64,000 bases of DNA from an uncultured Acidobacteriota bacterium (GTDB taxonomy: Bacteria > Acidobacteriota > Thermoanaerobaculia > UBA5066). Below the pieces are notes generated by a model. The model was given only the letters and a program-made list of their open reading frames with translations. It made no database searches and had not been told where the DNA came from. Positions within the stretch are counted from its first letter, which is position 1; each line of letters starts with the position of its first letter. The position numbers were made by a program, and so were the translations under genes. The stretch covers positions 14,708 to 78,707 of the forward strand of contig CAWIIN010000003.1 of the NCBI GenBank assembly GCA_963836285.1, written 5' to 3'. This document shows, one piece after another, positions 1 through 64,000 of the stretch.

Positions 1-548
1 TCTGCTGCGTCCTCTTCGTGCCCGCCTCGATCCTGACGCTCGGGGCGGGAGCGCTCTACGGACTCGGCACGGGCACCGCGATCGTCCTCGCCGGCGCGAC
101 GCTCGGCGCGACGCTCTCCTTCCTCCTCGCGAAGTCGGCCCTCAGGAAGAGGATCGAGCGGATGACCGCGGGCAACGCGAAGTTCGCGGCTCTGGACAAG
201 GCCATCGCGAAGGAAGGGGCGAAGATCGTCTTCCTCGTCCGCCTCTCCCCCGTCTTCCCATTCACGTACATCAACTACGCGTTCGGGCTCACGGGCGTGA
301 GGACGCTTCCCTACGTTCTCGCGTCCTTCGTCGGGATGATCCCGGGGACGTTTGCGTACGTGTATCTCGGGGCCGCCGCGCGAACCGCCGCGTCCGGCGA
401 AACGGATGCGACGAAGAAGGCGCTCCAGATCGGCGGCGCGGTCGCGGCGGTCCTCGTGTCGCTGTTCGTCGCGCGCGTCGCCGCGAAGGCCATCAAGGGC
501 GCGGGCGTCGACGAGGCCAAGACCCCGCCGGCGCCCGGCGCAAGCTGA
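1..548 (+). CDS. DedA/TVP38/TMEM64 family membrane protein (5' end outside window)
   Basis: The frame is open from base 3 (CCVLFVPASILTLGAGALYG...). It has the SNARE-associated/TVP38 hydrophobic pattern VFLVRLSPVFPFTYINYAFGLT. The stop TGA is at 546-548. Confidence 0.75.
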   Translation, partial: CCVLFVPASILTLGAGALYGLGTGTAIVLAGATLGATLSFLLAKSALRKRIERMTAGNAKFAALDKAIAKEGAKIVFLVRLSPVFPFTYINYAFGLTGVRTLPYVLASFVGMIPGTFAYVYLGAAARTAASGETDATKKALQIGGAVAAVLVSLFVARVAAKAIKGAGVDEAKTPPAPGAS

Positions 549-555
549 GCGGGCT

Positions 556-1110
556 CTATGGCCTCTTCGGGGTGGGGGTCTTCGTCGGCGCGAGCTGGAT
601 CGTCCCCGGGTTCGCGTGGATCGGGGAGAGCGGCGCCGAGAGCGTGATGGCGGTCTCGGGCGAGCTGTTGTTCGCGGCGGTCGCCGTGACCTTGAACGAC
701 CCGTACGGCAGGCCCATGAACACGGCGACCCAGCCCGGGCCCGAGACCTGCTGCGCGTTCCCGGAGCCCTTGACCGGGGCGTTGCCGTGGCCCTTCGGGA
801 ACGTGCCCGCGGCGTAGTGCGCGGCGTGGTATTTCCCGCCCACGAAATTCGGCCCGCAGGACGTCGTCGGCGAGACCGGCACGCACGCCGCCCAGACGTC
901 GAGAGGGCCCGTCCAGTCGGAGCTGCCGTAGTTCACGACGAAGATCCAGTTGCCGTCCGGCCACACCTTGAACGGCGTCTGGATCCCGATGTGGCCCGCC
1001 TGCGGGGCGGCGGTCGTCTGACTCGAGGACGGCTTCTTGCTCTGGTCCGAGGCCGCCGCCGTCAGGGCGGTCCCGAGAATCAGGGCGGCGGCGAGGATGG
1101 TCTTTTTCAA
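556..1110 (-). CDS. secreted hypothetical protein (signal peptide)
   Basis: TTG start followed by the classic signal peptide MKKTILAAALILGTALTAAAS, then Gly/Pro/Trp-rich mature region. No recognisable family. Confidence 0.5.
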   Translation of the reverse strand: MKKTILAAALILGTALTAAASDQSKKPSSSQTTAAPQAGHIGIQTPFKVWPDGNWIFVVNYGSSDWTGPLDVWAACVPVSPTTSCGPNFVGGKYHAAHYAAGTFPKGHGNAPVKGSGNAQQVSGPGWVAVFMGLPYGSFKVTATAANNSSPETAITLSAPLSPIHANPGTIQLAPTKTPTPKRP

Positions 1111-1276
1111 GGTGTCTCCTTCTTTCTTGCTCTGGGTCTCACGCGCAATCTATGGATTCCCGGGCCGATCGCAAGGGTTCCCCGTGGTCCGCCCGCGCCA
1201 GAACGCGGTTCCGTGGCGCCAGGGATCCGTCCGGGGCGCCCCCTGCGCCGCCGCACGGTCCGGAACCTGACGGGGA

Positions 1277-1927
1277 TTACTTGACGCTGTCGGAGAGCAC
1301 GGAATCCGTCCGCATCGGCGCGGCGATGTGGGAGACGTCGTCGAGCACGACCGGCGTCGCGGGGGCGTTCCCGTCCCACTCGAAGGTCGACAGCGAGCCG
1401 TTCCGCTGGCGGATCTCGTCCATGCGCCCGAGCGGGCGGCCGAGGAGGAGCGTCATGAGGATGCGATTGAGCCGCCCGTGCGCCACGACGAGGGGCGCGC
1501 GGGCGCCCGTCTGCCGGAGCCGGGCAAGGAATCTTTCGGCCCGGAGCGCGGCGCCCGCGGGAGACTCCCCGCCCTCCGGCGCGAGGTCCGTCTCCCCGGC
1601 GCGCCAGCGCGCGCGCATCGTCGAGACCTCCTGCTCGAGCACCCCGTCGAACGGCCGCCCGGACCAGACACCCCAGTCGAACTCGACGAGATCCGCGTCG
1701 ATCGAGACCGACAGGCCGAGCGGCGCCGCGACGATCGCGGCCGTCTCGCGGGCGCGCGCCATTGGGCTCGACCAGACGGCGTCGATTCCCTCTTCCGCGA
1801 GGCGGATCGCGAGCGCCTCGGCCTGGCGGCGGCCGCGGCCCGAGAGAGGGGTGTCGAAGCGCGAGCCCTGCAGGGAGCCGGCAAAGTTGCCCTCGCTCTC
1901 GCCGTGCCGCGCGAGCCGGATCAGCAT
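1277..1927 (-). CDS. histidine phosphatase family protein (phosphoglycerate mutase-like)
   Basis: Internal Met start MLIRLARHGESEGN matches the RHGE catalytic-His motif of the histidine phosphatase superfamily. The longer ORF upstream of this Met has no family support. Confidence 0.7.
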   Translation of the reverse strand: MLIRLARHGESEGNFAGSLQGSRFDTPLSGRGRRQAEALAIRLAEEGIDAVWSSPMARARETAAIVAAPLGLSVSIDADLVEFDWGVWSGRPFDGVLEQEVSTMRARWRAGETDLAPEGGESPAGAALRAERFLARLRQTGARAPLVVAHGRLNRILMTLLLGRPLGRMDEIRQRNGSLSTFEWDGNAPATPVVLDDVSHIAAPMRTDSVLSDSVK

Positions 1928-1979
1928 GCTGGCGCCGGATTCTATGCCGAGGCCTCCCTCGCCTATCATCCGCCCCCGG

Positions 1980-3218
1980 ATGGCCCGCGCCGCACGCGAC
2001 TTCCCGCTCGTCTCCGCCGCGATCGACGACGAAGGGATCCGGGCGCTCTTCACGGAGCGCTTCCTCGTCGCGACGGAGATCTACGACGCGCTCGTGAACG
2101 CCGCGTGCTGGAAGCTCCTCGGCGACATCGGCGCGCGCCCGGCGCCGGGGGAAGAAAGAAAGGAAGAAGAGATTCTTGCCGAATACCCCGTGCGCACTCA
2201 CGCCGCTCTTCGATACATGTTCGAGAAGCTCGTGGACGCGGGATATTTTCTTCGAAGGTCGGGTGGCGCCTCCGCGCCGGGGATCGCCTCGACGCCCCCC
2301 GACGCATCGGCCCCTCTTCACCTTCCAGGAAATCCTTCCTTCGCCATCGCCCTCGCCGAGACCCCGGAGGCGTTGAACGGTCCCCCCTCGGTTGGGTCCC
2401 TCGCCGCCGAGCTCGCCGCGACCGAGCCGGACGCGGCCGTCGGGGCCGAGATCGTCTCGCTTCTCGCGGACGAGGGCGCCGCATTCCTGCGCGGCGAGAA
2501 GACGGGCGAGGAGATCCTGTTCTCGCCCGTGCGCCTGCCGCTCTGGATCCGGTACTTCTCGAACGCGAACATCCTCTACGCGATCAACAACACGCTCGGC
2601 GCCGAGGTGCTCACGCGCGTCCTGCCCGCGTCGGGCGCCGAGGTTCTCGAGATCGGCGGCGGGTGCGGGAGCGCGGCTGAGTCGGCCCTCGCCCGCCTGG
2701 GCCCGCGCGCGGCCCGCTGGCGCTTCACGGAGCTCGTCCCGACGTTCGCGCGGCGCGGCGAGCGCGCGGCCCGCGCGGCCGCGGCGTCCGGGACGGTCGT
2801 CGAGGCCGCGAAGCTCGACATGACGAAACCGTGGGAGGGACAGGGCGTCTCGCCCGGCGCCTTCGACGCCGTCTACTCCGTGAACTGCTTCCACGTGGCG
2901 CCCGACCTCGGCTTCGTCCTCGCCGAGGCGAAAGCGGCCCTCAAGCCGGGCGGCGTCGTCGTCGTTTCCGAGTGCGTAAAGCCGGGCGTGAACCCGCCGC
3001 CGTCCTACGTGGACTTCGTCTTCGATTTTCTCGCGAGCTTCACGGACGTGAAGATCGACCCGGTCCTGCGTCCGAACCACGGGTTCCTGTCGCCGGCCGC
3101 GTGGCGCGCGTCCTTCGCGGCCGCGGGCTTCCGCGAGGTCGAGGTCCTTCCGGATGTCGACGCCGTCGCGGCGCGCTTCCCGAAGTTCTTCGTCGGCGCG
3201 GTCGTCGCGCGGCGTTAG
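1980..3218 (+). CDS. class I SAM-dependent methyltransferase
   Basis: Start MARAARDFPL lies within the long ORF 1152..3218. The SAM-binding motif VLEIGGGCGSAAES and C-terminal methyltransferase fold residues (SVNCFHVAPD) are present. It is divergent from the phosphatase gene. Confidence 0.7.
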   Translation: MARAARDFPLVSAAIDDEGIRALFTERFLVATEIYDALVNAACWKLLGDIGARPAPGEERKEEEILAEYPVRTHAALRYMFEKLVDAGYFLRRSGGASAPGIASTPPDASAPLHLPGNPSFAIALAETPEALNGPPSVGSLAAELAATEPDAAVGAEIVSLLADEGAAFLRGEKTGEEILFSPVRLPLWIRYFSNANILYAINNTLGAEVLTRVLPASGAEVLEIGGGCGSAAESALARLGPRAARWRFTELVPTFARRGERAARAAAASGTVVEAAKLDMTKPWEGQGVSPGAFDAVYSVNCFHVAPDLGFVLAEAKAALKPGGVVVVSECVKPGVNPPPSYVDFVFDFLASFTDVKIDPVLRPNHGFLSPAAWRASFAAAGFREVEVLPDVDAVAARFPKFFVGAVVARR

Positions 3219-4636
3219 GGTCGGGCCCGGCCCGGCGCGCCCGTCTTCTTCTTCGTCTCAGCCGGGCGCAAGGAGCCGCGCTCGACGAACGTCGCGACGT
3301 CCTCGACGACCTCGCGGTCGACGTGTCCGGCCTTCTCGTACTCGTCGGGCGTTCCGGGCCCCTCTCCGGCGACGAAGAGATGATTCAGCTTCGGATAAGA
3401 CTTGAGGGTCGCCCGCTTCACGCCCTTGAGCGCCGCCTGCCAGCCCTCGAAGTCCTTCATCGTCACCTGGTAGTCCCGCCCTCCCGCGAGGACGAGGATC
3501 GGAATCGCGAGATGCAGGGCCGCCGCCGCCGGCTTCTCCTTCTTCAGCTCGAGCCAGTACGCCGGCGGCGCCCCGAAGATCGTCTCCGTCGGGGACGCGA
3601 CGGGCTTTCCGGCATAGAGGTCCGCGAGGGCGTCCGCCTCGCGGCGCAGGGACGGAGCCATCGCCTTCTGGGCCGCGCCCGCCGCGGGTCCGGAGAGCGC
3701 CGCGACCTGATCGCGGACGACCTCGGACATGGGGCGCGACGGCGCGGCGAGCAGGACGATCCCGGCCGTCTTCCCGTCCATCTCCGCGATCCGCGGCGCG
3801 AGCATCGCGCCGAGACTGTGGCCAACGACGAATACCCGCGCCGGGTCGACTCCCCGACTCCTGCGGAGAACGGCGAGCGCGGCGACGGCGTCGTCGAGCA
3901 CCTCGTCCTTGAGCGTCATGTCCCGCGTTCCGGCGAGCTCCTTCTGGAACGTCTTCGTCCTCTTCTCGTACCGCAGGACGGCGACTCCGCGCGACGCGAG
4001 ACCCTGCGCGAGGTCCTGGAAGACGCGCGTGCCGCCTACCGTCTCGTCGCGGTCGTGCGGACCGGACCCGTGGACGAGGACGACGCCGGGAAACGGCCCG
4101 TCTCCCTTCGGGACCGAGAGCGTCGCGGGCAGCGTCACGAGGCCGGACGCGACGGACGTCTCGCGCTCGGAGAAGGCCGCCGGGTTCACGTAGGCCGGGA
4201 CGCTCCATTCCGGCCGGGCCGCCGACTCCGGCGACAGGAACATCCCGGCGAGGCGCCCGTCCGGCCGCATCGTGAGGCGCAGCTCCGTTCTCTGCTTCTC
4301 GAACTCGCAGCTCGAGAACGCGAGCGTGAATTCCCCCGCCGACTGCATGCGCGGCTCGCCGCAGCCGCGCAGCGCCCCGGCGCGCTGCAGCGTGTCGGCC
4401 CAGAAGAGGCGCAGGGCCGCGTCGGGCAGAGCCGCCTTCATCGCGTCGTCGAACCGCGACTCGAGCGCCGCGAAGTCTCCGGTCTTCAGCTCGACGGCGA
4501 CCTGGCGCGCGATGTCGGCGCCGGCCGACGCGGGGAGCAGGACGACGCGCTCGGCCGTCGCGCCGCTCCCGGGAGCCTGGGCGAAGGCCGGGCACGCCAG
4601 GCCTGCGGAAACGAGGAGGGCGACCGCGGTTCTCAT
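3215..4636 (-). CDS. secreted alpha/beta-fold hydrolase (dienelactone hydrolase/S9-like)
   Basis: Start at MRTAVALLVSAGLACPAFAQAP (signal peptide). GHSLGA nucleophile elbow (G-x-S-x-G) and HG oxyanion region VVLVHGSGPHDRDE are present. The ORF upstream of this Met has no family support. Confidence 0.7.
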   Translation of the reverse strand: MRTAVALLVSAGLACPAFAQAPGSGATAERVVLLPASAGADIARQVAVELKTGDFAALESRFDDAMKAALPDAALRLFWADTLQRAGALRGCGEPRMQSAGEFTLAFSSCEFEKQRTELRLTMRPDGRLAGMFLSPESAARPEWSVPAYVNPAAFSERETSVASGLVTLPATLSVPKGDGPFPGVVLVHGSGPHDRDETVGGTRVFQDLAQGLASRGVAVLRYEKRTKTFQKELAGTRDMTLKDEVLDDAVAALAVLRRSRGVDPARVFVVGHSLGAMLAPRIAEMDGKTAGIVLLAAPSRPMSEVVRDQVAALSGPAAGAAQKAMAPSLRREADALADLYAGKPVASPTETIFGAPPAYWLELKKEKPAAAALHLAIPILVLAGGRDYQVTMKDFEGWQAALKGVKRATLKSYPKLNHLFVAGEGPGTPDEYEKAGHVDREVVEDVATFVERGSLRPAETKKKTGAPGRARP

Positions 4637-4745
4637 CGAAAAACGTCGCGGGGGCGCCGCCGTTCGTCCGAACGCGCCGTCCGCGACATGAATCAGTTTA
4701 CTCATGGAGCGCCCCCGAATCCTTCTGATACTGTCCCCGGTCGCC

Positions 4746-5912
4746 ATGAAAATCCACGAATACCAAGCGAAAGAAGTTCTCCGCGGGTTCGGCGTCGCCA
4801 CGCCCCGCGGGCGTGTCACGGACTCGCCGGAGGAGGCGGGCCGGATCGCGAAGGAATTTGGCGGGCGCGCCGTCGTCAAGGCGCAGATCCACGCGGGCGG
4901 CCGCGGCAAGGGCGGCGGCGTCAAGCTCGCGAAAAGCCCGGAGGAGGCCGAGGCCCTCGCCCGCAAGATCCTCGGCATGCAGCTCGTGACGCACCAGACG
5001 GGTCCGCACGGGCAGAAGGTCAAGAAGATCCTCGTCGAGGAGGCGCTCGACATCGCGCAGGAGCTCTATCTCGGGATCACGCTCGACCGCGCGATCGGCC
5101 GGCCCGTCATGATGGTGTCGCGGCAGGGCGGCATGGAGATCGAGGTCGTCGCCGCGAAGGACCCCGATGCGATCGTCAAGGAGCCGTTCGAGCCGTCCTG
5201 GGGCCTGCAGCCCTACCAGGCGCGCAAGCTCGCCGACGCGCTCGGCCTCAAGGGCGAGACGCACAAGAAGGCCGTCGGCTTCCTGATCGCGCTCGCGAAG
5301 GCGTACGTCGCGACCGACGCGTCGCTCGCCGAGATCAACCCTCTCCTCGTCACGGGGACGGGCGACGTCATCGCGCTCGACGCGAAGATGAACTTCGACG
5401 ACAACGCGCTCTTCCGCCACACGGCGATCCGCGAGTACCGCGACCTCGACGAGGAGGACCCGCTCGAGGTCGACGCGTCGAAGTTCGGCCTGAACTACAT
5501 CAAGCTCGACGGCAACGTCGGCTGCATGGTGAACGGCGCCGGCCTCGCGATGGCGACGATGGACATCATCCAGTACGCGGGCGGCAAGCCCGCGAACTTC
5601 CTGGACGTCGGCGGCGGCGCGAACGAGGAGCAGGTCAAGAACGCGATGCGGATCATCCTGTCCGACGCGAACGTGAAGGCAGTCCTCATCAACATCTTCG
5701 GCGGCATCATGCGGTGCGACATCATCGCGACCGGCGTCGTGAACGCCGTCAAGGAGATCGGCATCAAAGTCCCCGTCGTCGTGCGCCTCGAGGGCACGAA
5801 CGTCGAGGAGGGCAAGGCGATCCTCAAGAGTTCCGGCCTCGCGGTCATCCCCGCCGACGGCATGAAGGACGCGGCCGAGAAGGTCATCGCGTCGCTCGGA
5901 AAGGCGGCCTGA
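4746..5912 (+). CDS. sucC: succinyl-CoA synthetase (ADP-forming) beta subunit
   Basis: [17 protein letters not shown]... shows the canonical SucC N-terminus and ATP-grasp motifs. The gene ends 1 nt before sucD. Confidence 0.95.
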
Positions 5913-5913
5913 C

Positions 5914-6795
5914 ATGGCGGACCAGAACTGGATCTCGAAGGACACGAAGCTCGTCGTGCAAGGCCTCACGGGTCGCGAGGGCCGATTCCACGCCCTCGCG
6001 AGCCGCGACTACGGCACGCAGGTCGTCGCGGGCGTCACGCCCGGCAAGGGCGGCACGGCCGTGGACGGCATCCCCGTGTTCGACTCCGTGGCCGCCGCCG
6101 TGAAGGCGACGGGCGCGAACGCCTCGATGGTGTTCGTGCCGCCGTCGGCCTGCGCGGACGCGATCATGGAGGCGGCCGACGCGGGCGTCGCGCTCATCGT
6201 CGCGATCACGGAGGGCGTGCCCGTGAACGACATGATCAAGGCGAAGGAGTACCTCGCGAGGGGCACGTCCCGCCTGATCGGGCCGAACTGTCCCGGCATC
6301 ATCCGCCCCTCCGCGAAGGTGAAGATCGGCATCATGCCCGCGCGCATCCACAAGGCCGGCTTCGTCGGCGTCGTCTCGCGCTCGGGGACGCTCACGTACG
6401 AGGCCGTCGGCCAGACGACCACGCTCGGGTTCGGGCAATCCACGTGCATCGGCATCGGCGGCGACCCGATCAACGGCACGAACTTCATCGACACCCTGAC
6501 GCTCTTCCGCGACGACCCCGAGACGCAGGCCGTCATCATGATCGGCGAGATCGGCGGAAGCGCCGAGGAAGAGGCCGCGGCCTGGATCAAGGCGAACCTG
6601 AAGAAGCCGGTCGTCTCGTTCATCGCGGGCCGCACGGCCCCTCCCGGGCGCCGCATGGGCCACGCGGGCGCGATCATCTCGGGCGGCAAGGGAACCGCCG
6701 CCGAGAAGGTCGATGCGCTCCGCGCGGCGGGCGTCCACGTCGCGGACTCCCCGGCCCTGATGGGCGAGACGCTGAAGAAGGCGCTCGGGAAGTAG
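5914..6795 (+). CDS. sucD: succinyl-CoA synthetase alpha subunit
   Basis: [23 protein letters not shown]... with the CoA-binding motif and phospho-His loop (SRSGTLTYE). It follows sucC directly. Confidence 0.95.
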
Positions 6796-6898
6796 GCCCG
6801 GCGAACGGTCCGCGAGGCGGCCGCTCCGCTCGAGGTGCGCATCCCGGAATGTGGCCTCAAATCTGATATGCTTGTGACCTCATGGGGGTGGCGTCGAG

Positions 6899-7171
6899 AT
6901 GACACGCGTCGGAGTCCGGGCCCTCAAGGGGCGTTTGAGCGAGTACCTGAGGCGCGCCGGTGAAGGAGAGCGGATCGTCGTGACGGATCGGGGCGAGCCT
7001 CTCGCCGCGTTGACGCCGATCGAGGAAACCGACGAGGCGCTCTGGGGATGGGAGCTCGTCCGGGAGAGAGCCGCGAGCTGGGGCGGCGGCAAGCCCCTCG
7101 GAAGCGCGCATGCGCCGGTCGCGAAGGGCAAGAAGTCGACGTCGGACATCGTTGTCGAGGACCGGCGTTGA
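6899..7171 (+). CDS. type II antitoxin, Phd/YefM family
   Basis: MTRVGVRALKGRLSEYLRRAGEGERIVVTDRGEPLAALTP matches the Phd/YefM N-terminal fold. Its stop overlaps the downstream PIN toxin start (TTGA). Confidence 0.75.
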   Translation: MTRVGVRALKGRLSEYLRRAGEGERIVVTDRGEPLAALTPIEETDEALWGWELVRERAASWGGGKPLGSAHAPVAKGKKSTSDIVVEDRR

Positions 7172-7596
7172 TCGCGTATCTCGACACGAGCAGCCTCGTC
7201 AAGCTCTACGTCGAGGAGGAGGGCTCACCCACCGTCCGGGGGCTCGTCGAGCGCGCCGGCCTCGTCGCGACCTCCGTCGTGGCGTACCCCGAGGCGCGGG
7301 CGGCGCTCGCGCGGCAGCGGCGGGACGGCGGGCTCACGGGCGCCGGCTACGGCCGGGCCCGGACCGACTTCGAGCGGGACTGGCCGCGGTATCTCGCGAT
7401 CGAGGTCGCCGAAGAGGTCTACCGGGCCGCCGGAGACCTCGCCGAGAAGCACCGGCTTCGTGGCTTCGACAGCATCCACCTCGCGTCCTATCTCTCGCTC
7501 GCCCGGGAGAGTTCCCGCGAGGTCCGGTTTTCGGCGTTCGACGCGGCGCTCAACCGGGCCGCGAGGCGGGAGGCGAAGGAACGGCGAACCCGGTAA
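7168..7596 (+). CDS. vapC: type II toxin, VapC (PIN domain)
   Basis: TTG start in frame, 4-nt overlap with the antitoxin stop. IAYLDTSSLVKLYVEEEG carries the PIN acidic residue, and FDSIHLASYL is the conserved C-terminal D. Confidence 0.75.
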   Translation: MIAYLDTSSLVKLYVEEEGSPTVRGLVERAGLVATSVVAYPEARAALARQRRDGGLTGAGYGRARTDFERDWPRYLAIEVAEEVYRAAGDLAEKHRLRGFDSIHLASYLSLARESSREVRFSAFDAALNRAARREAKERRTR

Positions 7597-7609
7597 CGCT
7601 CGTCGGGCC

Positions 7610-8017
7610 TCAGCCGCGGGCCACGAATTCCTCGGGAGAGAGCACGCGGCCGGGGAAAACTCTGGCGAGCTTGCGGTCGGTGCTCACGAGCGGCTTTCCG
7701 AGACGCTCCGCCGTGAACACGAACTCGGCGTCGTAGGCGGAGATTCTTCCTTTCTCCGCCAGCCTCAGGCACGCTTCAGTCTCCTCTTCCAGGCCCGTGT
7801 CCGTCACGAGGCGATCGGCTTCTCCGAAAGCATCGAGGGCGCCGGAGAGATCCAACTTGCCCGCGCGCATCGTCGTGACCAGGGCGTTGCGAAGCTCGGA
7901 CCGCCAAAGGCGCGGCGCGACCCACTGCGGGTCGAAATCCAGAACGGCGAGCGCGGCCTCCGTTCGCGCGCCGGGCACGACGGCATAGGCGATCAGGTTC
8001 GTGTCGACGACGATCAC
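7610..8017 (-). CDS. vapC: type II toxin, VapC (PIN domain), second module
   Basis: GTG start makes a GTGA overlap with the upstream antitoxin stop. VIVVDTNLIAYAVVPG is the PIN N-terminal D motif. The longer ORF 7610..8317 is rejected upstream of this point. Confidence 0.7.
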   Translation of the reverse strand: MIVVDTNLIAYAVVPGARTEAALAVLDFDPQWVAPRLWRSELRNALVTTMRAGKLDLSGALDAFGEADRLVTDTGLEEETEACLRLAEKGRISAYDAEFVFTAERLGKPLVSTDRKLARVFPGRVLSPEEFVARG

Positions 8018-8259
8018 GGTCGCCCTTCCCGCTTCGCTCGGTCGATCAGCGCGGCCGTCATGATCGGTCGGGAGCCGAGCCGTTTGTGGAGGCGCCGGAG
8101 GTCGGCGATGACCTCCTCCGAGGAGCGCTTCCGACGCCCGATCGTGCCTTCGAGGCGGGAGAGCGCTTCCTGATTCAGGCTCCGCCGGTTCTCCTTCGCT
8201 TCTTCCTTGAGCCGATCCACGAGCTCCTCGGGAACGTTCTTCAGGGTGAGAGTCGCCAT
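8014..8259 (-). CDS. vapB: type II antitoxin, VapB (ribbon-helix-helix/FitA-like)
   Basis: MATLTLKNVPEELVDRLKEEAKENRRSLNQEALSRLE is the typical RHH antitoxin sequence. GGAGG lies 5-9 nt upstream of the ATG at 8259. The alternative ATG is at 8274. Confidence 0.75.
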   Translation of the reverse strand: MATLTLKNVPEELVDRLKEEAKENRRSLNQEALSRLEGTIGRRKRSSEEVIADLRRLHKRLGSRPIMTAALIDRAKREGRP

Positions 8260-8272
8260 CGCCGCCTCCGAC

Positions 8273-8298
8273 ATCCATTATGGATCCGTTTTGGATCC
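8273..8298. promoter_or_regulatory. putative VapB operator: 13-bp perfect palindrome ATCCATTATGGAT followed by GGATCC-N5-GGATCC
   Basis: It is located 14-40 nt upstream of the vapB ATG (8259) on the minus strand and overlaps the expected -10 region. Type II antitoxins usually autoregulate through such inverted repeats. Confidence 0.5.
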
Positions 8299-8384
8299 CG
8301 TGGAAGAAGGGCGACATGGCCCTGATTCATGCTCACCATGGCAGCAGGCCGCCTTCGAACGAATTCTTCCTTGAAGGAGAACGA

Positions 8385-8687
8385 ATGCGGCGCCCTAGAT
8401 TCGCAGCACCGCTCGTGCTTTCCGCGCTGCTCGCGGCCTGCGCGCACCAGAACGCGCCCGTACCCGCTCCCACCCCAACTCCAGCCGCCGCACCCTCGAC
8501 GGCATCCGACCACCCTCGCGAGGGGAACGTCGCCGTCGAGTTCCTCGCCGGCCCGGTTCCGCACGAGGAAAAGATCGATGAACCCGCTCCGACTCGCCGG
8601 AGCGCCCGATTGCCGCAACGCGCCGCGTGCCGAGCTATCTCGACTTCGCGTTCCGTTTCAGCGTCGTGGACGGGAACGGCGTCGTGA
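8385..8687 (+). CDS. putative lipoprotein (hypothetical)
   Basis: Strong SD AAGGAG 6 nt upstream of the ATG. Lipoprotein signal MRRPRFAAPLVLSALLAAC (lipobox LAAC) followed by a Pro/Thr/Ala-rich linker. No family assignment. Confidence 0.4.
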   Translation: MRRPRFAAPLVLSALLAACAHQNAPVPAPTPTPAAAPSTASDHPREGNVAVEFLAGPVPHEEKIDEPAPTRRSARLPQRAACRAISTSRSVSASWTGTAS

Positions 8688-8796
8688 CGGTCGGCGGGGA
8701 GAAGCCTGTCGCTGCGCCGTCGACACCGCCGGAGCGCGTCCGGTAGCCTCTGCTCGCCGTGGGCCAGATGGGCTGGCCGGCACTACCTTGAAGAGA

Positions 8797-9671
8797 ATGG
8801 GCGTCTCCCTTCGGATTTCCCTTCTCGCCGCTGCGGTCGCGTCGTTCGCGCCCGGCGCACGCGCGCAGGACCGCCTGCCGCTCCCCGCCTCACCGGCCCC
8901 TGTGCCGTTCGTCCCGGCGCGGGTGCCCGGGCGCGTGCCATCCCCCGCTTCCGTGATGTGGGTCGGCGCTCATCCCGACGACGAGGTTCTCCTCGCACCT
9001 CTTCTCGCGAGGAGGCACGGCCCGCGTTCGCCGCGCTTTCCCGATCGTAACGCGCGGCGCGCGGGCCGTGCGGCACCAGCCTTCCAGACGGCTGCCTCCC
9101 GGACCTCGCGTCCGTCCGTGGCGGCGAAGCGGCCTCCTCGGCAGAGTCCTTCGGCTCGGACCTGATCCTCCTGTCGCTGCCGGACGGCGGCGGGGTCACG
9201 CCGCCGCCGTGGGCGCCCGGCGCCGGGGGCAGCCCGGGCCTCGCCGGGACGCTCGCGGCGTTCATCCGGGCCGAGGCGCCCGAGATCGTCCTCACGTTCG
9301 ACCCGCGCCACGGGACGACGTGCCATCCGGACCACCGCGCGATCGGCGCGCTCGCCCTCGAGGCCGTCGGGCTCCTGGACGCGCCGCCCGCGGTCTATCT
9401 CCTCGAGTCACGCGTCACGATCGACCCGGACGCGGTCGCGTTCCGTTTCGCCTCCGCGGCGCCGGGCCTGATCCGCTTCGACGCGACGGAGCCGCTCGCC
9501 GCCACGGGGCTGCCGGCCTGGAGCGCCATCGGAGCGGACATGGAGCGTTACCCGAGCCAGTTCGACGCCGCGTGGAGGAACGCCGTCGGGCGCGTGCCCG
9601 AAGGCGACCGGAACGTCTTCCTCGCGCCCGCGTCGACGATCCTCGGGGCCACCGTATCGGCGTGCCCGTAG
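8797..9671 (+). pseudogene. PIG-L/LmbE family N-acetylglucosaminyl deacetylase, disrupted by two frameshifts
   Basis: The N-terminus in frame 1 reads MGVSL...VMWVGAHPDDEVLLAPLLARRHG (LmbE AHPDDE motif). A middle piece, ARVRRAFPIVTRGA, sits in frame 2. The C-terminus in frame 0 reads LASVRGGEAASSAESFGSDLILLSLPDGGG...TFDPRHGTTCHPDHRAIG (conserved HPDH). The stop is at 9669-9671. The two shifts fall within about 9030-9070. Confidence 0.6.
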
Positions 9672-9683
9672 CGGAACCGGAAC

Positions 9684-10136
9684 TCAGACCCCGAACTGCC
9701 GCAGGTGATGGTCGAGGTGCTTGTACATGAGGACTCCCCACTCGTCTCCCTTGAGGCGCCCGAAGAAGGAGTGCATGCGCCCGTCCGCCGCGGACGCGCC
9801 GCCTTCACCGAATCGGTTCACGAGCGCGACGAGGCGCGTCTTCTCCCTCTCGAAATCCCGCGCGTCGGAAACGACGAACGTCGGGTCCGTCGGAGAGTTC
9901 TTCGAAAGGGGCTCCGTTCCGTGGAGGAACTTCTTCTTGACGAACGGGGCCAGCACCTTGCCGATGAAAGCCTGCGTCTTCGGAACGTCGCCGGCCGCAA
10001 CCTCCAGCGCGATCGCGCAGTGCGCGCACATCTGCGCCACGTCCATCTTCCCCCATAGGCGCGCCGCGTCCGGCCGCAGCCCGTCGAGGCGGTCGAGGAG
10101 CTCTCGCCGGTCCGACTGCTCGAAGAAATTCTTCAT
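9684..10136 (-). CDS. DUF1569 domain protein (DinB/YfiT-like)
   Basis: Start MKNFFEQSDRRELLDRLDGL... The C-terminal KHLDHHLRQFG is the DUF1569 signature. The N-terminal extension of the long ORF has no support. Confidence 0.65.
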   Translation of the reverse strand: MKNFFEQSDRRELLDRLDGLRPDAARLWGKMDVAQMCAHCAIALEVAAGDVPKTQAFIGKVLAPFVKKKFLHGTEPLSKNSPTDPTFVVSDARDFEREKTRLVALVNRFGEGGASAADGRMHSFFGRLKGDEWGVLMYKHLDHHLRQFGV

Positions 10137-10205
10137 TCCGGGGAGCCTATGCAAGGACCGCGGGCGGAGGCAAGCCACCCCCGGCCGGGTATACTCCGCG
10201 GCCGC

Positions 10206-10619
10206 ATGGAAAAGACATTCGCCATCATCAAGCCGGACGCCGTCGAATCGAAGAACGCCGGGAAGATCCTCTCGCGCATCGAGGCGGAGGGCTTCCGGGT
10301 CGTCGCGTTCAAGCGCCACGCCATCACGAAGATACAGGCCGAGTCCTTCTACGCCGAGCACGCGGGCAAGGGCTTCTTCAACTCCCTCGTCGCGTACATG
10401 ACGTCGGGGCCGGTCTACGTCGCCGTCCTCGAACGTGACAACGGCGTCGCGCACTGGCGCGCCACGATGGGCGCGACCGACCCCGCGAAGGCCGATGCCG
10501 GCACGATCCGCAGGGAGTTCGGCCAGTCCATCGAGCGCAACGCCGTGCACGGCTCGGCGAACCCGGCGGACGCGGCCCGCGAGGTCACGTTCTTCTTCCC
10601 CGCGTCCGACCTGCTCTAA
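10206..10619 (+). CDS. ndk: nucleoside diphosphate kinase
   Basis: MEKTFAIIKPDAVESKNAGKILSRIEAEGF... and the NAVHGSAN active-site His loop. Confidence 0.95.
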   Translation: MEKTFAIIKPDAVESKNAGKILSRIEAEGFRVVAFKRHAITKIQAESFYAEHAGKGFFNSLVAYMTSGPVYVAVLERDNGVAHWRATMGATDPAKADAGTIRREFGQSIERNAVHGSANPADAAREVTFFFPASDLL

Positions 10620-10748
10620 CGCCTCTTCCTGTAACGCACGTCACACTTTCAATTCCGCCGGCGCACGTCTGGCGGCCCCTTTGCTTCGTCGCACGGGAAA
10701 GGCGCCGACACTCCTGTGCGGGAAGGTTCTACACTGGCGCCACAAGTC

Positions 10749-11711
10749 ATGCTGACGGAGAGACTTCCGATTCTTCCGCTCCTCCTCGGCCCCGCCCTCA
10801 TGGTGGGCGCCGGGGTGTCCGCCCAGGTCTCCCCGGCGGCGAAAGCGACCGGTTCCGTCTCCGTCGGCTACGTAATGGTGCCCTTCGTCCTCACGGACCT
10901 GAAGGGCAAGCCGATCCCCGATCTCAAGGAGAAAGACGTCACGCTCCTCGTCGACGGCCATCCCGTCCGGACGGACCTCTTCTCGAGAAGCGACGACGCG
11001 CCCGTCTCATTCACGATCCTCCTCGACGGCTCGGGCTCGATGGGGCTCGTCGGCAAGATGCCCGGCGCGCGCGCCGCGTTGCGCGCGCTCGTCGAGCAGA
11101 GGCTCCCGGGTGACGACTTCTCGCTCTACGTCTTCTCGTCGGGCGAGGTGCGCGAGGTCGTGCCCTTCACCTCCGACGTGCGGAAGCTCCTCGCGGCCGT
11201 CGACACCGTGACCCCGCACGGGCGCACGGCGTTCTACGACGCGCTCGCCCGCATGCCGGACCGCACGCTCCTCGGTCGCAACGGTTCGCGCGCGATCGTC
11301 CTCCTGACCGACGGAATCGACAACGCGTCCGAGCTCACGCGCGACGACCTCGCGGCAATCCTCGAGGGCGTCGACGTTCCCGTCTATCCGATCGGCCTGA
11401 GGTCGCCCGGGCCTCCGGTCGCGCCGCCGCCAGGCGTCACCCCGGAGGCGCTCCTGAACCTCGAAATCCTCGGGCACGTCGCGCGCCTCTCGGGAGGCCT
11501 GCTCTCGATCGTCGACGACGCCGCGCAGCTGCCGGCCGCGATCACGCGCGTCGAAAGGGACCTGCGCACGCAGTACCTCGTGGGCTTCACGCCCACCGGC
11601 GCGGGCCCGGTCCGTTTCCGTCGCATCTCGCTCCGCCTTTCAGGCCCCGCACGACCCGTCCGCGTCCGGGCGGGCTACCGGGGCACGCTGCCGCCTTTCA
11701 AGGGCGGCTGA
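10749..11711 (+). CDS. VWA domain protein (VWFA-related Acidobacterial domain family), secreted
   Basis: Signal peptide MLTERLPILPLLLGPALMVGAGVSAQ. MIDAS motif DGSGSM. The C-terminal [12 protein letters not shown] is shared with the paralogue at 60339..61835. Confidence 0.75.
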   Translation: MLTERLPILPLLLGPALMVGAGVSAQVSPAAKATGSVSVGYVMVPFVLTDLKGKPIPDLKEKDVTLLVDGHPVRTDLFSRSDDAPVSFTILLDGSGSMGLVGKMPGARAALRALVEQRLPGDDFSLYVFSSGEVREVVPFTSDVRKLLAAVDTVTPHGRTAFYDALARMPDRTLLGRNGSRAIVLLTDGIDNASELTRDDLAAILEGVDVPVYPIGLRSPGPPVAPPPGVTPEALLNLEILGHVARLSGGLLSIVDDAAQLPAAITRVERDLRTQYLVGFTPTGAGPVRFRRISLRLSGPARPVRVRAGYRGTLPPFKGG

Positions 11712-11730
11712 AATCCCAACAGGAGGACTC

Positions 11731-12363
11731 ATGAAGACCCCCGTCACTCTCCTCGCGGCCGCCGTCGGCCTTTCGCTCGCCTCGTGCGCGACGACGACCG
11801 ACATCGACAAGAAGATCGCGGAATCGCAGACGAAGACCGACAAGAAGATCGAGTCGGTCGAGACGCAGGTCGAGCAGCTCCAGGAGGGGCAGAAGTCGAC
11901 CTCGGGCAAGGTGGAGGAGCAGGGCAAGCAGATCGAGCAGCTCGGCCAGTCCGCCAAGGACGCGCTCGCCCGCGCCCAGGAGGCCGGCGTCCTCGCGAAG
12001 GGCAAGATCGTCTTCCAGCAGTCGTTCGCCGAGGACCGCGTGCGCTTCAAGATCAACTCCTTCGACCTGACGAAGGAGGCGAAGGCCGCCCTCGACGAGT
12101 TCGCGGCGAAGGTCAAGGCCCTGGACAAGGGTGTGTATCTCGAGATCCAGGGGCACACGGACGACACGGGCGGCACGGACTACAACGACCAGCTCGGCCA
12201 GCAGCGAGCAGAGGCCGTCCGCCGTTACCTCGCCCGCCAGCACCACCTCGCACTCGGCCGCATGTCGACGATCTCGTACGGCGACACGCTTCCGGTCGAG
12301 AGCAACAAGACGGCGCTCGGCCGCTCCAAGAACCGCCGCGTCGTGGTCGTCGTCCTCGAGTAG
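11731..12363 (+). CDS. OmpA-family lipoprotein with coiled-coil N-terminal region
   Basis: SD AGGAGGA upstream. Lipobox LSLASC. Q/E/K-rich coiled coil, then an OmpA-like C-terminal domain (FDLTKEAKAALDEF...IQGHTDDTGGTDYNDQLGQQRAEAVRRYL). Confidence 0.85.
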   Translation: MKTPVTLLAAAVGLSLASCATTTDIDKKIAESQTKTDKKIESVETQVEQLQEGQKSTSGKVEEQGKQIEQLGQSAKDALARAQEAGVLAKGKIVFQQSFAEDRVRFKINSFDLTKEAKAALDEFAAKVKALDKGVYLEIQGHTDDTGGTDYNDQLGQQRAEAVRRYLARQHHLALGRMSTISYGDTLPVESNKTALGRSKNRRVVVVVLE

Positions 12364-12387
12364 AAGAAAGAAACACCGGAGATTCTG

Positions 12388-12418
12388 CAGCGGGCCCTCA
12401 CGGGCCCGCTGATTTCTT
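12388..12418 (+). terminator. rho-independent terminator downstream of the OmpA-family gene
   Basis: Perfect 10-bp stem CAGCGGGCCC / GGGCCCGCTG with a 4-nt loop (TCAC), followed by ATTTCTT. Confidence 0.7.
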
Positions 12419-12504
12419 AGAAGGGTGTTTGCAGCGACGCGCCCAAGTGACCGCGGCGCGGTGACCGCCGCCTCGGCGCCACACACACCTTCTAAGAAAA
12501 TCTT

Positions 12505-13401
12505 CTATCTCTTCTTTCTCCCCTTCTTCCTCAGATCCTCCAGCAGCTTGAGGAAGTCGCCGGGGGGGTCCGCGTCGAGCGAGACGACCTTGCCTTCCTC
12601 CGTCTTCCAGCCGAGGTGCCCGGCGTGGAGCGCCTGGCGCGGGAACGGGACGGGGAACGGCTTCGCCTTGCGGTCGCGGTAGACGGAGTCGCCGACGAGG
12701 ACGTGACCCGCGTTCGCGAAGTGGATGCGGATCTGGTGGGTGCGCCCGGTCTTCAGGCGGGCCTCGACGAGCGTCGCGATCCCGAAGCGTTCGAGGACGG
12801 TCCACTCCGTGACCGCCTTGAGCCCCGGCTCCCCCGGTTTCGCGACGCCGCGGCGCCTCTCCCCGGGCTCGGCGACGAGATCCCGGTCGAACGTGCCCGC
12901 GTCGCCGGCGAGGTCGCCCTCGACGACCGCCCGGTACCGCCGGTCCATCGTGTGCGCGCGCAGCTGCGCCTGCATGCCGATCAGGCCGCGCCGGCTCCGG
13001 GCGAAGACGAGGATCCCGGACGTCTCCTTGTCGAGCCGGTGGACGACGGACACGAACGTCCGCGCGCCGCCGCCGTGCCGCTTCTGGACGTACGTCGAGA
13101 CGCGCGCGAGGAGCGTTTCCTTCTCCTTGGCCTCCGTGGGGTGCGTGAGGAGACCCGACGGCTTGAAGACCGCGATCGCGTCGTCGTCCTCGTACAGGAC
13201 CTTCAGGGCCGTCGCGACGCGGCGCTCGATGCGGCGGTCGCGGTCCCACACGAGGTCGGCCCCCGGCGCCACGAGTGCGCCGGGATCGTTCACGACGGCG
13301 CCGTTCACCGAGACCTGGCCCTCGAGGACGGCGCGCTTGAGGCGCGCCCCCGAAAACGTGGGGTAGCGGGTTCGCAGCGCGGGGACGATTCGAGACTCCA
13401 C
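12505..13401 (-). CDS. rluA: RluA-family 23S rRNA pseudouridine synthase (S4 + PseudoU_synth_2)
   Basis: GTG start (VESRIVPAL...). S4-like N-terminal region and the HRLDKETSGILVFA catalytic-Asp motif. Lys-rich C-terminus. The long ORF up to 14508 is rejected. Confidence 0.8.
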   Translation of the reverse strand: MESRIVPALRTRYPTFSGARLKRAVLEGQVSVNGAVVNDPGALVAPGADLVWDRDRRIERRVATALKVLYEDDDAIAVFKPSGLLTHPTEAKEKETLLARVSTYVQKRHGGGARTFVSVVHRLDKETSGILVFARSRRGLIGMQAQLRAHTMDRRYRAVVEGDLAGDAGTFDRDLVAEPGERRRGVAKPGEPGLKAVTEWTVLERFGIATLVEARLKTGRTHQIRIHFANAGHVLVGDSVYRDRKAKPFPVPFPRQALHAGHLGWKTEEGKVVSLDADPPGDFLKLLEDLRKKGRKKR

Positions 13402-13440
13402 GCCCCGATCCTCGCACGTCCCGCCGGTTAGACTCGCGCC

Positions 13441-14721
13441 ATGGCCGACCGATCCGTCTTCCGGCGCCGCCGCGCCCGCTTTTTCGACGCGATGGGCGAG
13501 GGCGTCGCGCTCCTCTTCGCCGCCCCCGAGGCGTCGTTCGGATACGACGTTCACTACCGCTACCGACCCGACCCGGATTTCTTCTACCTGACCGGCTTCG
13601 CCGAGCCCGGAGCGACCGCCGTCCTCGACGCGGACTCGCGGACGTTCACGCTCTTCGTGCTCCCACGCGATCGCGAGCGCGAGACGTGGGAGGGCCGCCG
13701 CGCGGGACCCGAGGGCGCCGTGAAGACGTTCGGGGCCGACCGGGCGTTCCCGGCTGACGAGCTCGGCCGGCGACTGCCGGACCTCGTCCGCAAGGCGCGC
13801 GTGCTTCACCACGCGCTCGGCCTCTCGGACGCGAGCGACCGGCTCGTCGCCGGGCTCCTCGCGCGCTTCCGGCGCGAGGCGCGCCACCCGAACAGGGGCC
13901 CCGTGACGGTCGCCGACCCGACAGACGTTCTCCACGCGATGCGGCTCGTGAAGGCGCCCGAGGAGATCGCGCTCCTCGAGCGCGCCGCCGCAATCGCGGT
14001 TTCGGCTCACCGCGACGCGCAGCGGACGGCGCGGCCCGGGCGGTTCGAGTACGAGATCGAGGCGGCCGTCGACCGGCGGTTCCGCGCGATGGGCGCGAGC
14101 GGCCCGGCCTACCCGACGATCGTCGCCTCGGGCGAGAACGCGACGATCCTCCACTACGTCGAGAACGCCCGCCGGCTCGCGGCGGGCGACCTCGTCCTCG
14201 TGGACGCGGGGTGCGAGGTCGCGGGCTACGCGTCCGACGTGACGCGGACGTTTCCCGCGACGGGACGGTTCACGCGGCCGCAGGCGCGGCTCTACGGAGC
14301 CGTCCTCGCGGCCCAGCGCGCGGCGATCGCCGCCGTGAGGCCCGGCGCGCCGTGGGACGCTCCGCACGAGGCGGCGCGCGCCGTCCTTCTGGACGCGCTC
14401 CTCGACCTCGGCCTCCTGAAAGGCCGGCGCGAGACGCTGCGGAAGAAGAACGCCGCGCAGCGGTTCGCGCTCCATCACACGTCGCACTGGCTCGGTCTCG
14501 ACGTGCACGACCGGGGGCGGTACCGTGACGAGCGCGGCCGCCCACGGCCGCTCGCCGCCGGCATGGTCCTCACGATCGAGCCGGGTCTCTACGTCCGGCC
14601 GGACGAGACGCGCGTGCCGAAGGAGTACCTCGGTCTCGGGATCCGCATCGAGGACGACGTCCTCGTGACGGAATCCGGCGCGCGGGTCCTGACGGGGAAT
14701 GCGCCGAAGGCCGGCGCCTAG
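13441..14721 (+). CDS. pepP: Xaa-Pro aminopeptidase (M24B family)
   Basis: Creatinase/prolidase N-terminal region plus M24 metal-ligand motifs (DAGCEVAGYASDVTRTF, HHTSHWLGLDVHD, LTIEPGLY). Confidence 0.9.
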   Translation: MADRSVFRRRRARFFDAMGEGVALLFAAPEASFGYDVHYRYRPDPDFFYLTGFAEPGATAVLDADSRTFTLFVLPRDRERETWEGRRAGPEGAVKTFGADRAFPADELGRRLPDLVRKARVLHHALGLSDASDRLVAGLLARFRREARHPNRGPVTVADPTDVLHAMRLVKAPEEIALLERAAAIAVSAHRDAQRTARPGRFEYEIEAAVDRRFRAMGASGPAYPTIVASGENATILHYVENARRLAAGDLVLVDAGCEVAGYASDVTRTFPATGRFTRPQARLYGAVLAAQRAAIAAVRPGAPWDAPHEAARAVLLDALLDLGLLKGRRETLRKKNAAQRFALHHTSHWLGLDVHDRGRYRDERGRPRPLAAGMVLTIEPGLYVRPDETRVPKEYLGLGIRIEDDVLVTESGARVLTGNAPKAGA

Positions 14722-15191
14722 ATCCAGCGCCGCGTGCGGGCCTTGAACGAGCGGTACGTGTCCCCGAATCTCCGCTCGAGGTAGGCCTCCTCACGGTCGA
14801 TCACGAGCCGGCGCAGCGCGAGCCAGACGGGAGGAAGCACCGCGAGGAGCCACGGCGTGTTCGCGACGAGCGCGAGCGCGGCCGTGAAGACCGAGAGGCC
14901 GACGTACATCGGGTTGCGCGAGACGCGGTACGGGCCCCACGTCACGAGAGCGCTCACGGGATGATTCGGGTGCGGCGTCGTCCGCGCTCGGACGAACGTG
15001 AGGAACGCCCACCCGCCGAAGGCGAGGCCGAGGAGGGAGAGCGCGGCCCCGGCGAACGCGGCCTCTCCCTCGACGCGGAGGGGAACGAGCCGGACCGGGG
15101 CGAGCCAACGCAGGAGGTAGCCCACGCCGATCCCGACGCCGAAGAGGACCGGAGGCACGACCAGGACGTTCGCGTGATCTTCGGTGGACAT
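14718..15191 (-). CDS. isoprenylcysteine carboxyl methyltransferase (ICMT/PEMT) family membrane protein
   Basis: Multiple TM helices. The C-terminal RVSRNPMYVGL...EEAYLERRFGDTY matches the ICMT/phospholipid methyltransferase signature. Its 4-nt convergent overlap with the pepP stop is noted. Confidence 0.7.
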   Translation of the reverse strand: MSTEDHANVLVVPPVLFGVGIGVGYLLRWLAPVRLVPLRVEGEAAFAGAALSLLGLAFGGWAFLTFVRARTTPHPNHPVSALVTWGPYRVSRNPMYVGLSVFTAALALVANTPWLLAVLPPVWLALRRLVIDREEAYLERRFGDTYRSFKARTRRWI

Positions 15192-15245
15192 CGGTTCGGG
15201 CAGGATAACCGGCGGCGGGGCGCGGTGTCCCGCTCCGGTCGGCCC

Positions 15246-16775
15246 TCAGCGCGTCCCCACGCGTCGCCGCGCCGGGCCTCCCTCCAGCGCGGCATCGGAG
15301 GGCAGCCATTCCCTCGCCGATCCGTCGTCCATGACGAGACACTGCGGGCCGGGAAGAGCGCGCAGCCGCGCGGACAGCGCCCGATTGCGGTCCGGGCTGT
15401 GGTACGGAATGAACCGCACACGCTCGTCGCTCAGGAACTGAAGAGTGTACGAGGTGTCGTACCCCGCGTGGCAGACCGTGTAGCCCTGCCGCACGATCGC
15501 CTCGACCGTCGGCCGAGAGTCGGGCTCGAGAAGGATGTCCGCGACCGTGCGCCCCGCCTGCCGCCAGAGAAACACGGCCACGAGGAGCGCGAGCCCCGCC
15601 GACGCGGCCGCGACGAGCGCGGCGGGAGCCCTCCGCCTCAGGAGGCGCGTGGTTTCCGAGAACGCGACGGCGAGGAGAGCCAGCACGGGCGGAAGCGCGG
15701 GGGTGACGTAGCGCAGCTGGGCCGGGTCGACGTTCATGAAGACGAGCGCCGCCGCGGCGAGCGCCGCGATCGAGGCGACGAGGAGGAGACCCGCGGCAGG
15801 AGCACGAGGGCGGCCGGACTCGGCGACTCCGGGGCGCCTCGCGCGCCGCGTCGCGGCGAGAAGCCCCGCGAGGAGGACGGCCGCCGCGCCGACGAGGACG
15901 GGCGCCGGAGCGAGCCCCTCGAGACCCGTGAGGCGCCAGAACTCCCCGCCGACGAAATGGACGAGCCGGACCGGGGCATCCGCCAGGCGCCACGGGGGGA
16001 CGACCGGGCCCGCGGCCGGCTCGTACCAGCCGAGGAGGCGCCCCAGCCAGACCGGCGCATAGCCGACGAGGGCGCCGACGACGAGCGGCGCCGTGTCGCG
16101 CGCCCCGCGTCGCCCGGGGCGCAGCAGGACGACGGCCGCGGCCGGGAGGAGAACGAAGACGATCGTCTGGTTCATCCACCAGCCGATTCCCGCGATCAGT
16201 CCGAAGGCGAATCGCCCCCAAAACCCGTCGACGACGGGCCGTGGATGCTTCAGGACGTTCGCCGCCAGGAGGAACAGCAGGGAACCGAGCAGGAAGGACA
16301 TCTCGGGCCCGAGTCCGCTCTTGTGAAGCGCCGACAGCCGGACGAAGAACGGTGGGCCGATGGCCATCCAGAATCCGGCGGCCGCGGCGATCACGCGCCC
16401 GAAAAGCGGCCCGAATGCCAGAACGTAGATGCAGATGCCGAGCGCGATCTCTCCCATGCTGGCCAGCCGCAGCGCGATCGGCCCGCCCTCGACTCCGATG
16501 CCCGCGGGGTCGAGGAACACCCTGCGAATCCCGGCGGCGAGGGCGGGTGTCAGCGGGCCCATGTAGTTCTGCCCCCAGAAGAAGACGTCGAATCCCGCCC
16601 CGTCGTGGATCTTCTTCGCCATGAGGCCGAAGATCGCGCTGTCTCCGTTCCAGCCGCGCGCCGAGCCCTCCACGGTGAGGAGCGGGAGCCTCACGAGGAC
16701 GAAGACGGCGAGGACGGCCGCGATCGACGCCGCGCCGAGGAGCGATTCTCTCCGGTCCGTTCCTGGGGTCTTCAC
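15246..16775 (-). CDS. glycosyltransferase family 39 / ArnT-like membrane glycosyltransferase
   Basis: About 12 TM helices. N-terminal DxD-like loop (SAIFGLMAKKIHDG). The overall pattern resembles the dolichyl-phosphate-mannose/ArnT families. Confidence 0.6.
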   Translation of the reverse strand: MKTPGTDRRESLLGAASIAAVLAVFVLVRLPLLTVEGSARGWNGDSAIFGLMAKKIHDGAGFDVFFWGQNYMGPLTPALAAGIRRVFLDPAGIGVEGGPIALRLASMGEIALGICIYVLAFGPLFGRVIAAAAGFWMAIGPPFFVRLSALHKSGLGPEMSFLLGSLLFLLAANVLKHPRPVVDGFWGRFAFGLIAGIGWWMNQTIVFVLLPAAAVVLLRPGRRGARDTAPLVVGALVGYAPVWLGRLLGWYEPAAGPVVPPWRLADAPVRLVHFVGGEFWRLTGLEGLAPAPVLVGAAAVLLAGLLAATRRARRPGVAESGRPRAPAAGLLLVASIAALAAAALVFMNVDPAQLRYVTPALPPVLALLAVAFSETTRLLRRRAPAALVAAASAGLALLVAVFLWRQAGRTVADILLEPDSRPTVEAIVRQGYTVCHAGYDTSYTLQFLSDERVRFIPYHSPDRNRALSARLRALPGPQCLVMDDGSAREWLPSDAALEGGPARRRVGTR

Positions 16776-16788
16776 GTCCCCGGGACTT

Positions 16789-18930
16789 CTACTTCGCGAT
16801 GCCCAGTCGCGTCAGGAGGAACGCCTCGTCGAGCGCGATCTCGTGAAGGTAGTCGTACCGCCCCGACGCGCCGCCGTGGCCTGCGGCCATGTTCGTCTTC
16901 AGGAGCAACGGGTTCGCGTCGGTCTTGAGCGTACGCAGGCGCGCGACGTACTTCGCGGGCTCGTGGTAGAAGACCTGGCTGTCGTTGAACGACGTCTTCA
17001 CGAGCATCGCGGGGTACACGCCCTTCTTGAGGTTCGTGTACGGGCAGTACGTCCGGATGACCTCGTACTCGTCCTTCTTCGCCGGGTTTCCCCACTCCTC
17101 GTACTCGCCGACCGTGAGCGGCAGCGTCGCGTCGCTCATCGTGTTCAGGACGTCCACGAACGGCACGTGCGCGATCACGGCCGTGAAGAGGTCACGCCGC
17201 ATGTTCACGACGGCGCCCATGAGGAGGCCGCCGGCGCTCCCGCCCTCGATCGCGAGGCGGTCCTTCGCGGCGATCTTCTCCGCGACGAGATGCTCGGCGG
17301 CCGCGACGAAGTCCGTGAACGTGTTGCGCTTGTTCTTCATCCGGCCCGCGTCGTGCCAGGCCTTCCCCATCTCGCCCCCACCGCGGATGTGGGCGACGAC
17401 GTAGACGACGCCGCGGTCGAGGAGCGGGAGCCGGTCGGAGCGGAACGTGACGGGGATCGGGATGCCGTACGAGCCGTAGCCGTAGAGGAGCGTCGGGAAC
17501 GGTCCGTCCTTGAGCGTCCGCGCCGTGCCGTCCGCCGCCTTCGAGCGCCAGACGACCGAGAGCGGGATCTTCGTCCCGTCCGAGGCCGTCGCCCAGAGTC
17601 GCGCCGACGAGTACCGGGTCCGGTCGAAGCCCGGCACCTCCCATTCCTTGAGGAGCGTGGCCTTGCGCGCGTCCATGTCGTAGTCGAAGACGGACTGGGG
17701 CGTCACGAAGGACTGGTAGTCGTAGCGGAAGAACTTCGTGTCCCACACGCGGTTCGTTTCGGGGCTCGCCGTGTAGACGGGCTCAGGGAACGACACGGCG
17801 TGCGACGCGCCGGTCGTAAAGCTCCGGACCGTGAAGCGCGGGAGCCCGTGCGCGCGCTCCTCGAGGACGAGATGGTCCTTGAAGAGGTCGACGCCCTCGA
17901 GCATCACATCGGGTCGGTGCGGGACGATCTCCTTCCAGTTCGCGCGCCCGGGGGCCGCGATGGGCGCCGTCACGAGCCGGAAGTTGCGCCCTCCGGAGTT
18001 CGTCCGGATGTAGAAGAGATCGCCGCGGTGGTCGACGTCGTACTCGTGGTCCTGCTCGCGCGCGGCGACGAGCGTCCACGTGCCGTCGGGCACGTCGGCG
18101 CGAAGGACGCGAGCCTCCGACGTCGTGTGGCTCGCGCTCTCCATCACGAGCCAGTCCCGGCTCCGCGTCCGGCCCACGTGGACGCCGAACCTCTCGTCCT
18201 TCTCCTCGTAGAGGAGCGCGTCCGCGAACACCAGCGTCCCGACCCGGTGCCGGTAGACGCGGTGCGAGCGCTTCGTCGTCTCGTCCTCGACCGAGTAGAA
18301 GAGAGTCTTTCCGTCCGCCGCCCACGCCACGCTCGTGACGCGCAGCATCCGCTCGGGGAGGAGCGCGCCGGTCTTCAGGTCCTTGACGGCGAGCGTGTAC
18401 TGGCGGAAGCCCGTGTCGTCCGTCGAGTACGCGAGGAGGCTCCCGTCGTCCGACGGGCGGAACGCACCGAGCGACATGAACTTCTTGCCCGCGGCGAGCG
18501 CGTTCAGGTCCACGAGGACCTGTTCGGCGCCCTCCGGGAAGGGCTTCCGGCAGTGGATCCGGTACTGCTTCCCCTTCTCCGTCCGGTAGTAGTAGAGGAA
18601 CGCGCCGTCGCGATAGGGAACGGAGAGGTCGGTCTCCTTTACGTGCGCGACCATCTCGTCGTAGAGCCCCTTCTGCAGGGGCTCGGTCGGCTTCAGGATC
18701 GCGTCGGTGTACGCGTTCTCGGCCTCGAGGTACGCGGCGACCTCCGGGTTCGGCTTGTCGCGCAGCCAGTAGTACGGGTCGGGCCGCGGGTCGCCGTGGA
18801 GAAGGTGAGTCATCTCCACCTTCTTCGCCACGGGTGGAGTCGGCGGCGCGGGCGCGGCCGTCTGGGCGTTGGCGGGGGAAGCGGCGGTCGTCATCGTGAG
18901 GAGAAGGATCGGGAGGGACGCATGTCGCAC
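16789..18930 (-). CDS. ptrB: oligopeptidase B (protease II, S9A prolyl oligopeptidase family)
   Basis: Signal peptide. Beta-propeller region. The catalytic-domain GGSAGGLLMG nucleophile elbow and the C-terminal MAAGHGGASGRYD motif are present. Confidence 0.9.
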   Translation of the reverse strand: MRHASLPILLLTMTTAASPANAQTAAPAPPTPPVAKKVEMTHLLHGDPRPDPYYWLRDKPNPEVAAYLEAENAYTDAILKPTEPLQKGLYDEMVAHVKETDLSVPYRDGAFLYYYRTEKGKQYRIHCRKPFPEGAEQVLVDLNALAAGKKFMSLGAFRPSDDGSLLAYSTDDTGFRQYTLAVKDLKTGALLPERMLRVTSVAWAADGKTLFYSVEDETTKRSHRVYRHRVGTLVFADALLYEEKDERFGVHVGRTRSRDWLVMESASHTTSEARVLRADVPDGTWTLVAAREQDHEYDVDHRGDLFYIRTNSGGRNFRLVTAPIAAPGRANWKEIVPHRPDVMLEGVDLFKDHLVLEERAHGLPRFTVRSFTTGASHAVSFPEPVYTASPETNRVWDTKFFRYDYQSFVTPQSVFDYDMDARKATLLKEWEVPGFDRTRYSSARLWATASDGTKIPLSVVWRSKAADGTARTLKDGPFPTLLYGYGSYGIPIPVTFRSDRLPLLDRGVVYVVAHIRGGGEMGKAWHDAGRMKNKRNTFTDFVAAAEHLVAEKIAAKDRLAIEGGSAGGLLMGAVVNMRRDLFTAVIAHVPFVDVLNTMSDATLPLTVGEYEEWGNPAKKDEYEVIRTYCPYTNLKKGVYPAMLVKTSFNDSQVFYHEPAKYVARLRTLKTDANPLLLKTNMAAGHGGASGRYDYLHEIALDEAFLLTRLGIAK

Positions 18931-18994
18931 GAAGGCCTCCAGTCCCGGGAAGCGGCAGGTTACCTCAGGATCGGATCGAGCGGCTCTGGCGGGA

Positions 18995-19264
18995 TCAGGC
19001 TCCGGGGAGGCCCTTGATCTGCTGCTCCATCGCCTCGAGTCCCTCGAGGACGCGCATCGTCTGCGAGCAGCGGTCGCACTCCCCCGGCGCCTGCGGGCAC
19101 GGCTTCTCGGGGCAGAACGGCTCCTTGGCGGCCATGAGCAGTCCCTCGACGACCGTCTTGACGCGCGCGCGCACCGGGGACTCGGAGGTTTCGCGGAGGA
19201 GCCGGATCAGCTCCATCTCCGCAGGGCTGAGCATCGCGACGACGGGCTGGTTTCCCTGGCTCAC
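18995..19264 (-). CDS. small Cys4 protein, uncharacterised family (paralogue A)
   Basis: GTG start with GGGAGG 9 nt upstream. It is 89 aa, with LSPAEMELIRLLRE...VVEGL...CPEKPCPQAPGECDRC...LEGLEAM...GLPGA. It is clearly homologous to the ORF at 41681..41956. Confidence 0.6.
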   Translation of the reverse strand: MSQGNQPVVAMLSPAEMELIRLLRETSESPVRARVKTVVEGLLMAAKEPFCPEKPCPQAPGECDRCSQTMRVLEGLEAMEQQIKGLPGA

Positions 19265-19317
19265 GGACGGCCTCCCGAGACGGAATCTTAGTCCGGCGCC
19301 GCCGAAGCCCGCACGAG

Positions 19318-19332
19318 GCAGATGAATCAGGG
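19318..19332. promoter_or_regulatory. conserved 15-nt motif GCAGATGAATCAGGG upstream of small Cys4 ORF A (copy 1)
   Basis: Same 15-mer as 44849-44863. It lies in the 88-nt spacer between the serine hydrolase stop and the ORF A start. Confidence 0.5.
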
Positions 19333-19352
19333 ATCGCCGACCGCTGGACCCA

Positions 19353-20426
19353 TCAGGGTGTCGGAGGTCCCGTGCGGACCACCGTCGCGGGCGCCGCCGC
19401 CATCAACAGCTCCCAGAACCGCGGGTTGAAGTCGTCGCCCGGCGAATCGCCCAGGCGCACCACCACGAGATCGAGGCTCGGCACCACGTACACCTTGCGT
19501 CCCAGCGCTCCCTGCGCGGCGTACAGATCCCGCGGAGCAGCGGGCGCGAGCACCGCATTGCCGGCCGCCCCCGGCGCGGTGCCCGGCGGCCGGCCGTTCA
19601 GCCACCACAGGAGGCCGTAGGCCGGATTGAGGCCTTGCGACGGCTTGACGGCCGTCTCGACAAATCCTTTCGATACCAGCCTCCGCCCCTGCCAGACGCC
19701 CCCGGCCAGCATCAACTCGCCGAATCGGACGAGGTCCCGTGCCGTCGTGAAGAGTCCGAGCAAGTTGGCATCCATGCCGGGGGTAACCCAGCGCCGCCGT
19801 CGCCATCCCGTGTTGTCCATGCCGATCGGGTCCGTCAGCCAGCGCTTCGTGAGCGAGCCGATTCCGTCCCCGGTGACCGCTTCCAGCACGTCCACCAGCC
19901 GGCTGTAGGCCCGTGTGTTGTATTGCCACACGCTCCCGGCGGGCGCCTGATACTCGAGCGCGGGCGAGAGTCCGCTGGTCATGGACAACAGGTGCCGGAC
20001 CGTGATCACGGATTCTTCGTCGCATGTGGCGTTGGACCAACCGGCATGGAGATACGTCGAGACCGGCACGGCAAGATCGAGCAGCCCCTGGTCGGCCGCG
20101 ATCCCCACCAGCACCGACACGATGCTCTTCTGCAGAGAGGCGACGTCTTCGATGGGCGCACCGGCCTCGGTCTTGCCCCACACCTGGTTCGCGTACGGCG
20201 ACCCGGCGCCCGCCTCCACGGGCCAGTAGCGTTCCGCGATCACCTTGCCGTGGTGGACGACGATGACGGCGCTCGAACGCTCACGCTGCGCATAAGCCAG
20301 CAGGGACTCCAGTGCAGCCTGGTTCCATGGATGCTCACCGCCGGTCGCTTCGCCCTCCGCCGCGACGCGCGAGGGCTCTGCGAGCCCGACCAGCATCATC
20401 AGGATCGCCAGACCGAGTCCCTTCAC
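19353..20426 (-). CDS. beta-lactamase-related serine hydrolase (class C/PBP4-like), secreted
   Basis: Signal peptide MKGLGLAILMMLVGLAEP. The S-x-x-K motif ASLQKS and a YxN-like region are present. Confidence 0.75.
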   Translation of the reverse strand: MKGLGLAILMMLVGLAEPSRVAAEGEATGGEHPWNQAALESLLAYAQRERSSAVIVVHHGKVIAERYWPVEAGAGSPYANQVWGKTEAGAPIEDVASLQKSIVSVLVGIAADQGLLDLAVPVSTYLHAGWSNATCDEESVITVRHLLSMTSGLSPALEYQAPAGSVWQYNTRAYSRLVDVLEAVTGDGIGSLTKRWLTDPIGMDNTGWRRRRWVTPGMDANLLGLFTTARDLVRFGELMLAGGVWQGRRLVSKGFVETAVKPSQGLNPAYGLLWWLNGRPPGTAPGAAGNAVLAPAAPRDLYAAQGALGRKVYVVPSLDLVVVRLGDSPGDDFNPRFWELLMAAAPATVVRTGPPTP

Positions 20427-20455
20427 GGCTCCTGACCCCGCGACATCGCGTGTCC

Positions 20456-21649
20456 CTACCGCCGCCGCACCACCTCACCGCTGCCCATGCCGCCGCCGAC
20501 GCACCGGGTGGTGACGCCGAGGGCCGCGTCTCTCAGGCGCAGCTGGTGGACCATGTCCACGACCTGGCGCGCGCCCGTGCAGCCCACCGGGTGCCCGAGG
20601 GAGATGCCGCTGCCCCACTGGTTCGTACGCTCTGCCTCGAGCCCGGGGAGGACGTGGTATGCCGCCGCGACGACCGCGGCAAATGCCTCGTTGATCTCGA
20701 AGTAGTCCACCGCGGAGAGGTCGACACCGGCTCTCGTCAGGAGAGGCGGGATGACCTTGAAAGCGCCCTCGCCCATGAACGCGCGCTCGACGCCGACGTT
20801 GTGATAGGCCACGATCTCCGCGAGGGGCTCGAGCCCGAGCTCGGCGGCGCGCTCCTCGCTGGCGAGCAGCACCACCGCGGCACCGTCGTTGAGAGTCGAG
20901 GCGTTCGCCGAAGTGATGGTGCCCCCGTCCTTCTTGAAGTAAGGCTTGGCGGCCGCCAGTTGCTCGAGGGTCACCGGCCGCGGCCCCTCGTCCCGGGCCA
21001 CGACGACCGGTGCGCCGCGTTTCTGCGGCACCTCCACGGGCACCACGTAGCCGCCGAAGGCCCCCTTCTCCCAGGCGTCGAGGGCCGCGTGGTGGCTGCG
21101 GTAAGCGGCCTCGTCCTGCTCCTCGCGGGTCACGGCGTACTTGTCCACGAGGCGCTCGGTGAGGAGGCCCATCAGCTCGCCGCCGCACACGTGCGCGTCG
21201 GTGAGGGCGCCGAAGAGGCCGTCCATCAAGGTCATGTCGCCGTACATCTGGTTCTTCGTGCGACCCGTGAAGAGGTAACGCGGCACGTTGCTCATGGACT
21301 CGACCCCGCCGGCGATGCCGAGCGAGACCTCCCCGAGCAGGATGCGCCGGCACAGGCTGTGGATCGCGGCGCCGCCGGAGGCGCAGTTTTCCTGGTAGGT
21401 GGTTCCGGGCACGGTCGGCGGCACGCCCGCCAGCTCGGCCGCGGTCTTGGCCAGGTTGGGAGAGCGCGGATCCTGCATGACCCAGCCCATGCACGTGTAC
21501 TCGACCGCTGCGGGGTCGATCCGGGCCGAGCCGAGGAGAGCCTTGATCACGTGGGTGGCGAGCTGCTCGGCCTGCAGGCTCGCGAGGCCTCCCCCGATGG
21601 CGCCGATCGGCGTGCGCACGGCTCGAACGATGACGACCTTGTCAGGCAC
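20456..21649 (-). CDS. acetyl-CoA C-acetyltransferase (thiolase II)
   Basis: The MPDKVVIVRAVRTPIGAIGG start, the CASGG active-site Cys, and the C-terminal GHPVGCTGARQV / CVGGGMG motifs are present. Confidence 0.9.
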   Translation of the reverse strand: MPDKVVIVRAVRTPIGAIGGGLASLQAEQLATHVIKALLGSARIDPAAVEYTCMGWVMQDPRSPNLAKTAAELAGVPPTVPGTTYQENCASGGAAIHSLCRRILLGEVSLGIAGGVESMSNVPRYLFTGRTKNQMYGDMTLMDGLFGALTDAHVCGGELMGLLTERLVDKYAVTREEQDEAAYRSHHAALDAWEKGAFGGYVVPVEVPQKRGAPVVVARDEGPRPVTLEQLAAAKPYFKKDGGTITSANASTLNDGAAVVLLASEERAAELGLEPLAEIVAYHNVGVERAFMGEGAFKVIPPLLTRAGVDLSAVDYFEINEAFAAVVAAAYHVLPGLEAERTNQWGSGISLGHPVGCTGARQVVDMVHQLRLRDAALGVTTRCVGGGMGSGEVVRRR

Positions 21650-21703
21650 GTTGCCCTCCGCCGGAAGGCGCGGTTCCCCGCGCCTTCCTATCCCTTCGGT
21701 GTG

Positions 21704-24502
21704 TCAGAACGCGACCTGGGCCCTGACCTGCAACCGTCTCGGGCCGACCCAGCCCGATGGCTCGAAGTTCTGGCCCGGGAAGAGCACCCACGACGAGTAG
21801 TACTCCACGGCGTCGTCGTTGAGCGCGTTGAGAAGCTGCAGACCGAGGTCAAGGGTCACGCCCTTGCCCAGGTTGAAGGTCTTCTGCAGGCCCAGGTCGA
21901 GAATTGCCTGACTCGGCAGCCGGAGGCTGTCGCTGGCGTCCGCGGTGACGGTGATGACCGTTCCGGTCGTCGGCCCGATGACGTTCGCGAGCCGGGCGTA
22001 GGGCCGGCCGCTCTGCCAGTTGAAGACGCCGCTCGCCCTGAGGCCCCAGCCGAGGTCGACGTTCGACTGGATCCGGAACATGTGGGTCCGGTCGCCCTCC
22101 TGCAGGTGGTAGGCGTTGTACCAGTCGTTGGGGTCGGACCCCTCGTCGCTGCTGAACACCGGCAATCCCTGTCCCAGGGAGCCGTTGTAGTGAGGCCTCG
22201 GATTGATCCCCTCCGTCTTCGAGTAGGTGTAGGACGCCATCAGGTCCCAGCCGCGGCTGTAGCGCTTCTTGAACGTCAGGATGGCGCCCCTGTAGTACAT
22301 GTGGTAGGTGTCGTTGGGCGCGAGGGACCCCGGCCCCGGTCCGTTGCCCTTGTGCAACGTCGGGTTCTTCGTGAGCTCGCAGAGCGGGATCTGCTCCTTG
22401 ACGTCCGTCGTCCAGGGGTCGTCCCAAAGGAACGTCTTGCAGGTGCCGTCGGCCTCGATCTGCCAGCCGATCATGTCGTCGGTGTGCTTGTAGATGAACT
22501 GCGCCCCGACGGCGAAGTCGCTGCCGATCTGGTGGTCGTAGGACGCCGCGAACTGATCCGTGTAGGGGTTCTTCACGCCTGGAGCGAGCAGCTGGTCGGG
22601 CGGCGGGGCCGCCACCGACGAGACGCGGAACTGGTACGGATAGACGAACCAGACTTCCGAGTTGCCCCGTCCCGGCGGCGGGTAGTACCACGCGGACGAA
22701 ACCGGGCCGTCCCAGAAGCGGCCGTAGAACCCCCGCAGCACGGACTTCCCGTCGTTCGTCGGCTGCCAGGCGAAGCCGATGCGCGGCGCGAAATTACTCC
22801 AGTGGATCATGTCCGCGGACGGCAGCATCACGTCCGTCGGGTTTCCGGCGAGGTCGAGCTGCGGGTAGGAAGGGATCTTGCCCTTCTGATCGTCGTAGCG
22901 CACGCCCACGTCGAGCGTCAGCCGGTTGCTGATCTTCCACGAATCCGTCAGGAACGCCGACCACGTCGTGGTCTCGGCCCCGTAGATGAGGGGCGGAATG
23001 ATCTGGTAGCGGAACTCCCAGTAGGGGTCCGTGAAGCCCGGGCTCGGCGGCTGCTTCCACAGGAAGGTGGAATGAGCGGCGTTCCGCTGGCCGCTTCCCT
23101 CGTTGTACTGGACGCCGAACTTGAACTCGTGGCTCCCCTTGATGAAGTCGCTCGCGAACTGCGACAGCACCGCGTCGGCCTGGGTGTACTTCTCCTTGCG
23201 GCCGCTGAACCAGAAGATCCCGCCGAGGTTGAGGGGCGGGCCCAGATAGGTGGCGTCCTGCAGGTACTCTTCCGTGCTGCCGGTGCGCGAAGCCATGTCC
23301 TGGTTCTTGTCCCAGTACCCGCCCCGAAGGTTGAGCAGCGTGCTGGGGGCCAGGTTCCCGGTGTAGTCACCCGTGATCATGTTGATGTCGATGTCGGTCT
23401 TCACGACGGCCGAAAGCGCCGTGTACATGTCGGGCGCGGGGACGATCTTCCCTTTCGCCGTGTGTCCACGAACGTCGAGGTGATGGCCGTCGGCGATCTG
23501 CCAGCTCAGCTTTCCGTCGTAGCGGCTGTCCGTCGTGCCGGAGCCGTCGACCCCCGAGACGCCATTGGGGCCCACGATGTTGATCTTGTCCCACTGGCCG
23601 GCGCCGAAGAACCACAGCTTGTCGCGGAGAATCGGCCCCCCGAGGGTCGCACGTGTGTCGTAGTAGTCGTCGACGGTGTACGTGCCCGCAGGTTCCCAGA
23701 GGCGGTAGGAATAGAGTTTCGATCTGTCGAGTGTGACGTTCGAACCGGTGAGGGCGTTGTTCGACCAGTAGCCTCCGGCCGAGCCGTGGTACTGGTTGGT
23801 CCCGGACTTCGTGACCATGTTGTAGACGTTGCCCGCCGTGCTGCCGTACTCCGCCCCGGCCCCGAAGCCCTTGAGCGAGGTCTCCTGAACGATCTCCGGG
23901 TTGATCAACCAGCCCAGCCAGCCGCCCTCGGGGGACGCCAGATTGAGGCCGTCGATGTTCCACTGCTGGGACGTGACGTTGCCGCCGTACGCCGCGAGCA
24001 GGGCATTTCCCTCGTTGGGCGAGCTCACGGCCGGAGCCACCGAGATGATGTCGGTGAAGTTGTTGCGCGTCGGCAGGGACTGGACGAACTGGGAGTCGTA
24101 GTTGACGGCCACGGCCGAGCTCACCACGTCTACCAGGGGGGCCGTGGCCGTCACGGTCATTTCCGAGGCGGCCTGCAGCGGCACGCGGATCTTGACCGAA
24201 GCCACGGCGTCGATCGACACCCGGACGTCCTTGACCCGCTGGGTCTTGAACCCCGAGACGCTGGCCGAGAGCGCATAGCGCCCGACCGGCAGGGCGCCGT
24301 AGCGGAAGGCGCCCTTTGCGTCGGACGTCGTCAGGCGCTCGGCTCCCGGGATCGGGTCCCCGGTGAGCTTCACCGTGGCGCCCGGGAGCGGCTGGCCTTC
24401 CGAATCGGTCACTTGGCCCTGGATCGACCCGGTAATCTGGGCGAATCCGTTGGTGGCTGCCAGTAACAGCAGACCGAGAATGACCCACTTCCCTGACCTC
24501 AT
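21704..24502 (-). CDS. TonB-dependent receptor with N-terminal carboxypeptidase-regulatory-like domain
   Basis: Start MRSGKWVILGLLLLAATNGFAQ with GGAGG upstream. ITGSIQGQVTDSEGQPLPGATVKL is the CarbopepD_reg domain typical of Acidobacterial TBDRs. The C-terminal residue is F. Confidence 0.85.
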   Translation of the reverse strand: MRSGKWVILGLLLLAATNGFAQITGSIQGQVTDSEGQPLPGATVKLTGDPIPGAERLTTSDAKGAFRYGALPVGRYALSASVSGFKTQRVKDVRVSIDAVASVKIRVPLQAASEMTVTATAPLVDVVSSAVAVNYDSQFVQSLPTRNNFTDIISVAPAVSSPNEGNALLAAYGGNVTSQQWNIDGLNLASPEGGWLGWLINPEIVQETSLKGFGAGAEYGSTAGNVYNMVTKSGTNQYHGSAGGYWSNNALTGSNVTLDRSKLYSYRLWEPAGTYTVDDYYDTRATLGGPILRDKLWFFGAGQWDKINIVGPNGVSGVDGSGTTDSRYDGKLSWQIADGHHLDVRGHTAKGKIVPAPDMYTALSAVVKTDIDINMITGDYTGNLAPSTLLNLRGGYWDKNQDMASRTGSTEEYLQDATYLGPPLNLGGIFWFSGRKEKYTQADAVLSQFASDFIKGSHEFKFGVQYNEGSGQRNAAHSTFLWKQPPSPGFTDPYWEFRYQIIPPLIYGAETTTWSAFLTDSWKISNRLTLDVGVRYDDQKGKIPSYPQLDLAGNPTDVMLPSADMIHWSNFAPRIGFAWQPTNDGKSVLRGFYGRFWDGPVSSAWYYPPPGRGNSEVWFVYPYQFRVSSVAAPPPDQLLAPGVKNPYTDQFAASYDHQIGSDFAVGAQFIYKHTDDMIGWQIEADGTCKTFLWDDPWTTDVKEQIPLCELTKNPTLHKGNGPGPGSLAPNDTYHMYYRGAILTFKKRYSRGWDLMASYTYSKTEGINPRPHYNGSLGQGLPVFSSDEGSDPNDWYNAYHLQEGDRTHMFRIQSNVDLGWGLRASGVFNWQSGRPYARLANVIGPTTGTVITVTADASDSLRLPSQAILDLGLQKTFNLGKGVTLDLGLQLLNALNDDAVEYYSSWVLFPGQNFEPSGWVGPRRLQVRAQVAF

Positions 24503-24520
24503 GATCCCCTCCCTGCCTCC

Positions 24521-24549
24521 ATAAGTTGACCGGCCTGCCGGTATAGTTC
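24521..24549. promoter_or_regulatory. palindromic operator ACCGGCCTGCCGGT (copy 1) in the tetR/TBDR divergent promoter
   Basis: It reads CATAAGTTGACCGGCCTGCCGGTATAGTTC, with a 5-bp inverted repeat ACCGG-N4-CCGGT at 24529-24542 in an AT-rich context. It is nearly identical to the site at 35307-35335. Confidence 0.6.
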
Positions 24550-24611
24550 TAACATCTGATACCCTCGAACGCGCGCCTGTCAAGGGAAAACTAGCGAGAA
24601 AGAAGGCCCGA

Positions 24612-25247
24612 TTGAAGGCTCGACCGAGACCGGCAACGACGATGAAATCCCCCGCTCGCCCCCCCCGTCGGGCGAGTCGGCGCGACGAGATCCTGCGGCG
24701 CGCCGCACACCTGATCCTGGAGCGAGGATTCGAGATCATCTCGCTGGTGGACGTCGCACGGGCCTGCGAGATCAGCAAAGCCGGGCTGTACTACCACTTC
24801 AACAGCAAGCAGGAGCTGCTGGCCGCGATCATCAGCTACGCCCAGGACATCCACGAGGATGTGATCCGGAAAGAGCTGACCAACAGCGCCGCGGATGCCG
24901 CCGAAGACCTGCGCCGTCTGATCCACTCTCACGCCGTCATGATGACCCGCGAAGACGACGCGGCTTTCGCGATCCTTGCCGTCGACGAGATGCGGTCGCT
25001 GCTGCCGGCCGACCGGGAACGTGTCGCCCGCCGCAAGCGCTTCTACCTCGGCCTCATTCGCGAGCGCCTGGAGCGGCTGGCGGCGGCCGGCAAGCTGCGC
25101 GACGTCGACATCACCGCCGCAACTCACACGCTGGCCGGCATGGTGCTGTGGCTGCCCAAGTGGTACCGACAGCCGGGCAGGCTGTCAGCCGCGCAGATGG
25201 CGGACGAGATCACCGAGCTCGCCATGCACGCCGTCCTGCCGATTTGA
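24612..25247 (+). CDS. TetR/AcrR family transcriptional regulator
   Basis: HTH region ISLVDVARACEISKAGLYYHFNSKQELL. The alternative start MKSPARPP is at 24642. It is divergent from the TonB receptor gene. Confidence 0.85.
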   Translation: MKARPRPATTMKSPARPPRRASRRDEILRRAAHLILERGFEIISLVDVARACEISKAGLYYHFNSKQELLAAIISYAQDIHEDVIRKELTNSAADAAEDLRRLIHSHAVMMTREDDAAFAILAVDEMRSLLPADRERVARRKRFYLGLIRERLERLAAAGKLRDVDITAATHTLAGMVLWLPKWYRQPGRLSAAQMADEITELAMHAVLPI

Positions 25248-27493
25248 GCGGCTTGCGCCGCGAGGCGGTCATCGCCTTCGTCGCCGTGGTGGCGATCGCG
25301 AGCGCCGCTTTCGCCTTCCGCCTCCTGCGCGTTGGAAGGCCGGCGGCTCCGCATGCCCTGGCACGCCCCGATGCCGCGGCAAACGTCATCCTGATCACCC
25401 TCGACACCCTCCGGTCCGACCGTCTCTCGTGCTACGGGTCGAAGACCGTGGATACCCCGAACATCGACGCGTTCGCGGCAGAGGGCGTCCGCTTCACGAA
25501 CGCCGCGAGCACGGTCCCCCTCACCCTCCCCGCGCACGCGTCGATCATGACCGGCCTCTACCCGCCGGGCCACGGCGTACGTGAGAACGTCGGGGCCGTC
25601 CTCGACGCGCGCATCCCGACGCTCGCCGAGCTGCTCGGCAGGAGCGGCTGGGCCACGGCCGGCTTCGTGAGCGCGTTCGTGCTCGACCACCGATGGGGAA
25701 TCGGGCGCGGCTTCGACCGTTACTTCGACGACTTCGATCTCGGCGGGCTGGAGACGGCGAACGTGGCGAACGTGGGGTTGGTGCGACGCGACGGCGCCGA
25801 TACCGTCGCCGCCGCGGTGCGCTGGCTCGACAAGAGGCCGGCCGGCCGCCCGTTCTTCCTCTGGCTCCACCTTTACGACCCTCACGATCCGTACGCGCCG
25901 AAGGAACCCTTTCGCTCGCGTCATCCGGGACGGCCGTACGACGCCGAGGTCGCGTACACCGACTCGCTCGTCGGCGAGTTCCGGCGTGCCCTGGGCGAGC
26001 GTCGACTCCTCGAGCACTCTCTCGTCGTCGTCACCAGCGACCACGGCGAAGGTCTCGGCGACCACGGCGAGACCTTCCACGGCTTCCTCGTGTACGACAC
26101 GACGATTCGCGTCGCGCTCATCGTCAAACCTCCCGCGGGCCTCCGCGCGGGACGTGTCGTGGACCGGACGGTGAGTCACGTCGACATCCTGCCCACGATC
26201 CTCGACATGGTGGGCCTGAAGGCGCCCGAGAACCTCCACGGACGGAGCCTTGCGCCGCTGATCGCCGGCCGGGACGTGCCCTGGGATCGGCCCGTGTACT
26301 CCGAGTCCCTTTACCCGCTGCTGCACTACGGGTGGGCGCCGCTCCGGGCGTTCCGCACGGGCCGCTTCAAGCTCATCGACGTCCCCCGGCCCGAGCTGTA
26401 CGACCTCGCGCAGGATCCCGCCGAGGCACGGAACCTCCACGACGCGGAGCCGAACCGGGCCCGGGAGCTGACCGCCGACCTCGGCCGCCTCCGTCATCGC
26501 ATCGAAAGCGGCACGCCATCGGGCGGGAAAGCGCCCGAGAGGGACGAGCGCTCCGTCGCCAGGCTGCGGTCGCTCGGCTACCTGGCCGGCGGACGAGGCG
26601 TCCACGCCGAGAACGAGGACGAGCGGGCCCGCCCCGATCCCAAGGACCGCCTCGATCTCCACCAGAAGGTCGTGGACGCCCAGAGCAGAATCTCTCACCA
26701 CGAATACGACGCCGCGTCGCGGCTCCTGGAGCAGGTCCTCGCCCGGGATGCGACGATCGTCGACGCACACCAGATGCTGGGCCAGATCGCTTCCGAGCAG
26801 CACCGACCGGAAAACGCGATCCGCCACTTCAAACGGGTCCTCGAGCTCAAGGGCCCGGATGCGCGCACGTCGCTCGCAATCGCCGACAATTACGTCGCCC
26901 TCAGACGGTTCGACGACGCCGCCGCGGTGCTCGAGAAGGCCTCTCAGAACGGTGAATCAGCGCCTTTCTTCGCCAACAAGCTGGGCGAGGTGCGCGTCGA
27001 GCAGGGCCGTGACGGCGAGGCCGTGCCTCTGTTCGAACGCGCGGTCACCCTCGACGACGGCTTCGCCCTCCCCCACTTCAACCTGGGCGTCCTCCACGAG
27101 AAGCGCGGCGAGGTTCGACTCGCCGCCGAGCAGTACACGCGGGCGGTCCAGCTCGAGCCCGGGTTCCTCAGGGCGCAGTTCAACCTCGCCCGGCTTTACG
27201 CCTCGACGGGCGACGTGGAACGGGCGAGGCAGCTCTGGGATGCGTTCCTCGCGTCCAACCCCGGGTCGGTCCAGGGTCGCTATGTTCTGGCGAAGCTCCT
27301 CATGGACACGGGCGGCGATCTCGGACGCGCCGAGAAACTGGCCCGGGAAGGCATCGCGCTCGATCCGGAGAACGCAGAGGGACCGCTCGGCTACTACGTT
27401 CTCGCCGATCTGCTGAACCGCACGGGCCGCGCGGCCGAGGCGCGCGCAGCGGCGGCGAAAGGTCGCGAGATCCAGGGTGCGGGGAAGAACTGA
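25244..27493 (+). CDS. sulfatase-like hydrolase/transferase (alkaline phosphatase superfamily) with C-terminal TPR repeats
   Basis: TTG start overlaps the tetR stop (TTGA). There is an N-terminal TM helix. ILITLDTLRSDRL and TVPLTLPAHASIMTG show Thr at the nucleophile position rather than Cys/Ser. The C-terminal TPR-like region runs from about residue 500 to the end. The alternative ATG at 25148 overlaps tetR by 100 nt. Confidence 0.7.
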   Translation: MSGLRREAVIAFVAVVAIASAAFAFRLLRVGRPAAPHALARPDAAANVILITLDTLRSDRLSCYGSKTVDTPNIDAFAAEGVRFTNAASTVPLTLPAHASIMTGLYPPGHGVRENVGAVLDARIPTLAELLGRSGWATAGFVSAFVLDHRWGIGRGFDRYFDDFDLGGLETANVANVGLVRRDGADTVAAAVRWLDKRPAGRPFFLWLHLYDPHDPYAPKEPFRSRHPGRPYDAEVAYTDSLVGEFRRALGERRLLEHSLVVVTSDHGEGLGDHGETFHGFLVYDTTIRVALIVKPPAGLRAGRVVDRTVSHVDILPTILDMVGLKAPENLHGRSLAPLIAGRDVPWDRPVYSESLYPLLHYGWAPLRAFRTGRFKLIDVPRPELYDLAQDPAEARNLHDAEPNRARELTADLGRLRHRIESGTPSGGKAPERDERSVARLRSLGYLAGGRGVHAENEDERARPDPKDRLDLHQKVVDAQSRISHHEYDAASRLLEQVLARDATIVDAHQMLGQIASEQHRPENAIRHFKRVLELKGPDARTSLAIADNYVALRRFDDAAAVLEKASQNGESAPFFANKLGEVRVEQGRDGEAVPLFERAVTLDDGFALPHFNLGVLHEKRGEVRLAAEQYTRAVQLEPGFLRAQFNLARLYASTGDVERARQLWDAFLASNPGSVQGRYVLAKLLMDTGGDLGRAEKLAREGIALDPENAEGPLGYYVLADLLNRTGRAAEARAAAAKGREIQGAGKN

Positions 27494-27515
27494 CGAACTT
27501 CATGGAGGCCACCGC

Positions 27516-28502
27516 ATGAGAATCCTGGCGCCGCTCGTCGCGATCATCCTTACGGGAGGTACACAGGTCGGGCTCGCCGACGCGCCGACCGTCGTCGCCG
27601 AGGAATGGCTTCTCGTCAGCAAGGAGCCGCAGACGCCCGAAGGCCTGATCTTCGATCGCGACGGGAATCTCTACATGGTCCTCGTGGGCAACGGCAGCGT
27701 CCTGAGGTCGGCTCCCCCGTACAAGACGGTGACGACCATCTACGGGCCGTCCAAGAGCCGCTTCGCCACGGTCAAGATCCACAAGGACGGCAGGCTGTTC
27801 CTCTGCGATCTCGGCGAACGGGCCGGCTACCGGGGGGACGACACGGGCCGCATCGTCGCGATGCGGCCCGACGGGACGAACATGGAGGTCATCGTCCCCG
27901 CCGGCCGCTACACACCCGACGACATGGTCTTCGACGGCAACGGCGGCTTCTACTTCACCGACTTCAAGGACTACACGGACGCCGGCAACCTCGCGAACGG
28001 CGCCGTGTATTACGTCTCCCCGGACTTCAAGACGATCACCCCGGTCCTGAAGAACCTGGCCTCGCCCAACGGTGTCGCGCTGAGCCGGAACGGAAAGACC
28101 CTCTGGGTGACGGAAACGTTTCACCAGCAGCTGCACCGGCTCGACCTCGCGGCCGACGGAACGACCTTGAATCTCTACGGCCACATGATCCCCTATCGCT
28201 TCAACGGGTTCGGCGGTCCCGATTCGGCGACGATCGACGCCGACGACAACGTCTACGTCGCTCACTTCGGGTCGGGGAAGGTCATGGTGTTCAACGCGCT
28301 CGGCAACCTGATCGGAGAAATCCGGATCCCGGGAAGCGAGGCGGGCGCCATGCTGGCCTCGACGACGATGGCGATCCTTCCGGGCACGAACGAGCTGATC
28401 CTCGGCGCAGGGGATTTCGCCGGACGCGGCGCCCGGATCTTCAAGGCGAAAGCGTTCGGCAAGTCCTGGGACGGCGCGTTTCAGTTCCAGAAGGCGCCAT
28501 GA
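27516..28502 (+). CDS. SMP-30/gluconolactonase/LRE family protein, secreted
   Basis: GGAGG is upstream. Signal peptide MRILAPLVAIILTGGTQVGLADA. The SGL beta-propeller pattern is present (FDRDGNLY, MVFDGNGGFYFTD). Confidence 0.8.
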   Translation: MRILAPLVAIILTGGTQVGLADAPTVVAEEWLLVSKEPQTPEGLIFDRDGNLYMVLVGNGSVLRSAPPYKTVTTIYGPSKSRFATVKIHKDGRLFLCDLGERAGYRGDDTGRIVAMRPDGTNMEVIVPAGRYTPDDMVFDGNGGFYFTDFKDYTDAGNLANGAVYYVSPDFKTITPVLKNLASPNGVALSRNGKTLWVTETFHQQLHRLDLAADGTTLNLYGHMIPYRFNGFGGPDSATIDADDNVYVAHFGSGKVMVFNALGNLIGEIRIPGSEAGAMLASTTMAILPGTNELILGAGDFAGRGARIFKAKAFGKSWDGAFQFQKAP

Positions 28503-29278
28503 ACCGGTTCCGCAACACTCCGTTCGACCTCTCCGGCCGCTCGGCGCTCGTCACGGGCGCCGGGCGCGGGTTGGGCAAGGAGATGGCACGGCTCCTGGCG
28601 AACGCCGGGGCCGACGTGGCGATCTGCAGCCGAACCGAATCGCAAATCGAGGCGGCCGCGCGCGAGCTGGCGGGCGAAGCGGGCACGCGCGTCGAGGCCA
28701 TCGTGGCGGACGTCGGCACGCGGCCGGGCGCCGAGCGCCTCGCGCGCGACGCCACGGCACGTTTCGGAAAGATCGACATCCTGATCAGCAACGCGGGATG
28801 GAACGTCCCGCAGCCGGTCGACGGAATCCGGGACGAGGACTGGGACGCGCTTCTGGAGCTGAACCTGACGAGCTCGATGGTCCTGACGCGCGCCCTCGCG
28901 CCGGGGATGATGCAGCGCGGGTGGGGGCGCGTCGTCTATGTCTCCTCGATCATGGGCCTCGCGAGCGCGAGCGATCGTGTCGCCTACAGCACGACCAAGG
29001 CCGCGCTGCACGGGATGGTGAAGGCCAACGCGCTCCGGCTGGGCCCGCACGGCGTGACGGCGAATTGCCTCGCACCCGGACCGTTCGCGACGGAGCTGAC
29101 CGCGAGCCGGCTGACGGCGCAGCAGAAGGAGGCGTTCGCCGCCCGCACCGCCGTGGGACGGTGGGGGGAGCCGGCGGAGCTCGCGCCCACCGCGCTGCTC
29201 CTCGCGAGCCCCGCCGGCAGCTACATCACCGGCGCGGTCATCGTCGTCGACGGGGGTGCGACCGCGCGTATGTGGTGA
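28499..29278 (+). CDS. SDR family oxidoreductase (gluconate 5-dehydrogenase/3-oxoacyl-ACP reductase-like)
   Basis: ATGA overlap with the upstream stop. The TGAGRGLG Rossmann motif, NAG, and YSTTKAAL catalytic residues are present. Confidence 0.85.
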   Translation: MNRFRNTPFDLSGRSALVTGAGRGLGKEMARLLANAGADVAICSRTESQIEAAARELAGEAGTRVEAIVADVGTRPGAERLARDATARFGKIDILISNAGWNVPQPVDGIRDEDWDALLELNLTSSMVLTRALAPGMMQRGWGRVVYVSSIMGLASASDRVAYSTTKAALHGMVKANALRLGPHGVTANCLAPGPFATELTASRLTAQQKEAFAARTAVGRWGEPAELAPTALLLASPAGSYITGAVIVVDGGATARMW

Positions 29279-29299
29279 GCGCGGGGCTCACCCGCCGCT

Positions 29300-29977
29300 T
29301 CACGCGCGCCGGATGAGACGCGCGAAATGCCGGGCGCTGGGCTTTGGCTTCCGGACGAAGGTGCGGCGATCGACGGCCACCAGTCCGAAATGCTGGCCGT
29401 ACCCCCGGGTCCACTCGAAGTTGTCGAGCAGCGACCAGTAGACGTAGCTGCGGACGTCGATCCCCTCGGCGAGGCACCGTTCGACTCCGGCGACGCACGC
29501 ATCCAGCCATGCGACGCGGCGCGCGTCGTCGTCGGTGGCGATCCCGCTTTCTGTGACGAAGATGGGCTTACGGGTCCTGCGCGCGGCGAAGCGGATCATG
29601 TCGGGAAGCGCCTGCGGGAAATACTCGTATCCCGCCGCGGTCCTCTCGGCGCCCACCTCCGGCGGCACGATCCCTTTCGCGTCGAACCGGAATCGCGTGT
29701 AAGCCTGCACCCCGACGAAATCGCTCGCGTTCACCGCGTCCCACCAGCTGCCGTAGAGCGTCCTCTCCATCGCGGAGGCGATGCTGCCGTCGCCGGCCGC
29801 CTCGATCGCCTGCGTCGTCAAGGTCACGCCGACGGCGAACCGGCCCGGGCCCGCCTTGATCGCCTGACACGCCTTCGCGTGGGCGTCGAGCAGATGGGCG
29901 TCGATGAGATCCGGATCCGCGAACAGGATCGAGGAAAAGCCCGGCGCGTTCGTCGCGCGTGCCGCGGCGGCGATCAT
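29300..29977 (-). pseudogene. glycoside hydrolase family 1 (beta-glucosidase) C-terminal remnant
   Basis: Only the distal ~225 aa of the ~450-aa GH1 fold is present (…FVTESGIATDDD…, VYWSLLDNFEWTRGYGQHFGLVAVDRRTF). The N-terminal half carrying the acid/base Glu is absent. Only 28 nt separate it from the next gene, and the upstream in-frame sequence is not GH1-like. Confidence 0.65.
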
Positions 29978-30005
29978 CGCGACGCGCCTGGCACGGCGAC
30001 GGCGG

Positions 30006-31178
30006 CTATCGTCGCTCGGCTCGGTACGCCCGCCCTTCCTGACGCACGATCTCGATCAGGTTGCCCATCGCGAGATTCATGTCGACGACGTGCAGGCCCC
30101 AGCTCTCGAGGACGCGGCCGTCCACCACAACGTCGCCCGTGATCGCCTCCGTGCGCGCCCCGCCCGGCGTGGGGTGAATCGTAACGGCGAGGTAGTTGTG
30201 GCTGCCGTTGCTGCGGCACTCGGCGCTGAGAAGGCCCGGCGCCCGGACGAACGGCGTGACGATCGGCCTCGGTGGGTTCGTCCAGGGGCCGAGCGCCAGT
30301 CCGTCGACGACGGGAGTCTCCGTGCCGGACGCGAGGTAAGCGTGGAGCGGTCCGGTCCCTCCGCCGAGCGCCGCCGGATTCACGCACGCCGCCTCAAGCC
30401 CCGGACCGGCCGAGGCCCCGAACATCCGCGCATCGGCGGGCGGGGGGCTGTTCGCACGGAACGACGCGAAGTTGATCGCGCAGCCCAGCTGACGGGCGGA
30501 CCGGCACAGGGGGATGGACTTGAAGTCGCCGCCCACGTCCTTGCCCACGGGCACCTGAAGTCGGTAGCCGGCCAGGATCACCGACAGGATCCTGCGCTGG
30601 ACCGGCCTGCCGTCGATCTCGTTCCGAACGAGCTCGGCCAGCACGAGCGAGCCCTGGGAATGGCCGATCAACGCGACGCCGCGCCCGCGGTTGTCGTGCG
30701 TGAGGTAATGGTTCCACGCGTCCTTCACGTCGTCGTAGGCCAGGGCACGGTCCACGGCCACCGGACGGCCCCTCAGGTTGGAACGGAGCGCCGTGAGGGT
30801 CGCTTGACGATAGACGGGCGCGTAGGGCCGGCAAACCGAAGCGAAGCGGGCGAACTGCTGGCCGACCACCGCGATCTGCTGCTTCTGGACCTTCATCGTC
30901 GCGTTGCCGCCCGGGTCCAGCGAGACGGTGGGATAGACGTAGAAGCAGTCGATCGGGGCGTCGGGATCCGCGTGAAACCGCTCGAGACGCGTCGAGCCAT
31001 CGGCACGAATCACGGTCGCGTCCTGATCGGATCGACCGCATGCATCCGTCGCCCGCCCGGGGCGGCAGAGCCACGCCGCCGGATCGGAATAGTCGTTGGG
31101 GCCGGACGTTTCGACCTGAGCGGGGGCCTGCCGGCAGCCAAGCAGGACGGCGATCAGGAGCACGGCCGGGAATCTCAT
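30006..31178 (-). CDS. DUF3089-family alpha/beta hydrolase lipoprotein
   Basis: Start MRFPAVLLIAVLLGCRQAP (lipobox). The GHSQGS nucleophile elbow is present. The long N-terminal extension of the ORF is rejected. Confidence 0.65.
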   Translation of the reverse strand: MRFPAVLLIAVLLGCRQAPAQVETSGPNDYSDPAAWLCRPGRATDACGRSDQDATVIRADGSTRLERFHADPDAPIDCFYVYPTVSLDPGGNATMKVQKQQIAVVGQQFARFASVCRPYAPVYRQATLTALRSNLRGRPVAVDRALAYDDVKDAWNHYLTHDNRGRGVALIGHSQGSLVLAELVRNEIDGRPVQRRILSVILAGYRLQVPVGKDVGGDFKSIPLCRSARQLGCAINFASFRANSPPPADARMFGASAGPGLEAACVNPAALGGGTGPLHAYLASGTETPVVDGLALGPWTNPPRPIVTPFVRAPGLLSAECRSNGSHNYLAVTIHPTPGGARTEAITGDVVVDGRVLESWGLHVVDMNLAMGNLIEIVRQEGRAYRAERR

Positions 31179-31204
31179 GAACGCCTCGTGGACCCGCCCT
31201 GCCT

Positions 31205-32527
31205 TCAGTACAGGACGATTCCCAGCGGGATGACGACGAGCAGGGCGGCGAGCGTCGCGAGGACGTGGCCGATGAAGATATGCTTGTAGGCTTGGCGGTG
31301 CGTCAGCCCGGCGACCGCGAGCATGGTGATCACGGCGCCGTTGTGCGGCATGGCATCGAAGCACCCCGCGGACATCACGATGATCCTGTGGACGAGATCC
31401 GGGCTCAGGCCCAGGGCCAGGTACTTGGGCGCCAGCGTCTCCAGGACGATTCCCATGCCGCCGGAGGCGGAGCCGGTGATCGCCGCCATGATGTTCGTGG
31501 CGACCGAGAGAGAGATGATCGGAGGCATGGAAAGGGTCAGAAGCCATGCGGACACGACGCTGAAGCCGGCCGTAGCCGCGATTGCCATCCCGTAGCCGAC
31601 GTCGGCGCAGGTATTGATGATCGGAATCACGGTGTTTGCGGCGCCCCTGCTGATGGTGTCCGGCAGGCTGGTGAACCGCCTCCAGAACAGGATCATCGAG
31701 ACCAGAATCCCTATGCCGAGGGCATAGATCACATCGACCTTCACCGCGGGAACGTTCAGAAAGACGAGAACGGCCATCATCGGAACCAGGCTAAGCCAGA
31801 CGTTGGGCATGTCTCCCGGGTCGACGGCCGTCGCGGCGGGCACGCCGGAACCGCCGGGCGGGACATAATGCTCGCCTTCCCTCTTGAATCTGTTCACACA
31901 ATACTTCATGTAGAGGACGTTCAGCACGAACACGACGAGAGCGCCGACCAGACCCAGTACGGGGGCTGACGCGGGCGTGGAGTTCATGTACTTCGTGGGC
32001 ATGAGGTTCTGGATCTGTGGCGTGCCTGGGATCATCGTCATGGTCATGGAGGCGGCGCCGAAGACGAAGGAAAGGATGAACAGATGCCAGGGGATGTCCG
32101 CTTCCTGCCAGAGGTGCCGGGCGATGGGGAGCACCGTGAAGATGACGACGAAGAGACTCACGCCGCCATAGGTCAGGACCATGGGGACCAGGGAGAACGC
32201 GATCAGAACACGCAGCGGCTTGTCGGCGTCGCCGCCGACGAGCTTCAGGATCGCCCGGGCGACGGACCGGGCCGCGCCGCTGTCTTCCATGAACTTTCCG
32301 AAGAGAGTGCCCATCAGAAAGATGAGATAGAACTTGCGGGCGTAGTTGGTAAACCCGGTCATGTACGGCCCGGTCAACGTCTGAAGGACGTTCAAATCGG
32401 AGAAGATCGCCGCGATGATGGCCGCCAGCGGCGCGAGGATGATGATGTGCCACCCTCGCAGCGCCAGCACGATGATGAAAACCAGGGACACGACGATGCC
32501 AAGAGTGCTAATAGTGCCCGCGTCCAC
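31205..32527 (-). CDS. GntP family permease (gluconate/sugar-acid:H+ symporter)
   Basis: About 12 TM helices with typical GntP/DsdX-family patterns (GGVSLFVV..., SAGCFDAMPHNGAVITMLAVAGL). Confidence 0.8.
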   Translation of the reverse strand: MDAGTISTLGIVVSLVFIIVLALRGWHIIILAPLAAIIAAIFSDLNVLQTLTGPYMTGFTNYARKFYLIFLMGTLFGKFMEDSGAARSVARAILKLVGGDADKPLRVLIAFSLVPMVLTYGGVSLFVVIFTVLPIARHLWQEADIPWHLFILSFVFGAASMTMTMIPGTPQIQNLMPTKYMNSTPASAPVLGLVGALVVFVLNVLYMKYCVNRFKREGEHYVPPGGSGVPAATAVDPGDMPNVWLSLVPMMAVLVFLNVPAVKVDVIYALGIGILVSMILFWRRFTSLPDTISRGAANTVIPIINTCADVGYGMAIAATAGFSVVSAWLLTLSMPPIISLSVATNIMAAITGSASGGMGIVLETLAPKYLALGLSPDLVHRIIVMSAGCFDAMPHNGAVITMLAVAGLTHRQAYKHIFIGHVLATLAALLVVIPLGIVLY

Positions 32528-32554
32528 GCTCGATCCCTCCGGGTCTCGGCACCG

Positions 32555-34216
32555 TCAGGGCCGGGCCGCCGCCGACCATGATGCAAGCAGCTTCTCGTAC
32601 AGGTCGCAGAACTCCGGGCGGATGCCGGACCCGGCGCGGATCGTGTCGCCGAACTCCAGGAATCCCTCCTTCCCGCTCGTGTAGCGAGGCCAGGCCGGCA
32701 GAGAATCCCCGTTCGGATCCCCGGTGGCCGCGAAGCGTACCCAGGCCGCGCTCATCGCGTCGGCAAGCTTCTGGTCCCAGGGCTTGCGCGGCATCCACGG
32801 CACGGCGGCGAGGGTGTCCCATACGTACGGGATCTCGATGGCATGGTGGGCTCCGAGCTTCTCGCCCCCCGGCCCCTGCGGCGCGCGGCTGAACAGGTAG
32901 ACGTAGGCCGGGCTGCCCGCGCGCGTCGTCCGCTCCGCAATGAACCGCGTCGGGCCGACGTAGTACCAGTCGGGGCTATAGCGGTCCACCGCCGCGGCCG
33001 CCTCGGCGTCGGTCGTCGCCGGGTAGAGTTCCAGCACCCGATCGGCGAGCGGGCCCCAGACGGCCCGTATCACCTTGCGAAAGTCGTCGAGTGTCGGGTT
33101 GGGCCAGTATTGGCGCAGGGTCGTCCACTCGTCCTTGTTGAAGCCGATGAGGACGGGCACCTTGCGCTGCTCGCCCCTGTCGAAGATCTTCGCGGTCGCC
33201 CTCGGAAACACCCAGCCGTCCACATTGGGCGCGTTGCCCGTGAGCTTCCGGGTGCGAAGCCAGGCGCGGCGAAGATCCTCCGGGGACACCGCGCGCATCG
33301 CCGCGAGGACGTCCTTCGACCCCGCCACTCCGAGCGCCTCCTCGAAGCTCTTGCCCAACGCCTCCGCCTCGCCGAGCGGGCGGAAGTCGCTCACCGCGTA
33401 GCCCCCACTCTCGATCACGGCGCGATGGAAGAGCCCGCGCGCGAGAGGCGTTGCCAGGAGGTAGGTGATGTTCGTGCCGCCCGCCGACTCGCCGAAGACC
33501 GTCACGCGCCCCGGGTCCCCGCCGAAGGCCGCCGCGTTCTCCTGCACCCACTTCAGCGCGGCGATCTGGTCGAGGAGCGCGTAGTTGCCGGACGAGCCGT
33601 GTCCGGACTCGGCGGTCAGCGCCGGGTGGGCGAGGAAGCCGAACAGGTTGAGGCGGTAGTTGAGCGAGACGACCACCACTCCCTTGCGCGCGAGGTTCGC
33701 TCCGTCGGTCTGAAGCCCCACGGCCGTGCCGACGGCGTTCGCCCCGCCGTGAATCCAGACCATCACGGGCTTGAGGTCCTTGCCGCCCAGGTTCGAGGTC
33801 CAGACGTTGAGGAACAGGCAGTTCTCGCTGCTAGGCCCGGGGAGCGGAACCAGTTTCGGGTCCTGGCCGAGAGTCTCGGCGATGTACCGATAGAAGTAGT
33901 TGCCCTCGACTTCCTGGACGCAGGACGGGCCGAACTTCGTGGCCTGCTGCACGCCCGGGCGCGGCGTGTGCGGCGCCGGTGGCTTCCATCGCAAATCTCC
34001 GACGGGCGGCGCCGCGTAGGGAATCCCACGAAAGACTGCTTCGGAGGTGCCCGTGCCGACGTAGGCGCCGACGAGCTGCTCGCCGTTCGCCACGACCGTT
34101 GGCGCCGTAGGCGTCGAGACTTGCGGGGCAACCGGCGGGGCCGTCGAGCAGGCCAAGGAGCCGATCACGAGCGCCGCGCCGGCGCCGGACCGCCAACGGG
34201 GGCGCGGTTTCGCCAC
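32555..34216 (-). CDS. type-B carboxylesterase/lipase family lipoprotein
   Basis: The GESAGG nucleophile elbow is present, along with the conserved N-terminal FRGIPYAAPP and the HG oxyanion region WIHGGAN. The preferred GTG start gives the lipoprotein signal VAKPRPRWRSGAGAALVIGSLAC. The alternative ATG is at 34279. Confidence 0.8.
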   Translation of the reverse strand: MAKPRPRWRSGAGAALVIGSLACSTAPPVAPQVSTPTAPTVVANGEQLVGAYVGTGTSEAVFRGIPYAAPPVGDLRWKPPAPHTPRPGVQQATKFGPSCVQEVEGNYFYRYIAETLGQDPKLVPLPGPSSENCLFLNVWTSNLGGKDLKPVMVWIHGGANAVGTAVGLQTDGANLARKGVVVVSLNYRLNLFGFLAHPALTAESGHGSSGNYALLDQIAALKWVQENAAAFGGDPGRVTVFGESAGGTNITYLLATPLARGLFHRAVIESGGYAVSDFRPLGEAEALGKSFEEALGVAGSKDVLAAMRAVSPEDLRRAWLRTRKLTGNAPNVDGWVFPRATAKIFDRGEQRKVPVLIGFNKDEWTTLRQYWPNPTLDDFRKVIRAVWGPLADRVLELYPATTDAEAAAAVDRYSPDWYYVGPTRFIAERTTRAGSPAYVYLFSRAPQGPGGEKLGAHHAIEIPYVWDTLAAVPWMPRKPWDQKLADAMSAAWVRFAATGDPNGDSLPAWPRYTSGKEGFLEFGDTIRAGSGIRPEFCDLYEKLLASWSAAARP

Positions 34217-34286
34217 GGGACACGAGTTCTGGAGTCGAGTGGGGTCTGACACGTTGGATCTCCTCCTCGGAACGCGCATTGCGAGG

Positions 34287-35216
34287 TCATGCCATCTCGG
34301 GAGTCAACGCCACCGGGATTGCTTCTGCCGCGAGTTTCGCTATGGCCGTGGCCACCTCGGCGCCCGAGTCGAACGGCCGCGCGCCGGCGAGGTCGGCGAT
34401 CTCCTCGTACCGTGCCGCCACGTCCTCGGCGGTCGCGTGCGGGCCGAGGACGACCCCGCGGGCCTCGACGATGGCGACGCGGGCGAAGTAGGACCCGCCG
34501 GCCTCGAGCACATGTCCGTTCGGGCTGCCCTCGCTGCAGAGGTAGACGACCGCCGGCGTCACGCGCTCGGGGGCCACGGCGCGCAGCACCTCGGGCGGCC
34601 ACAGGCCTTCGGTCATACGGGTTGCGGCGGTGGGGGCGACGCAGTTGACCCTGATGCCGTACTTCTTGACCTCGAGCCTGAGCGTATTCATGAACCCGAC
34701 GAGGCCCATCTTGGCGGCGGCGTAGTTCGTCTGGCCGAAGTTGCCGTAGAGGCCCGAAGAGGAAGTCGTGAAGACGATTCGACCATAGCCCCTTTCCTTC
34801 ATCACGGGGAGGGTCGCCTTCGTCATGTTGACGCTGCCCATGAGGTGGACGTCAACGACCTTCTGAAAGTCGTCCAACTCCAGCTTGGCGAACGTCTTGT
34901 CGCGCAGGATGCCGGCGTTGTTGACGAGGATGTCCACCGACCCGAACCGGCCCACGGCCTCGTCCACCATGCGCTGCGCCGCGGAACGGTCGGTCACGCT
35001 GTCGTGGTTTGCGACGGCGATTCCGCCGGCCGCCGTGATTTCATCCGCCACCGACTGAGCGACACCCGCGGAGCCGCTCGTGCCGTCCAGAGCCCCGCCA
35101 AGGTCGTTCACGATCACTTTCGCGCCGCGCCGCGCGAGTTCCAGGGCATAGCATCGGCCCAGGCCACCGCCCGCTCCCGTCACGATCGCCACTCGTCCGT
35201 CGAATCGAATGCTCAC
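34287..35216 (-). CDS. SDR family oxidoreductase (3-hydroxyacyl-CoA dehydrogenase/MFE-2-like)
   Basis: GTG start. Motifs TGAGGGLGRCYALELARRGAKV, NNAG, and the YAAAKMGLVGF catalytic Tyr-Lys. Confidence 0.8.
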   Translation of the reverse strand: MSIRFDGRVAIVTGAGGGLGRCYALELARRGAKVIVNDLGGALDGTSGSAGVAQSVADEITAAGGIAVANHDSVTDRSAAQRMVDEAVGRFGSVDILVNNAGILRDKTFAKLELDDFQKVVDVHLMGSVNMTKATLPVMKERGYGRIVFTTSSSGLYGNFGQTNYAAAKMGLVGFMNTLRLEVKKYGIRVNCVAPTAATRMTEGLWPPEVLRAVAPERVTPAVVYLCSEGSPNGHVLEAGGSYFARVAIVEARGVVLGPHATAEDVAARYEEIADLAGARPFDSGAEVATAIAKLAAEAIPVALTPEMA

Positions 35217-35306
35217 TCGTCGTTCCTTTCAGCAGGAATCCCCGGCACGTCGATGTCCCTCGAAGCCAGAGCCTGCGCGTCTCGATCGCCCCGATCTCTG
35301 AGCGTC

Positions 35307-35335
35307 ACATAACTTGACCGGCCTACCGGTACACT
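35307..35335. promoter_or_regulatory. palindromic operator ACCGGCCTACCGGT (copy 2) in the divergent SDR/CoA-transferase promoter
   Basis: CACATAACTTGACCGGCCTACCGGTACACTTATATATTAA. The palindrome is at 35317-35330, followed by an AT-rich TATATATTAA stretch. It matches copy 1 at 24521-24549 in 24/28 positions. Confidence 0.6.
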
Positions 35336-35406
35336 TATATATTAACCCGCAATAGAAACATGGAGTCAAGCGGCATCGAACTCCACCGTCGAAGCGACCA
35401 GGGAGG

Positions 35407-36459
35407 ATGGGTGTGACCGAAACAGACGGCAAAGTCATGGGCGTCAAGGACGCCATCGGCCGATTTGTCCACGATGGCGATCAACTGGTGATCGGCAACT
35501 ACACCGTCGGTTCCTGCGCGGAGCTGGTGTACGAGGTGGCCCGGCAGAAGAAGAAGGGACTCACGCTCTTTTCGCAATCCGGAATTTTCGACGTGGAAGT
35601 TCTCATCGGCGCAGGCTGCGTGGACAGACTCGTCACCGCGTACGTGATGCGCGCCGGCGGCAAGAAGGGCGGCTCCGCGGCCGAACGTGCGCTGAAGGCC
35701 GGAACCCTTCTGCTCGAGGACTACACGAACTTCGACTACAACGCGCGGCTCGTCGCCGGCATGCACGGCATGACCTTCATTCCGGTTCTCGAAGGCATCA
35801 TGGCCACCGACCTCTTCCGGAAGAGGGGCTTCATGGGCGAAAACAAGTTTCGCGTCATCGAATGCCCGTACACCGGCAAGAAGGTTCTGACGGTGCCCGC
35901 GGCCAATCCCGACGTCTGCATCGTTCACGTGCAGCGCGCCGACAAGTTCGGCAACGCCCAGTACTGGGGCGCGCTGGGAAGCATCGCGGCGGCCGCGCTC
36001 GCGAGCACGCGCATCATCGTCTCCTGCGAGGAGATCGTCGACCACGAGATCGTTCAGTCGAGTCCGGCACTCACCCTGATTCCCGCCTATCGCGTCAACG
36101 CGGTGGTGGAAGCTCCCTGGGGCGCGCATCCCACCGAAGTGCTCGGCTACTACAACCTCGATTCCGCGATGTACGGTCTGTTCACGAAGGCCGATTCCAC
36201 CGCCGAAGGGCTGCGCGCCTGGATGGACGAATGGGTGTACGGCTGTGAGAACCGCGCGGCCTACATCGACCGTTACATCGGCAAGTTCGGGAGCTGCGCG
36301 CTCAACAGCCTCAAGGCCAAGCCCTACTATTCCGCGCCGGCGAACTACGGCGCGGCCGTGACCTCCCGCTGGGACCGCGACGGCAGGGAGATCTTCACGG
36401 GGCTGACCCTGCCCGAGATGGAGACGATCCTGAAAGAAAGGGGGCAGCTCTATGAGTAA
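35407..36459 (+). CDS. CoA-transferase subunit A (glutaconate/3-oxoacid CoA-transferase family)
   Basis: The characteristic subunit-A pattern is present (GNYTVGSCAELVYEVARQKKKGLTL..., VPAANPDVCIVHVQRADKFGNA). The start is either 35407 or ATG 35437. Confidence 0.8.
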   Translation: MGVTETDGKVMGVKDAIGRFVHDGDQLVIGNYTVGSCAELVYEVARQKKKGLTLFSQSGIFDVEVLIGAGCVDRLVTAYVMRAGGKKGGSAAERALKAGTLLLEDYTNFDYNARLVAGMHGMTFIPVLEGIMATDLFRKRGFMGENKFRVIECPYTGKKVLTVPAANPDVCIVHVQRADKFGNAQYWGALGSIAAAALASTRIIVSCEEIVDHEIVQSSPALTLIPAYRVNAVVEAPWGAHPTEVLGYYNLDSAMYGLFTKADSTAEGLRAWMDEWVYGCENRAAYIDRYIGKFGSCALNSLKAKPYYSAPANYGAAVTSRWDRDGREIFTGLTLPEMETILKERGQLYE

Positions 36460-37285
36460 GCCGTACACCCTTCAGGAGCTGCTGATCATCGCCGTCGCCA
36501 AGGAAATCCACGATCACGAAAACGTGATCCTCGGCATCGGGATTCCGACGACCGCGGGCGCCCTGGCGAAAGCGCTCTACGCGCCCAACGCGACGCTCAT
36601 GATGGAGTCCGGGATCATCGACTTCCAACCCCTGCTGCCCTTGAACCACATTGCCGACGCACACGCGTGTCGGGGCTTCTCGTATGGCACGGACCTGTTT
36701 TCCACCTTCACCATGACCTACCGCGGGTTCGTGGACGTGTGCTTCCTCGGCGTCGGACAGATCGACAAGTTCGGCAACGTCAACACGACCGTGATCGGCG
36801 ACTACGACAGGCCGACCCTCCGCCTGCCAGGCTCGGGCGGAGCCCCCGACTTCTTCTCCTATGCGAAGAGAACCGTCCTCACGATGCTCGGCGGGAACTT
36901 CGTGAACAAGCTGGATTACTTCACGTCGCCCGGACATCTCGACGGGGGGGACAGCCGCGAGAAATCCGGCCTCTTCCCGAAGGGATCGGGCCCTTCCATG
37001 GTGCTGACCACGAAGGGAGTCTTTCGATTCGATCCCGTGACCAAGGAAATCTACCTGTCGCAGGTCCACCCGAAGGTCACGGTGGAGGCCGTGAAGAAGG
37101 ACGTGCCGTGGGAGCTGAAGGTCGCCGATGATCTCTCCGTGACGCCGCGCCCGACGGACGAGGAAATCGCATTCATCCGCAATTTCGCTCCGAACATGTC
37201 CATGAGCCGGGAGCTCATGCTGGAGCTGACTCTGGCGAACATGAAAAGGAAGATGAAGAGTGAGGGGCGGGGAAATCCTGCCTAG
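36452..37285 (+). CDS. CoA-transferase subunit B
   Basis: 8-nt overlap with subunit A (ATGAGTAA). LGIGIPTTAG and the catalytic-Glu region MMESGIIDF are present. The stop TAG lies inside direct-repeat copy 1. Confidence 0.85.
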   Translation: MSKPYTLQELLIIAVAKEIHDHENVILGIGIPTTAGALAKALYAPNATLMMESGIIDFQPLLPLNHIADAHACRGFSYGTDLFSTFTMTYRGFVDVCFLGVGQIDKFGNVNTTVIGDYDRPTLRLPGSGGAPDFFSYAKRTVLTMLGGNFVNKLDYFTSPGHLDGGDSREKSGLFPKGSGPSMVLTTKGVFRFDPVTKEIYLSQVHPKVTVEAVKKDVPWELKVADDLSVTPRPTDEEIAFIRNFAPNMSMSRELMLELTLANMKRKMKSEGRGNPA

Positions 37286-37291
37286 CGACAG
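37264..37291 (+). repeat. 28-bp direct repeat, copy 1 (GGGGCGGGGAAATCCTGCCTAGCGACAG)
   Basis: Identical in 27/28 positions to 39414-39441. It contains CTAG, which is the stop codon of the CoA-transferase B gene. Confidence 0.8.
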
Positions 37292-37380
37292 GCCACCGAC
37301 GGCTCCAGCTCGTTGCGGCCCTTTTTCAGCCGGGGGCGGGAACAGGACGTGCATCCTCGCCCGGAAGGGCGCGCATTTCG

Positions 37381-37791
37381 ATGAAGACTTTCAATCGGAT
37401 CCGCAGAAGCTGGCGGCTTCTCGCGGGAGGAAAGCCCGGCGACCGCTTCGAGCGCTTCTACCGGAGCCAGCAGGAGGGCCGCACGCCCGCGCGGAAGGTG
37501 CTCTCCATCCTCATCGGGTTCGCGATCGCCGCCGCCGGGATCGTCCTCCTCCCCGCCCCCGGCCCCGGCATGCTGGTCGTCGCTTTGGGGCTGGGACTCC
37601 TGGCGCGCGAATTCCTGGCCGTCGCGCGCGCTCTCGACTGGCTCGAGCCCAGGCTCCGGAGGACCATCGTGGCGGCGGTGCGGCTCTGGAGGAAGTCCTC
37701 GCCGCTGGGTCGAGCCGCTCTGGTCTTGGCCGCCACCGCCCTCGCGAGCGTTGCGGCGATCGGCAGCTACGCGCTGATGTTTGCGGACTGA
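37381..37791 (+). CDS. PGPGW-domain small transmembrane protein
   Basis: The LLPAPGPGMLVVALGLGLLAREF motif is diagnostic of the PGPGW family. It has two TM segments. Confidence 0.7.
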   Translation: MKTFNRIRRSWRLLAGGKPGDRFERFYRSQQEGRTPARKVLSILIGFAIAAAGIVLLPAPGPGMLVVALGLGLLAREFLAVARALDWLEPRLRRTIVAAVRLWRKSSPLGRAALVLAATALASVAAIGSYALMFAD

Positions 37792-37821
37792 CGTCTCGCC
37801 GGCGTCGCATAGACTCCGAGG

Positions 37822-39348
37822 ATGCGAACAGGGCTCTCCCGTTGGACCCGAGCACTCGCGGCCATCGTCCTTGCCTTCGGAGTTGCGCCCGCCGACGCGG
37901 CCCCTGCCGTCGCGCCCCGCCCGCGCGAGAAGGCCCAGGTCGTCGTCGTGGGCGCGGGGCTCACGGGACTGACGACGGCCTACGAGCTGCGCAAGGGCGG
38001 CGTCGACGTCCTCCTCCTGGAGGCGGCCCCGCGCGCGGGCGGGCGCATTCAGACCGTGACTTTCGCGGACGGGATGCACGTCGAGGGTCACATGGAGGAA
38101 TACTGGGAGCGAAGTCCGGCATACGCCCTGCTGAAGGAGCTGAAGGTGCCGTTGCTGGACGACGTGGCCCACTCCAGCGTGAGGATCGGCGGGAAGATCT
38201 ATCCCTACCGGGGCGAGGGCGACCGCGACACCTACCTGCGCGGCATCTTCTCGGAGCCTGAGCGCGAGGCCTTCCTGCGCTGGAACGCCAAGGTCTGGGG
38301 GCTCCACGAGAAGCTCATTGCGGCCGACCATAGCGGCCACGACATCACCGATCCCGAGCTGCTCGAGCTTCAGAAGGTGAGCTTCGCCGAGTTCGTGAAG
38401 CGCGACGGTCTGCCCGAGAAGGTCAGCGAGTGGATCCGGGTGACCGTGGAGCCGGAGATGGCCATCGAATGGGACGCCATTGCCGCCCTCGACGGCGTCG
38501 ACGAAATGCGCCTGTTCCTCGACTCCCCCGAGGGTTTCGGAGAGAAGAACTACCACGTGAAGGGCGGCAACAGCGGGTTCATTCGCGCGCTGATGGCAAA
38601 GGTCGGCTCCGAGCGTGTCGTGACCCAGGCTCAGGTGACCGCGATCGAGCATGGTGCCGACGGGGTCCGCGTGCGCTACCTGCATCAGGGCGCCCGCTAT
38701 CGCGAGGTGTGCGCGCGCGCCGTCGTCGTGACCGTGCCGCTCTATCAGCTGCGACGCATCCAATTCGTGCCGCCGCTCTCTCACGACAAGCGCAAGGCCA
38801 TCGAGACCACGCGCTTCGGCGCGTACATCAAGGTGCACATTCGCATCGGCGCCGAGGCGGCGAAGCTCTGGGAGCCGGGGGGCGAATCGCTCCTGACCCT
38901 CCTCAGCGACTCTGCGGCCGGCAGCATCTACGACGCGACGGATTTCCAGCCGCACGGCGCCAAGGCCGACCGCTACCTGACGCTCCTCGTTCACGCGCGG
39001 TTCGCTCGCGAGATGCTCGGGATGAGCGCGGACGAGATGCGGGAGCACGCCATCCGCAGCCTGGATGCGCTGTTCCCGGGAGCCGGCGCCCACGTGCGGC
39101 TCGTCGAGCTGTTCGTCTACCCGACGGCGGTGGCCTACTGGCCGCTGGAGCTCGGACGGTCGCGATTCGACGGCCTCGCGGCCGAGCTGCGCCGGCCCGA
39201 AGGGGCCGTGTGGATCGGCGGGGACACCACCGAGAACAGCCACTCGGAGGGGTCCGTGCAGGCCGCGCTGCGCATGTCCAGGGAGATCATCGCGCGGAAA
39301 GCCACCCTGTCGAAGCCGTTGCCGGCGCCTGCCGCCGCGCCCCGCTGA
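37822..39348 (+). CDS. flavin-containing amine oxidase family protein, secreted
   Basis: Signal peptide MRTGLSRWTRALAAIVLAFGVAPADA. FAD dinucleotide-binding motif VVVVGAGLTGLTTAYEL...EAAPRAGGRI. The amino-oxidase C-terminal region (GGDTTENSHSEGSVQAALRMS) is present. Confidence 0.8.
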   Translation: MRTGLSRWTRALAAIVLAFGVAPADAAPAVAPRPREKAQVVVVGAGLTGLTTAYELRKGGVDVLLLEAAPRAGGRIQTVTFADGMHVEGHMEEYWERSPAYALLKELKVPLLDDVAHSSVRIGGKIYPYRGEGDRDTYLRGIFSEPEREAFLRWNAKVWGLHEKLIAADHSGHDITDPELLELQKVSFAEFVKRDGLPEKVSEWIRVTVEPEMAIEWDAIAALDGVDEMRLFLDSPEGFGEKNYHVKGGNSGFIRALMAKVGSERVVTQAQVTAIEHGADGVRVRYLHQGARYREVCARAVVVTVPLYQLRRIQFVPPLSHDKRKAIETTRFGAYIKVHIRIGAEAAKLWEPGGESLLTLLSDSAAGSIYDATDFQPHGAKADRYLTLLVHARFAREMLGMSADEMREHAIRSLDALFPGAGAHVRLVELFVYPTAVAYWPLELGRSRFDGLAAELRRPEGAVWIGGDTTENSHSEGSVQAALRMSREIIARKATLSKPLPAPAAAPR

Positions 39349-39413
39349 GCGAGACGAGCGGCCGACGTTCCCGGTGCGCTCGAACGGGCATTTGGCGTGC
39401 CGCGTCACGTGCG

Positions 39414-39441
39414 GGGGCGGGCAAATCCTGCCTAGCGACAG
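39414..39441 (+). repeat. 28-bp direct repeat, copy 2 (GGGGCGGGCAAATCCTGCCTAGCGACAG)
   Basis: 27/28 match to copy 1. The CTA inside it is the stop of the minus-strand acyl-CoA synthetase gene. Confidence 0.8.
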
Positions 39442-41684
39442 AGCGCCGCGAGCGCGCGCGAGGCCCGGTCGATCTTGCGGTAGACCGGGATGCCGCCGCG
39501 CTGGAGGACCATGACGAAGTCGTCGTAGAGGCGGCCGGAGTCGACGTTCACGACGACGGGCTTCTGCGTTTCCCGGAAGAGGCGCAAGAGCTCCTGCGCG
39601 AGCGACTCCCTCGAGAAGAGGTTCTCCGCGTGCGCGCCGTACGGGTCCGGCGCGAGTATGTCGAGCGCGGGCGTGACGGGGATCGGAGAGACGAGGAGCA
39701 TGTCGACGCCGGGGTCGTCCAGCATCGCGGCAGCCGCCTCGACGAACGCGGGCGTGTCCGCCATCGGCGTCGCGTCGACGGGGTTCGCCGCGTGCGCGAT
39801 CCCGGGGAGGCACGCCTTCAGGCGCGCGGCGGTCTCGCCCGAGAACACGGCAGGCGCGAGGCCGTAGAGCTTGTCGAGGACCGCCGAGCACTCGAAGCCC
39901 GCGTTCGAGAGCACCGCGAGGCGGCGTCCCCCGGGCGGCCTCTCGCCGAGCATCGTGTGGACCTTCGTGAAGTCCTCGAACATGTCGAGCGTCTGCGCGA
40001 CCTGGACGCCCGCACCCTCGAGGAGAGCCTTCGCGACCGCATAGTCGCCCGCGAGAGACGCCGTGTGGCTCCGCGCGGCCTCGGCGCCGAGCGCGGTCTT
40101 CCCCGCCTTGAAGACGATCACCTGCCGGCCCTCGGCGGTGACGCGACGCGCGACTCTCACGAACCTCTCGCCGTCGCCCGGCGCGAACCCCTCGATGTAG
40201 AAGGCGAGAAGCCGCACGGTCGGATCGTCCGCGAAGAACTCGAGGAAGTCCGCGGCCGTGAGGTCCATCTGATTTCCATAGGAGATGGACGCGCGCGGGA
40301 AGACGATTCCGTCGAGGTTGCTCGTCAGGGAGACGAGGTACGCGCCGCTCTGCGACACCGCGACGAGCGAGTCGCCCCGCGCGTCGTGGAAGGGCAGCTT
40401 GTACTGCGGCAGGAAGAACGTGTTGTACTGGCGCTTCGACACGATCCCGAGGCAGTTGCCGCCGACGAGGACGGGGCCGCCGTCGGGACGCGCGTGCGCG
40501 TCGGCGAGCGTCTTGCGAAGGGCGGCCTCGAGATCGCCGCGGCCCGCCTCGCCGAAACCTCCCGGGATCAGGATCATCGACTCGGCCTTCCCGGCCGCGA
40601 GCGCGGCCACGACCTCGACCGCGGCGGGTGCCGGCACGGAGACGACCGCGAGGTCGACCTTCTCGGGAAGGGCCGCGACGGACGGGACGCACGGGACGCC
40701 GTCGATAGCCTTCTCTTTCGGATGCACGGCCCAGAGCTTGCCGTACGCGATGCCGTCGGACTGCTTGAGGTTTTTCAGGATGATGCGGCCGGGATTCGCA
40801 CTGGACGCGGAGGCGCCGATGACGGCCGCGCTCTTCGGAGCGAGGAGCGAAGAGATCTTCGAAAGGGGGCGCGCGACGCCCGCCGCGCGCCGGAGGGAGA
40901 ACTTCGCCTTGCCGTCCGCGGCGACCCAGCGGCCGTCCGCACAGAGCAGGATTGGATTGACTTCCAGCTCCTCGAGAGTCGGATGGCCGGGAGCATTCGA
41001 GGGGGAGAAAGAAGAAAGATGCTTAGAAAGGCTTTCGAGCAGCGAGGCCACCGCATCGAGCTCGAGGGGCGCCTGCGCTCGGGCCCTATTACCTTCGAAG
41101 AAAATCTTCAGCGCCGGCTGCTTGTCCACCGCGGCCTGGAGGCCTTGCTTCACCTCTCCGGGCCTGAGGATCGCGGTCGACGCGTTCGCGGCGCCCTGCG
41201 TGAGCTCGCCATACCACTCCGTCAGCAGCCCTCCGAGCCCGAAGACCAGCACCGGCCCGAATGCCGGGTCGTGCTTGAACGAGAGGAGCGCCTCGGCGGC
41301 GGGCGTACCCGTGGCGGGAACGAGCTTCTCGACGACGAGGATGCCGGAAAGAAACGCCTCGGGCGCCCGGTGGGAGACGTCCGTCCAGATCCTCTGCGCC
41401 GCAGCGAGAACGGACGCGGGAGATTTCTTGGAAAGTGAATATCCGCCGACGTCGCTCTTGTGAAGGATGCGCTCCGCCGCGACCTTGAGGACGACCTCGT
41501 CCCCCTCGCCCGTATGACCTTCTAAGAAATCTTCTAATGCCCTTTCGACCTTCTTCGGCTCGCCCGGCCAGAAGAAATGCCTCGGCACGTCAAAGCCCGC
41601 CCGCGCGAGCAGCGCGTAGACCTCGTGCTCGAGGAGCGCGGCCCGGCCCGGCGCAAGGACCGAAGCGGCCTCCCGCGGCGTCAT
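39432..41684 (-). CDS. acd: acetate/acyl-CoA ligase, ADP-forming (NDP-forming acyl-CoA synthetase, fused beta-alpha)
   Basis: Start MTPREAASVLAPGRAALLEHEVYALLARAGFDVP (ATP-grasp). The CoA-binding and ligase-CoA domains are present (AVIGASASSANPGRIILKNL, GNCLGIV, phospho-His region SHTASLAGD). The ATG overlaps the stop of the small Cys4 ORF (ATGA). Confidence 0.85.
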   Translation of the reverse strand: MTPREAASVLAPGRAALLEHEVYALLARAGFDVPRHFFWPGEPKKVERALEDFLEGHTGEGDEVVLKVAAERILHKSDVGGYSLSKKSPASVLAAAQRIWTDVSHRAPEAFLSGILVVEKLVPATGTPAAEALLSFKHDPAFGPVLVFGLGGLLTEWYGELTQGAANASTAILRPGEVKQGLQAAVDKQPALKIFFEGNRARAQAPLELDAVASLLESLSKHLSSFSPSNAPGHPTLEELEVNPILLCADGRWVAADGKAKFSLRRAAGVARPLSKISSLLAPKSAAVIGASASSANPGRIILKNLKQSDGIAYGKLWAVHPKEKAIDGVPCVPSVAALPEKVDLAVVSVPAPAAVEVVAALAAGKAESMILIPGGFGEAGRGDLEAALRKTLADAHARPDGGPVLVGGNCLGIVSKRQYNTFFLPQYKLPFHDARGDSLVAVSQSGAYLVSLTSNLDGIVFPRASISYGNQMDLTAADFLEFFADDPTVRLLAFYIEGFAPGDGERFVRVARRVTAEGRQVIVFKAGKTALGAEAARSHTASLAGDYAVAKALLEGAGVQVAQTLDMFEDFTKVHTMLGERPPGGRRLAVLSNAGFECSAVLDKLYGLAPAVFSGETAARLKACLPGIAHAANPVDATPMADTPAFVEAAAAMLDDPGVDMLLVSPIPVTPALDILAPDPYGAHAENLFSRESLAQELLRLFRETQKPVVVNVDSGRLYDDFVMVLQRGGIPVYRKIDRASRALAALCR

Positions 41685-41956
41685 GCCCCGGGGAATCCCC
41701 GCATCTGGAGCTGCATCGCCTCGAGGCCTTCCAGCATGCGGGTCACCTGGACGCACTGGTCGCAGTTCGCGTGGACGCTCGCGCACGGCACGCCGTCGGC
41801 CATGTGCTCGGGACACTTCGGCTCGCGCGCGAGCTCGATGAGCCCCTCGACGAGCGCGTTCACGCGCGTCCTCAGCGCGGACTCGGGGACCTCGCGCAGA
41901 GTGTTCACGAGGTGCCACTCGGCAGGGGTCAGGCTGTGCGACTTGTTCGTTTCCAT
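41681..41956 (-). CDS. small Cys4 protein, uncharacterised family (paralogue B)
   Basis: 91 aa. METNKSHSLTPAEWHLVNTLRE...LVEGL...CPEHMADGVPCASVHANCDQC...LEGLEAM...GFPGA. GGAGGGG lies 5 nt upstream. It is 11 nt downstream of korB, and its stop overlaps the acd start. Confidence 0.65.
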   Translation of the reverse strand: METNKSHSLTPAEWHLVNTLREVPESALRTRVNALVEGLIELAREPKCPEHMADGVPCASVHANCDQCVQVTRMLEGLEAMQLQMRGFPGA

Positions 41957-41967
41957 GGTCCCCTCCG

Positions 41968-43389
41968 TCAGTGACCGGGCGCCGCGACGGACTTGACGCC
42001 CCAGGCGAACGCTTCCTCGTTGAGCGGGATGAGCGCGCACTTGTCCTTGAGCGCCTGCCTCAGCGCCGTCTTGAACGATTCCTCGGGGAAGATCTTCGTC
42101 GCGGCGCAGAGCGCGCCCAGCGCGACGACGTTCTTGACCATCGCCTTGCCGAGGTCGACCGCGATCTCGGTGAACGGGACGCCGACGACTCTCACGCCGT
42201 CGGCAACCTTCGGGACGTCGTGGATCACGGAGCTGTCGTACACGATCGTCCCGCCGGGGACGACGTCCGGCGCGAATTTCGCGAGGCTCGGCGCGTTGAA
42301 GGCGACGAGGATCCTCGGGTGCGGCGAGGCCGGCGAGAGGACCTCGTCCTCCGCGACGTGGACGTCGGCGTACGACGTGCCGCCGCGCGACTCCGGCCCG
42401 TAGCTCGGGATGTGCGTCGCGTCGAAGCCCTCGGCGATGGCGGCCCGCGCGATGAGCATTGCAGCCGTCTGGGCGCCGTCGCCGCCCGCTCCCGCGAGCT
42501 TGAGCGCGACGTCCTTGCCGCCGAGATGCTCCGGAAAGCCCTTCGCGAAGCGCGGCGGCTTCTCGGCGGAGGCGCCGACGAGGCCCGTGAGGCGCTCCGC
42601 GTCGAAGCTCGGCGGCGGGACCTTCGCGTGCGGCTCGACGACGACGTCCTTCTTCACGCCGAGCGGGAAGACCGGGAGCATGCACTCCTTCACCCATTTC
42701 TCGGTCTCCTCGGGCGTCATCCCGAGGTGCGTCGGGCACTCGGCGAGGACCTCGACGAACGCGAAGCCGCGGTTCTCGACCTGGAGCCGCATCGCCTTCT
42801 TGATCGCCTTCTGGGCCTTGATCCGCTGCTTGGCGTCGTAGAGGGCGACCCTCTCCACGTAGACGGGCCCGTCGAGGCCGGCGATCAGCTCGGCCATCTT
42901 CATCGGCAGGCCCATCGCGGCCGTCCGGCCGTACGGGCTCGTCGCGCTCTTCTGGCCCATGAGCGTCGTCGGCGCCATCTGGCCGCCCGTCATCCCGTAG
43001 ATCGCGTTGTTCACGAAGATCACGGTGATCGGGATTCCGAGCTGCGCCGTCGAGACGATCTCCGCGAGACCGATCGAGGCGAGGTCGCCGTCGCCCTGGT
43101 AGCTCACGACGATCGACTCCGGGTTCGCGAGCTTGTGGCCGATCGCGACGGCGGGCGCGCGGCCGTGGGCCGCCTGCGAGTTGCCGACGTCGAAGTAGTA
43201 GTAGAGGAAGACGGAGCAGCCGACGGGCGAGATCGCGACCGTGCGGTCCTGGATCCCGAGCTCTTCGATCGCGTCGGCGAGGTACTTGTGGGCGAGGCCG
43301 TGGCCGCAGCCCGGGCAGTAGTGCGTCGCATGGGCCTTCAGGCCCTCGCCGCCGGAGTGACGCTCGAAGTTCTCGTAAAAGACGCTCAC
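41968..43389 (-). CDS. korB: 2-oxoacid:ferredoxin oxidoreductase beta subunit (TPP-binding) fused to a gamma domain
   Basis: GTG start overlaps the korA stop (GTGA). TPP motif GDGDLASIGLAE...VFVNNAIYGMTGGQ. The C-terminal ~180 aa are POR/KOR gamma-like (GAGGDGAQTAAMLIARAA). Confidence 0.85.
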   Translation of the reverse strand: MSVFYENFERHSGGEGLKAHATHYCPGCGHGLAHKYLADAIEELGIQDRTVAISPVGCSVFLYYYFDVGNSQAAHGRAPAVAIGHKLANPESIVVSYQGDGDLASIGLAEIVSTAQLGIPITVIFVNNAIYGMTGGQMAPTTLMGQKSATSPYGRTAAMGLPMKMAELIAGLDGPVYVERVALYDAKQRIKAQKAIKKAMRLQVENRGFAFVEVLAECPTHLGMTPEETEKWVKECMLPVFPLGVKKDVVVEPHAKVPPPSFDAERLTGLVGASAEKPPRFAKGFPEHLGGKDVALKLAGAGGDGAQTAAMLIARAAIAEGFDATHIPSYGPESRGGTSYADVHVAEDEVLSPASPHPRILVAFNAPSLAKFAPDVVPGGTIVYDSSVIHDVPKVADGVRVVGVPFTEIAVDLGKAMVKNVVALGALCAATKIFPEESFKTALRQALKDKCALIPLNEEAFAWGVKSVAAPGH

Positions 43390-44795
43390 GCGACCACCTC
43401 CTCGCGGGCCAGGACCGCGTTCGCGACTTCGACCGTTTGCGGCAGGACGCCGCCCATGTGGCGGACGTGCTCGATCGCGGGCCCGGTGAGCCCCGCGTGC
43501 GAGAGGGCGAGCCTCAGCTCGTCCTCGAGCTGACCCGCGGACGCCTCGACGACGACGAGGCGCCGGGCCTTCGGGAGGAGCGGCGCGAGCGCGTCGATCG
43601 GGAACGGCCACACGCTGACGGGCCGGAAGAGGCCGGCCTTGACGCCCTGCCGGCGCAGCGCTTCGACGGCGCCCTTGGCCATGCGGGCCGGCGTCCCGAT
43701 CGAAATGACGAGCACCTCCGCGTCGTCGCAGAGGAAGAGGTCGGCGCGCTGCTCGGCGGCCTGCATGCGCGCGTATTTCTCGTTGAGGTGGATGTTGAAG
43801 TTCTCGAGGTCCCTCTCGTCGAGATAGATCGACGACATGAGGTTGCCGCGGTGCGCGGCGTCGCCGAAGACCGCCCAGTCCGGAAGTCCCGGCTTGATCA
43901 TCGTCTCCGGGAGGACGACCTTGCCCGTCATCTGCCCGAGGTAGCCGTCCGCGAGAAGGACGACCGGGTTGCGGTACTTGAACGCGAGCTCGAACGACAG
44001 TCGCGCGAGGTCGAGCATCTCCTGCGGCGTCGAGGCCGCGAGGGTGATCGCGTGCGTGTTCCCGTGACCGAGGCCGCGGCACGCGAGCTTCACGTCGGCC
44101 TGCTCGGGCGCGATGTTCCCGAGTCCCGGGCCGCCGCGCATCACGTTCACGAAGACGCCCGGCACCTCGGAGCCGATCATGTAGGAGATCCCCTCCAGCA
44201 TCAGAGAGAAGCCCGGCGAGGACGTGAACGTCATGCAGGGCAGACCCGCGCCGCCGCAGCCGTACATCATGTTGACGGTCGCGACTTCGCTGACCGCCTG
44301 GAGGAAGACGCCGTCGAGCTTCGGCTGGAGCTTCGCCATGAGCTCGGCGCCTTCCGTCGAAGGCGTGATCGGGTATCCGAAGACGTGCCGGCAGCCCGCG
44401 AGGAGCGCGCCGACCGCGGCCGCGTAGTTCCCCTTCAGGACGAGAGGCTCCGACTTCGGGAGGGCGACAATCTCGGGCGGGACCGGCGCGGGTTTCGGCC
44501 GCGCCGAGGCGCGCTTGCCGAAGAGCTTCGCCGGGTCCTGCAGCTCGAAGTCCTCGCCTTTCCTCGGCTCGGGCCTGAGGCCGTAGGGCTCCGGGCAGGC
44601 GTCGATGCACAGGCCGCAGGCGTTGCAGTGGTCGAGGTTCAGGACGACGGGCACGAGACCCGTGAGCGGGTTGATCTCGTGTCCGACCTCGATGCAGTGC
44701 TTCGCGCAGGATTCGATGCAGCGCCCGCAGCCCTTGCAGAACTCCGGGAGCAGCAGCGGCTTGGGTCGTTCGCGAACGGGGGCCGTCGTGGCCAT
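43386..44795 (-). CDS. korA: 2-oxoacid:ferredoxin oxidoreductase alpha subunit with N-terminal 2x[4Fe-4S] ferredoxin (delta) domain
   Basis: Start MATTAPVRERPKPLLLPEF with GGAGGG upstream. There are two ferredoxin motifs, CKGCGRCIESC and CNACGLCIDACP. The remainder is the KorA/PorA alpha fold. Confidence 0.85.
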   Translation of the reverse strand: MATTAPVRERPKPLLLPEFCKGCGRCIESCAKHCIEVGHEINPLTGLVPVVLNLDHCNACGLCIDACPEPYGLRPEPRKGEDFELQDPAKLFGKRASARPKPAPVPPEIVALPKSEPLVLKGNYAAAVGALLAGCRHVFGYPITPSTEGAELMAKLQPKLDGVFLQAVSEVATVNMMYGCGGAGLPCMTFTSSPGFSLMLEGISYMIGSEVPGVFVNVMRGGPGLGNIAPEQADVKLACRGLGHGNTHAITLAASTPQEMLDLARLSFELAFKYRNPVVLLADGYLGQMTGKVVLPETMIKPGLPDWAVFGDAAHRGNLMSSIYLDERDLENFNIHLNEKYARMQAAEQRADLFLCDDAEVLVISIGTPARMAKGAVEALRRQGVKAGLFRPVSVWPFPIDALAPLLPKARRLVVVEASAGQLEDELRLALSHAGLTGPAIEHVRHMGGVLPQTVEVANAVLAREEVVA

Positions 44796-44848
44796 GGAGG
44801 ACCCTCCGAAACGAAATTTGACGGCCTCGCGCACAATTCCGCCAGAGA

Positions 44849-44863
44849 GCAGATGAATCAGGG
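44849..44863. promoter_or_regulatory. conserved 15-nt motif GCAGATGAATCAGGG upstream of korA (copy 2)
   Basis: Identical 15-mer to 19318-19332, which lies upstream of small-Cys paralogue A. It sits about 55-60 nt 5' of the first start codon in both cases. Confidence 0.5.
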
Positions 44864-44874
44864 TCTCAAGTCCT

Positions 44875-46058
44875 TCAGAAAGAAGAACCTGCGCCGCCGC
44901 CGCCGAAGCTGCCACCGCCTCCGGTGAAGCCGGGCTCGTCGGGGGGCCTCGCGGCCGGCGCGTGTGCCCCGAGGACCGGCACGAGCTCGACCGCGCGGAA
45001 GGCCGCCTCGTCCGCGTAGAGCGCGTCCGCCGTGAACCCCTCGCGCTCGCCTTCCGGACCGCGGCGCAGCCACCGGTTCACCGCGAGCGCGCCGCCCACG
45101 AGAAGGACGCCGGCAGCCGTGACGACGACCCGCAGGTCCGCGACGTGGACGTACGCGCGTAGTGTCACGAGCGAGAGGGCCGCCAGGACGAGCCCCGCGT
45201 CGAGGAGGAGCCGTCGGCGCCTCACGACGCCGCGCAGGAAGACCGCGGCCGGCACGAGGGCCGTCGCGAGGATCGAAAGGACGACGGCCCCGTCACCCGG
45301 CCAGGCGCCGTTCCGCGCCCGGCCGTGCCCGGCGAGGTCTTCGATCATCCCGTGGTCGAGCGACCAGAAGTTCACGGCGGCGTAGACGGCCGCGATTCCG
45401 CAGACGACGAGACCCGACGCGCACGTCCGGTGCGACGGCGCCCACGATGCCCGGTCCGTGTAGCGCTCCGACAGCGTGCTGAGCGCAACGCCGCCCGCGA
45501 TCCACAGGAGCCGCCCGTACGGCGCGCGCGCGAGAAGGATGAAGAGGGCCGCCGCCGAGAAGCCCGCAAAGGCGGCGATTCCCCAGCGCCACGCGGCGAG
45601 AGCGAACAACCCCGCGGCCCCGGCCAGAACGAGGTTCGGACCCTCGGGCTCACGCAGGTGAAGAGTTTCTTCGAGTAGGAGGAAGAGGCCGCCGATCAGG
45701 AGAACGACGCCCCAGAACCCCGCCGCCTCGACGCCGCCGCGGAGCGACATCGCAGGCGATCTCGCCTGGAGCTCCGCTATGGCAACGAATGCCATACCGA
45801 AGACGGCGCACAGGACCCACGCGCCGGAGGCGTTCGGGCTCGTGGAGAGGACGAACGCGCCGAAGACGGCGAGGAGGACGAAGCTGGAGAGAACGAAGAA
45901 AAGGACGCGCCAGAGCGGCGCCGGCAATGTCCTCGGCTCCGGATAGCGCCTGGAGATTTCTTCGAAGGTGCCCGAGCTGATCGCACCCGCTCTCTTCCAG
46001 CCGCGAGCGGCGGCGCGGACCTCCTCGACGCGCTCGGCCGCGACCCATGCCCCTTTCA
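44875..46058 (-). CDS. polytopic membrane protein with Gly-rich C-terminal tail (DUF4401/DUF2207-like)
   Basis: Start MKGAWVAAERVEEV... About 10 TM helices. The C-terminal GFTGGGGSFGGGGAGSSF tail is present. The long N-terminal ORF extension is rejected. Confidence 0.5.
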
Positions 46059-46094
46059 TGGAATCTCTCTTTTCTTCCTCTTTCTCTTTCCGTC

Positions 46095-47057
46095 TCACAA
46101 AACCCTCGTTCGCCGGTGAGCGAGGACGATCGCCGCGAGCGCGGCGAGGGCGAGCAGCGCGGCGAGGAGGAGGCGGCCCGCGAAGTCGCTCCCTCCGCCC
46201 GAGAAGACGCCCCGGAGGAGGCCCACGTACGCCGCGAGAACCGCCTGCGCGAACGGCAGCGTCCGCTTGTACCGGTACGCGGCCAACGCGACTGCCGCCG
46301 AGACGACGAGGAGGGCGAGGAGCCAGACACCCCAGTCCAGCGGCGTGAAGACGCCCGACAGGAGGCCCGTGAGGACGAGCAGGGCTCCCCCGTTCACCCA
46401 GACGTCCTCGAAGTGCGCCTTCTTCCCGTTGCGGGCCGTCACGATGCCGGCGGCCGCGAAGAGGGCGCCCGTCGCGAGAGCCTCCGATCGGAGGCGCGCG
46501 ACGTCGCCCGCCCCGAGCGACCCGTGCGCAAGGCTCAGGGAGATTCCGCGCCACGCCGCGAACGAGGCGAGCGCGAGGGAGAGGAGCATCTTCGAGTCGA
46601 ACCGGTACGCGAGCGCGGCATAGAAGAGCGCGAGGACGAGGAGGTGGAGCGGCCACGCGTTGCCGAGAAGCTTCGACTGCGCCTCGACCCACGCGAGATC
46701 GGCCGCGACGAGGAGCGCGCCGAGGAGGAGGACGTAGTCGAACGCCGGATGCGGGGAGGCGGACGGGCCCCACGACGCGGGCGCGGACCGCCGCCACGCC
46801 CAGGCGAGGCACGCGCCGGCCGCGAGCGCGACGGCCCCGGCGACGGCGGACGGGCCGATCCGGTCGACGTTCTCCTTCAGGAGGAGCCCGACCCCCGAGA
46901 CGACGAGGAGAACGCCGACGTAGAGGGCCGTGCGGATCTCCGCGCGCACGGACACGAGCTCCCCGCGCGCGACGCGCGAAAACGGCGCCGCCTGCTGCTC
47001 CTCCAGCGCCCCGTCCGCACGGAGCCGGTCGACGGCGGCCGCGACCTCGGGGCTCAT
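46095..47057 (-). CDS. membrane protein (DUF2157-like)
   Basis: Cytoplasmic N-terminal region followed by about 8 TM helices. It is adjacent to the previous membrane protein and co-directional with it. Confidence 0.45.
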   Translation of the reverse strand: MSPEVAAAVDRLRADGALEEQQAAPFSRVARGELVSVRAEIRTALYVGVLLVVSGVGLLLKENVDRIGPSAVAGAVALAAGACLAWAWRRSAPASWGPSASPHPAFDYVLLLGALLVAADLAWVEAQSKLLGNAWPLHLLVLALFYAALAYRFDSKMLLSLALASFAAWRGISLSLAHGSLGAGDVARLRSEALATGALFAAAGIVTARNGKKAHFEDVWVNGGALLVLTGLLSGVFTPLDWGVWLLALLVVSAAVALAAYRYKRTLPFAQAVLAAYVGLLRGVFSGGGSDFAGRLLLAALLALAALAAIVLAHRRTRVL

Positions 47058-47058
47058 C

Positions 47059-49746
47059 TCAACGCGTCTCGATGCCTTCGGCGATCTTCACGTCGAGCGT
47101 CTGCTTCACCTTCGTCTTCCCGTACGTGAGCGTCACGGTGTACGTGCCCGGCCGCACGAACCTCTTGCCCTCGCTGCTGGACTCGGAGAGAAACTCCTTC
47201 GTCGGCTTGAGGTCCCACGACACGCGGCCGAAGCCGGGCGTCCCGGGCGCCTCGAGCTTCGCGACGGGCACGCCGCCGGGCCCGTCGACCGTGATCTTCA
47301 CGTCGTCGACCGTGAGCGCGCGGATCCAGAACGTGAAGACCGCCCCCTCGGGCGGGTTCTTCCCACGGAAGACGGCCTTCCCGTTCCACTCGCTCCAGCC
47401 CGAGAAGCGGTTCGTGCCGAACGCCGGCTTCGGCGGGAAGAGGTGGGCGTCCTCGGCGGCGATCTCCGGCGTGAACGCCTCGAGGGCGGAGACGTCGTCC
47501 GCGATGTAGAGACTCCGCCCGTGCGTCGCGATCACGAGGTCGCGCTCCCTCGGGTGGATCGCGAGGTCGTCCACCTCGACGCTCGGGAGGCGCCCGAACC
47601 TCGTCCAGCTCGTGCCGCGGTCGAGCGACACGTAGAGGCCGAACGCCGTCCCGGCGAAGAGGAGCGACGGGTTCTTCGGGTCCTCGCGGATCACCTTCAC
47701 GGGGCCGTTCGCGGGCAGGTTCCCGGCGACGCTCGTCCACGTGCGGCCGAGGTCGGCGGTCCGGAACGCGAGAGGCGCGTCGTTGCCGGAGCGGTACGCC
47801 TCGACGGCGAGGTAGGCCGCGTTCGCGTCGTGGGCGCTCGGCTCGATGCGCTCGATCCACTCGCCCTTCGCGGCGGGAGGCAGCGACGCCGTGAGGTCCG
47901 TCCACTTCCCGCCGCCGTCGCTCGTGACCCAGAGCTTGCCGTCGTCCGTCCCCGCCCAGAGAAGGCCCGCCTGAAGCGGCGACTCCGCGAGCGCGTAGAC
48001 GACGCCGTACGTCTCGGCGCCGCTGCCCGTCGCGGTCGTCTTCTCCGGGTCCCGCGCGGACAGGTCCGGGCTCACCGGCGACCACTCCTCGCCGCGCGCC
48101 GTGAGGCGGAAGACGCGGTTGCCGCCGAGGTAGAGGACGCCCTTCTCGTGGCGGCTCGCGAAGAGCGGCGCGCACCAGTGGAAGCGGAACGCGGGGTGCC
48201 CCTCCTCCGGCTGCGGGCGGAGGCTCTTCCTCTCGCCGCTCGCGAGGTCCATCCGGAAGACGTTTCCGCCCTGGGACTCGGCATAGACGACGCCCGGCTC
48301 GGCCGGGTCGAACGCGTTCGAGAAGCCGTCGCCGCCGCCGAGGTTGATCCAGTCCGCGTTGCGGATCCCTTCCTTCGTCCCCGTCGCGGACGGCCCGATC
48401 CAGTTCAGGTTGTCCTGGAGACCACCCGCGATCCGGTACGGCGTCGCGTCGTCGAGCGCGATGCGGTAGTACTCGCCCGCGGCGATCCGGTCGAGGTGGG
48501 CCCAGTTCTTCCCGCTCTCGAAGCTCTGGTAGACGCCGCCGTCCGTCCCGAGGACGAGGTGCTTCGGGTTCTTCGGGTCGATCGCGAGCGCGTGTCCGTC
48601 CGGATGGACGGCCTCGCCGAGGTCCTCGCGGAAGCTCTGCCCGCCGTCGTCCGAGACGTGGAGCGCGATCCCGAGGACGTACACGCGCTTGTCGTTCACG
48701 GGATCGACGCGGATCTGGCTGAAGTAGAACGGGCGCGGGTCGAGCGGGCTCGTGCGCGTCCACGTCTCGCCGCCGTCCTCCGACCGGAAGACGCCCCCGC
48801 GTTTCGTGCGCAGCTCGCGGAGCGGCGTCGGCCCGCCCTCGGCCGTCTGCACGATCGCGTACACGACCTTCGGGTTCGCGCGGAAGACGTCGAGGCCGAC
48901 GCGCTGGAGGGAGCCCGGCAGCCCGCCGCCGAGCTTCTTCCACGTCCCGCCGCCATCCGTCGACTTGAAGATCCCGCCCGCATCCTTCCCATCCGACGCC
49001 TCGGGCCCCGACGCGAACGACCACGGCGTCCTCGCGCGCGCGTAGAGCGCCGCGTAGACGACGTCCGGGTCCGAGGAGTCGAGAACGACGTCGCATGCGC
49101 CGACCTTCTGCGCGAGCGCCCCGGACCCGCCGAGGACACGTGTCCACGTCGCGCCTCCGTCCGTCGTCTTGTAGAGGCCGCGCTCGCCGCCGGACGTCCA
49201 GAGGCCGCCGAGCGCCGCGACGTACGCGATCTTCGGGTCCTTCGGGTGGACGGCGATCCGCGCGATCGCGCGGGACGTCGTGAGGCCGACGTGCGCCCAC
49301 GTCGCGCCGCGGTCCGTGGAGCGGTAGATGCCGTCGCCCCAGCCGGCCGTGTTGCGGTCCGTCCCCTCGCCGGTCCCGACCCAGACGGTCTTCGGGTCGG
49401 CCGGCGAGACGGCGACGGCACCGACGGAGGCAACGCTCTCCTTCTCGAAGACGGCCTGGAACGTCGCCCCGTCGTTCGCCGTGTGGAACGCGCCGCCCGT
49501 CGCGAGCGCGACCCAGAACCCGGCCGGGTTCTCGGGGTCGAGCGCAATGTCGGTGACGCGCCCGCCCATTACGGCGGGCCCGATGGACCGCGCCGCGAAG
49601 GCGCGAAGCCCGGCTTCCGGCACGGCGCGCGCCGGCGAGGGGGGAGCCAGCGCGGGCGCCGCCTTCTTCGGGGCCGAGAGTCCGGCCGAGGGGAAGGCGA
49701 GGACGAGCAGGCTGAGGGCGAACGGGCGGAAGGACATGCGAGTCAC
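47059..49746 (-). CDS. secreted BNR/Asp-box repeat protein (sortilin/VPS10 or GH74-like beta-propellers)
   Basis: Signal peptide MTRMSFRPFALSLLVLAFPSAGLSAP. There are many S-x-D-x-G-x-T-W Asp-box repeats (STDRGATW, TTDGGATW, STDGGGTW, SEDGGETW, SDDGGQSF…). Confidence 0.8.
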   Translation of the reverse strand: MTRMSFRPFALSLLVLAFPSAGLSAPKKAAPALAPPSPARAVPEAGLRAFAARSIGPAVMGGRVTDIALDPENPAGFWVALATGGAFHTANDGATFQAVFEKESVASVGAVAVSPADPKTVWVGTGEGTDRNTAGWGDGIYRSTDRGATWAHVGLTTSRAIARIAVHPKDPKIAYVAALGGLWTSGGERGLYKTTDGGATWTRVLGGSGALAQKVGACDVVLDSSDPDVVYAALYARARTPWSFASGPEASDGKDAGGIFKSTDGGGTWKKLGGGLPGSLQRVGLDVFRANPKVVYAIVQTAEGGPTPLRELRTKRGGVFRSEDGGETWTRTSPLDPRPFYFSQIRVDPVNDKRVYVLGIALHVSDDGGQSFREDLGEAVHPDGHALAIDPKNPKHLVLGTDGGVYQSFESGKNWAHLDRIAAGEYYRIALDDATPYRIAGGLQDNLNWIGPSATGTKEGIRNADWINLGGGDGFSNAFDPAEPGVVYAESQGGNVFRMDLASGERKSLRPQPEEGHPAFRFHWCAPLFASRHEKGVLYLGGNRVFRLTARGEEWSPVSPDLSARDPEKTTATGSGAETYGVVYALAESPLQAGLLWAGTDDGKLWVTSDGGGKWTDLTASLPPAAKGEWIERIEPSAHDANAAYLAVEAYRSGNDAPLAFRTADLGRTWTSVAGNLPANGPVKVIREDPKNPSLLFAGTAFGLYVSLDRGTSWTRFGRLPSVEVDDLAIHPRERDLVIATHGRSLYIADDVSALEAFTPEIAAEDAHLFPPKPAFGTNRFSGWSEWNGKAVFRGKNPPEGAVFTFWIRALTVDDVKITVDGPGGVPVAKLEAPGTPGFGRVSWDLKPTKEFLSESSSEGKRFVRPGTYTVTLTYGKTKVKQTLDVKIAEGIETR

Positions 49747-49790
49747 CTCGGTGCGGGGATCGGCTCAGGATACGGTACAGTGGCCCGCGT

Positions 49791-50678
49791 ATGCCGCTCC
49801 GTTGGGTCGTCCTCGGCGCCGGCGGGCAGCTCGGCCAGGCACTCGCGCGTGAGCTGCGAAAGGCCGGGCACGAGGTCACGGCGCTCACGCGCGCCGCGCT
49901 CGACGTGACGCAGCGCTTCGCCGTCCTCGACCGCGTCGCCAAGCTCAAGCCCGAGGTCATCGCGAACGCGACCGTCCTCGGCGTGGACCCGTCGGAGGAC
50001 GACCCGAAGGCGGCGCTCGCGGTCAACGCGTTCGCCGTCCGTTCGCTCGCCGACGTCGCCCGATCCACGGACGCGGCGCTCGTCCACTTCTCGTCGGACT
50101 ACGTCTTCGACGGCGCCGCGACCGCGCCCTACCGCGAGACGGACCGGCCGAACCCCGTGAACGTCTACGGCGCCACGAAGCTGCTCGGCGAGCTCTACGC
50201 CCAGAACGCGCCGCGCGGTTACGTGCTTAGGGTCGAGGGGCTCTTCGGGACGCCCGGCGGAAAAGGGACGATCGACAAGATGATCGCCGAGGCCCGCCAG
50301 GGCCGCACGCTCACCGCGTTCTACGATCGCAAGGTCTCCCCCGTCCACGTGGACGACGTCGCGACCGCGACGCGCCGACTCGTCGAGAAGAACGCGTCCG
50401 CGGGAATCTGGCACTGCGTGAACTCGGGGGTCGCGACCTGGCACGAGATCGCGCTCGAAATCGTGCGGTTCACCTCGAGCCCGTCCAACGTCATCCCCGC
50501 CTCTCTGGAACGTTCCGGCCTGCGGGTCGCGCGGCCGCTCTTCTCGGCCCTCTCGAACGAGAAGCTCGCGAACGCGGGCATGGACCTCCCGACCTGGCAG
50601 ACCGCGCTCGCGCGCGCGATCGGCGAGGCCCCCGCGCCGCCGCCGCGGCCGCTCTCGGGCGTCCGGCCGAAGGCCTGA
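49791..50678 (+). CDS. rmlD: dTDP-4-dehydrorhamnose reductase
   Basis: MPLRWVVLGAGGQLGQAL... with the Rossmann fold, the YGATK catalytic motif, and the characteristic length of about 295 aa. Confidence 0.85.
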   Translation: MPLRWVVLGAGGQLGQALARELRKAGHEVTALTRAALDVTQRFAVLDRVAKLKPEVIANATVLGVDPSEDDPKAALAVNAFAVRSLADVARSTDAALVHFSSDYVFDGAATAPYRETDRPNPVNVYGATKLLGELYAQNAPRGYVLRVEGLFGTPGGKGTIDKMIAEARQGRTLTAFYDRKVSPVHVDDVATATRRLVEKNASAGIWHCVNSGVATWHEIALEIVRFTSSPSNVIPASLERSGLRVARPLFSALSNEKLANAGMDLPTWQTALARAIGEAPAPPPRPLSGVRPKA

Positions 50679-50695
50679 CGCCGGGCCTTCCCCGC

Positions 50696-51073
50696 CTACC
50701 GTCCCGCGGCGATCACGAACGCCCAGTTCGCCGCGACCGCGAGCGCGGCCGCCGCGCCGGCCCATCGCGGAGGGGCGCCGTCCGGGACGCCCTTCCCGCC
50801 GAGCGCCCTCGCGAGCGCGACGAGCCCACCCGCGAGGAAGAAGACGACGACGAGGGTCACGAGCGGGTTCCAGGAGAGCGCCGCGCCGAGGTCGAGACGC
50901 ACGAGCGCGAAGAGGGCGCGCGTCGCTCCGCATGTCGGGCACGGGATGCCCGTGAGCGTGTGGAAGAGGCAGGCGGGCGCACCCGCCGCGAGGACGCGGG
51001 CAAACGGGGCGGCCGCGGCGCCGGCGAGCGCCGTGCCGCCCCAGAGAAACGCGAGCTGCCGCCCGGGCGCCAC
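50696..51073 (-). CDS. DUF2752 domain membrane protein
   Basis: GTG start. The LFHTLTGIPCPTCGATRA signature of DUF2752 is present. Confidence 0.6.
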   Translation of the reverse strand: MAPGRQLAFLWGGTALAGAAAAPFARVLAAGAPACLFHTLTGIPCPTCGATRALFALVRLDLGAALSWNPLVTLVVVFFLAGGLVALARALGGKGVPDGAPPRWAGAAAALAVAANWAFVIAAGR

Positions 51074-51075
51074 GT

Positions 51076-51792
51076 CTACTTGTTGAAAGCCGAGAAGAGG
51101 GCCGCGCCGGCGAAAACGAGCCCGATCGCGATGCAGACGCAGCAGAGGAGCGACGGCAGGAGGATTCCGACGAGCGCCTTGCCCTGCGTCGTCTTGTGGA
51201 GCTGCTGGGCGCCGAGCATCATGAGGTAGATTCGCCAGACCGCCACGACGAGCCCGCCGACGAACGGAATCACGAGGGCGATGTGCGCGATCGACGAGTA
51301 CGACACGACGCGGAACGTGCCTTCGAACTGCGACTTCGAGCCCGCGAGCGCGCCGACGATCATGAACGACACGTGCAGGATCGCGCTCCCGATGAACAGA
51401 CCGATGACGATGAAGAACGGCGCGAGGATGATGTTCACGATCAGGCCCCGACCCGAACCCATCATGGCGTAGTGGCGGTACTGCGCCGGGAGCATCCGGA
51501 CCATGCCGGCCCCGAAGATCGAGCCCCACACCGCGTTGAAGATCGCGCCGATCCACGCGACGATCAGCGCGAAGAGGAGGGGCCGCGTGTAGTCACCCGT
51601 CTCCCGCGTGAGCCGCCAGGCCTGCTCGGGAGCCGTGATGAACATCTTCGCGGTGTCGAGGAACGACTCGGGGCCGATGGCCTGCGTTTCCCACGCGAGG
51701 CCGGGTCCGGCCGGAGCGTAGGGCGGCGGGCCCTGAGGCGGCGGGGGCGGGGGCGGGGGATAACCCGAACCGGGCGGCGGAACGCTCGACAT
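51076..51792 (-). CDS. Yip1-family membrane protein with Pro-rich N-terminus
   Basis: Start MSSVPPPGSGYPPPPPPPPQGPPPYAPAGPG, followed by about 5 TM helices in the Yip1/DUF4013-like pattern. Confidence 0.55.
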   Translation of the reverse strand: MSSVPPPGSGYPPPPPPPPQGPPPYAPAGPGLAWETQAIGPESFLDTAKMFITAPEQAWRLTRETGDYTRPLLFALIVAWIGAIFNAVWGSIFGAGMVRMLPAQYRHYAMMGSGRGLIVNIILAPFFIVIGLFIGSAILHVSFMIVGALAGSKSQFEGTFRVVSYSSIAHIALVIPFVGGLVVAVWRIYLMMLGAQQLHKTTQGKALVGILLPSLLCCVCIAIGLVFAGAALFSAFNK

Positions 51793-51868
51793 GAAGACCT
51801 CCTCTCGACTGGTGGGACGGATCCTACCGCTGCTACGCTGCCCTGCGTAGACTCTGGAGGATTTCCGG

Positions 51869-53923
51869 ATGCGAATGCTCCGTCCCCGTCCCGTTCCGTT
51901 CGCCGCTCTTCTCTTCCTCCTCGCCCTGGTCCCCGTCTCCAGCGCCGCGGGATCGCCCGCCGCGAAGAAGAAGTTCGGCCTCGACGACCTCTGGGCCGTG
52001 AAGAGGGTCGGCCCGCCCGCGGTCTCGCCCGACGGCACGCGCGCCGCCGTGGCGGTCACGGCGTACGAGGGCGACGAGATGAAGGCGAACGCCGACCTCT
52101 GGCTCGTGGACGTCGTGTCCGGCGCGTCGCACCGCCTGACCTCGAGCAAGGCCTCCGACTCGTCGCCCGTCTTCAGCCCGGACGGCAAACGCCTCGCGTT
52201 CCTCTCGAAGAGGGAGGGCGACGCCGCGAACGAACTCTACGTCCTGCCGCTCGACGGCGGCGAGGCCGAACGCCTCACGGAGATGCCGACGGCCGTCACG
52301 AACCCGAAGTGGTTTCCGGACGGCACGCGTATCGCCTTCCTCGCGAACGTCGTCGCGGGCGCGGAATCTCCCGAGGAGACGAAGAAGGCGCTCGAGAAGA
52401 AGGAGAAGGCGAGCGTCAAGGTCCGCACGACCGAGAACCGCCTCTACCGCTTCTGGACCCACTGGCTGACCGACGGCGAATACCCGCACCTCTACGTCGT
52501 GGACGTCTCATCGAAGAAGGTCACGGACCTCACGCCGGGCAGCCGGCGGCTCTTCGGCCTCGACGAGGGGGGATCCTTCGACGTCGCGCCGGACGGTAGG
52601 TCGATCGTCTTCGCGGCCAACAGCACGCCCGAGCCGTACCGGACGCTGAACTGGGATCTCTTCCTCGTCCCGGCGGACGGCGGAGAGGTGAAAAACCTGA
52701 CGCCGGACCGGGCGGGCGAGGACGTGAACCCCGTCTTTTCGCCGGACGGGAAAGTCGTCGCGTTCGGGACGCATCTCAAGGCCGACGGCTGGCCCGACTA
52801 CACGCGCCTCGCGCTCCTCGACGTCGCGTCGGGGAAGGTCACGCTCCTGACGGACGGCTGGGAGAGCTCCTGCGCCGGCTGGATGTTCGCGAAGGACGGC
52901 CGGACGCTCGTCTTCACCGCGGAGGCCCGGGCGCGGACAAACCTGTATTCGCTCCCCGTCACCGGAAGGACTCCGCGCCTCGTATGGAAGGGTGGCACGG
53001 CCTCGACGCCTTCCGTCACGCCGGTGGACACGGTCGTCTTCCAGCGGCACGACCTGAACCACCCGCCCGAGATCGCGGCCATCGGGCTCGACGGCACGGC
53101 CTTCCGGATGCTCACGCACGTCAACGACGCGCTCGCCGCGTCGTGGGATCTCGGCGCCGTCGAGGACGTGACGTTCAAGGGCGCCGGCGGCGACGACGTC
53201 CAGATGTTCGTCGTGTCCCCGCCCGGGGCCGAGAAGGGAAAGAAATACCCGCTCGTCCAGCTGATCCACGGCGGCCCCGTCGGGACGTTCGGCGACGCGT
53301 TCTCCTTCCGCTGGCACCCGCACGCATTCGCGGCGCCGGGCTACGTCGTCGCGATGGTGAACTTCCACGGCTCGTCGAGCTTCGGGCAGAAGTGGGTCGA
53401 ATCGATCCTCGGCGCGCACCCGGACAAGCCGTTCATGGACGTCATGAAGGCGACGGACGCGCTCATCGCGCAGGGGCGCGTCGATCCCGCGCGGATGGCC
53501 GCGGCGGGCGGCTCGTACGGCGGCTTCCTCGTGGACTGGATCGCCGGCCACACGGACCGCTTCAAGTGCCTCGTCTCCCACGCCGGCGTCTACGACCTCA
53601 TGGCCCAGTTCGCCTCGGACGTGACGTACGGCCGGCACCATTCCTACGGCGGGTCTCCGTTCACGAACCGCGACGCCGTCGAGAAATGGAGCCCGAACCG
53701 CTACGCCGCCGCCTTCACGACTCCCGTCCTCGTCCTCCACGGCGAGAAGGACTACCGCGTGCCGATCGGGCAGGGCCTCGAGTTCTACGGCACGCTCACG
53801 GCCAAGGGAGTCCCGGCTCGCCTCGTCTACTTCCCGGACGAGGGCCACTGGATCCTGAGGGGACCGAACGCGAAGGTCTGGTATTCCGAGGTTCTCGGCT
53901 GGCTGGATCGGTGGCTGAGGTGA
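51869..53923 (+). CDS. S9 family peptidase (acylaminoacyl-peptidase/dipeptidyl-peptidase-like) with TolB-like beta-propeller, secreted
   Basis: Signal peptide. Repeated 'SPDG' propeller blades are present. The catalytic domain carries GGSYGG and the His region DEGHW. Confidence 0.85.
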   Translation: MRMLRPRPVPFAALLFLLALVPVSSAAGSPAAKKKFGLDDLWAVKRVGPPAVSPDGTRAAVAVTAYEGDEMKANADLWLVDVVSGASHRLTSSKASDSSPVFSPDGKRLAFLSKREGDAANELYVLPLDGGEAERLTEMPTAVTNPKWFPDGTRIAFLANVVAGAESPEETKKALEKKEKASVKVRTTENRLYRFWTHWLTDGEYPHLYVVDVSSKKVTDLTPGSRRLFGLDEGGSFDVAPDGRSIVFAANSTPEPYRTLNWDLFLVPADGGEVKNLTPDRAGEDVNPVFSPDGKVVAFGTHLKADGWPDYTRLALLDVASGKVTLLTDGWESSCAGWMFAKDGRTLVFTAEARARTNLYSLPVTGRTPRLVWKGGTASTPSVTPVDTVVFQRHDLNHPPEIAAIGLDGTAFRMLTHVNDALAASWDLGAVEDVTFKGAGGDDVQMFVVSPPGAEKGKKYPLVQLIHGGPVGTFGDAFSFRWHPHAFAAPGYVVAMVNFHGSSSFGQKWVESILGAHPDKPFMDVMKATDALIAQGRVDPARMAAAGGSYGGFLVDWIAGHTDRFKCLVSHAGVYDLMAQFASDVTYGRHHSYGGSPFTNRDAVEKWSPNRYAAAFTTPVLVLHGEKDYRVPIGQGLEFYGTLTAKGVPARLVYFPDEGHWILRGPNAKVWYSEVLGWLDRWLR

Positions 53924-53927
53924 CGCC

Positions 53928-54911
53928 ATGAAGTACACGACACTCGGCAGGACGGGAGTGACGGTTTCGCGCCTCGCGCTCGGCTGCATGTCGTACGGGA
54001 CGCCGACGTGGAGGCCGTGGGTCCTCACCGAGGAGCAGGCGCAGCCGTTCTTTCGCCGGGCACTCGAGGCCGGGATCAACTTCTTCGACACGGCCGACAT
54101 GTACTCGCTCGGCGTCAGCGAGGAGATCACGGGCCGAGCGCTCCGCGCCTACGGACGGATGGAGGAGATCGTCCTCGCGACGAAGGTCCATTTCCCAATG
54201 ACGGGCGGCCCGAACATGGGCGGTCTCTCGAAAAAGCACGTCGTCCAGGGGTGCGAGGCGAGCCTGAAGCGCCTCGGCGTCGGGACGATCGACCTCCTCC
54301 AGATCCACCGCTTCGACGGCGCCGTGCCGCTCGACGAGACCCTCGCGGCGTTCGACCTCCTCGTGAAGCAGGGCAAGGTCCGTTACATCGGAGCCAGCTC
54401 CGGACCGGCGTACAAGCTCGCGAAAGCGCTCGCGCTCTCGGACGCGCGGGGCTTCCCGCGCTTTTCCTCGATGCAGAACCACTACAACCTCCTGTACCGC
54501 GAGGAGGAGCGCGAGATGCTCCCGCTCTGCCGCGAGGAGGGCCTCGCCGTGATCCCGTGGTCGCCCCTGGCGCGCGGCCTCCTCGCCGGCGCGCGCGCGT
54601 CCGCGAAGGACGCCGGGGCGACGGCGCGCGGTGCCTCGGACGACTACACGGGGAAGCTCTACGACGCTCCGTCGGACGCGGACGTCATCGCGGCCGTCCG
54701 CCGGGTCGCGTCCGCCCGGGGCTCCTCGCCCGCCGAGGTCGCGCTCGCGTGGCTCCTCTCCCGCCCCGGCGTCACGGCCCCCATCGTCGGCGCGACGAAG
54801 CTCGAGCACCTCGAGACGGCGCTGAAGGCGGTGGACGTCGTCCTTTCCGACGAGGAGGTCGCCGCGCTCGAGGCTCCTTACGTCCCGCACGCCGTGCGCG
54901 GATTCCGATGA
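53928..54911 (+). CDS. aldo/keto reductase
   Basis: MKYTTLGRTGVTVSRLALGCMSYG…, FFDTADMYS, and IGASS AKR motifs are present. Confidence 0.85.
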   Translation: MKYTTLGRTGVTVSRLALGCMSYGTPTWRPWVLTEEQAQPFFRRALEAGINFFDTADMYSLGVSEEITGRALRAYGRMEEIVLATKVHFPMTGGPNMGGLSKKHVVQGCEASLKRLGVGTIDLLQIHRFDGAVPLDETLAAFDLLVKQGKVRYIGASSGPAYKLAKALALSDARGFPRFSSMQNHYNLLYREEEREMLPLCREEGLAVIPWSPLARGLLAGARASAKDAGATARGASDDYTGKLYDAPSDADVIAAVRRVASARGSSPAEVALAWLLSRPGVTAPIVGATKLEHLETALKAVDVVLSDEEVAALEAPYVPHAVRGFR

Positions 54912-54967
54912 GGCGCGCGGGCGGGCGGCGGCCGTTCGTGTTCCAATAAGCCACCGTCGTACGGTCG

Positions 54968-55825
54968 ATGCCTGCTCACTCCAGCCTCTTCTGGGGTCTC
55001 GCCGGGGCCGCCCTCGTCGTGGCGACCTGGCTGCTCCACTGGTTCCGGGTCGCCCGCCTCGTGCGGCGCGAGAAGGCCCTCGCGCGCGAACTCAAGGAGC
55101 GGACCCAGGAGCTGAAGGAGAAGACGGCCGAGCTCGAGCAGACGAACGCGCTCCTCGCCGAGACCTCGCTGACGGACAAGCTCACGGGCCTCAAGAACCC
55201 GCGTTTCGTCGAGGCCGCGATCGGGATGCTGCTCGCGCCGGCCCGCAAGCCGCTGCGCGACCCCGAGCAGCGAACGGAGTGCGTCGCGATCCTGCTCGCC
55301 GACGTCGACCGGCTCGAGGCGATCAACGACACGCACGGACCCGAGGCGGGCGACGCCGTCCTGCAGGCCGTCGCGGACGCGATCTCCGCCTCGGTGCGCG
55401 GCGGCACCGTCGTCGCGCGCTGGAGCGGCGACGAGTTCCTCGTCGTCGCGCGCGTCCGCTTCGGCGGAGAGGCGGGAGCCCTCGCCGTGCGGCTGAGACA
55501 CGCCGTCGCGTCCTGGGTGAAGACGGGCCCCCCGGACGCGGTGCAGCCCGTCACGATCTCGATCGGGTTCTCGATCGAGCCGCTCATGCGCGCGCGTCCG
55601 CACCTCGCCTCTTTCCGGGACCACCTCGCTCTCGCGGGCGGCGCGCTCGCGCGCGCGAAGGCCGCCGGCGGGAACGTCGCGTGCGGGTGGCGCGTGAACG
55701 ACGAGGCGCTCGAGGCCGCGATCGCGCTCCACGGCGAGCCCGGCGCCGTGCGCGTTCTCCGGAAGCCCGACGAGGCCGAGGCCGCCGGCCTCATCGGCCT
55801 CTCGCTCGAGCACCGCGACGGCTGA
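54968..55825 (+). CDS. GGDEF-domain protein (variant SGDEF active-site motif), membrane-anchored with coiled coil
   Basis: N-terminal TM helix and coiled coil (ELKERTQELKEKTAELEQ). The GGDEF fold region LTGLKNPRF...DVDRLEAINDTHG...RWSGDEFLVV is present. Confidence 0.7.
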   Translation: MPAHSSLFWGLAGAALVVATWLLHWFRVARLVRREKALARELKERTQELKEKTAELEQTNALLAETSLTDKLTGLKNPRFVEAAIGMLLAPARKPLRDPEQRTECVAILLADVDRLEAINDTHGPEAGDAVLQAVADAISASVRGGTVVARWSGDEFLVVARVRFGGEAGALAVRLRHAVASWVKTGPPDAVQPVTISIGFSIEPLMRARPHLASFRDHLALAGGALARAKAAGGNVACGWRVNDEALEAAIALHGEPGAVRVLRKPDEAEAAGLIGLSLEHRDG

Positions 55826-55831
55826 CCCGGG

Positions 55832-56806
55832 TCAGCCGGGAATCAGAAGGACCTTCCCCGAGGTCTCGCGCGCCTCGAGCGCACGGTGCGCGGCCGCGGC
55901 GTCCGCGAGAGGCACCTCGCGGTCCACGCGGACGGGCAGAGACCCGTCCTTCACCCACGCGAGGACGTCACCCGCGCGGGCGAGCAGCTCCTGGCGCGAC
56001 GCGGCGTAGTGGAAGAGAGTCGGCCGCGTCAGGAACAGGGACCCTTTCGCGTTCAGGATCTGCGGGTCGATCGGGGAAACGGGGCCGCTCGACTGCCCGA
56101 AGAGCGCCATCGTGCCCCGCGGCGCGAGGACGTCGAGCCCCTTCTCGAAGGTCGTCTTCCCGACGGAGTCGTAGACCGCCTGGACGCCCTTCCCGTCCGT
56201 CAGTCGTTTCGTCTCGGCCACGAAATCCCGTTCGGTGTAGAGGATGACGTCGTCCGCGCCGGCCTTCCGCGCGAGGGCCGCTTTCGCGGGCGTCGAGACC
56301 GTTCCGATGACTCTCGCGCCGCGCTTTTTCGCGAGGGCGCAGAGCAGGAGGCCGACGCCGCCGGCCGCGGCGTGGACGAGGCACGTGTCGCCGGGGCCGA
56401 GCGCGCGCACGGAGGTCGCGAGATAGTGGGCCGTCATCCCCTGCAGCATCACGGCGGCCGCCTGGTGCGTCGTGACGCCTTCCGGCACGCGCACGAGACG
56501 CGCAGCCGCGACGAGCGTCCGCTGGGCATACGCGCCCTGCGCGTTGAACGTCGCGACGCGGTCCCCCGGCTTCACGTCCGTCACGCCCGGGCCGACGGCT
56601 TCGACGACGCCGGCCGCCTCGCCGCCCGGCGTGAACGGGTATCCCGCGGGTTTGTAGAGCGCCGTCCGGAAGTACACCTCGATGAAGTTGACGCCGGCCG
56701 CCTCGACCTTGACGAGCGCCTCCCCCGTCTTCGGCGACGGGTCGGGAACGTCCTCGTAGCGGAGAGCCTCGGGCCCGCCCGGAGCGTGAACGCGGATGGC
56801 CTTCAT
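55832..56806 (-). CDS. qor: NADPH:quinone oxidoreductase (zinc-type ADH/MDR family)
   Basis: [15 protein letters not shown]... and the Rossmann motif [20 protein letters not shown]. Confidence 0.85.
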
Positions 56807-56833
56807 GGTCTAAGTCTACGGCGGAGGACCGGC

Positions 56834-58924
56834 CTACTCGAACCAGCCGTTCACGTCGACGACGACGTCCACGCTGCCCGCCGCGCTGCTCGTGATCCGG
56901 AACGCGCCCGACCCGTCCGACGCGAGGCCGACGAGCGCGTTGTTCGCCCTCGTCTGGCCGGCGCGGAAGGCGAGCGTCAACGCATTCGGCACACCGGGGA
57001 GGTCCGCGGGATACAGGACGAGCGCCCCGCCCGCGGCGACGTTCGTGACGGTGACGTTCGCGGATACGGATCGGGCGCTCAGGGGCACGCCGCAGACGCC
57101 CGTCGCGACGAAAATCCGCGTCGCGCCCGCTCCGAGGGACGGTCCGCCGCCCGGACCGGCGGCCCGCCGCGTGTCGAGAGCGCGACAGGGCGCAAGCGTG
57201 CGAAATTTCGTCGCGACGGGTCCGGTCACCGTCGCCGTCCCCGCGATCCCGGTGCTCGCGTTCCAGTACGAGCCGCTCGGGTTCGTCTCGAGCTTCACGG
57301 CGCGAACGAGATACGTCGGGGAACCGCCTGGCGCCGCCGTGTCGACGAAAGACGTCCCCGTGACGAGAACCGTCGTGAGGCGCGTGAACGGGCCCGCCGC
57401 CGAGGGCGCCCGGTAGACGTGGTAGCCCGCGACCGCGTCCGGCGAGGCGGTCCACGTGATCGTCGCCGCTCCGGCGCCGCCGGCCGCTGCCACGTTCGAG
57501 ACCGGGGCGACGACGTGCATCCGGAGCGTCGGATCGCCCATGAGGGCGACGTGGACCGACGGACCGTAGCCGTAGAAGTACGTCGACGAGTTGTTCTGGG
57601 AGACGCGCGCCGCGTACCCAATCGTCTCCCCCATCGCCATGTGGTGGACGTACCAGGCCGGCCGGCCCGCCCAGGCGCACGTGAGGCCGTAGCTCGTCGT
57701 CGCGAGCGGCGCCCGGAGAAAATTGTTCGAGACGTCCCAGTCCCCGAAGTAACTCCCGAACAGGAACGTGAACGCGGTCTTCGTGTCGGTCGCCGCGAAG
57801 TTCGCCGTCGAGCCGACACCGCCCGCGCCCGTGTAGTTGCCGCCGCCGCAGCCGTAGGCCCAGAGGTAGCCGCTGCCCCCGAGCGTGCCGAACCAGTCGA
57901 GTGCGAAGACGTTCGCGGGGCCGAAGAACGCCGAGAACGCGCGCCAGCCGGTGGAGGCGAACGCCTCGCCGCCGAACGCGCCGAAGTTGTCGTCGATGAG
58001 CCCGCGCGCCGGCAGCGTCCAGGCCTTGAGGCGGAAACCGTGGTCCTTGTTCAGATACTGGCGGAGGAGGTCGACCTCCGTCTTCGGGGCGAACGCGGGC
58101 ATGTTCGCGAGGTCGACGCGCCCGACCGCGAGCTCGACCGTCCCGCCCGGCGCGTAGCTCTGGTCAAACTTGCCGTCGCCGGGGACGTTGCTCCCGCGGC
58201 CCGTGCCCGTCAGCGTCAGCGTGTCGGTCCACGTGCCATCCATCTCGCCGTAGTAGAGATCCGCCGGCCACGCCCCGACGTGGTCGGAGTGCCCGTCCGG
58301 CGCGAGGCTCCCGGAGTACGGCACCGGCACGTGCCCGAAGAGGAAGACGGTCTTCACGCGCGTCGGATCGGCCGAGTAGTCCGCCTTGACGAGGGCTTTC
58401 ACGGACGGGACGGACGACGTCCGGGACACGTCGTGCCGGAGCACCGTCCAGCCGTCGCCGGCGAGATCCGACTGGAGGCGTAGGAGCTCCGTCGCGAGAG
58501 CCGCGGCCATCGTCGCGTCCACGACGAGGACGACCTTCCCGCGGTCCTCCACGAGCGGGACCGCGATACCCGTCGCGAGGTAGCCGTAGCCCGTGACGTT
58601 CGCGGTGCGGCGCACCTGGTACTCGTAGGCCGTCCCGACGGTCACGGCGCCGTCCGCGTAACCCGTCGCCGACCCCGCGAGCGTCGCGACGGCGGTCCCC
58701 CAGGCGGAGGTCCCCCAGGCCTTCCGGTACACGACGAACTGCGTCGCCGCGGCGAAGGGGGGCCAGGAGAGCGTGATCCTTGGAGGCGCGCTCTGAACCG
58801 CCGCCGTCACCTGCACGGCGTAGTCGGCCGTCGCCTGCGCAGCGGCGGGGCGTTCCGCCAGCGCGAAGACGCACCCGAGGAGAGCTCCCGCAAGGAGCGC
58901 ACGAGTCGGGACGGCTTCCCTCAT
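56834..58924 (-). CDS. secreted hypothetical protein with fibronectin-III-like domains
   Basis: Start MREAVPTRALLAGALLGCVFALAERPAAAQA. It is Trp/Gly-rich with repeated beta-sandwich-like segments. The C-terminal module ...YPADLP...SSAAGSVDVVVDVNGWFE is conserved. No catalytic family was recognised. Confidence 0.5.
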   Translation of the reverse strand: MREAVPTRALLAGALLGCVFALAERPAAAQATADYAVQVTAAVQSAPPRITLSWPPFAAATQFVVYRKAWGTSAWGTAVATLAGSATGYADGAVTVGTAYEYQVRRTANVTGYGYLATGIAVPLVEDRGKVVLVVDATMAAALATELLRLQSDLAGDGWTVLRHDVSRTSSVPSVKALVKADYSADPTRVKTVFLFGHVPVPYSGSLAPDGHSDHVGAWPADLYYGEMDGTWTDTLTLTGTGRGSNVPGDGKFDQSYAPGGTVELAVGRVDLANMPAFAPKTEVDLLRQYLNKDHGFRLKAWTLPARGLIDDNFGAFGGEAFASTGWRAFSAFFGPANVFALDWFGTLGGSGYLWAYGCGGGNYTGAGGVGSTANFAATDTKTAFTFLFGSYFGDWDVSNNFLRAPLATTSYGLTCAWAGRPAWYVHHMAMGETIGYAARVSQNNSSTYFYGYGPSVHVALMGDPTLRMHVVAPVSNVAAAGGAGAATITWTASPDAVAGYHVYRAPSAAGPFTRLTTVLVTGTSFVDTAAPGGSPTYLVRAVKLETNPSGSYWNASTGIAGTATVTGPVATKFRTLAPCRALDTRRAAGPGGGPSLGAGATRIFVATGVCGVPLSARSVSANVTVTNVAAGGALVLYPADLPGVPNALTLAFRAGQTRANNALVGLASDGSGAFRITSSAAGSVDVVVDVNGWFE

Positions 58925-58986
58925 CTGACTGAAGTGAAACGGTCCCACGCGTAACATATCTGCGACGGAGTCTCGCAGGAGAGCGC

Positions 58987-60375
58987 ATGGCGACGCGAAT
59001 CGAAAAGGACACCATGGGCGAGATCGCCGTCCCGGCGGACCGCTACTGGGGCGCCCAGACGCAGCGTTCGCTCGAGAACTTCGAGATCGGCGAGGCCCGC
59101 TTCTCCCGGCCCTTCCTGCGCGCGTTCGGCCTCCTCAAGCGCGCCGCCGCGGAGGCGAACCACGACCTCGGCCTCCTTCCGCCGGAGAAGGCGGCGCTCA
59201 TCACGGCCGCGGCGCAGGAGGTCGCCGACGGGAAGCTCGACGAGAACTTTCCGCTCGTCGTCTTCCAGACGGGGAGCGGGACCCAGACGAACATGAACGC
59301 CAACGAGGTCATCGCGAACCGCGCGATCGAGCTCGCGGGCGGCGTCCTCGGCTCGAAGACGCCGATTCACCCGAACGACGACGTGAACCTCTCGCAGTCG
59401 TCGAACGACACGTTCCCGACGGCGATGTCGATCGCGGCCGTCTGCGAGATCGAGGAGCGCCTCCTCCCCGAGGTCCGGAAGCTGCGCGACGTCCTCGCGG
59501 CGAAGTCGGAGGCGTTCCGGGACGTCGTGAAGATCGGCCGCACCCACCTGCAGGACGCCGTGCCCCTCACCCTCGGGCAGGAGATCTCGGGCTGGGTCTC
59601 GCAGCTCGACCACGGGATCGCGCACGTCGAGCAGGCGCTCCCCCACCTCCTCGAGCTCGCGATCGGCGGGACGGCCGTCGGCACGGGTCTCAACACGCAC
59701 CCCGAGTACGCCGAGCGCGTGGCCCGGCGGCTCGCGGCGCTCACGGGCCACGCGTTCGTACCCGCACCGAACAAGTTCGAGGCGCTCGCCGCGCATGACG
59801 CGCTCGCGTTCGCCTCGGGAGCCCTGAGGACTCTCGCGGGCTCCCTCATGAAGATCGCGAACGACGTGCGCTGGCTCGCGTCGGGCCCGCGCTGCGGGAT
59901 CGGCGAGATCCGGATCCCGGAGAACGAGCCGGGCTCGTCCATCATGCCGGGCAAGGTGAACCCGACGCAGGCCGAGGCCCTCACGATGATCGTCACGCAG
60001 GTCTACGGGAACGACGCGGCCGTCGCCTTCGCGGCGAGCCAGGGGAACTTCGAGCTCCACGTCTTCAAGCCCGTCATGATCCACAACGTTCTCGCCTCCG
60101 TCCGGCTCCTCGCGGACGGGTGCCGGAGCTTCCGGATCCACTGTGCCGAGGGAATCGAGCCTGACCGGACGCGAATCGCAGAGCTCGTCGACAAGTCGTT
60201 GATGCTTGTCACGGCGCTGAACCCGCACATCGGGTACGACAAGGCGGCCGCGATCGCGAAGAAGGCGCACGAGGAGGGGACGACGCTCAAGGAGGCCGCG
60301 CTCGCGCTCGGCTTCCTGACCTCCGAGCAGTTCGACTCATGGATCGACCCGTCGAAGATGGTCCGCCCCGGCTGA
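58987..60375 (+). CDS. fumC: class II fumarate hydratase
   Basis: [28 protein letters not shown]..., the [13 protein letters not shown] signature, and SSNDTFPTA are present. Confidence 0.95.
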
Positions 60376-61835
60376 CCCGTACCGCGCGAATCGCGGCCCC
60401 CCTCGCGATCCTGTCCGCGCTCGCCCTCGGCGGCGCGCCTCCCCCCGAGCCGGTCTTCGCCGTCGTCGCCCCGGCCCGGATGGTCACCGGGCGCGTGCGG
60501 CTCGAGGCGGACGCCCGCGACGCCCGCGTCGCGAGCGTGCGCTGGGAGGTCGACGACTGGGCCCGGACGACGCCGCGCCCGTTCGCTCTCGAGTTCGACC
60601 TCGGGCCGCTGCCCCGCGAGACGACCGTGACGGCGGTCGCCCTCGACGCGGCCCGTCAGATCCTCTACCGCCAGCAGGCGATCCTGAACCCGGGCGGCCG
60701 GCGGCTCGTCCTCGAGATCCTCTCCCCTCTCGACGGCCAGCGCGCGAGCGGCCGCACTCCCGTGCTCGTGCGCGCCGTCGCCCCGCCCGGCGACTCCCTC
60801 GCCTCCGTCACGGTCGACGGCCCCGGCGGCGAGGTCGCGCTCGCCGGAGACGAGGTGCGGACGGTCGTTCTCGACCTCCCGGCCTCGACGGCGCCCCTCA
60901 CGGCACGCGTGCGGACCGCAAGCGGACGCGCCGCCGAGCGGACGATCCTCGTCAACGGACGCGGCGTCGTCGCCTCGTCCGACGCGCACGTCGTCGAGCA
61001 GACCGTCGCCGTCACGCGCGGGGGCAAGGCGCTCGAGGGGCTCGGCGCCGCGGACTTCACCGTGAAGGACGACCGCGGGGCGTGCGAAGTGAGGGAAGTG
61101 AAGCTCCTCCGAGACGCGCCGCTCGCAATCGGGCTTTCGATCGACACGTCGCTCTCGCTTCTCTACACGGAGACACTGCGGTCGGCGGCCGCCGAGAGCT
61201 TCGTCGCACGGACGCTGCGCGAGGGCGACATCGCGTTCCTCCAGCGATTCGGCGTCGCCGTCTCGGGGGTCGTTCCGTGGACGGGCGACCGGGCGCTGCT
61301 CGCGAGGCGCGTCCTCGAGCTCGGATACGACGGCGTGCCGGGCACGCTTCTCAACTCGGCGGTCCTGAAGGCGCTCTACGAGTTCCAGGGCAGCCAGGGC
61401 GCGCGCGCGCTCATCCTCGTGACGGACGGCAACGCGTTCGAGGACGACGTCGAGGAGAAGGATGCGATCGCCTACGCGCGCCAGTCCGGCGTCAAGATCT
61501 ACGCCCTCGGCCTGCCGTACGTCGAGGAGATCCGCACGCCCGTCCGCAAGACGGCGCCGGACGGCTCGGAGGTCGTCCACGTGAGGGTCCGGCGCGAGTC
61601 GTATCCGGCGAACCTCGAGGTCCTGAGGCGGCTGACGGGCGCGACGGGCGGGCGCACCTACCCCGTCAAGAAGGAGGCCGACCTCCCGAAGATCTTCGCG
61701 GCGATCGAGCGCGACCTGAGGACGCAGTACCTCGTCTCGTACGTGAGCAATGCACGGAAGAAGGGCGTCTTTCACCCCGTCGAGGTCCGCACCTCGCACG
61801 GGACGGTCTCGACGGCCGCGGGGTTCTTCTACTAG
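60339..61835 (+). CDS. VWA domain protein (VWFA-related Acidobacterial domain family), paralogue 2
   Basis: N-terminal TM/signal region, long N-terminal Ig-like region, VWA core ([10 protein letters not shown]), and the C-terminal [12 protein letters not shown] motif shared with the 10749..11711 protein. The start is uncertain: ATG 60339 overlaps fumC by 37 nt. Confidence 0.7.
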
Positions 61836-61980
61836 GAGACCGAGATTGAAGATTTTCTTCGAAAGTGAAGAGAGACGCGGACGGCAGCTCGGCTGAATGG
61901 TGGGCCCGATCATGCTGCGCCGACCATCCCGCTCATTTGGAAGAAACTCCCGACTCCCTCCCCCTCTAGAATCGCCCGGC

Positions 61981-63501
61981 ATGTCGAACACTCCCGAGGA
62001 GTCGCGGCCGCCCGTGGGCGCGTACCCGCGCTACGTCCTTCTCGTCCTCGTCCTCGTCTACGTCTTCAACTTCCTCGACCGTCAGATCGTCTCGATCCTC
62101 GCCGAGCGGATCAAGGCCGACCTCGGCGTCTCGGACGCGCAGCTCGGGTTCCTGTACGGCACCGTGTTCGCGGTCTTCTTCGCCGTGTTCGGGATCCCGC
62201 TCGGCCGCCTCGCGGACGCGTGGGACCGGCGCCGCCTCATCGCGTGGGGCACCGCGTTCTGGAGCCTCATGACGGCGCTCTCGGGCCTCGCGAAGAGTTT
62301 TCCGCAGCTCGCGCTCGCGCGGATGGGTGTCGGCGTCGGCGAGGCGAGCGCGGCGCCCGCAGCGTACTCGCTCCTGTCCGACTGGTTCCCGAAGGAGAAG
62401 CGCGCGACGGTCCTCGGCCTCTACTCGAGCGGCATCTACATCGGCGCCGGCCTCGGGCTCGGGATCGGCGGCTTCATCGTCGATCGTTGGGATCTGGCCT
62501 TCCCGACGGGCTCGGCCCCCTTGGGGCTGCGCGGCTGGCAAGCCGCGTTCCTCGCCGTCGGCCTCCCGGGGCTTCTCCTCGCCGCGTGGGTCAGGAGCCT
62601 CGTCGAGCCCGCGCGCGCCGCCTCTCATCCGCCGCTCACCGCCACGCCCATCCGGATGCTCCTCCGCGAGTCCGCGGCCGTGATCCCGCCTTTCACGCTC
62701 TTCGCGCTCGCCGCCGCCGGGGCAGGGACGGCGGGCGTCCTCGCAAACGTCGCCGTATTCGCCGTTCTCGGCGGCCTCGCCGCGCTCCTGACCTCGCTCC
62801 TCGGGAACCCCGCCCAGTGGATCGCGCTCGGCGCCGGCCTCTACGCCGTCTTCTCGTGGGCGCAGGCCCTCCGCCTGAGGAGCCGCGAGGACTTCGACCT
62901 CGTGTTCCGGAACCGCGCGCTCGTCCTCGCGAACCTCGGGTTCGGCCTCGCCGCCTTCGGAACGTACGGGACGAGCTTCTGGATCGCGCCGTACTTCGTC
63001 CGCTTCCACCACCTGAATCTCGCGAAGACCGGTCTCCTCCTCGGAGGGATCTCGGCGGCCGGCGGATGGTTGGGCGCGACGTCGGGCGGCCTTCTCGCGG
63101 ACGCGTGGGGCAGGAAGCGCGCGGACGGCCGCCTCCTCGTGGGCGCCGCGTCGGCGCTCGTCCCGATCCCGCTCGCGCTCGGGATGCTCGCGGCTCCTTC
63201 GCTCGCCCTCGCGGCCGCCCTCGCGCTTCCGATCACGGTTCTGGCCGCGCTCTGGGTCGCGCCCGCAACGACGACCGCGCAGGAGCTCGTCCCGCCGCGC
63301 CTGCGGGGCACGGCGAGCGCCGTCCTTCTCCTGCACACGACGTTCCTGGGCCTCGCGCTGGGTCCGTACACCGTCGGACGCCTGAGCCTCGCCGCAGGGA
63401 GCCTCCGGGCGGCCCTCGCCCTCGCGCTGCCCGTCAACCTCCTCGCGGGCCTCCTGCTCGTCCTCGCCGCGCGGGCACTTACGCGACCCGGGGCATCGTA
63501 A
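61981..63501 (+). CDS. MFS transporter
   Basis: Start MSNTPEES. About 12-14 TM helices. The MFS motif [13 protein letters not shown] (G-x-L-a-D-r-x-G-r-r) is present. The longer ORF start at 61897 is unsupported. Confidence 0.8.
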
Positions 63502-63513
63502 GATCCGACCCCA

Positions 63514-64000
63514 TGAAACGACTCTCGACGACCCTGACCCTCGCACTGATCCTCGCCACCGCCAGCCTGAAGGGAGACCCCGCCGTGAAGAATCCGACGG
63601 TCGTGATGAAGACGTCGATGGGCTCGATCACGATCGAGCTCGACGCGGTCAAGGCGCCCGAGACCGTGAAGAACTTCCTCGCGTACGTGAACGCGAAGCA
63701 CTACGACGGCACGGTGTTCCACCGGGTCATCGACGGGTTCATGATCCAGGGCGGCGGCTTCGCGGCCGACAAGACGCAGAAGAAGACGAACGCCCCGATC
63801 AAGAACGAGTCCGCGAACGGCCTCCAGAACAAGAACGGCACGATCGCGATGGCGCGCACCGGCGACCCGAACAGCGCGACGGCTCAGTTCTTCATCAACG
63901 TGAAGGACAACGGCTTCCTCGACAGGGCTCAGTCCCAGGACGGCTACGGGTACTGCGTCTTCGGCAAGGTGATCGACGGGATGGACGTCGTGAACAAGAT
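63514..64000 (+). CDS. ppiA: cyclophilin-type peptidyl-prolyl cis-trans isomerase, secreted (3' end outside window)
   Basis: Signal peptide [41 protein letters not shown]...[15 protein letters not shown] is the cyclophilin signature. No stop codon falls within the window. Confidence 0.85.

Follow-up and report, generated by a model that had tools for sequence, protein, structure and literature searches.

A shared inverted repeat at two divergent promoters points to a putative TetR regulon in an uncultured acidobacterium

Two divergent intergenic regions of this uncultured acidobacterial genome carry the same short inverted repeat, one of them beside a tetR gene, which raises the question of whether a single repressor governs the genes on all sides of both regions and, if so, by what logic and for which substrate. 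In the window (the whole 64-kb stretch of DNA analysed here), the 25-nt box ATAASTTGACCGGCCTRCCGGTAYA matches only at 24521–24545 and 35309–35333, both on the forward strand, with up to three mismatches allowed. The first copy (ATAAGTTGACCGGCCTGCCGGTATA) lies between the TonB-receptor and tetR genes and the second (ATAACTTGACCGGCCTACCGGTACA) between an SDR gene and the gene for CoA-transferase subunit A; the two copies are identical to each other at 22 of 25 nt, and the box had no match in 100 dinucleotide-preserving shuffles, the chance expectation being none. The initial annotation had reported its motif at two places only (24521–24549 and 35307–35335), and these ranges do contain both matches. 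A weight matrix built from the sites of relatives scores the boxes at 63 and 51 bits; read on the reverse strand, the same two boxes give weak scores of 4.2 and 1.5 bits, the best score elsewhere in the 64 kb is −18, and neither the weight-matrix scan nor the core scan found any further site in the window.

The repeat itself is best described with the help of related genomes (positions are numbered from x0, the T of TTGACC). ACCG (x3–6) and CGGT (x13–16) are invariant among relatives in scans that left these positions free, while each arm, ACCGG or CCGGT, is variable at its fifth base, and we therefore define the repeat as ACCG-N6-CGGT. Thus the core first proposed, ACCGG-N4-CCGGT, occurs exactly at both boxes and nowhere else in the window, but it is not the repeat that relatives hold invariant. 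The proposed TetR operator core is ACCG GCCTGC CGGT at 24529–24542 and ACCG GCCTAC CGGT at 35317–35330. The spacer follows the consensus (G/A)CC(T/G)(A/C)(C/T), with the CC at x8–9 invariant, and in many relatives the whole reads ACCG-ACCG-AC-CGGT, which creates an extra inner palindrome with a 2-bp spacer, 4 bp out of register with the outer one. In the window both boxes have a degenerate inner half, GCCT, and the 2-bp-spaced inner version is perfect only in some relatives. The flanks ATAA (x−5 to −2) and ACTT/TTAT (x19–24) extend the repeat to a 30-bp imperfect palindrome.

Reading frames around the boxes were chosen by third-position G+C and annotated by Pfam, NCBIfam and PDB searches. Leftward from site 1 (minus strand) run genes for a TonB-dependent receptor with a CarboxypepD_reg domain (21704–24502), a thiolase of the acetyl-CoA C-acyltransferase family (20456–21649, 54 bp after the receptor gene) and an exported beta-lactamase-family serine hydrolase (19353–20426, 29 bp after the thiolase gene). 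Rightward (plus strand), in genes that overlap or abut, follow the TetR-family regulator (24642–25247, 201 aa, TetR_N plus TetR_C_24, AibR/PfmR-like), a sulfatase-family and TPR protein (25148–27493), an exported SMP-30/gluconolactonase-like protein (27477–28502) and, as the last gene of the tetR operon, an SDR oxidoreductase of 259 aa (28499–29278). The start codon of the sulfatase-TPR gene is uncertain; its ORF overlaps tetR by 100 nt and the real start is therefore probably farther downstream. The C/S-x-P-x-R formylglycine motif was not found in this protein, without which a true sulfatase may be doubted.

At site 2 the leftward operon (minus strand) begins with an MFE-2/HSD17B4-type (3R)-hydroxyacyl-CoA dehydrogenase, a 309-aa SDR (34287–35216), and continues with a type-B carboxylesterase with a lipoprotein-like signal (32555–34279), a GntP/CitMHS-like permease (31205–32527) and a DUF3089 protein with a lipobox-like N-terminus (30006–31199), the gaps between them being 7, 27 and 5 bp. 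Rightward (plus strand) lie subunits A (35407–36459) and B (36452–37285) of a CoA-transferase of the glutaconate CoA-transferase type. The neighbours of both sites and their strands are thus, by domain annotation, those that the initial annotation had named: receptor and thiolase opposite tetR at the first, SDR opposite CoA-transferase A/B at the second. Its picture of two loci 10 kb apart has to be replaced, because the rightward operon of site 1 and the leftward operon of site 2 converge at 29278/29300, making the whole one contiguous four-operon cluster of ~19.3–37.3 kb. Between the converging operons, the similarity of an ORF at 29300–29977 (minus strand) to glycoside hydrolase family 1 is confined to the C-terminal ~125 residues of that family, and the ORF looks like a truncated remnant. 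Among the annotated ORFs of the cluster there is no regulator gene other than tetR. Signal or lipoprotein-like N-termini are found on the receptor, both esterases, the DUF3089 protein and the lactonase-like protein, and are lacking on the thiolase, both SDRs and the transferase. In the NCBIfam search the general thiolase subfamily model TIGR01930 was the only enzyme or regulator model to reach its curated cut-off.

Promoter-like sequences surround each box. The AT-rich patches that the initial annotation had pointed to at both boxes are real: in a window of ~69% G+C only seven stretches reach 11 A+T in 14 nt, and two of them lie directly to the right of the boxes. The other five (2243–2256, 10123–10137, 12490–12510, 41520–41538 and 61843–61859) may mark other promoters. 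Each box belongs to a rightward sigma70-like promoter, TTGACC-N18-TAACAT at 24526–24555 (plus strand), proposed for tetR and the genes downstream of it, and TTGACC-N18-TATATT at 35314–35343 (plus strand), proposed for CoA-transferase A/B; a search of the 20-kb cluster for sigma70-like promoters matched these two and no others, and the TAnnAT −10 of the first is kept in the close relatives L025 and L059. The inverted repeat, which occupies the rightward promoter's spacer, also takes in the final bases of the −35, and the 25-mer is a composite of −35 hexamer and operator rather than an operator alone.

For the leftward direction, an alignment of 22 sites (window and relatives) contains a second conserved element, GTCAAG(G/A)GG, 51–56 bp to the right of the box, which on the minus strand reads CCCCTTGAC(T/A/G), a −35 that is followed 16–17 nt later by nnTAAT in most sites. 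The element is absent from the only site of the alignment without a divergent gene (L032, which lies between the CoA-transferase B and thiolase genes), and because it is lost there we read it as the leftward −35. Candidate leftward promoters, both on the minus strand, are TTGACA (24583–24578)-N16-TATCAG (24561–24556) for the receptor–thiolase operon, spanning 24556–24583, and TTGACT (35369–35364)-N17-GTTAAT (35346–35341) for the SDR–esterase–permease operon, spanning 35341–35369. The first has a weak −10, TATCAG instead of nnTAAT, and was not picked up by the promoter scan of site 1. With transcription starts predicted from these elements, the two promoters of each site would overlap within its AT-rich patch. 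Farther right, at ~60–110 bp from the box, the leaders (e.g. GGCATCGAACGAGGAAGGAAGG) and the ribosome-binding region are alike in tetR-type and thiolase-type sites of different genomes, which suggests that a whole promoter–leader module of ~110 bp has been duplicated within the cluster.

We consider it probable, on the strength of sequence and its comparison, that one bidirectional promoter/operator cassette is used twice here and that the AibR/PfmR-like TetR binds its repeat and represses all four operons. The TetR encoded at 24642–25247 would bind TGACCG-N6-CGGTAC, overlapping the −35 and filling the spacer of the rightward promoter while covering approximately +5 to +18 of the leftward transcript as counted from its predicted start. 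As this site would lie within the rightward promoter and just past the start of the leftward one, one bound repressor would shut both directions, tetR included: from site 1, the receptor, thiolase and hydrolase genes on the left and tetR, the sulfatase-TPR, lactonase-like and SDR genes on the right; from site 2, the (3R)-hydroxyacyl-CoA dehydrogenase, carboxylesterase, permease and DUF3089 genes on the left and CoA-transferase A/B on the right. An acyl-CoA made by the pathway would then release the repressor, as in classical induction.

The regulator belongs to a group with solved and characterized members. Its Pfam domains are PF00440 (TetR_N, E 8.4e-13) and PF17932 (TetR_C_24, E 6.2e-22), and its best PDB match is AibR of Myxococcus xanthus (5k7f, E 2.5e-30, over residues 5–191 of 201), followed by an uncharacterized TetR-family protein (3dcf, E 1.8e-23) and PfmR of Thermus thermophilus (3vpr, E 3e-22); KstR2 (4w97) matches at only E 1.1e-8. 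The AibR operator is ACCTACCG-2N-CGGTAGGT, with a 2-bp spacer, in which Lys47 reads G12 and G13 of CGGTA and Tyr51 reads T14 (PMC5389471). For PfmR the selected consensus is CTGACCG-AT-CGGTCAG, likewise with a 2-bp spacer, and the promoters at which the protein sits, bidirectional ones among them, belong to genes of lipid and acyl-CoA metabolism (PMC7022988). In our alignment the base-contacting Lys47 and Tyr51 of AibR correspond to K46 and Y50, the phosphate-contacting residues R13, S34, S45, H52 and K56 are kept, and the helix ISKAGLYYHF is identical across all TetR orthologues compared. On the DNA side CGGTA is present in every box; the left arm TGACCG (x1–6) is the PfmR half-site and the right arm CGGTAC (that is, GTACCG) holds the AibR half-site TACCG, both half-sites being known from experiment. 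Between the arms of the box, however, there are 6 bp, where the operators of AibR and PfmR have 2 bp, and binding geometry or stoichiometry must for that reason differ from theirs.

How the regulator would respond to its ligand is a separate matter. AibR binds DNA only with isovaleryl-CoA, through a switch that involves His114 and Tyr171 (PMC5389471), and the same TetR acting on the same sites might follow such a logic, with the acyl-CoA-loaded protein binding DNA and the end product repressing the cluster by feedback. AibR is the closest characterized relative, and its CoA-contacting residues are conserved here (K131, K132, W169, K172 and K175 becoming K132, R133, W170, K173 and R176), so that the effector of this TetR, too, is probably an acyl-CoA. 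In contrast, Asp115 and Pro172 stand in place of the switch residues His114 and Tyr171, and six of eight acyl-pocket residues differ (F72H, L100M, V101M, V109A, I112A, L113V; Tyr134 and Leu168 are kept), because of which neither the effector of AibR nor the sign of its response can be transferred. Furthermore, the cluster looks catabolic, with its receptor, exported hydrolases and thiolase, and substrate induction is usual in such clusters. Feedback repression of this kind is therefore unlikely in our judgement, and we retain repression relieved by an acyl-CoA of the pathway as the preferred logic.

Loci fetched by protein similarity show where the box occurs in relatives. Homologues of the TetR reach up to 95% identity, in sources labelled Thermoanaerobaculales or Acidobacteria, and the box lies between the receptor gene and tetR at every tetR orthologue looked up, at five distinct loci (L001, L002–4, L055/56, L057/58 and L059; BLASTP identity 69–89% for full-length matches, the TetR of L059 being a shorter, partial match). 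At L005, where one CoA-transferase orthologue sits in a syntenic cluster, the box is found between the SDR gene and that of subunit A. As a control, CoA-transferase orthologues of 83–84% identity in non-syntenic loci have no such TetR and no box. In these loci (L006–L009, the P0139 and P0132 loci) the gene for subunit A, 83–84% identical, adjoins a carboxyltransferase and a MarR gene. Proteins 73–78% identical to subunit A occur in MAGs labelled Smithellaceae/Syntrophales, and since other CoA-transferase homologues are so labelled, the L006–L009 type is probably a Syntrophales one as well. Such high identity across phyla suggests that the A/B pair may have been transferred horizontally.

Two further loci show how the regulator itself has diverged. 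At L001 two TetR paralogues (10001–10660 and 16289–17083) flank the receptor–thiolase–hydrolase operon; the one that is 89% identical to the TetR of the window lies at the far end and has no box, the positional orthologue beside the box is 72% identical, and both have the same recognition helix. A TetR homologue of 49% identity (P0110), which we considered as a bridge for the spacer question, has no box upstream. Upstream of it is a 15-bp inverted repeat, CTTCCGTAGCGCCCG ... CGGGCGCTACGGAAG, with arms ~110 bp apart (L052, 5811–5947; L053, ~5833–5945), which is unrelated to the box.

Loci fetched by the motif give the same gene contexts in larger number, the cassette being present at ~45 sites in related uncultured Acidobacteriota, several of them MAGs labelled Thermoanaerobaculia/Thermoanaerobaculales. 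When 185,579 species genomes were scanned with AASTTGACCGGCCNNCCGGTA, 42 stretches matched, including 18 sites in seven acidobacterial MAGs that have the extended cassette ATAACTTGACCGGCCnnCCGGTACACTTATAT in common. The other 24, in other phyla, lack all flanking similarity and were set aside as chance matches. At all 18 acidobacterial sites the box points to tetR (then sulfatase-TPR), to CoA-transferase A/B or to thiolase, and the divergent gene is that of the receptor or belongs to the SDR–esterase–permease operon. A metagenome scan with the spacer left free (ATAACTTGACCG-N6-CGGTACACTT) added 22 sites, each of them adjoined by a receptor, tetR, SDR or thiolase gene. Positions fixed in these patterns are invariant by construction, and the independent evidence lies in the flanks, the gene contexts and the loci fetched by protein. 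Relative genomes have two to four boxes each, all within the cluster, and a thiolase gene placed elsewhere than behind the receptor gene has a box of its own (L022, L024, L032, L034, L060, L064). The scans of relatives amount to the genome-wide motif search called for at the outset, and in them the motif does not turn up at scattered, unrelated promoters. A single MAG contig (PQAJ01000276.1, with L014, L015 and L032) contains four boxes along with two genes for carboxylesterases, and the 309-aa SDR recurs on it as a fragmentary second copy; one of the boxes points at an alpha/beta-hydrolase gene that starts ~240 bp downstream.

These sites also bear on whether the box might be nothing but a strong promoter cassette that has been reused, or the site of some other regulator, with the adjacent TetR not bound to it. 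The box does hold a good −35, 18 nt from a −10, and the left arm is partly the −35 itself: its ACC is part of the hexamer, and this by itself could account for the conservation of these bases. Yet the ~45 sites are all identical at most positions of the spacer, a constancy that sigma70 does not require of a promoter spacer, and at C5 and G6 none of them departs toward the TTGACA consensus; both arms correspond to half-sites of the nearest characterized relatives of this TetR; no box was found without a gene for this TetR in the neighbourhood; and the cluster has no other regulator gene to which the site could be assigned. We regard this explanation as very improbable. That the palindrome acts instead as an RNA hairpin in the leftward 5′ leaders, affecting stability or translation, is hardly credible, for although the repeat would be transcribed from the predicted leftward start and at site 1 ends 19 nt before the receptor start codon, beside the ribosome-binding site, it is no more stably folded than sequence that has been shuffled (z = 0.34 and 0.04), its arms never covary, Rfam has no match to the region from 18 to 42 kb, and it is equally conserved where the downstream gene is the rightward one and the repeat lies upstream of that start. 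A TetR-bound DNA operator accordingly remains the preferred reading, and the original proposal of one TetR-type operator that links tetR, receptor and thiolase with the SDR and CoA-transferase genes draws support from comparison, through the orthologue loci, the half-sites and the contact residues.

As to what such a regulon would be for, the enzymes narrow the choice. The adjacent CoA-transferase subunits both contain PF01144 and match glutaconate CoA-transferase (1poi_A, E 4.4e-41; 1poi_B, E 1.6e-39), the match of subunit A to IpdA (6co6, E 4e-13) being far weaker than that to GctA. The MESG of subunit B aligns with the VESG of GctB, where the AibB chains shown have Ser or Asn, and its Glu is retained; we take the Glu of this ESG motif to be the catalytic residue. 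An identity as an AibA/B-type decarboxylase was rejected, given the retained Glu and the closer match to GctAB. In some sources the label ‘cholesterol catabolism regulator’ is attached to homologues of the TetR; a steroid, KstR2–IpdAB identity was likewise rejected, the KstR2 and IpdAB matches being much weaker than those to AibR and GctAB. The 309-aa SDR matches 2et6 (E 3.9e-130), 1gz6 (E 3.4e-74) and 1zbq (E 5.4e-73). The beta-oxidation-like pathway first envisaged thus holds for transferase, dehydrogenase and thiolase, but neither an acyl-CoA dehydrogenase nor a hydratase is encoded in the cluster, which has several exported hydrolases instead. This enzyme set, together with the exported esterases, the receptor and the permease, suggests a substrate that would enter as a 3-hydroxy acid after ester hydrolysis, for example from 3-hydroxyalkanoate oligomers, and the cluster may as a whole serve the uptake, ester hydrolysis and CoA-dependent breakdown of some acid.

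Among known systems the nearest is AibR (5K7F/5K7H/5K7Z), with which this regulator shares both domains, the base-reading and backbone-contacting residues, the half-site (T)ACCG/CGGTA and the CoA contacts. AibR is autoregulated and governs A/B genes of the glutaconate-CoA-transferase family, and a second promoter that it binds precedes a thiolase gene (PMC5389471). The same kinds of target are proposed here, and by analogy that second promoter would be a direct precedent for the proposed layout. Unlike the AibR system, the one described here has 6 bp rather than 2 bp between half-sites, other acyl-pocket and switch residues, A/B subunits that keep the catalytic Glu and are closer to true GctAB than to AibA/B, and a tetR that is not adjacent to the A/B genes, and it belongs to another phylum and comes with another set of genes (receptor, esterases).

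PfmR (TTHB023, 3VPR) has a half-site, TGACCG, that is identical to the left arm of the box, but its spacer is 2 bp rather than 6, its right half is not the CGGTAC found here, and its targets are genes of fatty-acid synthesis and phenylacetate metabolism. KstR2 of Mycobacterium (4W97) is also an acyl-CoA-binding repressor of the TetR_C_24 type and has CoA-transferase A/B, SDR and thiolase genes among its targets; in contrast, its similarity to this TetR is weak (E 1e-8) and the CoA-transferase of the window matches GctAB (E 4e-41) far better than IpdAB (E 4e-13). The KstR2 operator is reportedly AnCAAGnnCTTGnT, which is unrelated to the box. QacR-type operators, which take two TetR dimers, are alike in layout only and without any sequence relationship: here too there is a long conserved footprint with a 30-bp imperfect palindrome, and the third ACCG-like element in the spacer, 4 bp from the outer one, would fit two dimers in overlapping registers.

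It is possible, though we advance it only tentatively and think it rather doubtful, that ACCG-ACCG-NN-CGGT, with its three ACCG-type elements, is a new operator architecture of the AibR/PfmR group, bound by two dimers 4 bp apart or, at its outer pair, by one widened dimer, and that it governs a previously undescribed scavenging of ester-linked (3R)-hydroxy acids in uncultured acidobacteria of the Thermoanaerobaculia type. Such a route would begin with uptake across the outer membrane and the action of periplasmic esterases, and would continue through a GctAB-type CoA-transferase, an MFE-2-type dehydrogenase and thiolase, involving neither an acyl-CoA dehydrogenase nor a hydratase. More generally, the analysis offers a concrete regulon for an uncultured acidobacterial lineage, with one predicted repressor, a 30-bp site and four operons; by tying the receptor and exported esterases to a short cytoplasmic CoA-dependent route, it would also narrow the search for the substrate. 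As a regulon prediction it is sound, if fairly ordinary, and it does not overturn current understanding. Acyl-CoA-type TetR regulons of the AibR/PfmR kind are known, and this one would extend that group of acyl-CoA-sensing regulators to a new phylum; what appears to vary here is the spacing of the half-sites, and the same half-sites at another spacing would make a useful natural variant for learning how TetR dimers set that spacing.

Follow-up and report, generated by a model that had tools for sequence, protein, structure and literature searches.

A two-gene segment between 28-bp direct repeats at the ctfB/acd junction of a Thermoanaerobaculia bacterium: a probable one-off insertion with target duplication

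The convergent genes for CoA-transferase subunit B (ctfB) and an ADP-forming acyl-CoA synthetase-like protein (acd) are separated, in the 64-kb stretch of DNA analysed here (the window), by two further genes that lie between two copies of a 28-bp direct repeat (Table 1). Each copy of the repeat contains the stop codon of one of the flanking genes. The locus raises the question of how the two genes came to lie there with both neighbours left complete, and whether the repeats mark a mobile element or a singular event.

Table 1. Features at the ctfB/acd locus (window coordinates)
Feature	Position	Strand	Basis
ctfB, CoA-transferase subunit B, 277 aa	36452..37285	+	ORF, PF01144, L081 gene call
Direct repeat copy 1, putative left target duplication	37264..37291	.	
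Inserted segment, 2,122 bp	37292..39413	+	blastn gap versus relatives, junction reads
PGPGW upstream region	37337..37380	+	homologous to region upstream of PGPGW in L089; blastn match starts at 37337
PGPGW/TIGR02611-like small membrane protein, 136 aa	37381..37791	+	PF09656, 1.3e-12
Flavin-containing amine oxidase family protein, 508 aa	37822..39348	+	PF01593, 2e-38
Putative decayed donor-locus relic	39349..39377	+	resembles 3′ end of the L083 gene convergent with the oxidase
Direct repeat copy 2, putative right target duplication	39414..39441	.	
acd, ADP-forming acyl-CoA synthetase-like, 750 aa (gene call)	39432..41684	-	ORF, L081 gene call

The two copies, GGGGCGGGGAAATCCTGCCTAGCGACAG and GGGGCGGGCAAATCCTGCCTAGCGACAG, are identical at 27 of 28 positions, with the only mismatch at position 9. 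A search allowing up to three mismatches finds exactly these two copies in the window and none in 100 dinucleotide-preserving shuffles. The ctfB stop (TAG, 37283–37285) is located within copy 1 together with the last six sense codons (tail ...KMKSEGRGNPA, then stop). The acd stop (CTA, 39432–39434) is located within copy 2; the acd protein carries the domains PF13549, PF13380 and PF13607 and a TIGR02717 domain. In copy 1, ctfB has its coding end in the left 22 nt; the 6 nt on the right (CGACAG) are left over from the 3′ end of acd and do not code. In copy 2 it is acd whose coding end and stop occupy the right 10 nt (CTAGCGACAG); the remaining 18 nt, on the left, are a relic of a ctfB tail, now non-coding, that carries a single substitution, C at position 9. 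Copy 1 thus completes ctfB and copy 2 completes acd, and the repeats reconstitute the 3′ ends of the target genes. An earlier, sequence-only reading of the window had claimed the 28-bp repeats with their 27/28 match and had assigned the TAG of copy 1 and the CTA of copy 2 to the two genes. Direct reading and the mismatch search bear out the repeats, and the ORF coordinates and the independent gene calls in L081 bear out the stops.

The same reading saw a near-palindrome in the repeat, which does not exceed chance. The best dyad symmetry in the 40-nt repeat context has five paired positions and is equalled by 614 of 1000 shuffles. DNA folding is not significant either for the three 48-nt contexts (both copies and the L087 site; z +0.2 to +0.4) or for the bare 28-mer (z −1.4, with 22 of 200 shuffles folding as well). 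The 28-mer is also not dispersed in the data searched; a REP-like element would be expected to have many intergenic copies across the genome. It is absent from the first 80 loci fetched with ctfB (exact search) and from the JGI metagenome contigs and viral contigs (exact and degenerate searches). Among the fetched loci compared by blastn, both copies occur only in L081 and L082.

The sequence-only reading had predicted that related genomes would have ctfB converging directly on acd via a single copy of the repeat. This is exactly the arrangement in L087, the closest relative found (95.1% nucleotide identity to the window in ctfAB). The L087 junction reads ...AAGAGCGA/GGGGCGGGGAGATCCTGCCTAACGACAG/AGCGCCGCGAGGGCCCGCGA, with one 28-mer joining ctfB straight to acd. 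The ctfB stop (TAA, after the tail SEGRGDPA) overlaps the acd stop (CTA) as CTAA. The L087 contig continues for only 20 nt past the 28-mer, a short basis for this cleanest empty site; those 20 nt differ from the acd of the window at synonymous positions only. In L001 and L088, ctfB and acd stand back-to-back without the insert and are syntenic on both sides; at neither junction is the sequence that of a simple one-copy 28-mer. The L001-type ctfB protein, P0121, was followed in 24 contigs, and in all of them ctfB and acd likewise adjoin with no insert; blastn of the window against the relatives leaves a gap at 37260–39435. The four-gene arrangement is seen in none of these relatives. The ancestral site is a single 28-mer with overlapping stops.

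Comparison of the filled and empty junctions indicates that 2,122 bp entered the lineage of the window with a 28-bp target duplication. G at position 9 is common to copy 1 and the single L087 copy. The variants of the window lineage, A11 and G22, are present in both copies, and the sole difference between the copies falls in a non-coding relic. In ctfAB, the window is 93.0% identical to L088 and 92.4% to L001, and L087 is 93.5% identical to L001 and 93.2% to L088. The empty genomes are therefore not a clade that excludes the window, and one insertion is more parsimonious than at least two precise deletions. The insertion is younger than the separation of the window from the L087 lineage (nucleotide divergence in ctfAB of about 5%) and older than that of two strains 0.5% apart. 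The younger bound is given by L081, a second strain from another sample, in which the filled structure recurs at 99.5% nucleotide identity. L082, an independent short-read contig, spans both repeats (100%). As the filled structure is also present in these two, an assembly artefact is excluded.

The insert consists of the PGPGW gene with 89 bp upstream and the oxidase gene with 65 bp downstream. Both genes are downstream of ctfAB and co-oriented with it. The match of the PGPGW protein to TIGR02611 is below the family cut-off. The oxidase has a hydrophobic N-terminus, a putative signal peptide, and its distant relatives in the PDB are amine, putrescine and L-amino-acid oxidases. No further ORF with a family hit (Pfam, NCBIfam) was found in the insert beyond PGPGW and Amino_oxidase. 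Scans for promoters and terminators at the junctions gave nothing above expectation, and a scan of 36900–39800 against Rfam gave only a sub-threshold match to eukaryotic pRNA, which we treat as chance. The composition of the insert is native. Its GC content (0.694) equals the window average, its GC3 is 0.88–0.89 compared with 0.85–0.89 in the flanks, and neither sets it apart from the genome. The proposed check of GC and codon usage against the flanks thus finds no foreign mark on the insert; the lower overall GC belongs to ctfAB, at codon positions 1 and 2.

Proteins identical to the oxidase and to the PGPGW protein were found only in the ctfB/acd context. Oxidase homologues occur across at least five different genomic contexts (protein identity 79–89%), at least four of them other than ctfB/acd and without PGPGW, and PGPGW homologues were found in other contexts. 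Close oxidase homologues elsewhere have only this ORF in common with the window and no flanking repeats. Direct repeats of at least 11 bp were found neither around the oxidase in L083–L086 nor around PGPGW in L089, L091, L095 and L099, and none of 22 JGI contigs has PGPGW beside an oxidase homologue. The idea that the two genes form a conserved or mobile module does not stand.

One arrangement elsewhere looks like that of a donor. L089 and L083 overlap at 99.9% and together give the order PGPGW-DUF6600(−)-CsbD-oxidase, with PGPGW and the oxidase 2 kb apart on the same strand. Homology to the window extends over PGPGW with 44 bp upstream and over the oxidase with 29 bp downstream. The upstream stretch probably travelled with the PGPGW gene. 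On the oxidase side, the blastn match to L083 runs to 39377, whereas matches to the other contexts stop at 39350–39360. The ends of the fragment fall at arbitrary places in the donor-like locus, one in an intergenic region and the other inside the 3′ end of a neighbouring gene. No match was found for the outermost 45 bp and 36 bp of the insert, donor breakpoints were not recovered, and the only hint of microhomology at the junctions is a weak GTGNG match on the right. None of the neighbours in these loci (the L091 upstream protein, the L083 131-aa protein, DUF6600, CsbD, Robl_LC7, FtsY, AurF-like, PEPCK and flavin reductase) is present in the window, so no donor empty site is identifiable there.

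The locus was examined for the hallmarks of mobile elements. A target-site duplication borders the insert (28 bp, single-copy in L087). No transposase or recombinase gene was found in the insert by Pfam and NCBIfam, and no recombinase or integrase among the called neighbours for roughly 12 kb on each side. Comparison of the first and last 60 bp for terminal inverted repeats gave a best score of 7, equalled by 219 of 500 shuffles, and the terminal 12-mers match inversely at 5 of 12 positions. A general repeat search likewise showed no inverted pair at the ends of the insert. No other occupant of the site was seen in L087, L001, L088 or the 24 P0121 contigs. The whole insert has no match in phages and only trivial FAD-domain matches in plasmids, and we reject it as cargo of a known mobile element. 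An integron gene cassette is likewise rejected, with no core site (GTTRRRY or RYYYAAC) at either boundary and no integrase among the neighbours. CRISPR spacer integration duplicates a repeat on insertion of a spacer of about 30–40 bp beside the leader, with cas genes present. A CRISPR array or off-target spacer integration does not fit two copies that are 2,122 bp of coding DNA apart with no neighbouring cas genes. Two other large indels between the window and L001 (28493–31205 and 47053–49806) have no flanking repeats of at least 9 bp. One TPR unit, 102 bp long, has also been deleted from the window between repeats of about 18 bp.

The reading that we favour, and regard as probable though well short of certain, is a single lineage-specific illegitimate insertion of a 2,122-bp native Thermoanaerobaculia chromosomal fragment at the ctfB/acd stop overlap, with 28 bp duplicated. 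Such an event would presumably require no dedicated recombinase. A staggered break could arise from two nicks at a distance of 28 nt, with fill-in of the overhangs and ligation to a captured fragment. Alternatively, a replication template switch could leave after the 28-mer, copy the donor and re-enter 28 nt upstream. We know of no spontaneous source of a 28-nt stagger. The donor would be a locus like L089/L083, from which the intervening DUF6600-CsbD segment would have been lost before or after transfer. As the two stop codons overlap in CTAG, an insertion leaves both genes intact only if its duplication spans at least those 4 bp, and selection would therefore have filtered for a duplication-bearing event. 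Of the two routes that the sequence-only reading had allowed, insertion with a long duplication fits better and recombination at a pre-existing site fits less well.

Recombination at such a site would make the 28-mers the attL and attR of a CIME-like remnant of a site-specific integrative element, with an attP identical to the ctfB/acd junction. A tyrosine recombinase would have integrated the element, and its integrase and other genes would later have been lost. Integration at att sites typically leaves cargo between direct repeats of about this length and restores the 3′ end of the gene that it enters. CIMEs of 1.2–13 kb retain att sites without recombination genes (PMC7563491), and the one position at which the copies differ falls in that half of copy 2 which the element would supply. 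We nevertheless consider an att-site origin unlikely. Neither the insert nor its called neighbours include an integrase, and the 28-mer has no inverted-repeat core and is not present in the other ctfB loci searched, the JGI metagenomes or the viral contigs. The site is otherwise unoccupied in L087, L001, L088 and the 24 further contigs. In composition the cargo is native, and its flanks give the impression of a chromosomal locus cut at arbitrary points. Compared with L087, both copies carry the variants of the window lineage, as expected if both are derived from the target.

The absence of terminal inverted repeats or other conserved ends to recognise also makes it decidedly unlikely that the segment was mobilised in trans by a long-stagger enzyme, either an IS1634/IS1549-type transposase or a casposase/Cas1-like integrase, with the 28 bp as an enzymatic target-site duplication. 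The geometry is that of a classical target-site duplication, and 28 bp is within the ranges reported for the direct repeats of IS1549 and IS1634 (8–514 bp, PMC2266710) and for casposons, which use a staggered cut and fill-in (14–35 nt, PMC4779613). However, the available data contain only one copy of the insert, flanking repeats are missing around the oxidase in four other contexts, and the two other window-specific indels also lack them. It is very doubtful that Thermoanaerobaculia possess an unrecognised trans activity that relocates chromosomal gene segments and leaves target duplications of about 28 bp, for which a long-stagger integrase or transposase or a reverse-transcription/template-switch route may be candidates. 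If they did, the amine oxidase would be a frequent passenger and the ctfB/acd case the only one young enough to keep its footprint. Highly improbable is an ancestral four-gene arrangement with both repeats, in which recombination across the two 28-bp copies would have removed the insert from the relatives. Short direct repeats can indeed mediate deletions, the TPR unit missing from the window being an example. Ancestral presence would, however, leave the duplicated relics of the ctfB and acd ends 2.1 kb apart unexplained. It would need at least two independent precise deletions, as L087 resembles the window more closely than it does L001 or L088. Moreover, a duplication predating lineages that differ by 5–8% would not have left partly non-coding copies as alike as 27/28, and the L001 and L088 junctions are not a simple one-copy 28-mer.

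The ctfB/acd insertion is a one-off gene relocation without recognisable mobile-element machinery, not a new system. It offers a rare, fully resolved before-and-after view of gene gain in bacteria: the site is seen both empty and filled, the arrangement of a probable donor is visible, and the event has a relative date. It also illustrates how, with 28 bp of the target duplicated, an insertion may hit overlapping stops and leave both genes unharmed. Recurrence of such long duplications in the clade would suggest an integration activity not yet characterised; taken alone, the case is mainly a well-documented example of illegitimate gene relocation. It also cautions that repeat-flanked modules need not be mobile elements.

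Xer-dependent elements (IMEX) and pdif modules are small, lack a recombinase of their own and are bounded by 28-bp dif-like sites. The insert resembles them in the exact length of the site and as a small gene module without its own recombinase. It differs in that the 28-mer lacks the 11-6-11 dyad, its arms matching at 3 of 11 positions (4 of 11 in the L087 variant) compared with 6 of 11 in E. coli dif. The 28-mer is GC-rich, unlike the conserved XerD arm, and is located at a gene junction rather than at the terminus or a plasmid site. Transposable elements with long or variable duplications (IS1549/IS1634, casposons) are, like the insert, flanked by a duplication of sequence that is single-copy at the empty site. 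Most IS families duplicate 2–13 bp, and 28 bp is atypical (PMC2266710). In contrast to transposable elements, the insert has no transposase or casposase gene, terminal inverted repeats or second copy, and consists of ordinary genes with arbitrary-looking borders. CIMEs and att-flanked islands are also small, cargo-only, bounded by direct repeats and located at preserved 3′ ends of protein genes (PMC7563491). The ctfB/acd site, however, has no known integrase-bearing element and no core-type inverted repeats and is empty in every relative found, and two convergent genes together have their ends restored by the 28-mer. In Arabidopsis, transposed non-transposon genes have target-derived genic direct repeats (Woodhouse et al. 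2010, PMC2869330). The likeness extends to the relocation of ordinary genes and to repeats whose counterpart at the orthologous empty site is a single-copy stretch of homologous genic sequence. That system is eukaryotic, with a mechanism proposed to involve a circular intermediate, whereas here a single bacterial case has an exact 28-bp duplication over two stops. The minimal mobile elements of Neisseria are variable cassettes between conserved genes, swapped by homologous recombination (PMC3787668 and others), and share with the insert a small cassette that is present or absent between two conserved genes in close relatives. Their exchange needs and leaves no target duplication; at ctfB/acd, in contrast, the duplication records the primary insertion.

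The insert, which holds a PGPGW membrane protein gene and a flavin amine oxidase gene (Pfam), is located between the convergent genes ctfB and acd and is flanked by two 28-bp direct repeats. Copy 1 is GGGGCGGGGAAATCCTGCCTAGCGACAG; copy 2 has C at position 9 and is otherwise identical (37100–39600 read directly). A search allowing up to three mismatches finds only these two copies in the 64-kb window, 100 dinucleotide-preserving shuffles contain none, and the viral contigs searched hold no copy. The sequence-only reading is thus confirmed as regards the two near-identical repeats and the flanking stop codons inside them. Pfam assigns ctfA and ctfB as CoA-transferase subunits and acd as an ATP-grasp/CoA-binding/Succ_CoA_lig protein, i.e. 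of the ADP-forming acyl-CoA synthetase type. Both repeats are present in L081, a contig from another sample (99.5% identical to the window), and in L082, which is 100% identical and covers the full insert in one short-read contig; the arrangement is therefore not an assembly artefact. The near-palindrome proposed within the repeat does not stand: the 28-mer has no dyad symmetry, and the best dyad in its context is equalled by 614 of 1000 shuffles. Beyond the TAG, the ctfB frame stays open for 32 codons (37286–37384), until a TGA that shares bases with the start codon of PGPGW (ATGA). High GC probably produced this by chance; if the TAG were read through, ctfB would extend up to the PGPGW start.

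Coordinates of features in the window and, where named, in related loci
Feature	Coordinates	Strand	Remark
ctfB	36452..37285	+	TAG stop 37283-37285 inside copy 1 (ORF table; gene calls on L081)
Repeat copy 1	37264-37291		28 bp
Insert	37292-39413		2,122 bp
PGPGW membrane protein	37381..37791		Pfam
Upstream box	37805-37821		L083 973-989; L084 337-353; L085 1094-1119
Flavin amine oxidase	37822..39348		Pfam
Repeat copy 2	39414-39441		28 bp
acd	39432..41684	-	CTA stop 39432-39434 inside copy 2 (ORF table; gene calls on L081)
BNR/Sortilin-Vps10 repeat protein	47059..49746	-	895 aa; sole gene of 2.7-kb insertion; GC3 0.96
Missing TPR unit	26833-26850		L001 2145-2231; L087 880-965; L088 2162-2247

The predicted empty site, with ctfB convergent with acd via one repeat copy, is seen in the relative L087. 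When GTDB species representatives were scanned with ctfB, the one close relative to emerge was the Thermoanaerobaculia MAG L001. It shares synteny with the window on either side of the site (31205–37259 and 39436–47053, 84–88% nucleotide identity), and its ctfB and acd are convergent. L087 was found by listing the 90% cluster of ctfB; its protein P0252 has the unusual tail of the window (...KMKSEGRGDPA). The L087 junction, ...AAGAGCGA GGGGCGGGGAGATCCTGCCTAACGACAG AGCGCCGCGAGGGCCCGCGA, is a single 28-mer, 26/28 identical to the window, in which the stop codons of ctfB (TAA) and acd (CTA) overlap. A caveat is that the contig stops 20 nt after this copy; these 20 nt show two differences from the window acd, both synonymous. 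The site is also empty in a third genome (L088) and in all 24 contigs read that encode P0121, the L001-type ctfB. Nucleotide identity of ctfAB to the window is 95.1% (L087), 93.0% (L088), and 92.4% (L001), compared with 93.5% for L087–L001 and 93.2% for L087–L088, so the empty genomes form no clade excluding the window. One insertion in the window lineage is more parsimonious than the repeated precise deletions needed if the insert were ancestral and lost in the relatives, which we regard as very improbable.

In copy 2 the left 18 nt duplicate the final ctfB codons, and in copy 1 the right 6 nt duplicate the final acd codons; neither stretch is coding. Relics of this kind require an earlier state with both gene ends abutting. 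The insert thus entered with a 28-bp duplication of its target. A11 and G22 are common to both window copies, where L087 has G and A. Position 9, the sole difference between the copies, lies within a non-coding relic, and the coding copy retains the L087 base. The duplication is therefore later than the L087 split and earlier than the 0.5% strain split.

The stops of ctfB and acd overlap in L087 (CTAA; junction at 10834–10860) and are 4 bp apart in L001 (TGAcgaaTCA) and L088 (TGAcgagTCA; both 10826–10835). The ctfB tails vary (SEGRGDPA in L087, TAGAIR in L001, KSGATS in L088), most family members ending in ...RKMKK (270 aa); the junction evolves quickly. On the long L088 contig (10833–13050), acd and several neighbours are called as fragments (142 + 409 + 42 aa, etc.), which suggests long-read frameshift errors or pseudogenisation.

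Other differences from the relatives were observed. Comparison with L001 and L088 shows a second insertion specific to the window lineage (2.7 kb, 47056–49772), with no direct repeats of ≥9 bp at its flanks. Between conserved flanks, a replaced segment differs in sequence and length (window 28493–31205 versus L001 3887–4754; window 29997–31185 versus L087 4101–4732) and has no flanking repeats. The sulfatase/TPR gene of the window lacks one in-frame 102-bp (34-aa) TPR unit that L001, L087, and L088 have; the unit is bounded by ~18-bp repeats (CGGGYCCTCGAGCT...) and was lost by ordinary deletion between neighbouring repeat units. The ctfAB genes (35413–37285) have an overall GC of 0.61–0.63 versus 0.69, with normal GC3 (0.85), and their nearest homologues outside Thermoanaerobaculia are in Smithella/Syntrophaceae MAGs (80–87% amino acid identity), suggesting that a glutaconate-CoA-transferase-like operon moved between phyla long ago.

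The insert is native-like DNA, since its GC (0.694) equals the window mean and its GC3 (0.88–0.89) does not separate from that of the flanking genes (0.85–0.89). The closest oxidase homologues (79–89% amino acid and 78–89% nucleotide identity) share only the ORF, ~17 bp upstream, and 2–29 bp downstream. They occupy at least four further contexts: followed by a flavin reductase (L084, L107, L108, L128), between an AurF-like protein and PEPCK (L085, L109, L110), between CsbD and a 131-aa protein (L083), and between an outer-membrane protein and a metallophosphatase (L086). At least five contexts at this protein identity suggest unusually frequent relocation of the oxidase gene alone among close relatives. 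A convergent gene follows the oxidase in four of five contexts (window 37805–39377; L083–L086, L107–L110, L128). Every context conserves a box, TCGCCTACAATCC (TCGCATAGACTCC in the window), 7–8 nt before the oxidase ATG; it looks like a −10 hexamer (TACAAT) positioned for a leaderless or very short-leader transcript.

The two genes had been read as a module, which these contexts contradict: PGPGW adjoins the oxidase in none of them. PGPGW homologues (72–76% amino acid identity) are usually found in the housekeeping context TPR-Robl_LC7-PGPGW-FtsY-RibD (L095, L099), and a 79% homologue (L089–L094) is located upstream of DUF6600(−)-CsbD-oxidase. L089 and L083 overlap at 99.9%; PGPGW and the oxidase are therefore 2 kb apart on the same strand in that organism. 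Window homology to this arrangement takes in 44 bp upstream of PGPGW (from 37337) and 29 bp past the oxidase (to 39377), the latter corresponding to the 3′ end of the convergent gene of L083; no sequence found matches the outermost 45 bp and 36 bp of the insert. From these limits and contexts, the insert appears to be a fragment of an L089/L083-type chromosomal locus, minus DUF6600-CsbD and cut at arbitrary positions, and the pair is not a conserved or self-contained unit. Upstream of PGPGW, 45 bp into the insert (37331–37342), CGGGGGCGGGAA partially repeats the G-rich left end of the 28-mer for a third time. L089 and L099 also conserve GGGAAC ahead of PGPGW, so this partial copy came with the donor; its resemblance to GGGGCGGGGAA of the target may be coincidence or may have helped pairing.

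The insert ends carry no terminal inverted repeats, and neither the insert itself nor the called neighbours ~12 kb to each side encode a recombinase or transposase. Neither the oxidase nor PGPGW has flanking repeats in its other contexts. Since element ends, recombinase, and recurrence are all missing, we infer that a one-off illegitimate event is the probable mechanism. A break with 28-nt staggered ends could have been filled in and ligated to a captured fragment; or replication could have switched template after the 28-mer, used ~2.1 kb of donor, and returned to the target 28 nt upstream. The template switch would agree with a weak GTG(A/C)G match seen at the right junction, which is no proof of it. 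Any insertion duplicating less than the four CTAG bases destroys one gene end; as both stops overlap there, survivorship favours duplication-bearing events.

The geometry fits a classical target-site duplication, yet each known element family considered lacks one or more of its defining features here. Read as an 11-6-11 Xer-type site, the arms of the 28-mer match at 3/11, and no integron core site, Rfam family, meaningful single-strand structure, or phage or plasmid relative was found. That the insert is a CIME-type element (PMC7563491), att-flanked and since decayed, is unlikely. Slightly less likely still is mobilisation in trans by a long-stagger enzyme, either IS1549/IS1634-like, with direct repeats of 8–514 bp (PMC2266710), or casposon-like, with duplications of 14–35 nt (PMC4779613). 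The many oxidase contexts hint at a trans-acting relocation activity in this clade, which we consider improbable.

The inserted genes are ordinary and the event appears unique: a probable illegitimate gene insertion with an unusually long duplication across two stop codons that overlap. Conceptually, the nearest parallel comes from a eukaryote: in Arabidopsis, genic direct repeats often flank transposed non-transposon genes and are homologous to the target, which is single-copy in the sister species (PMC2869330). The present case is bacterial.
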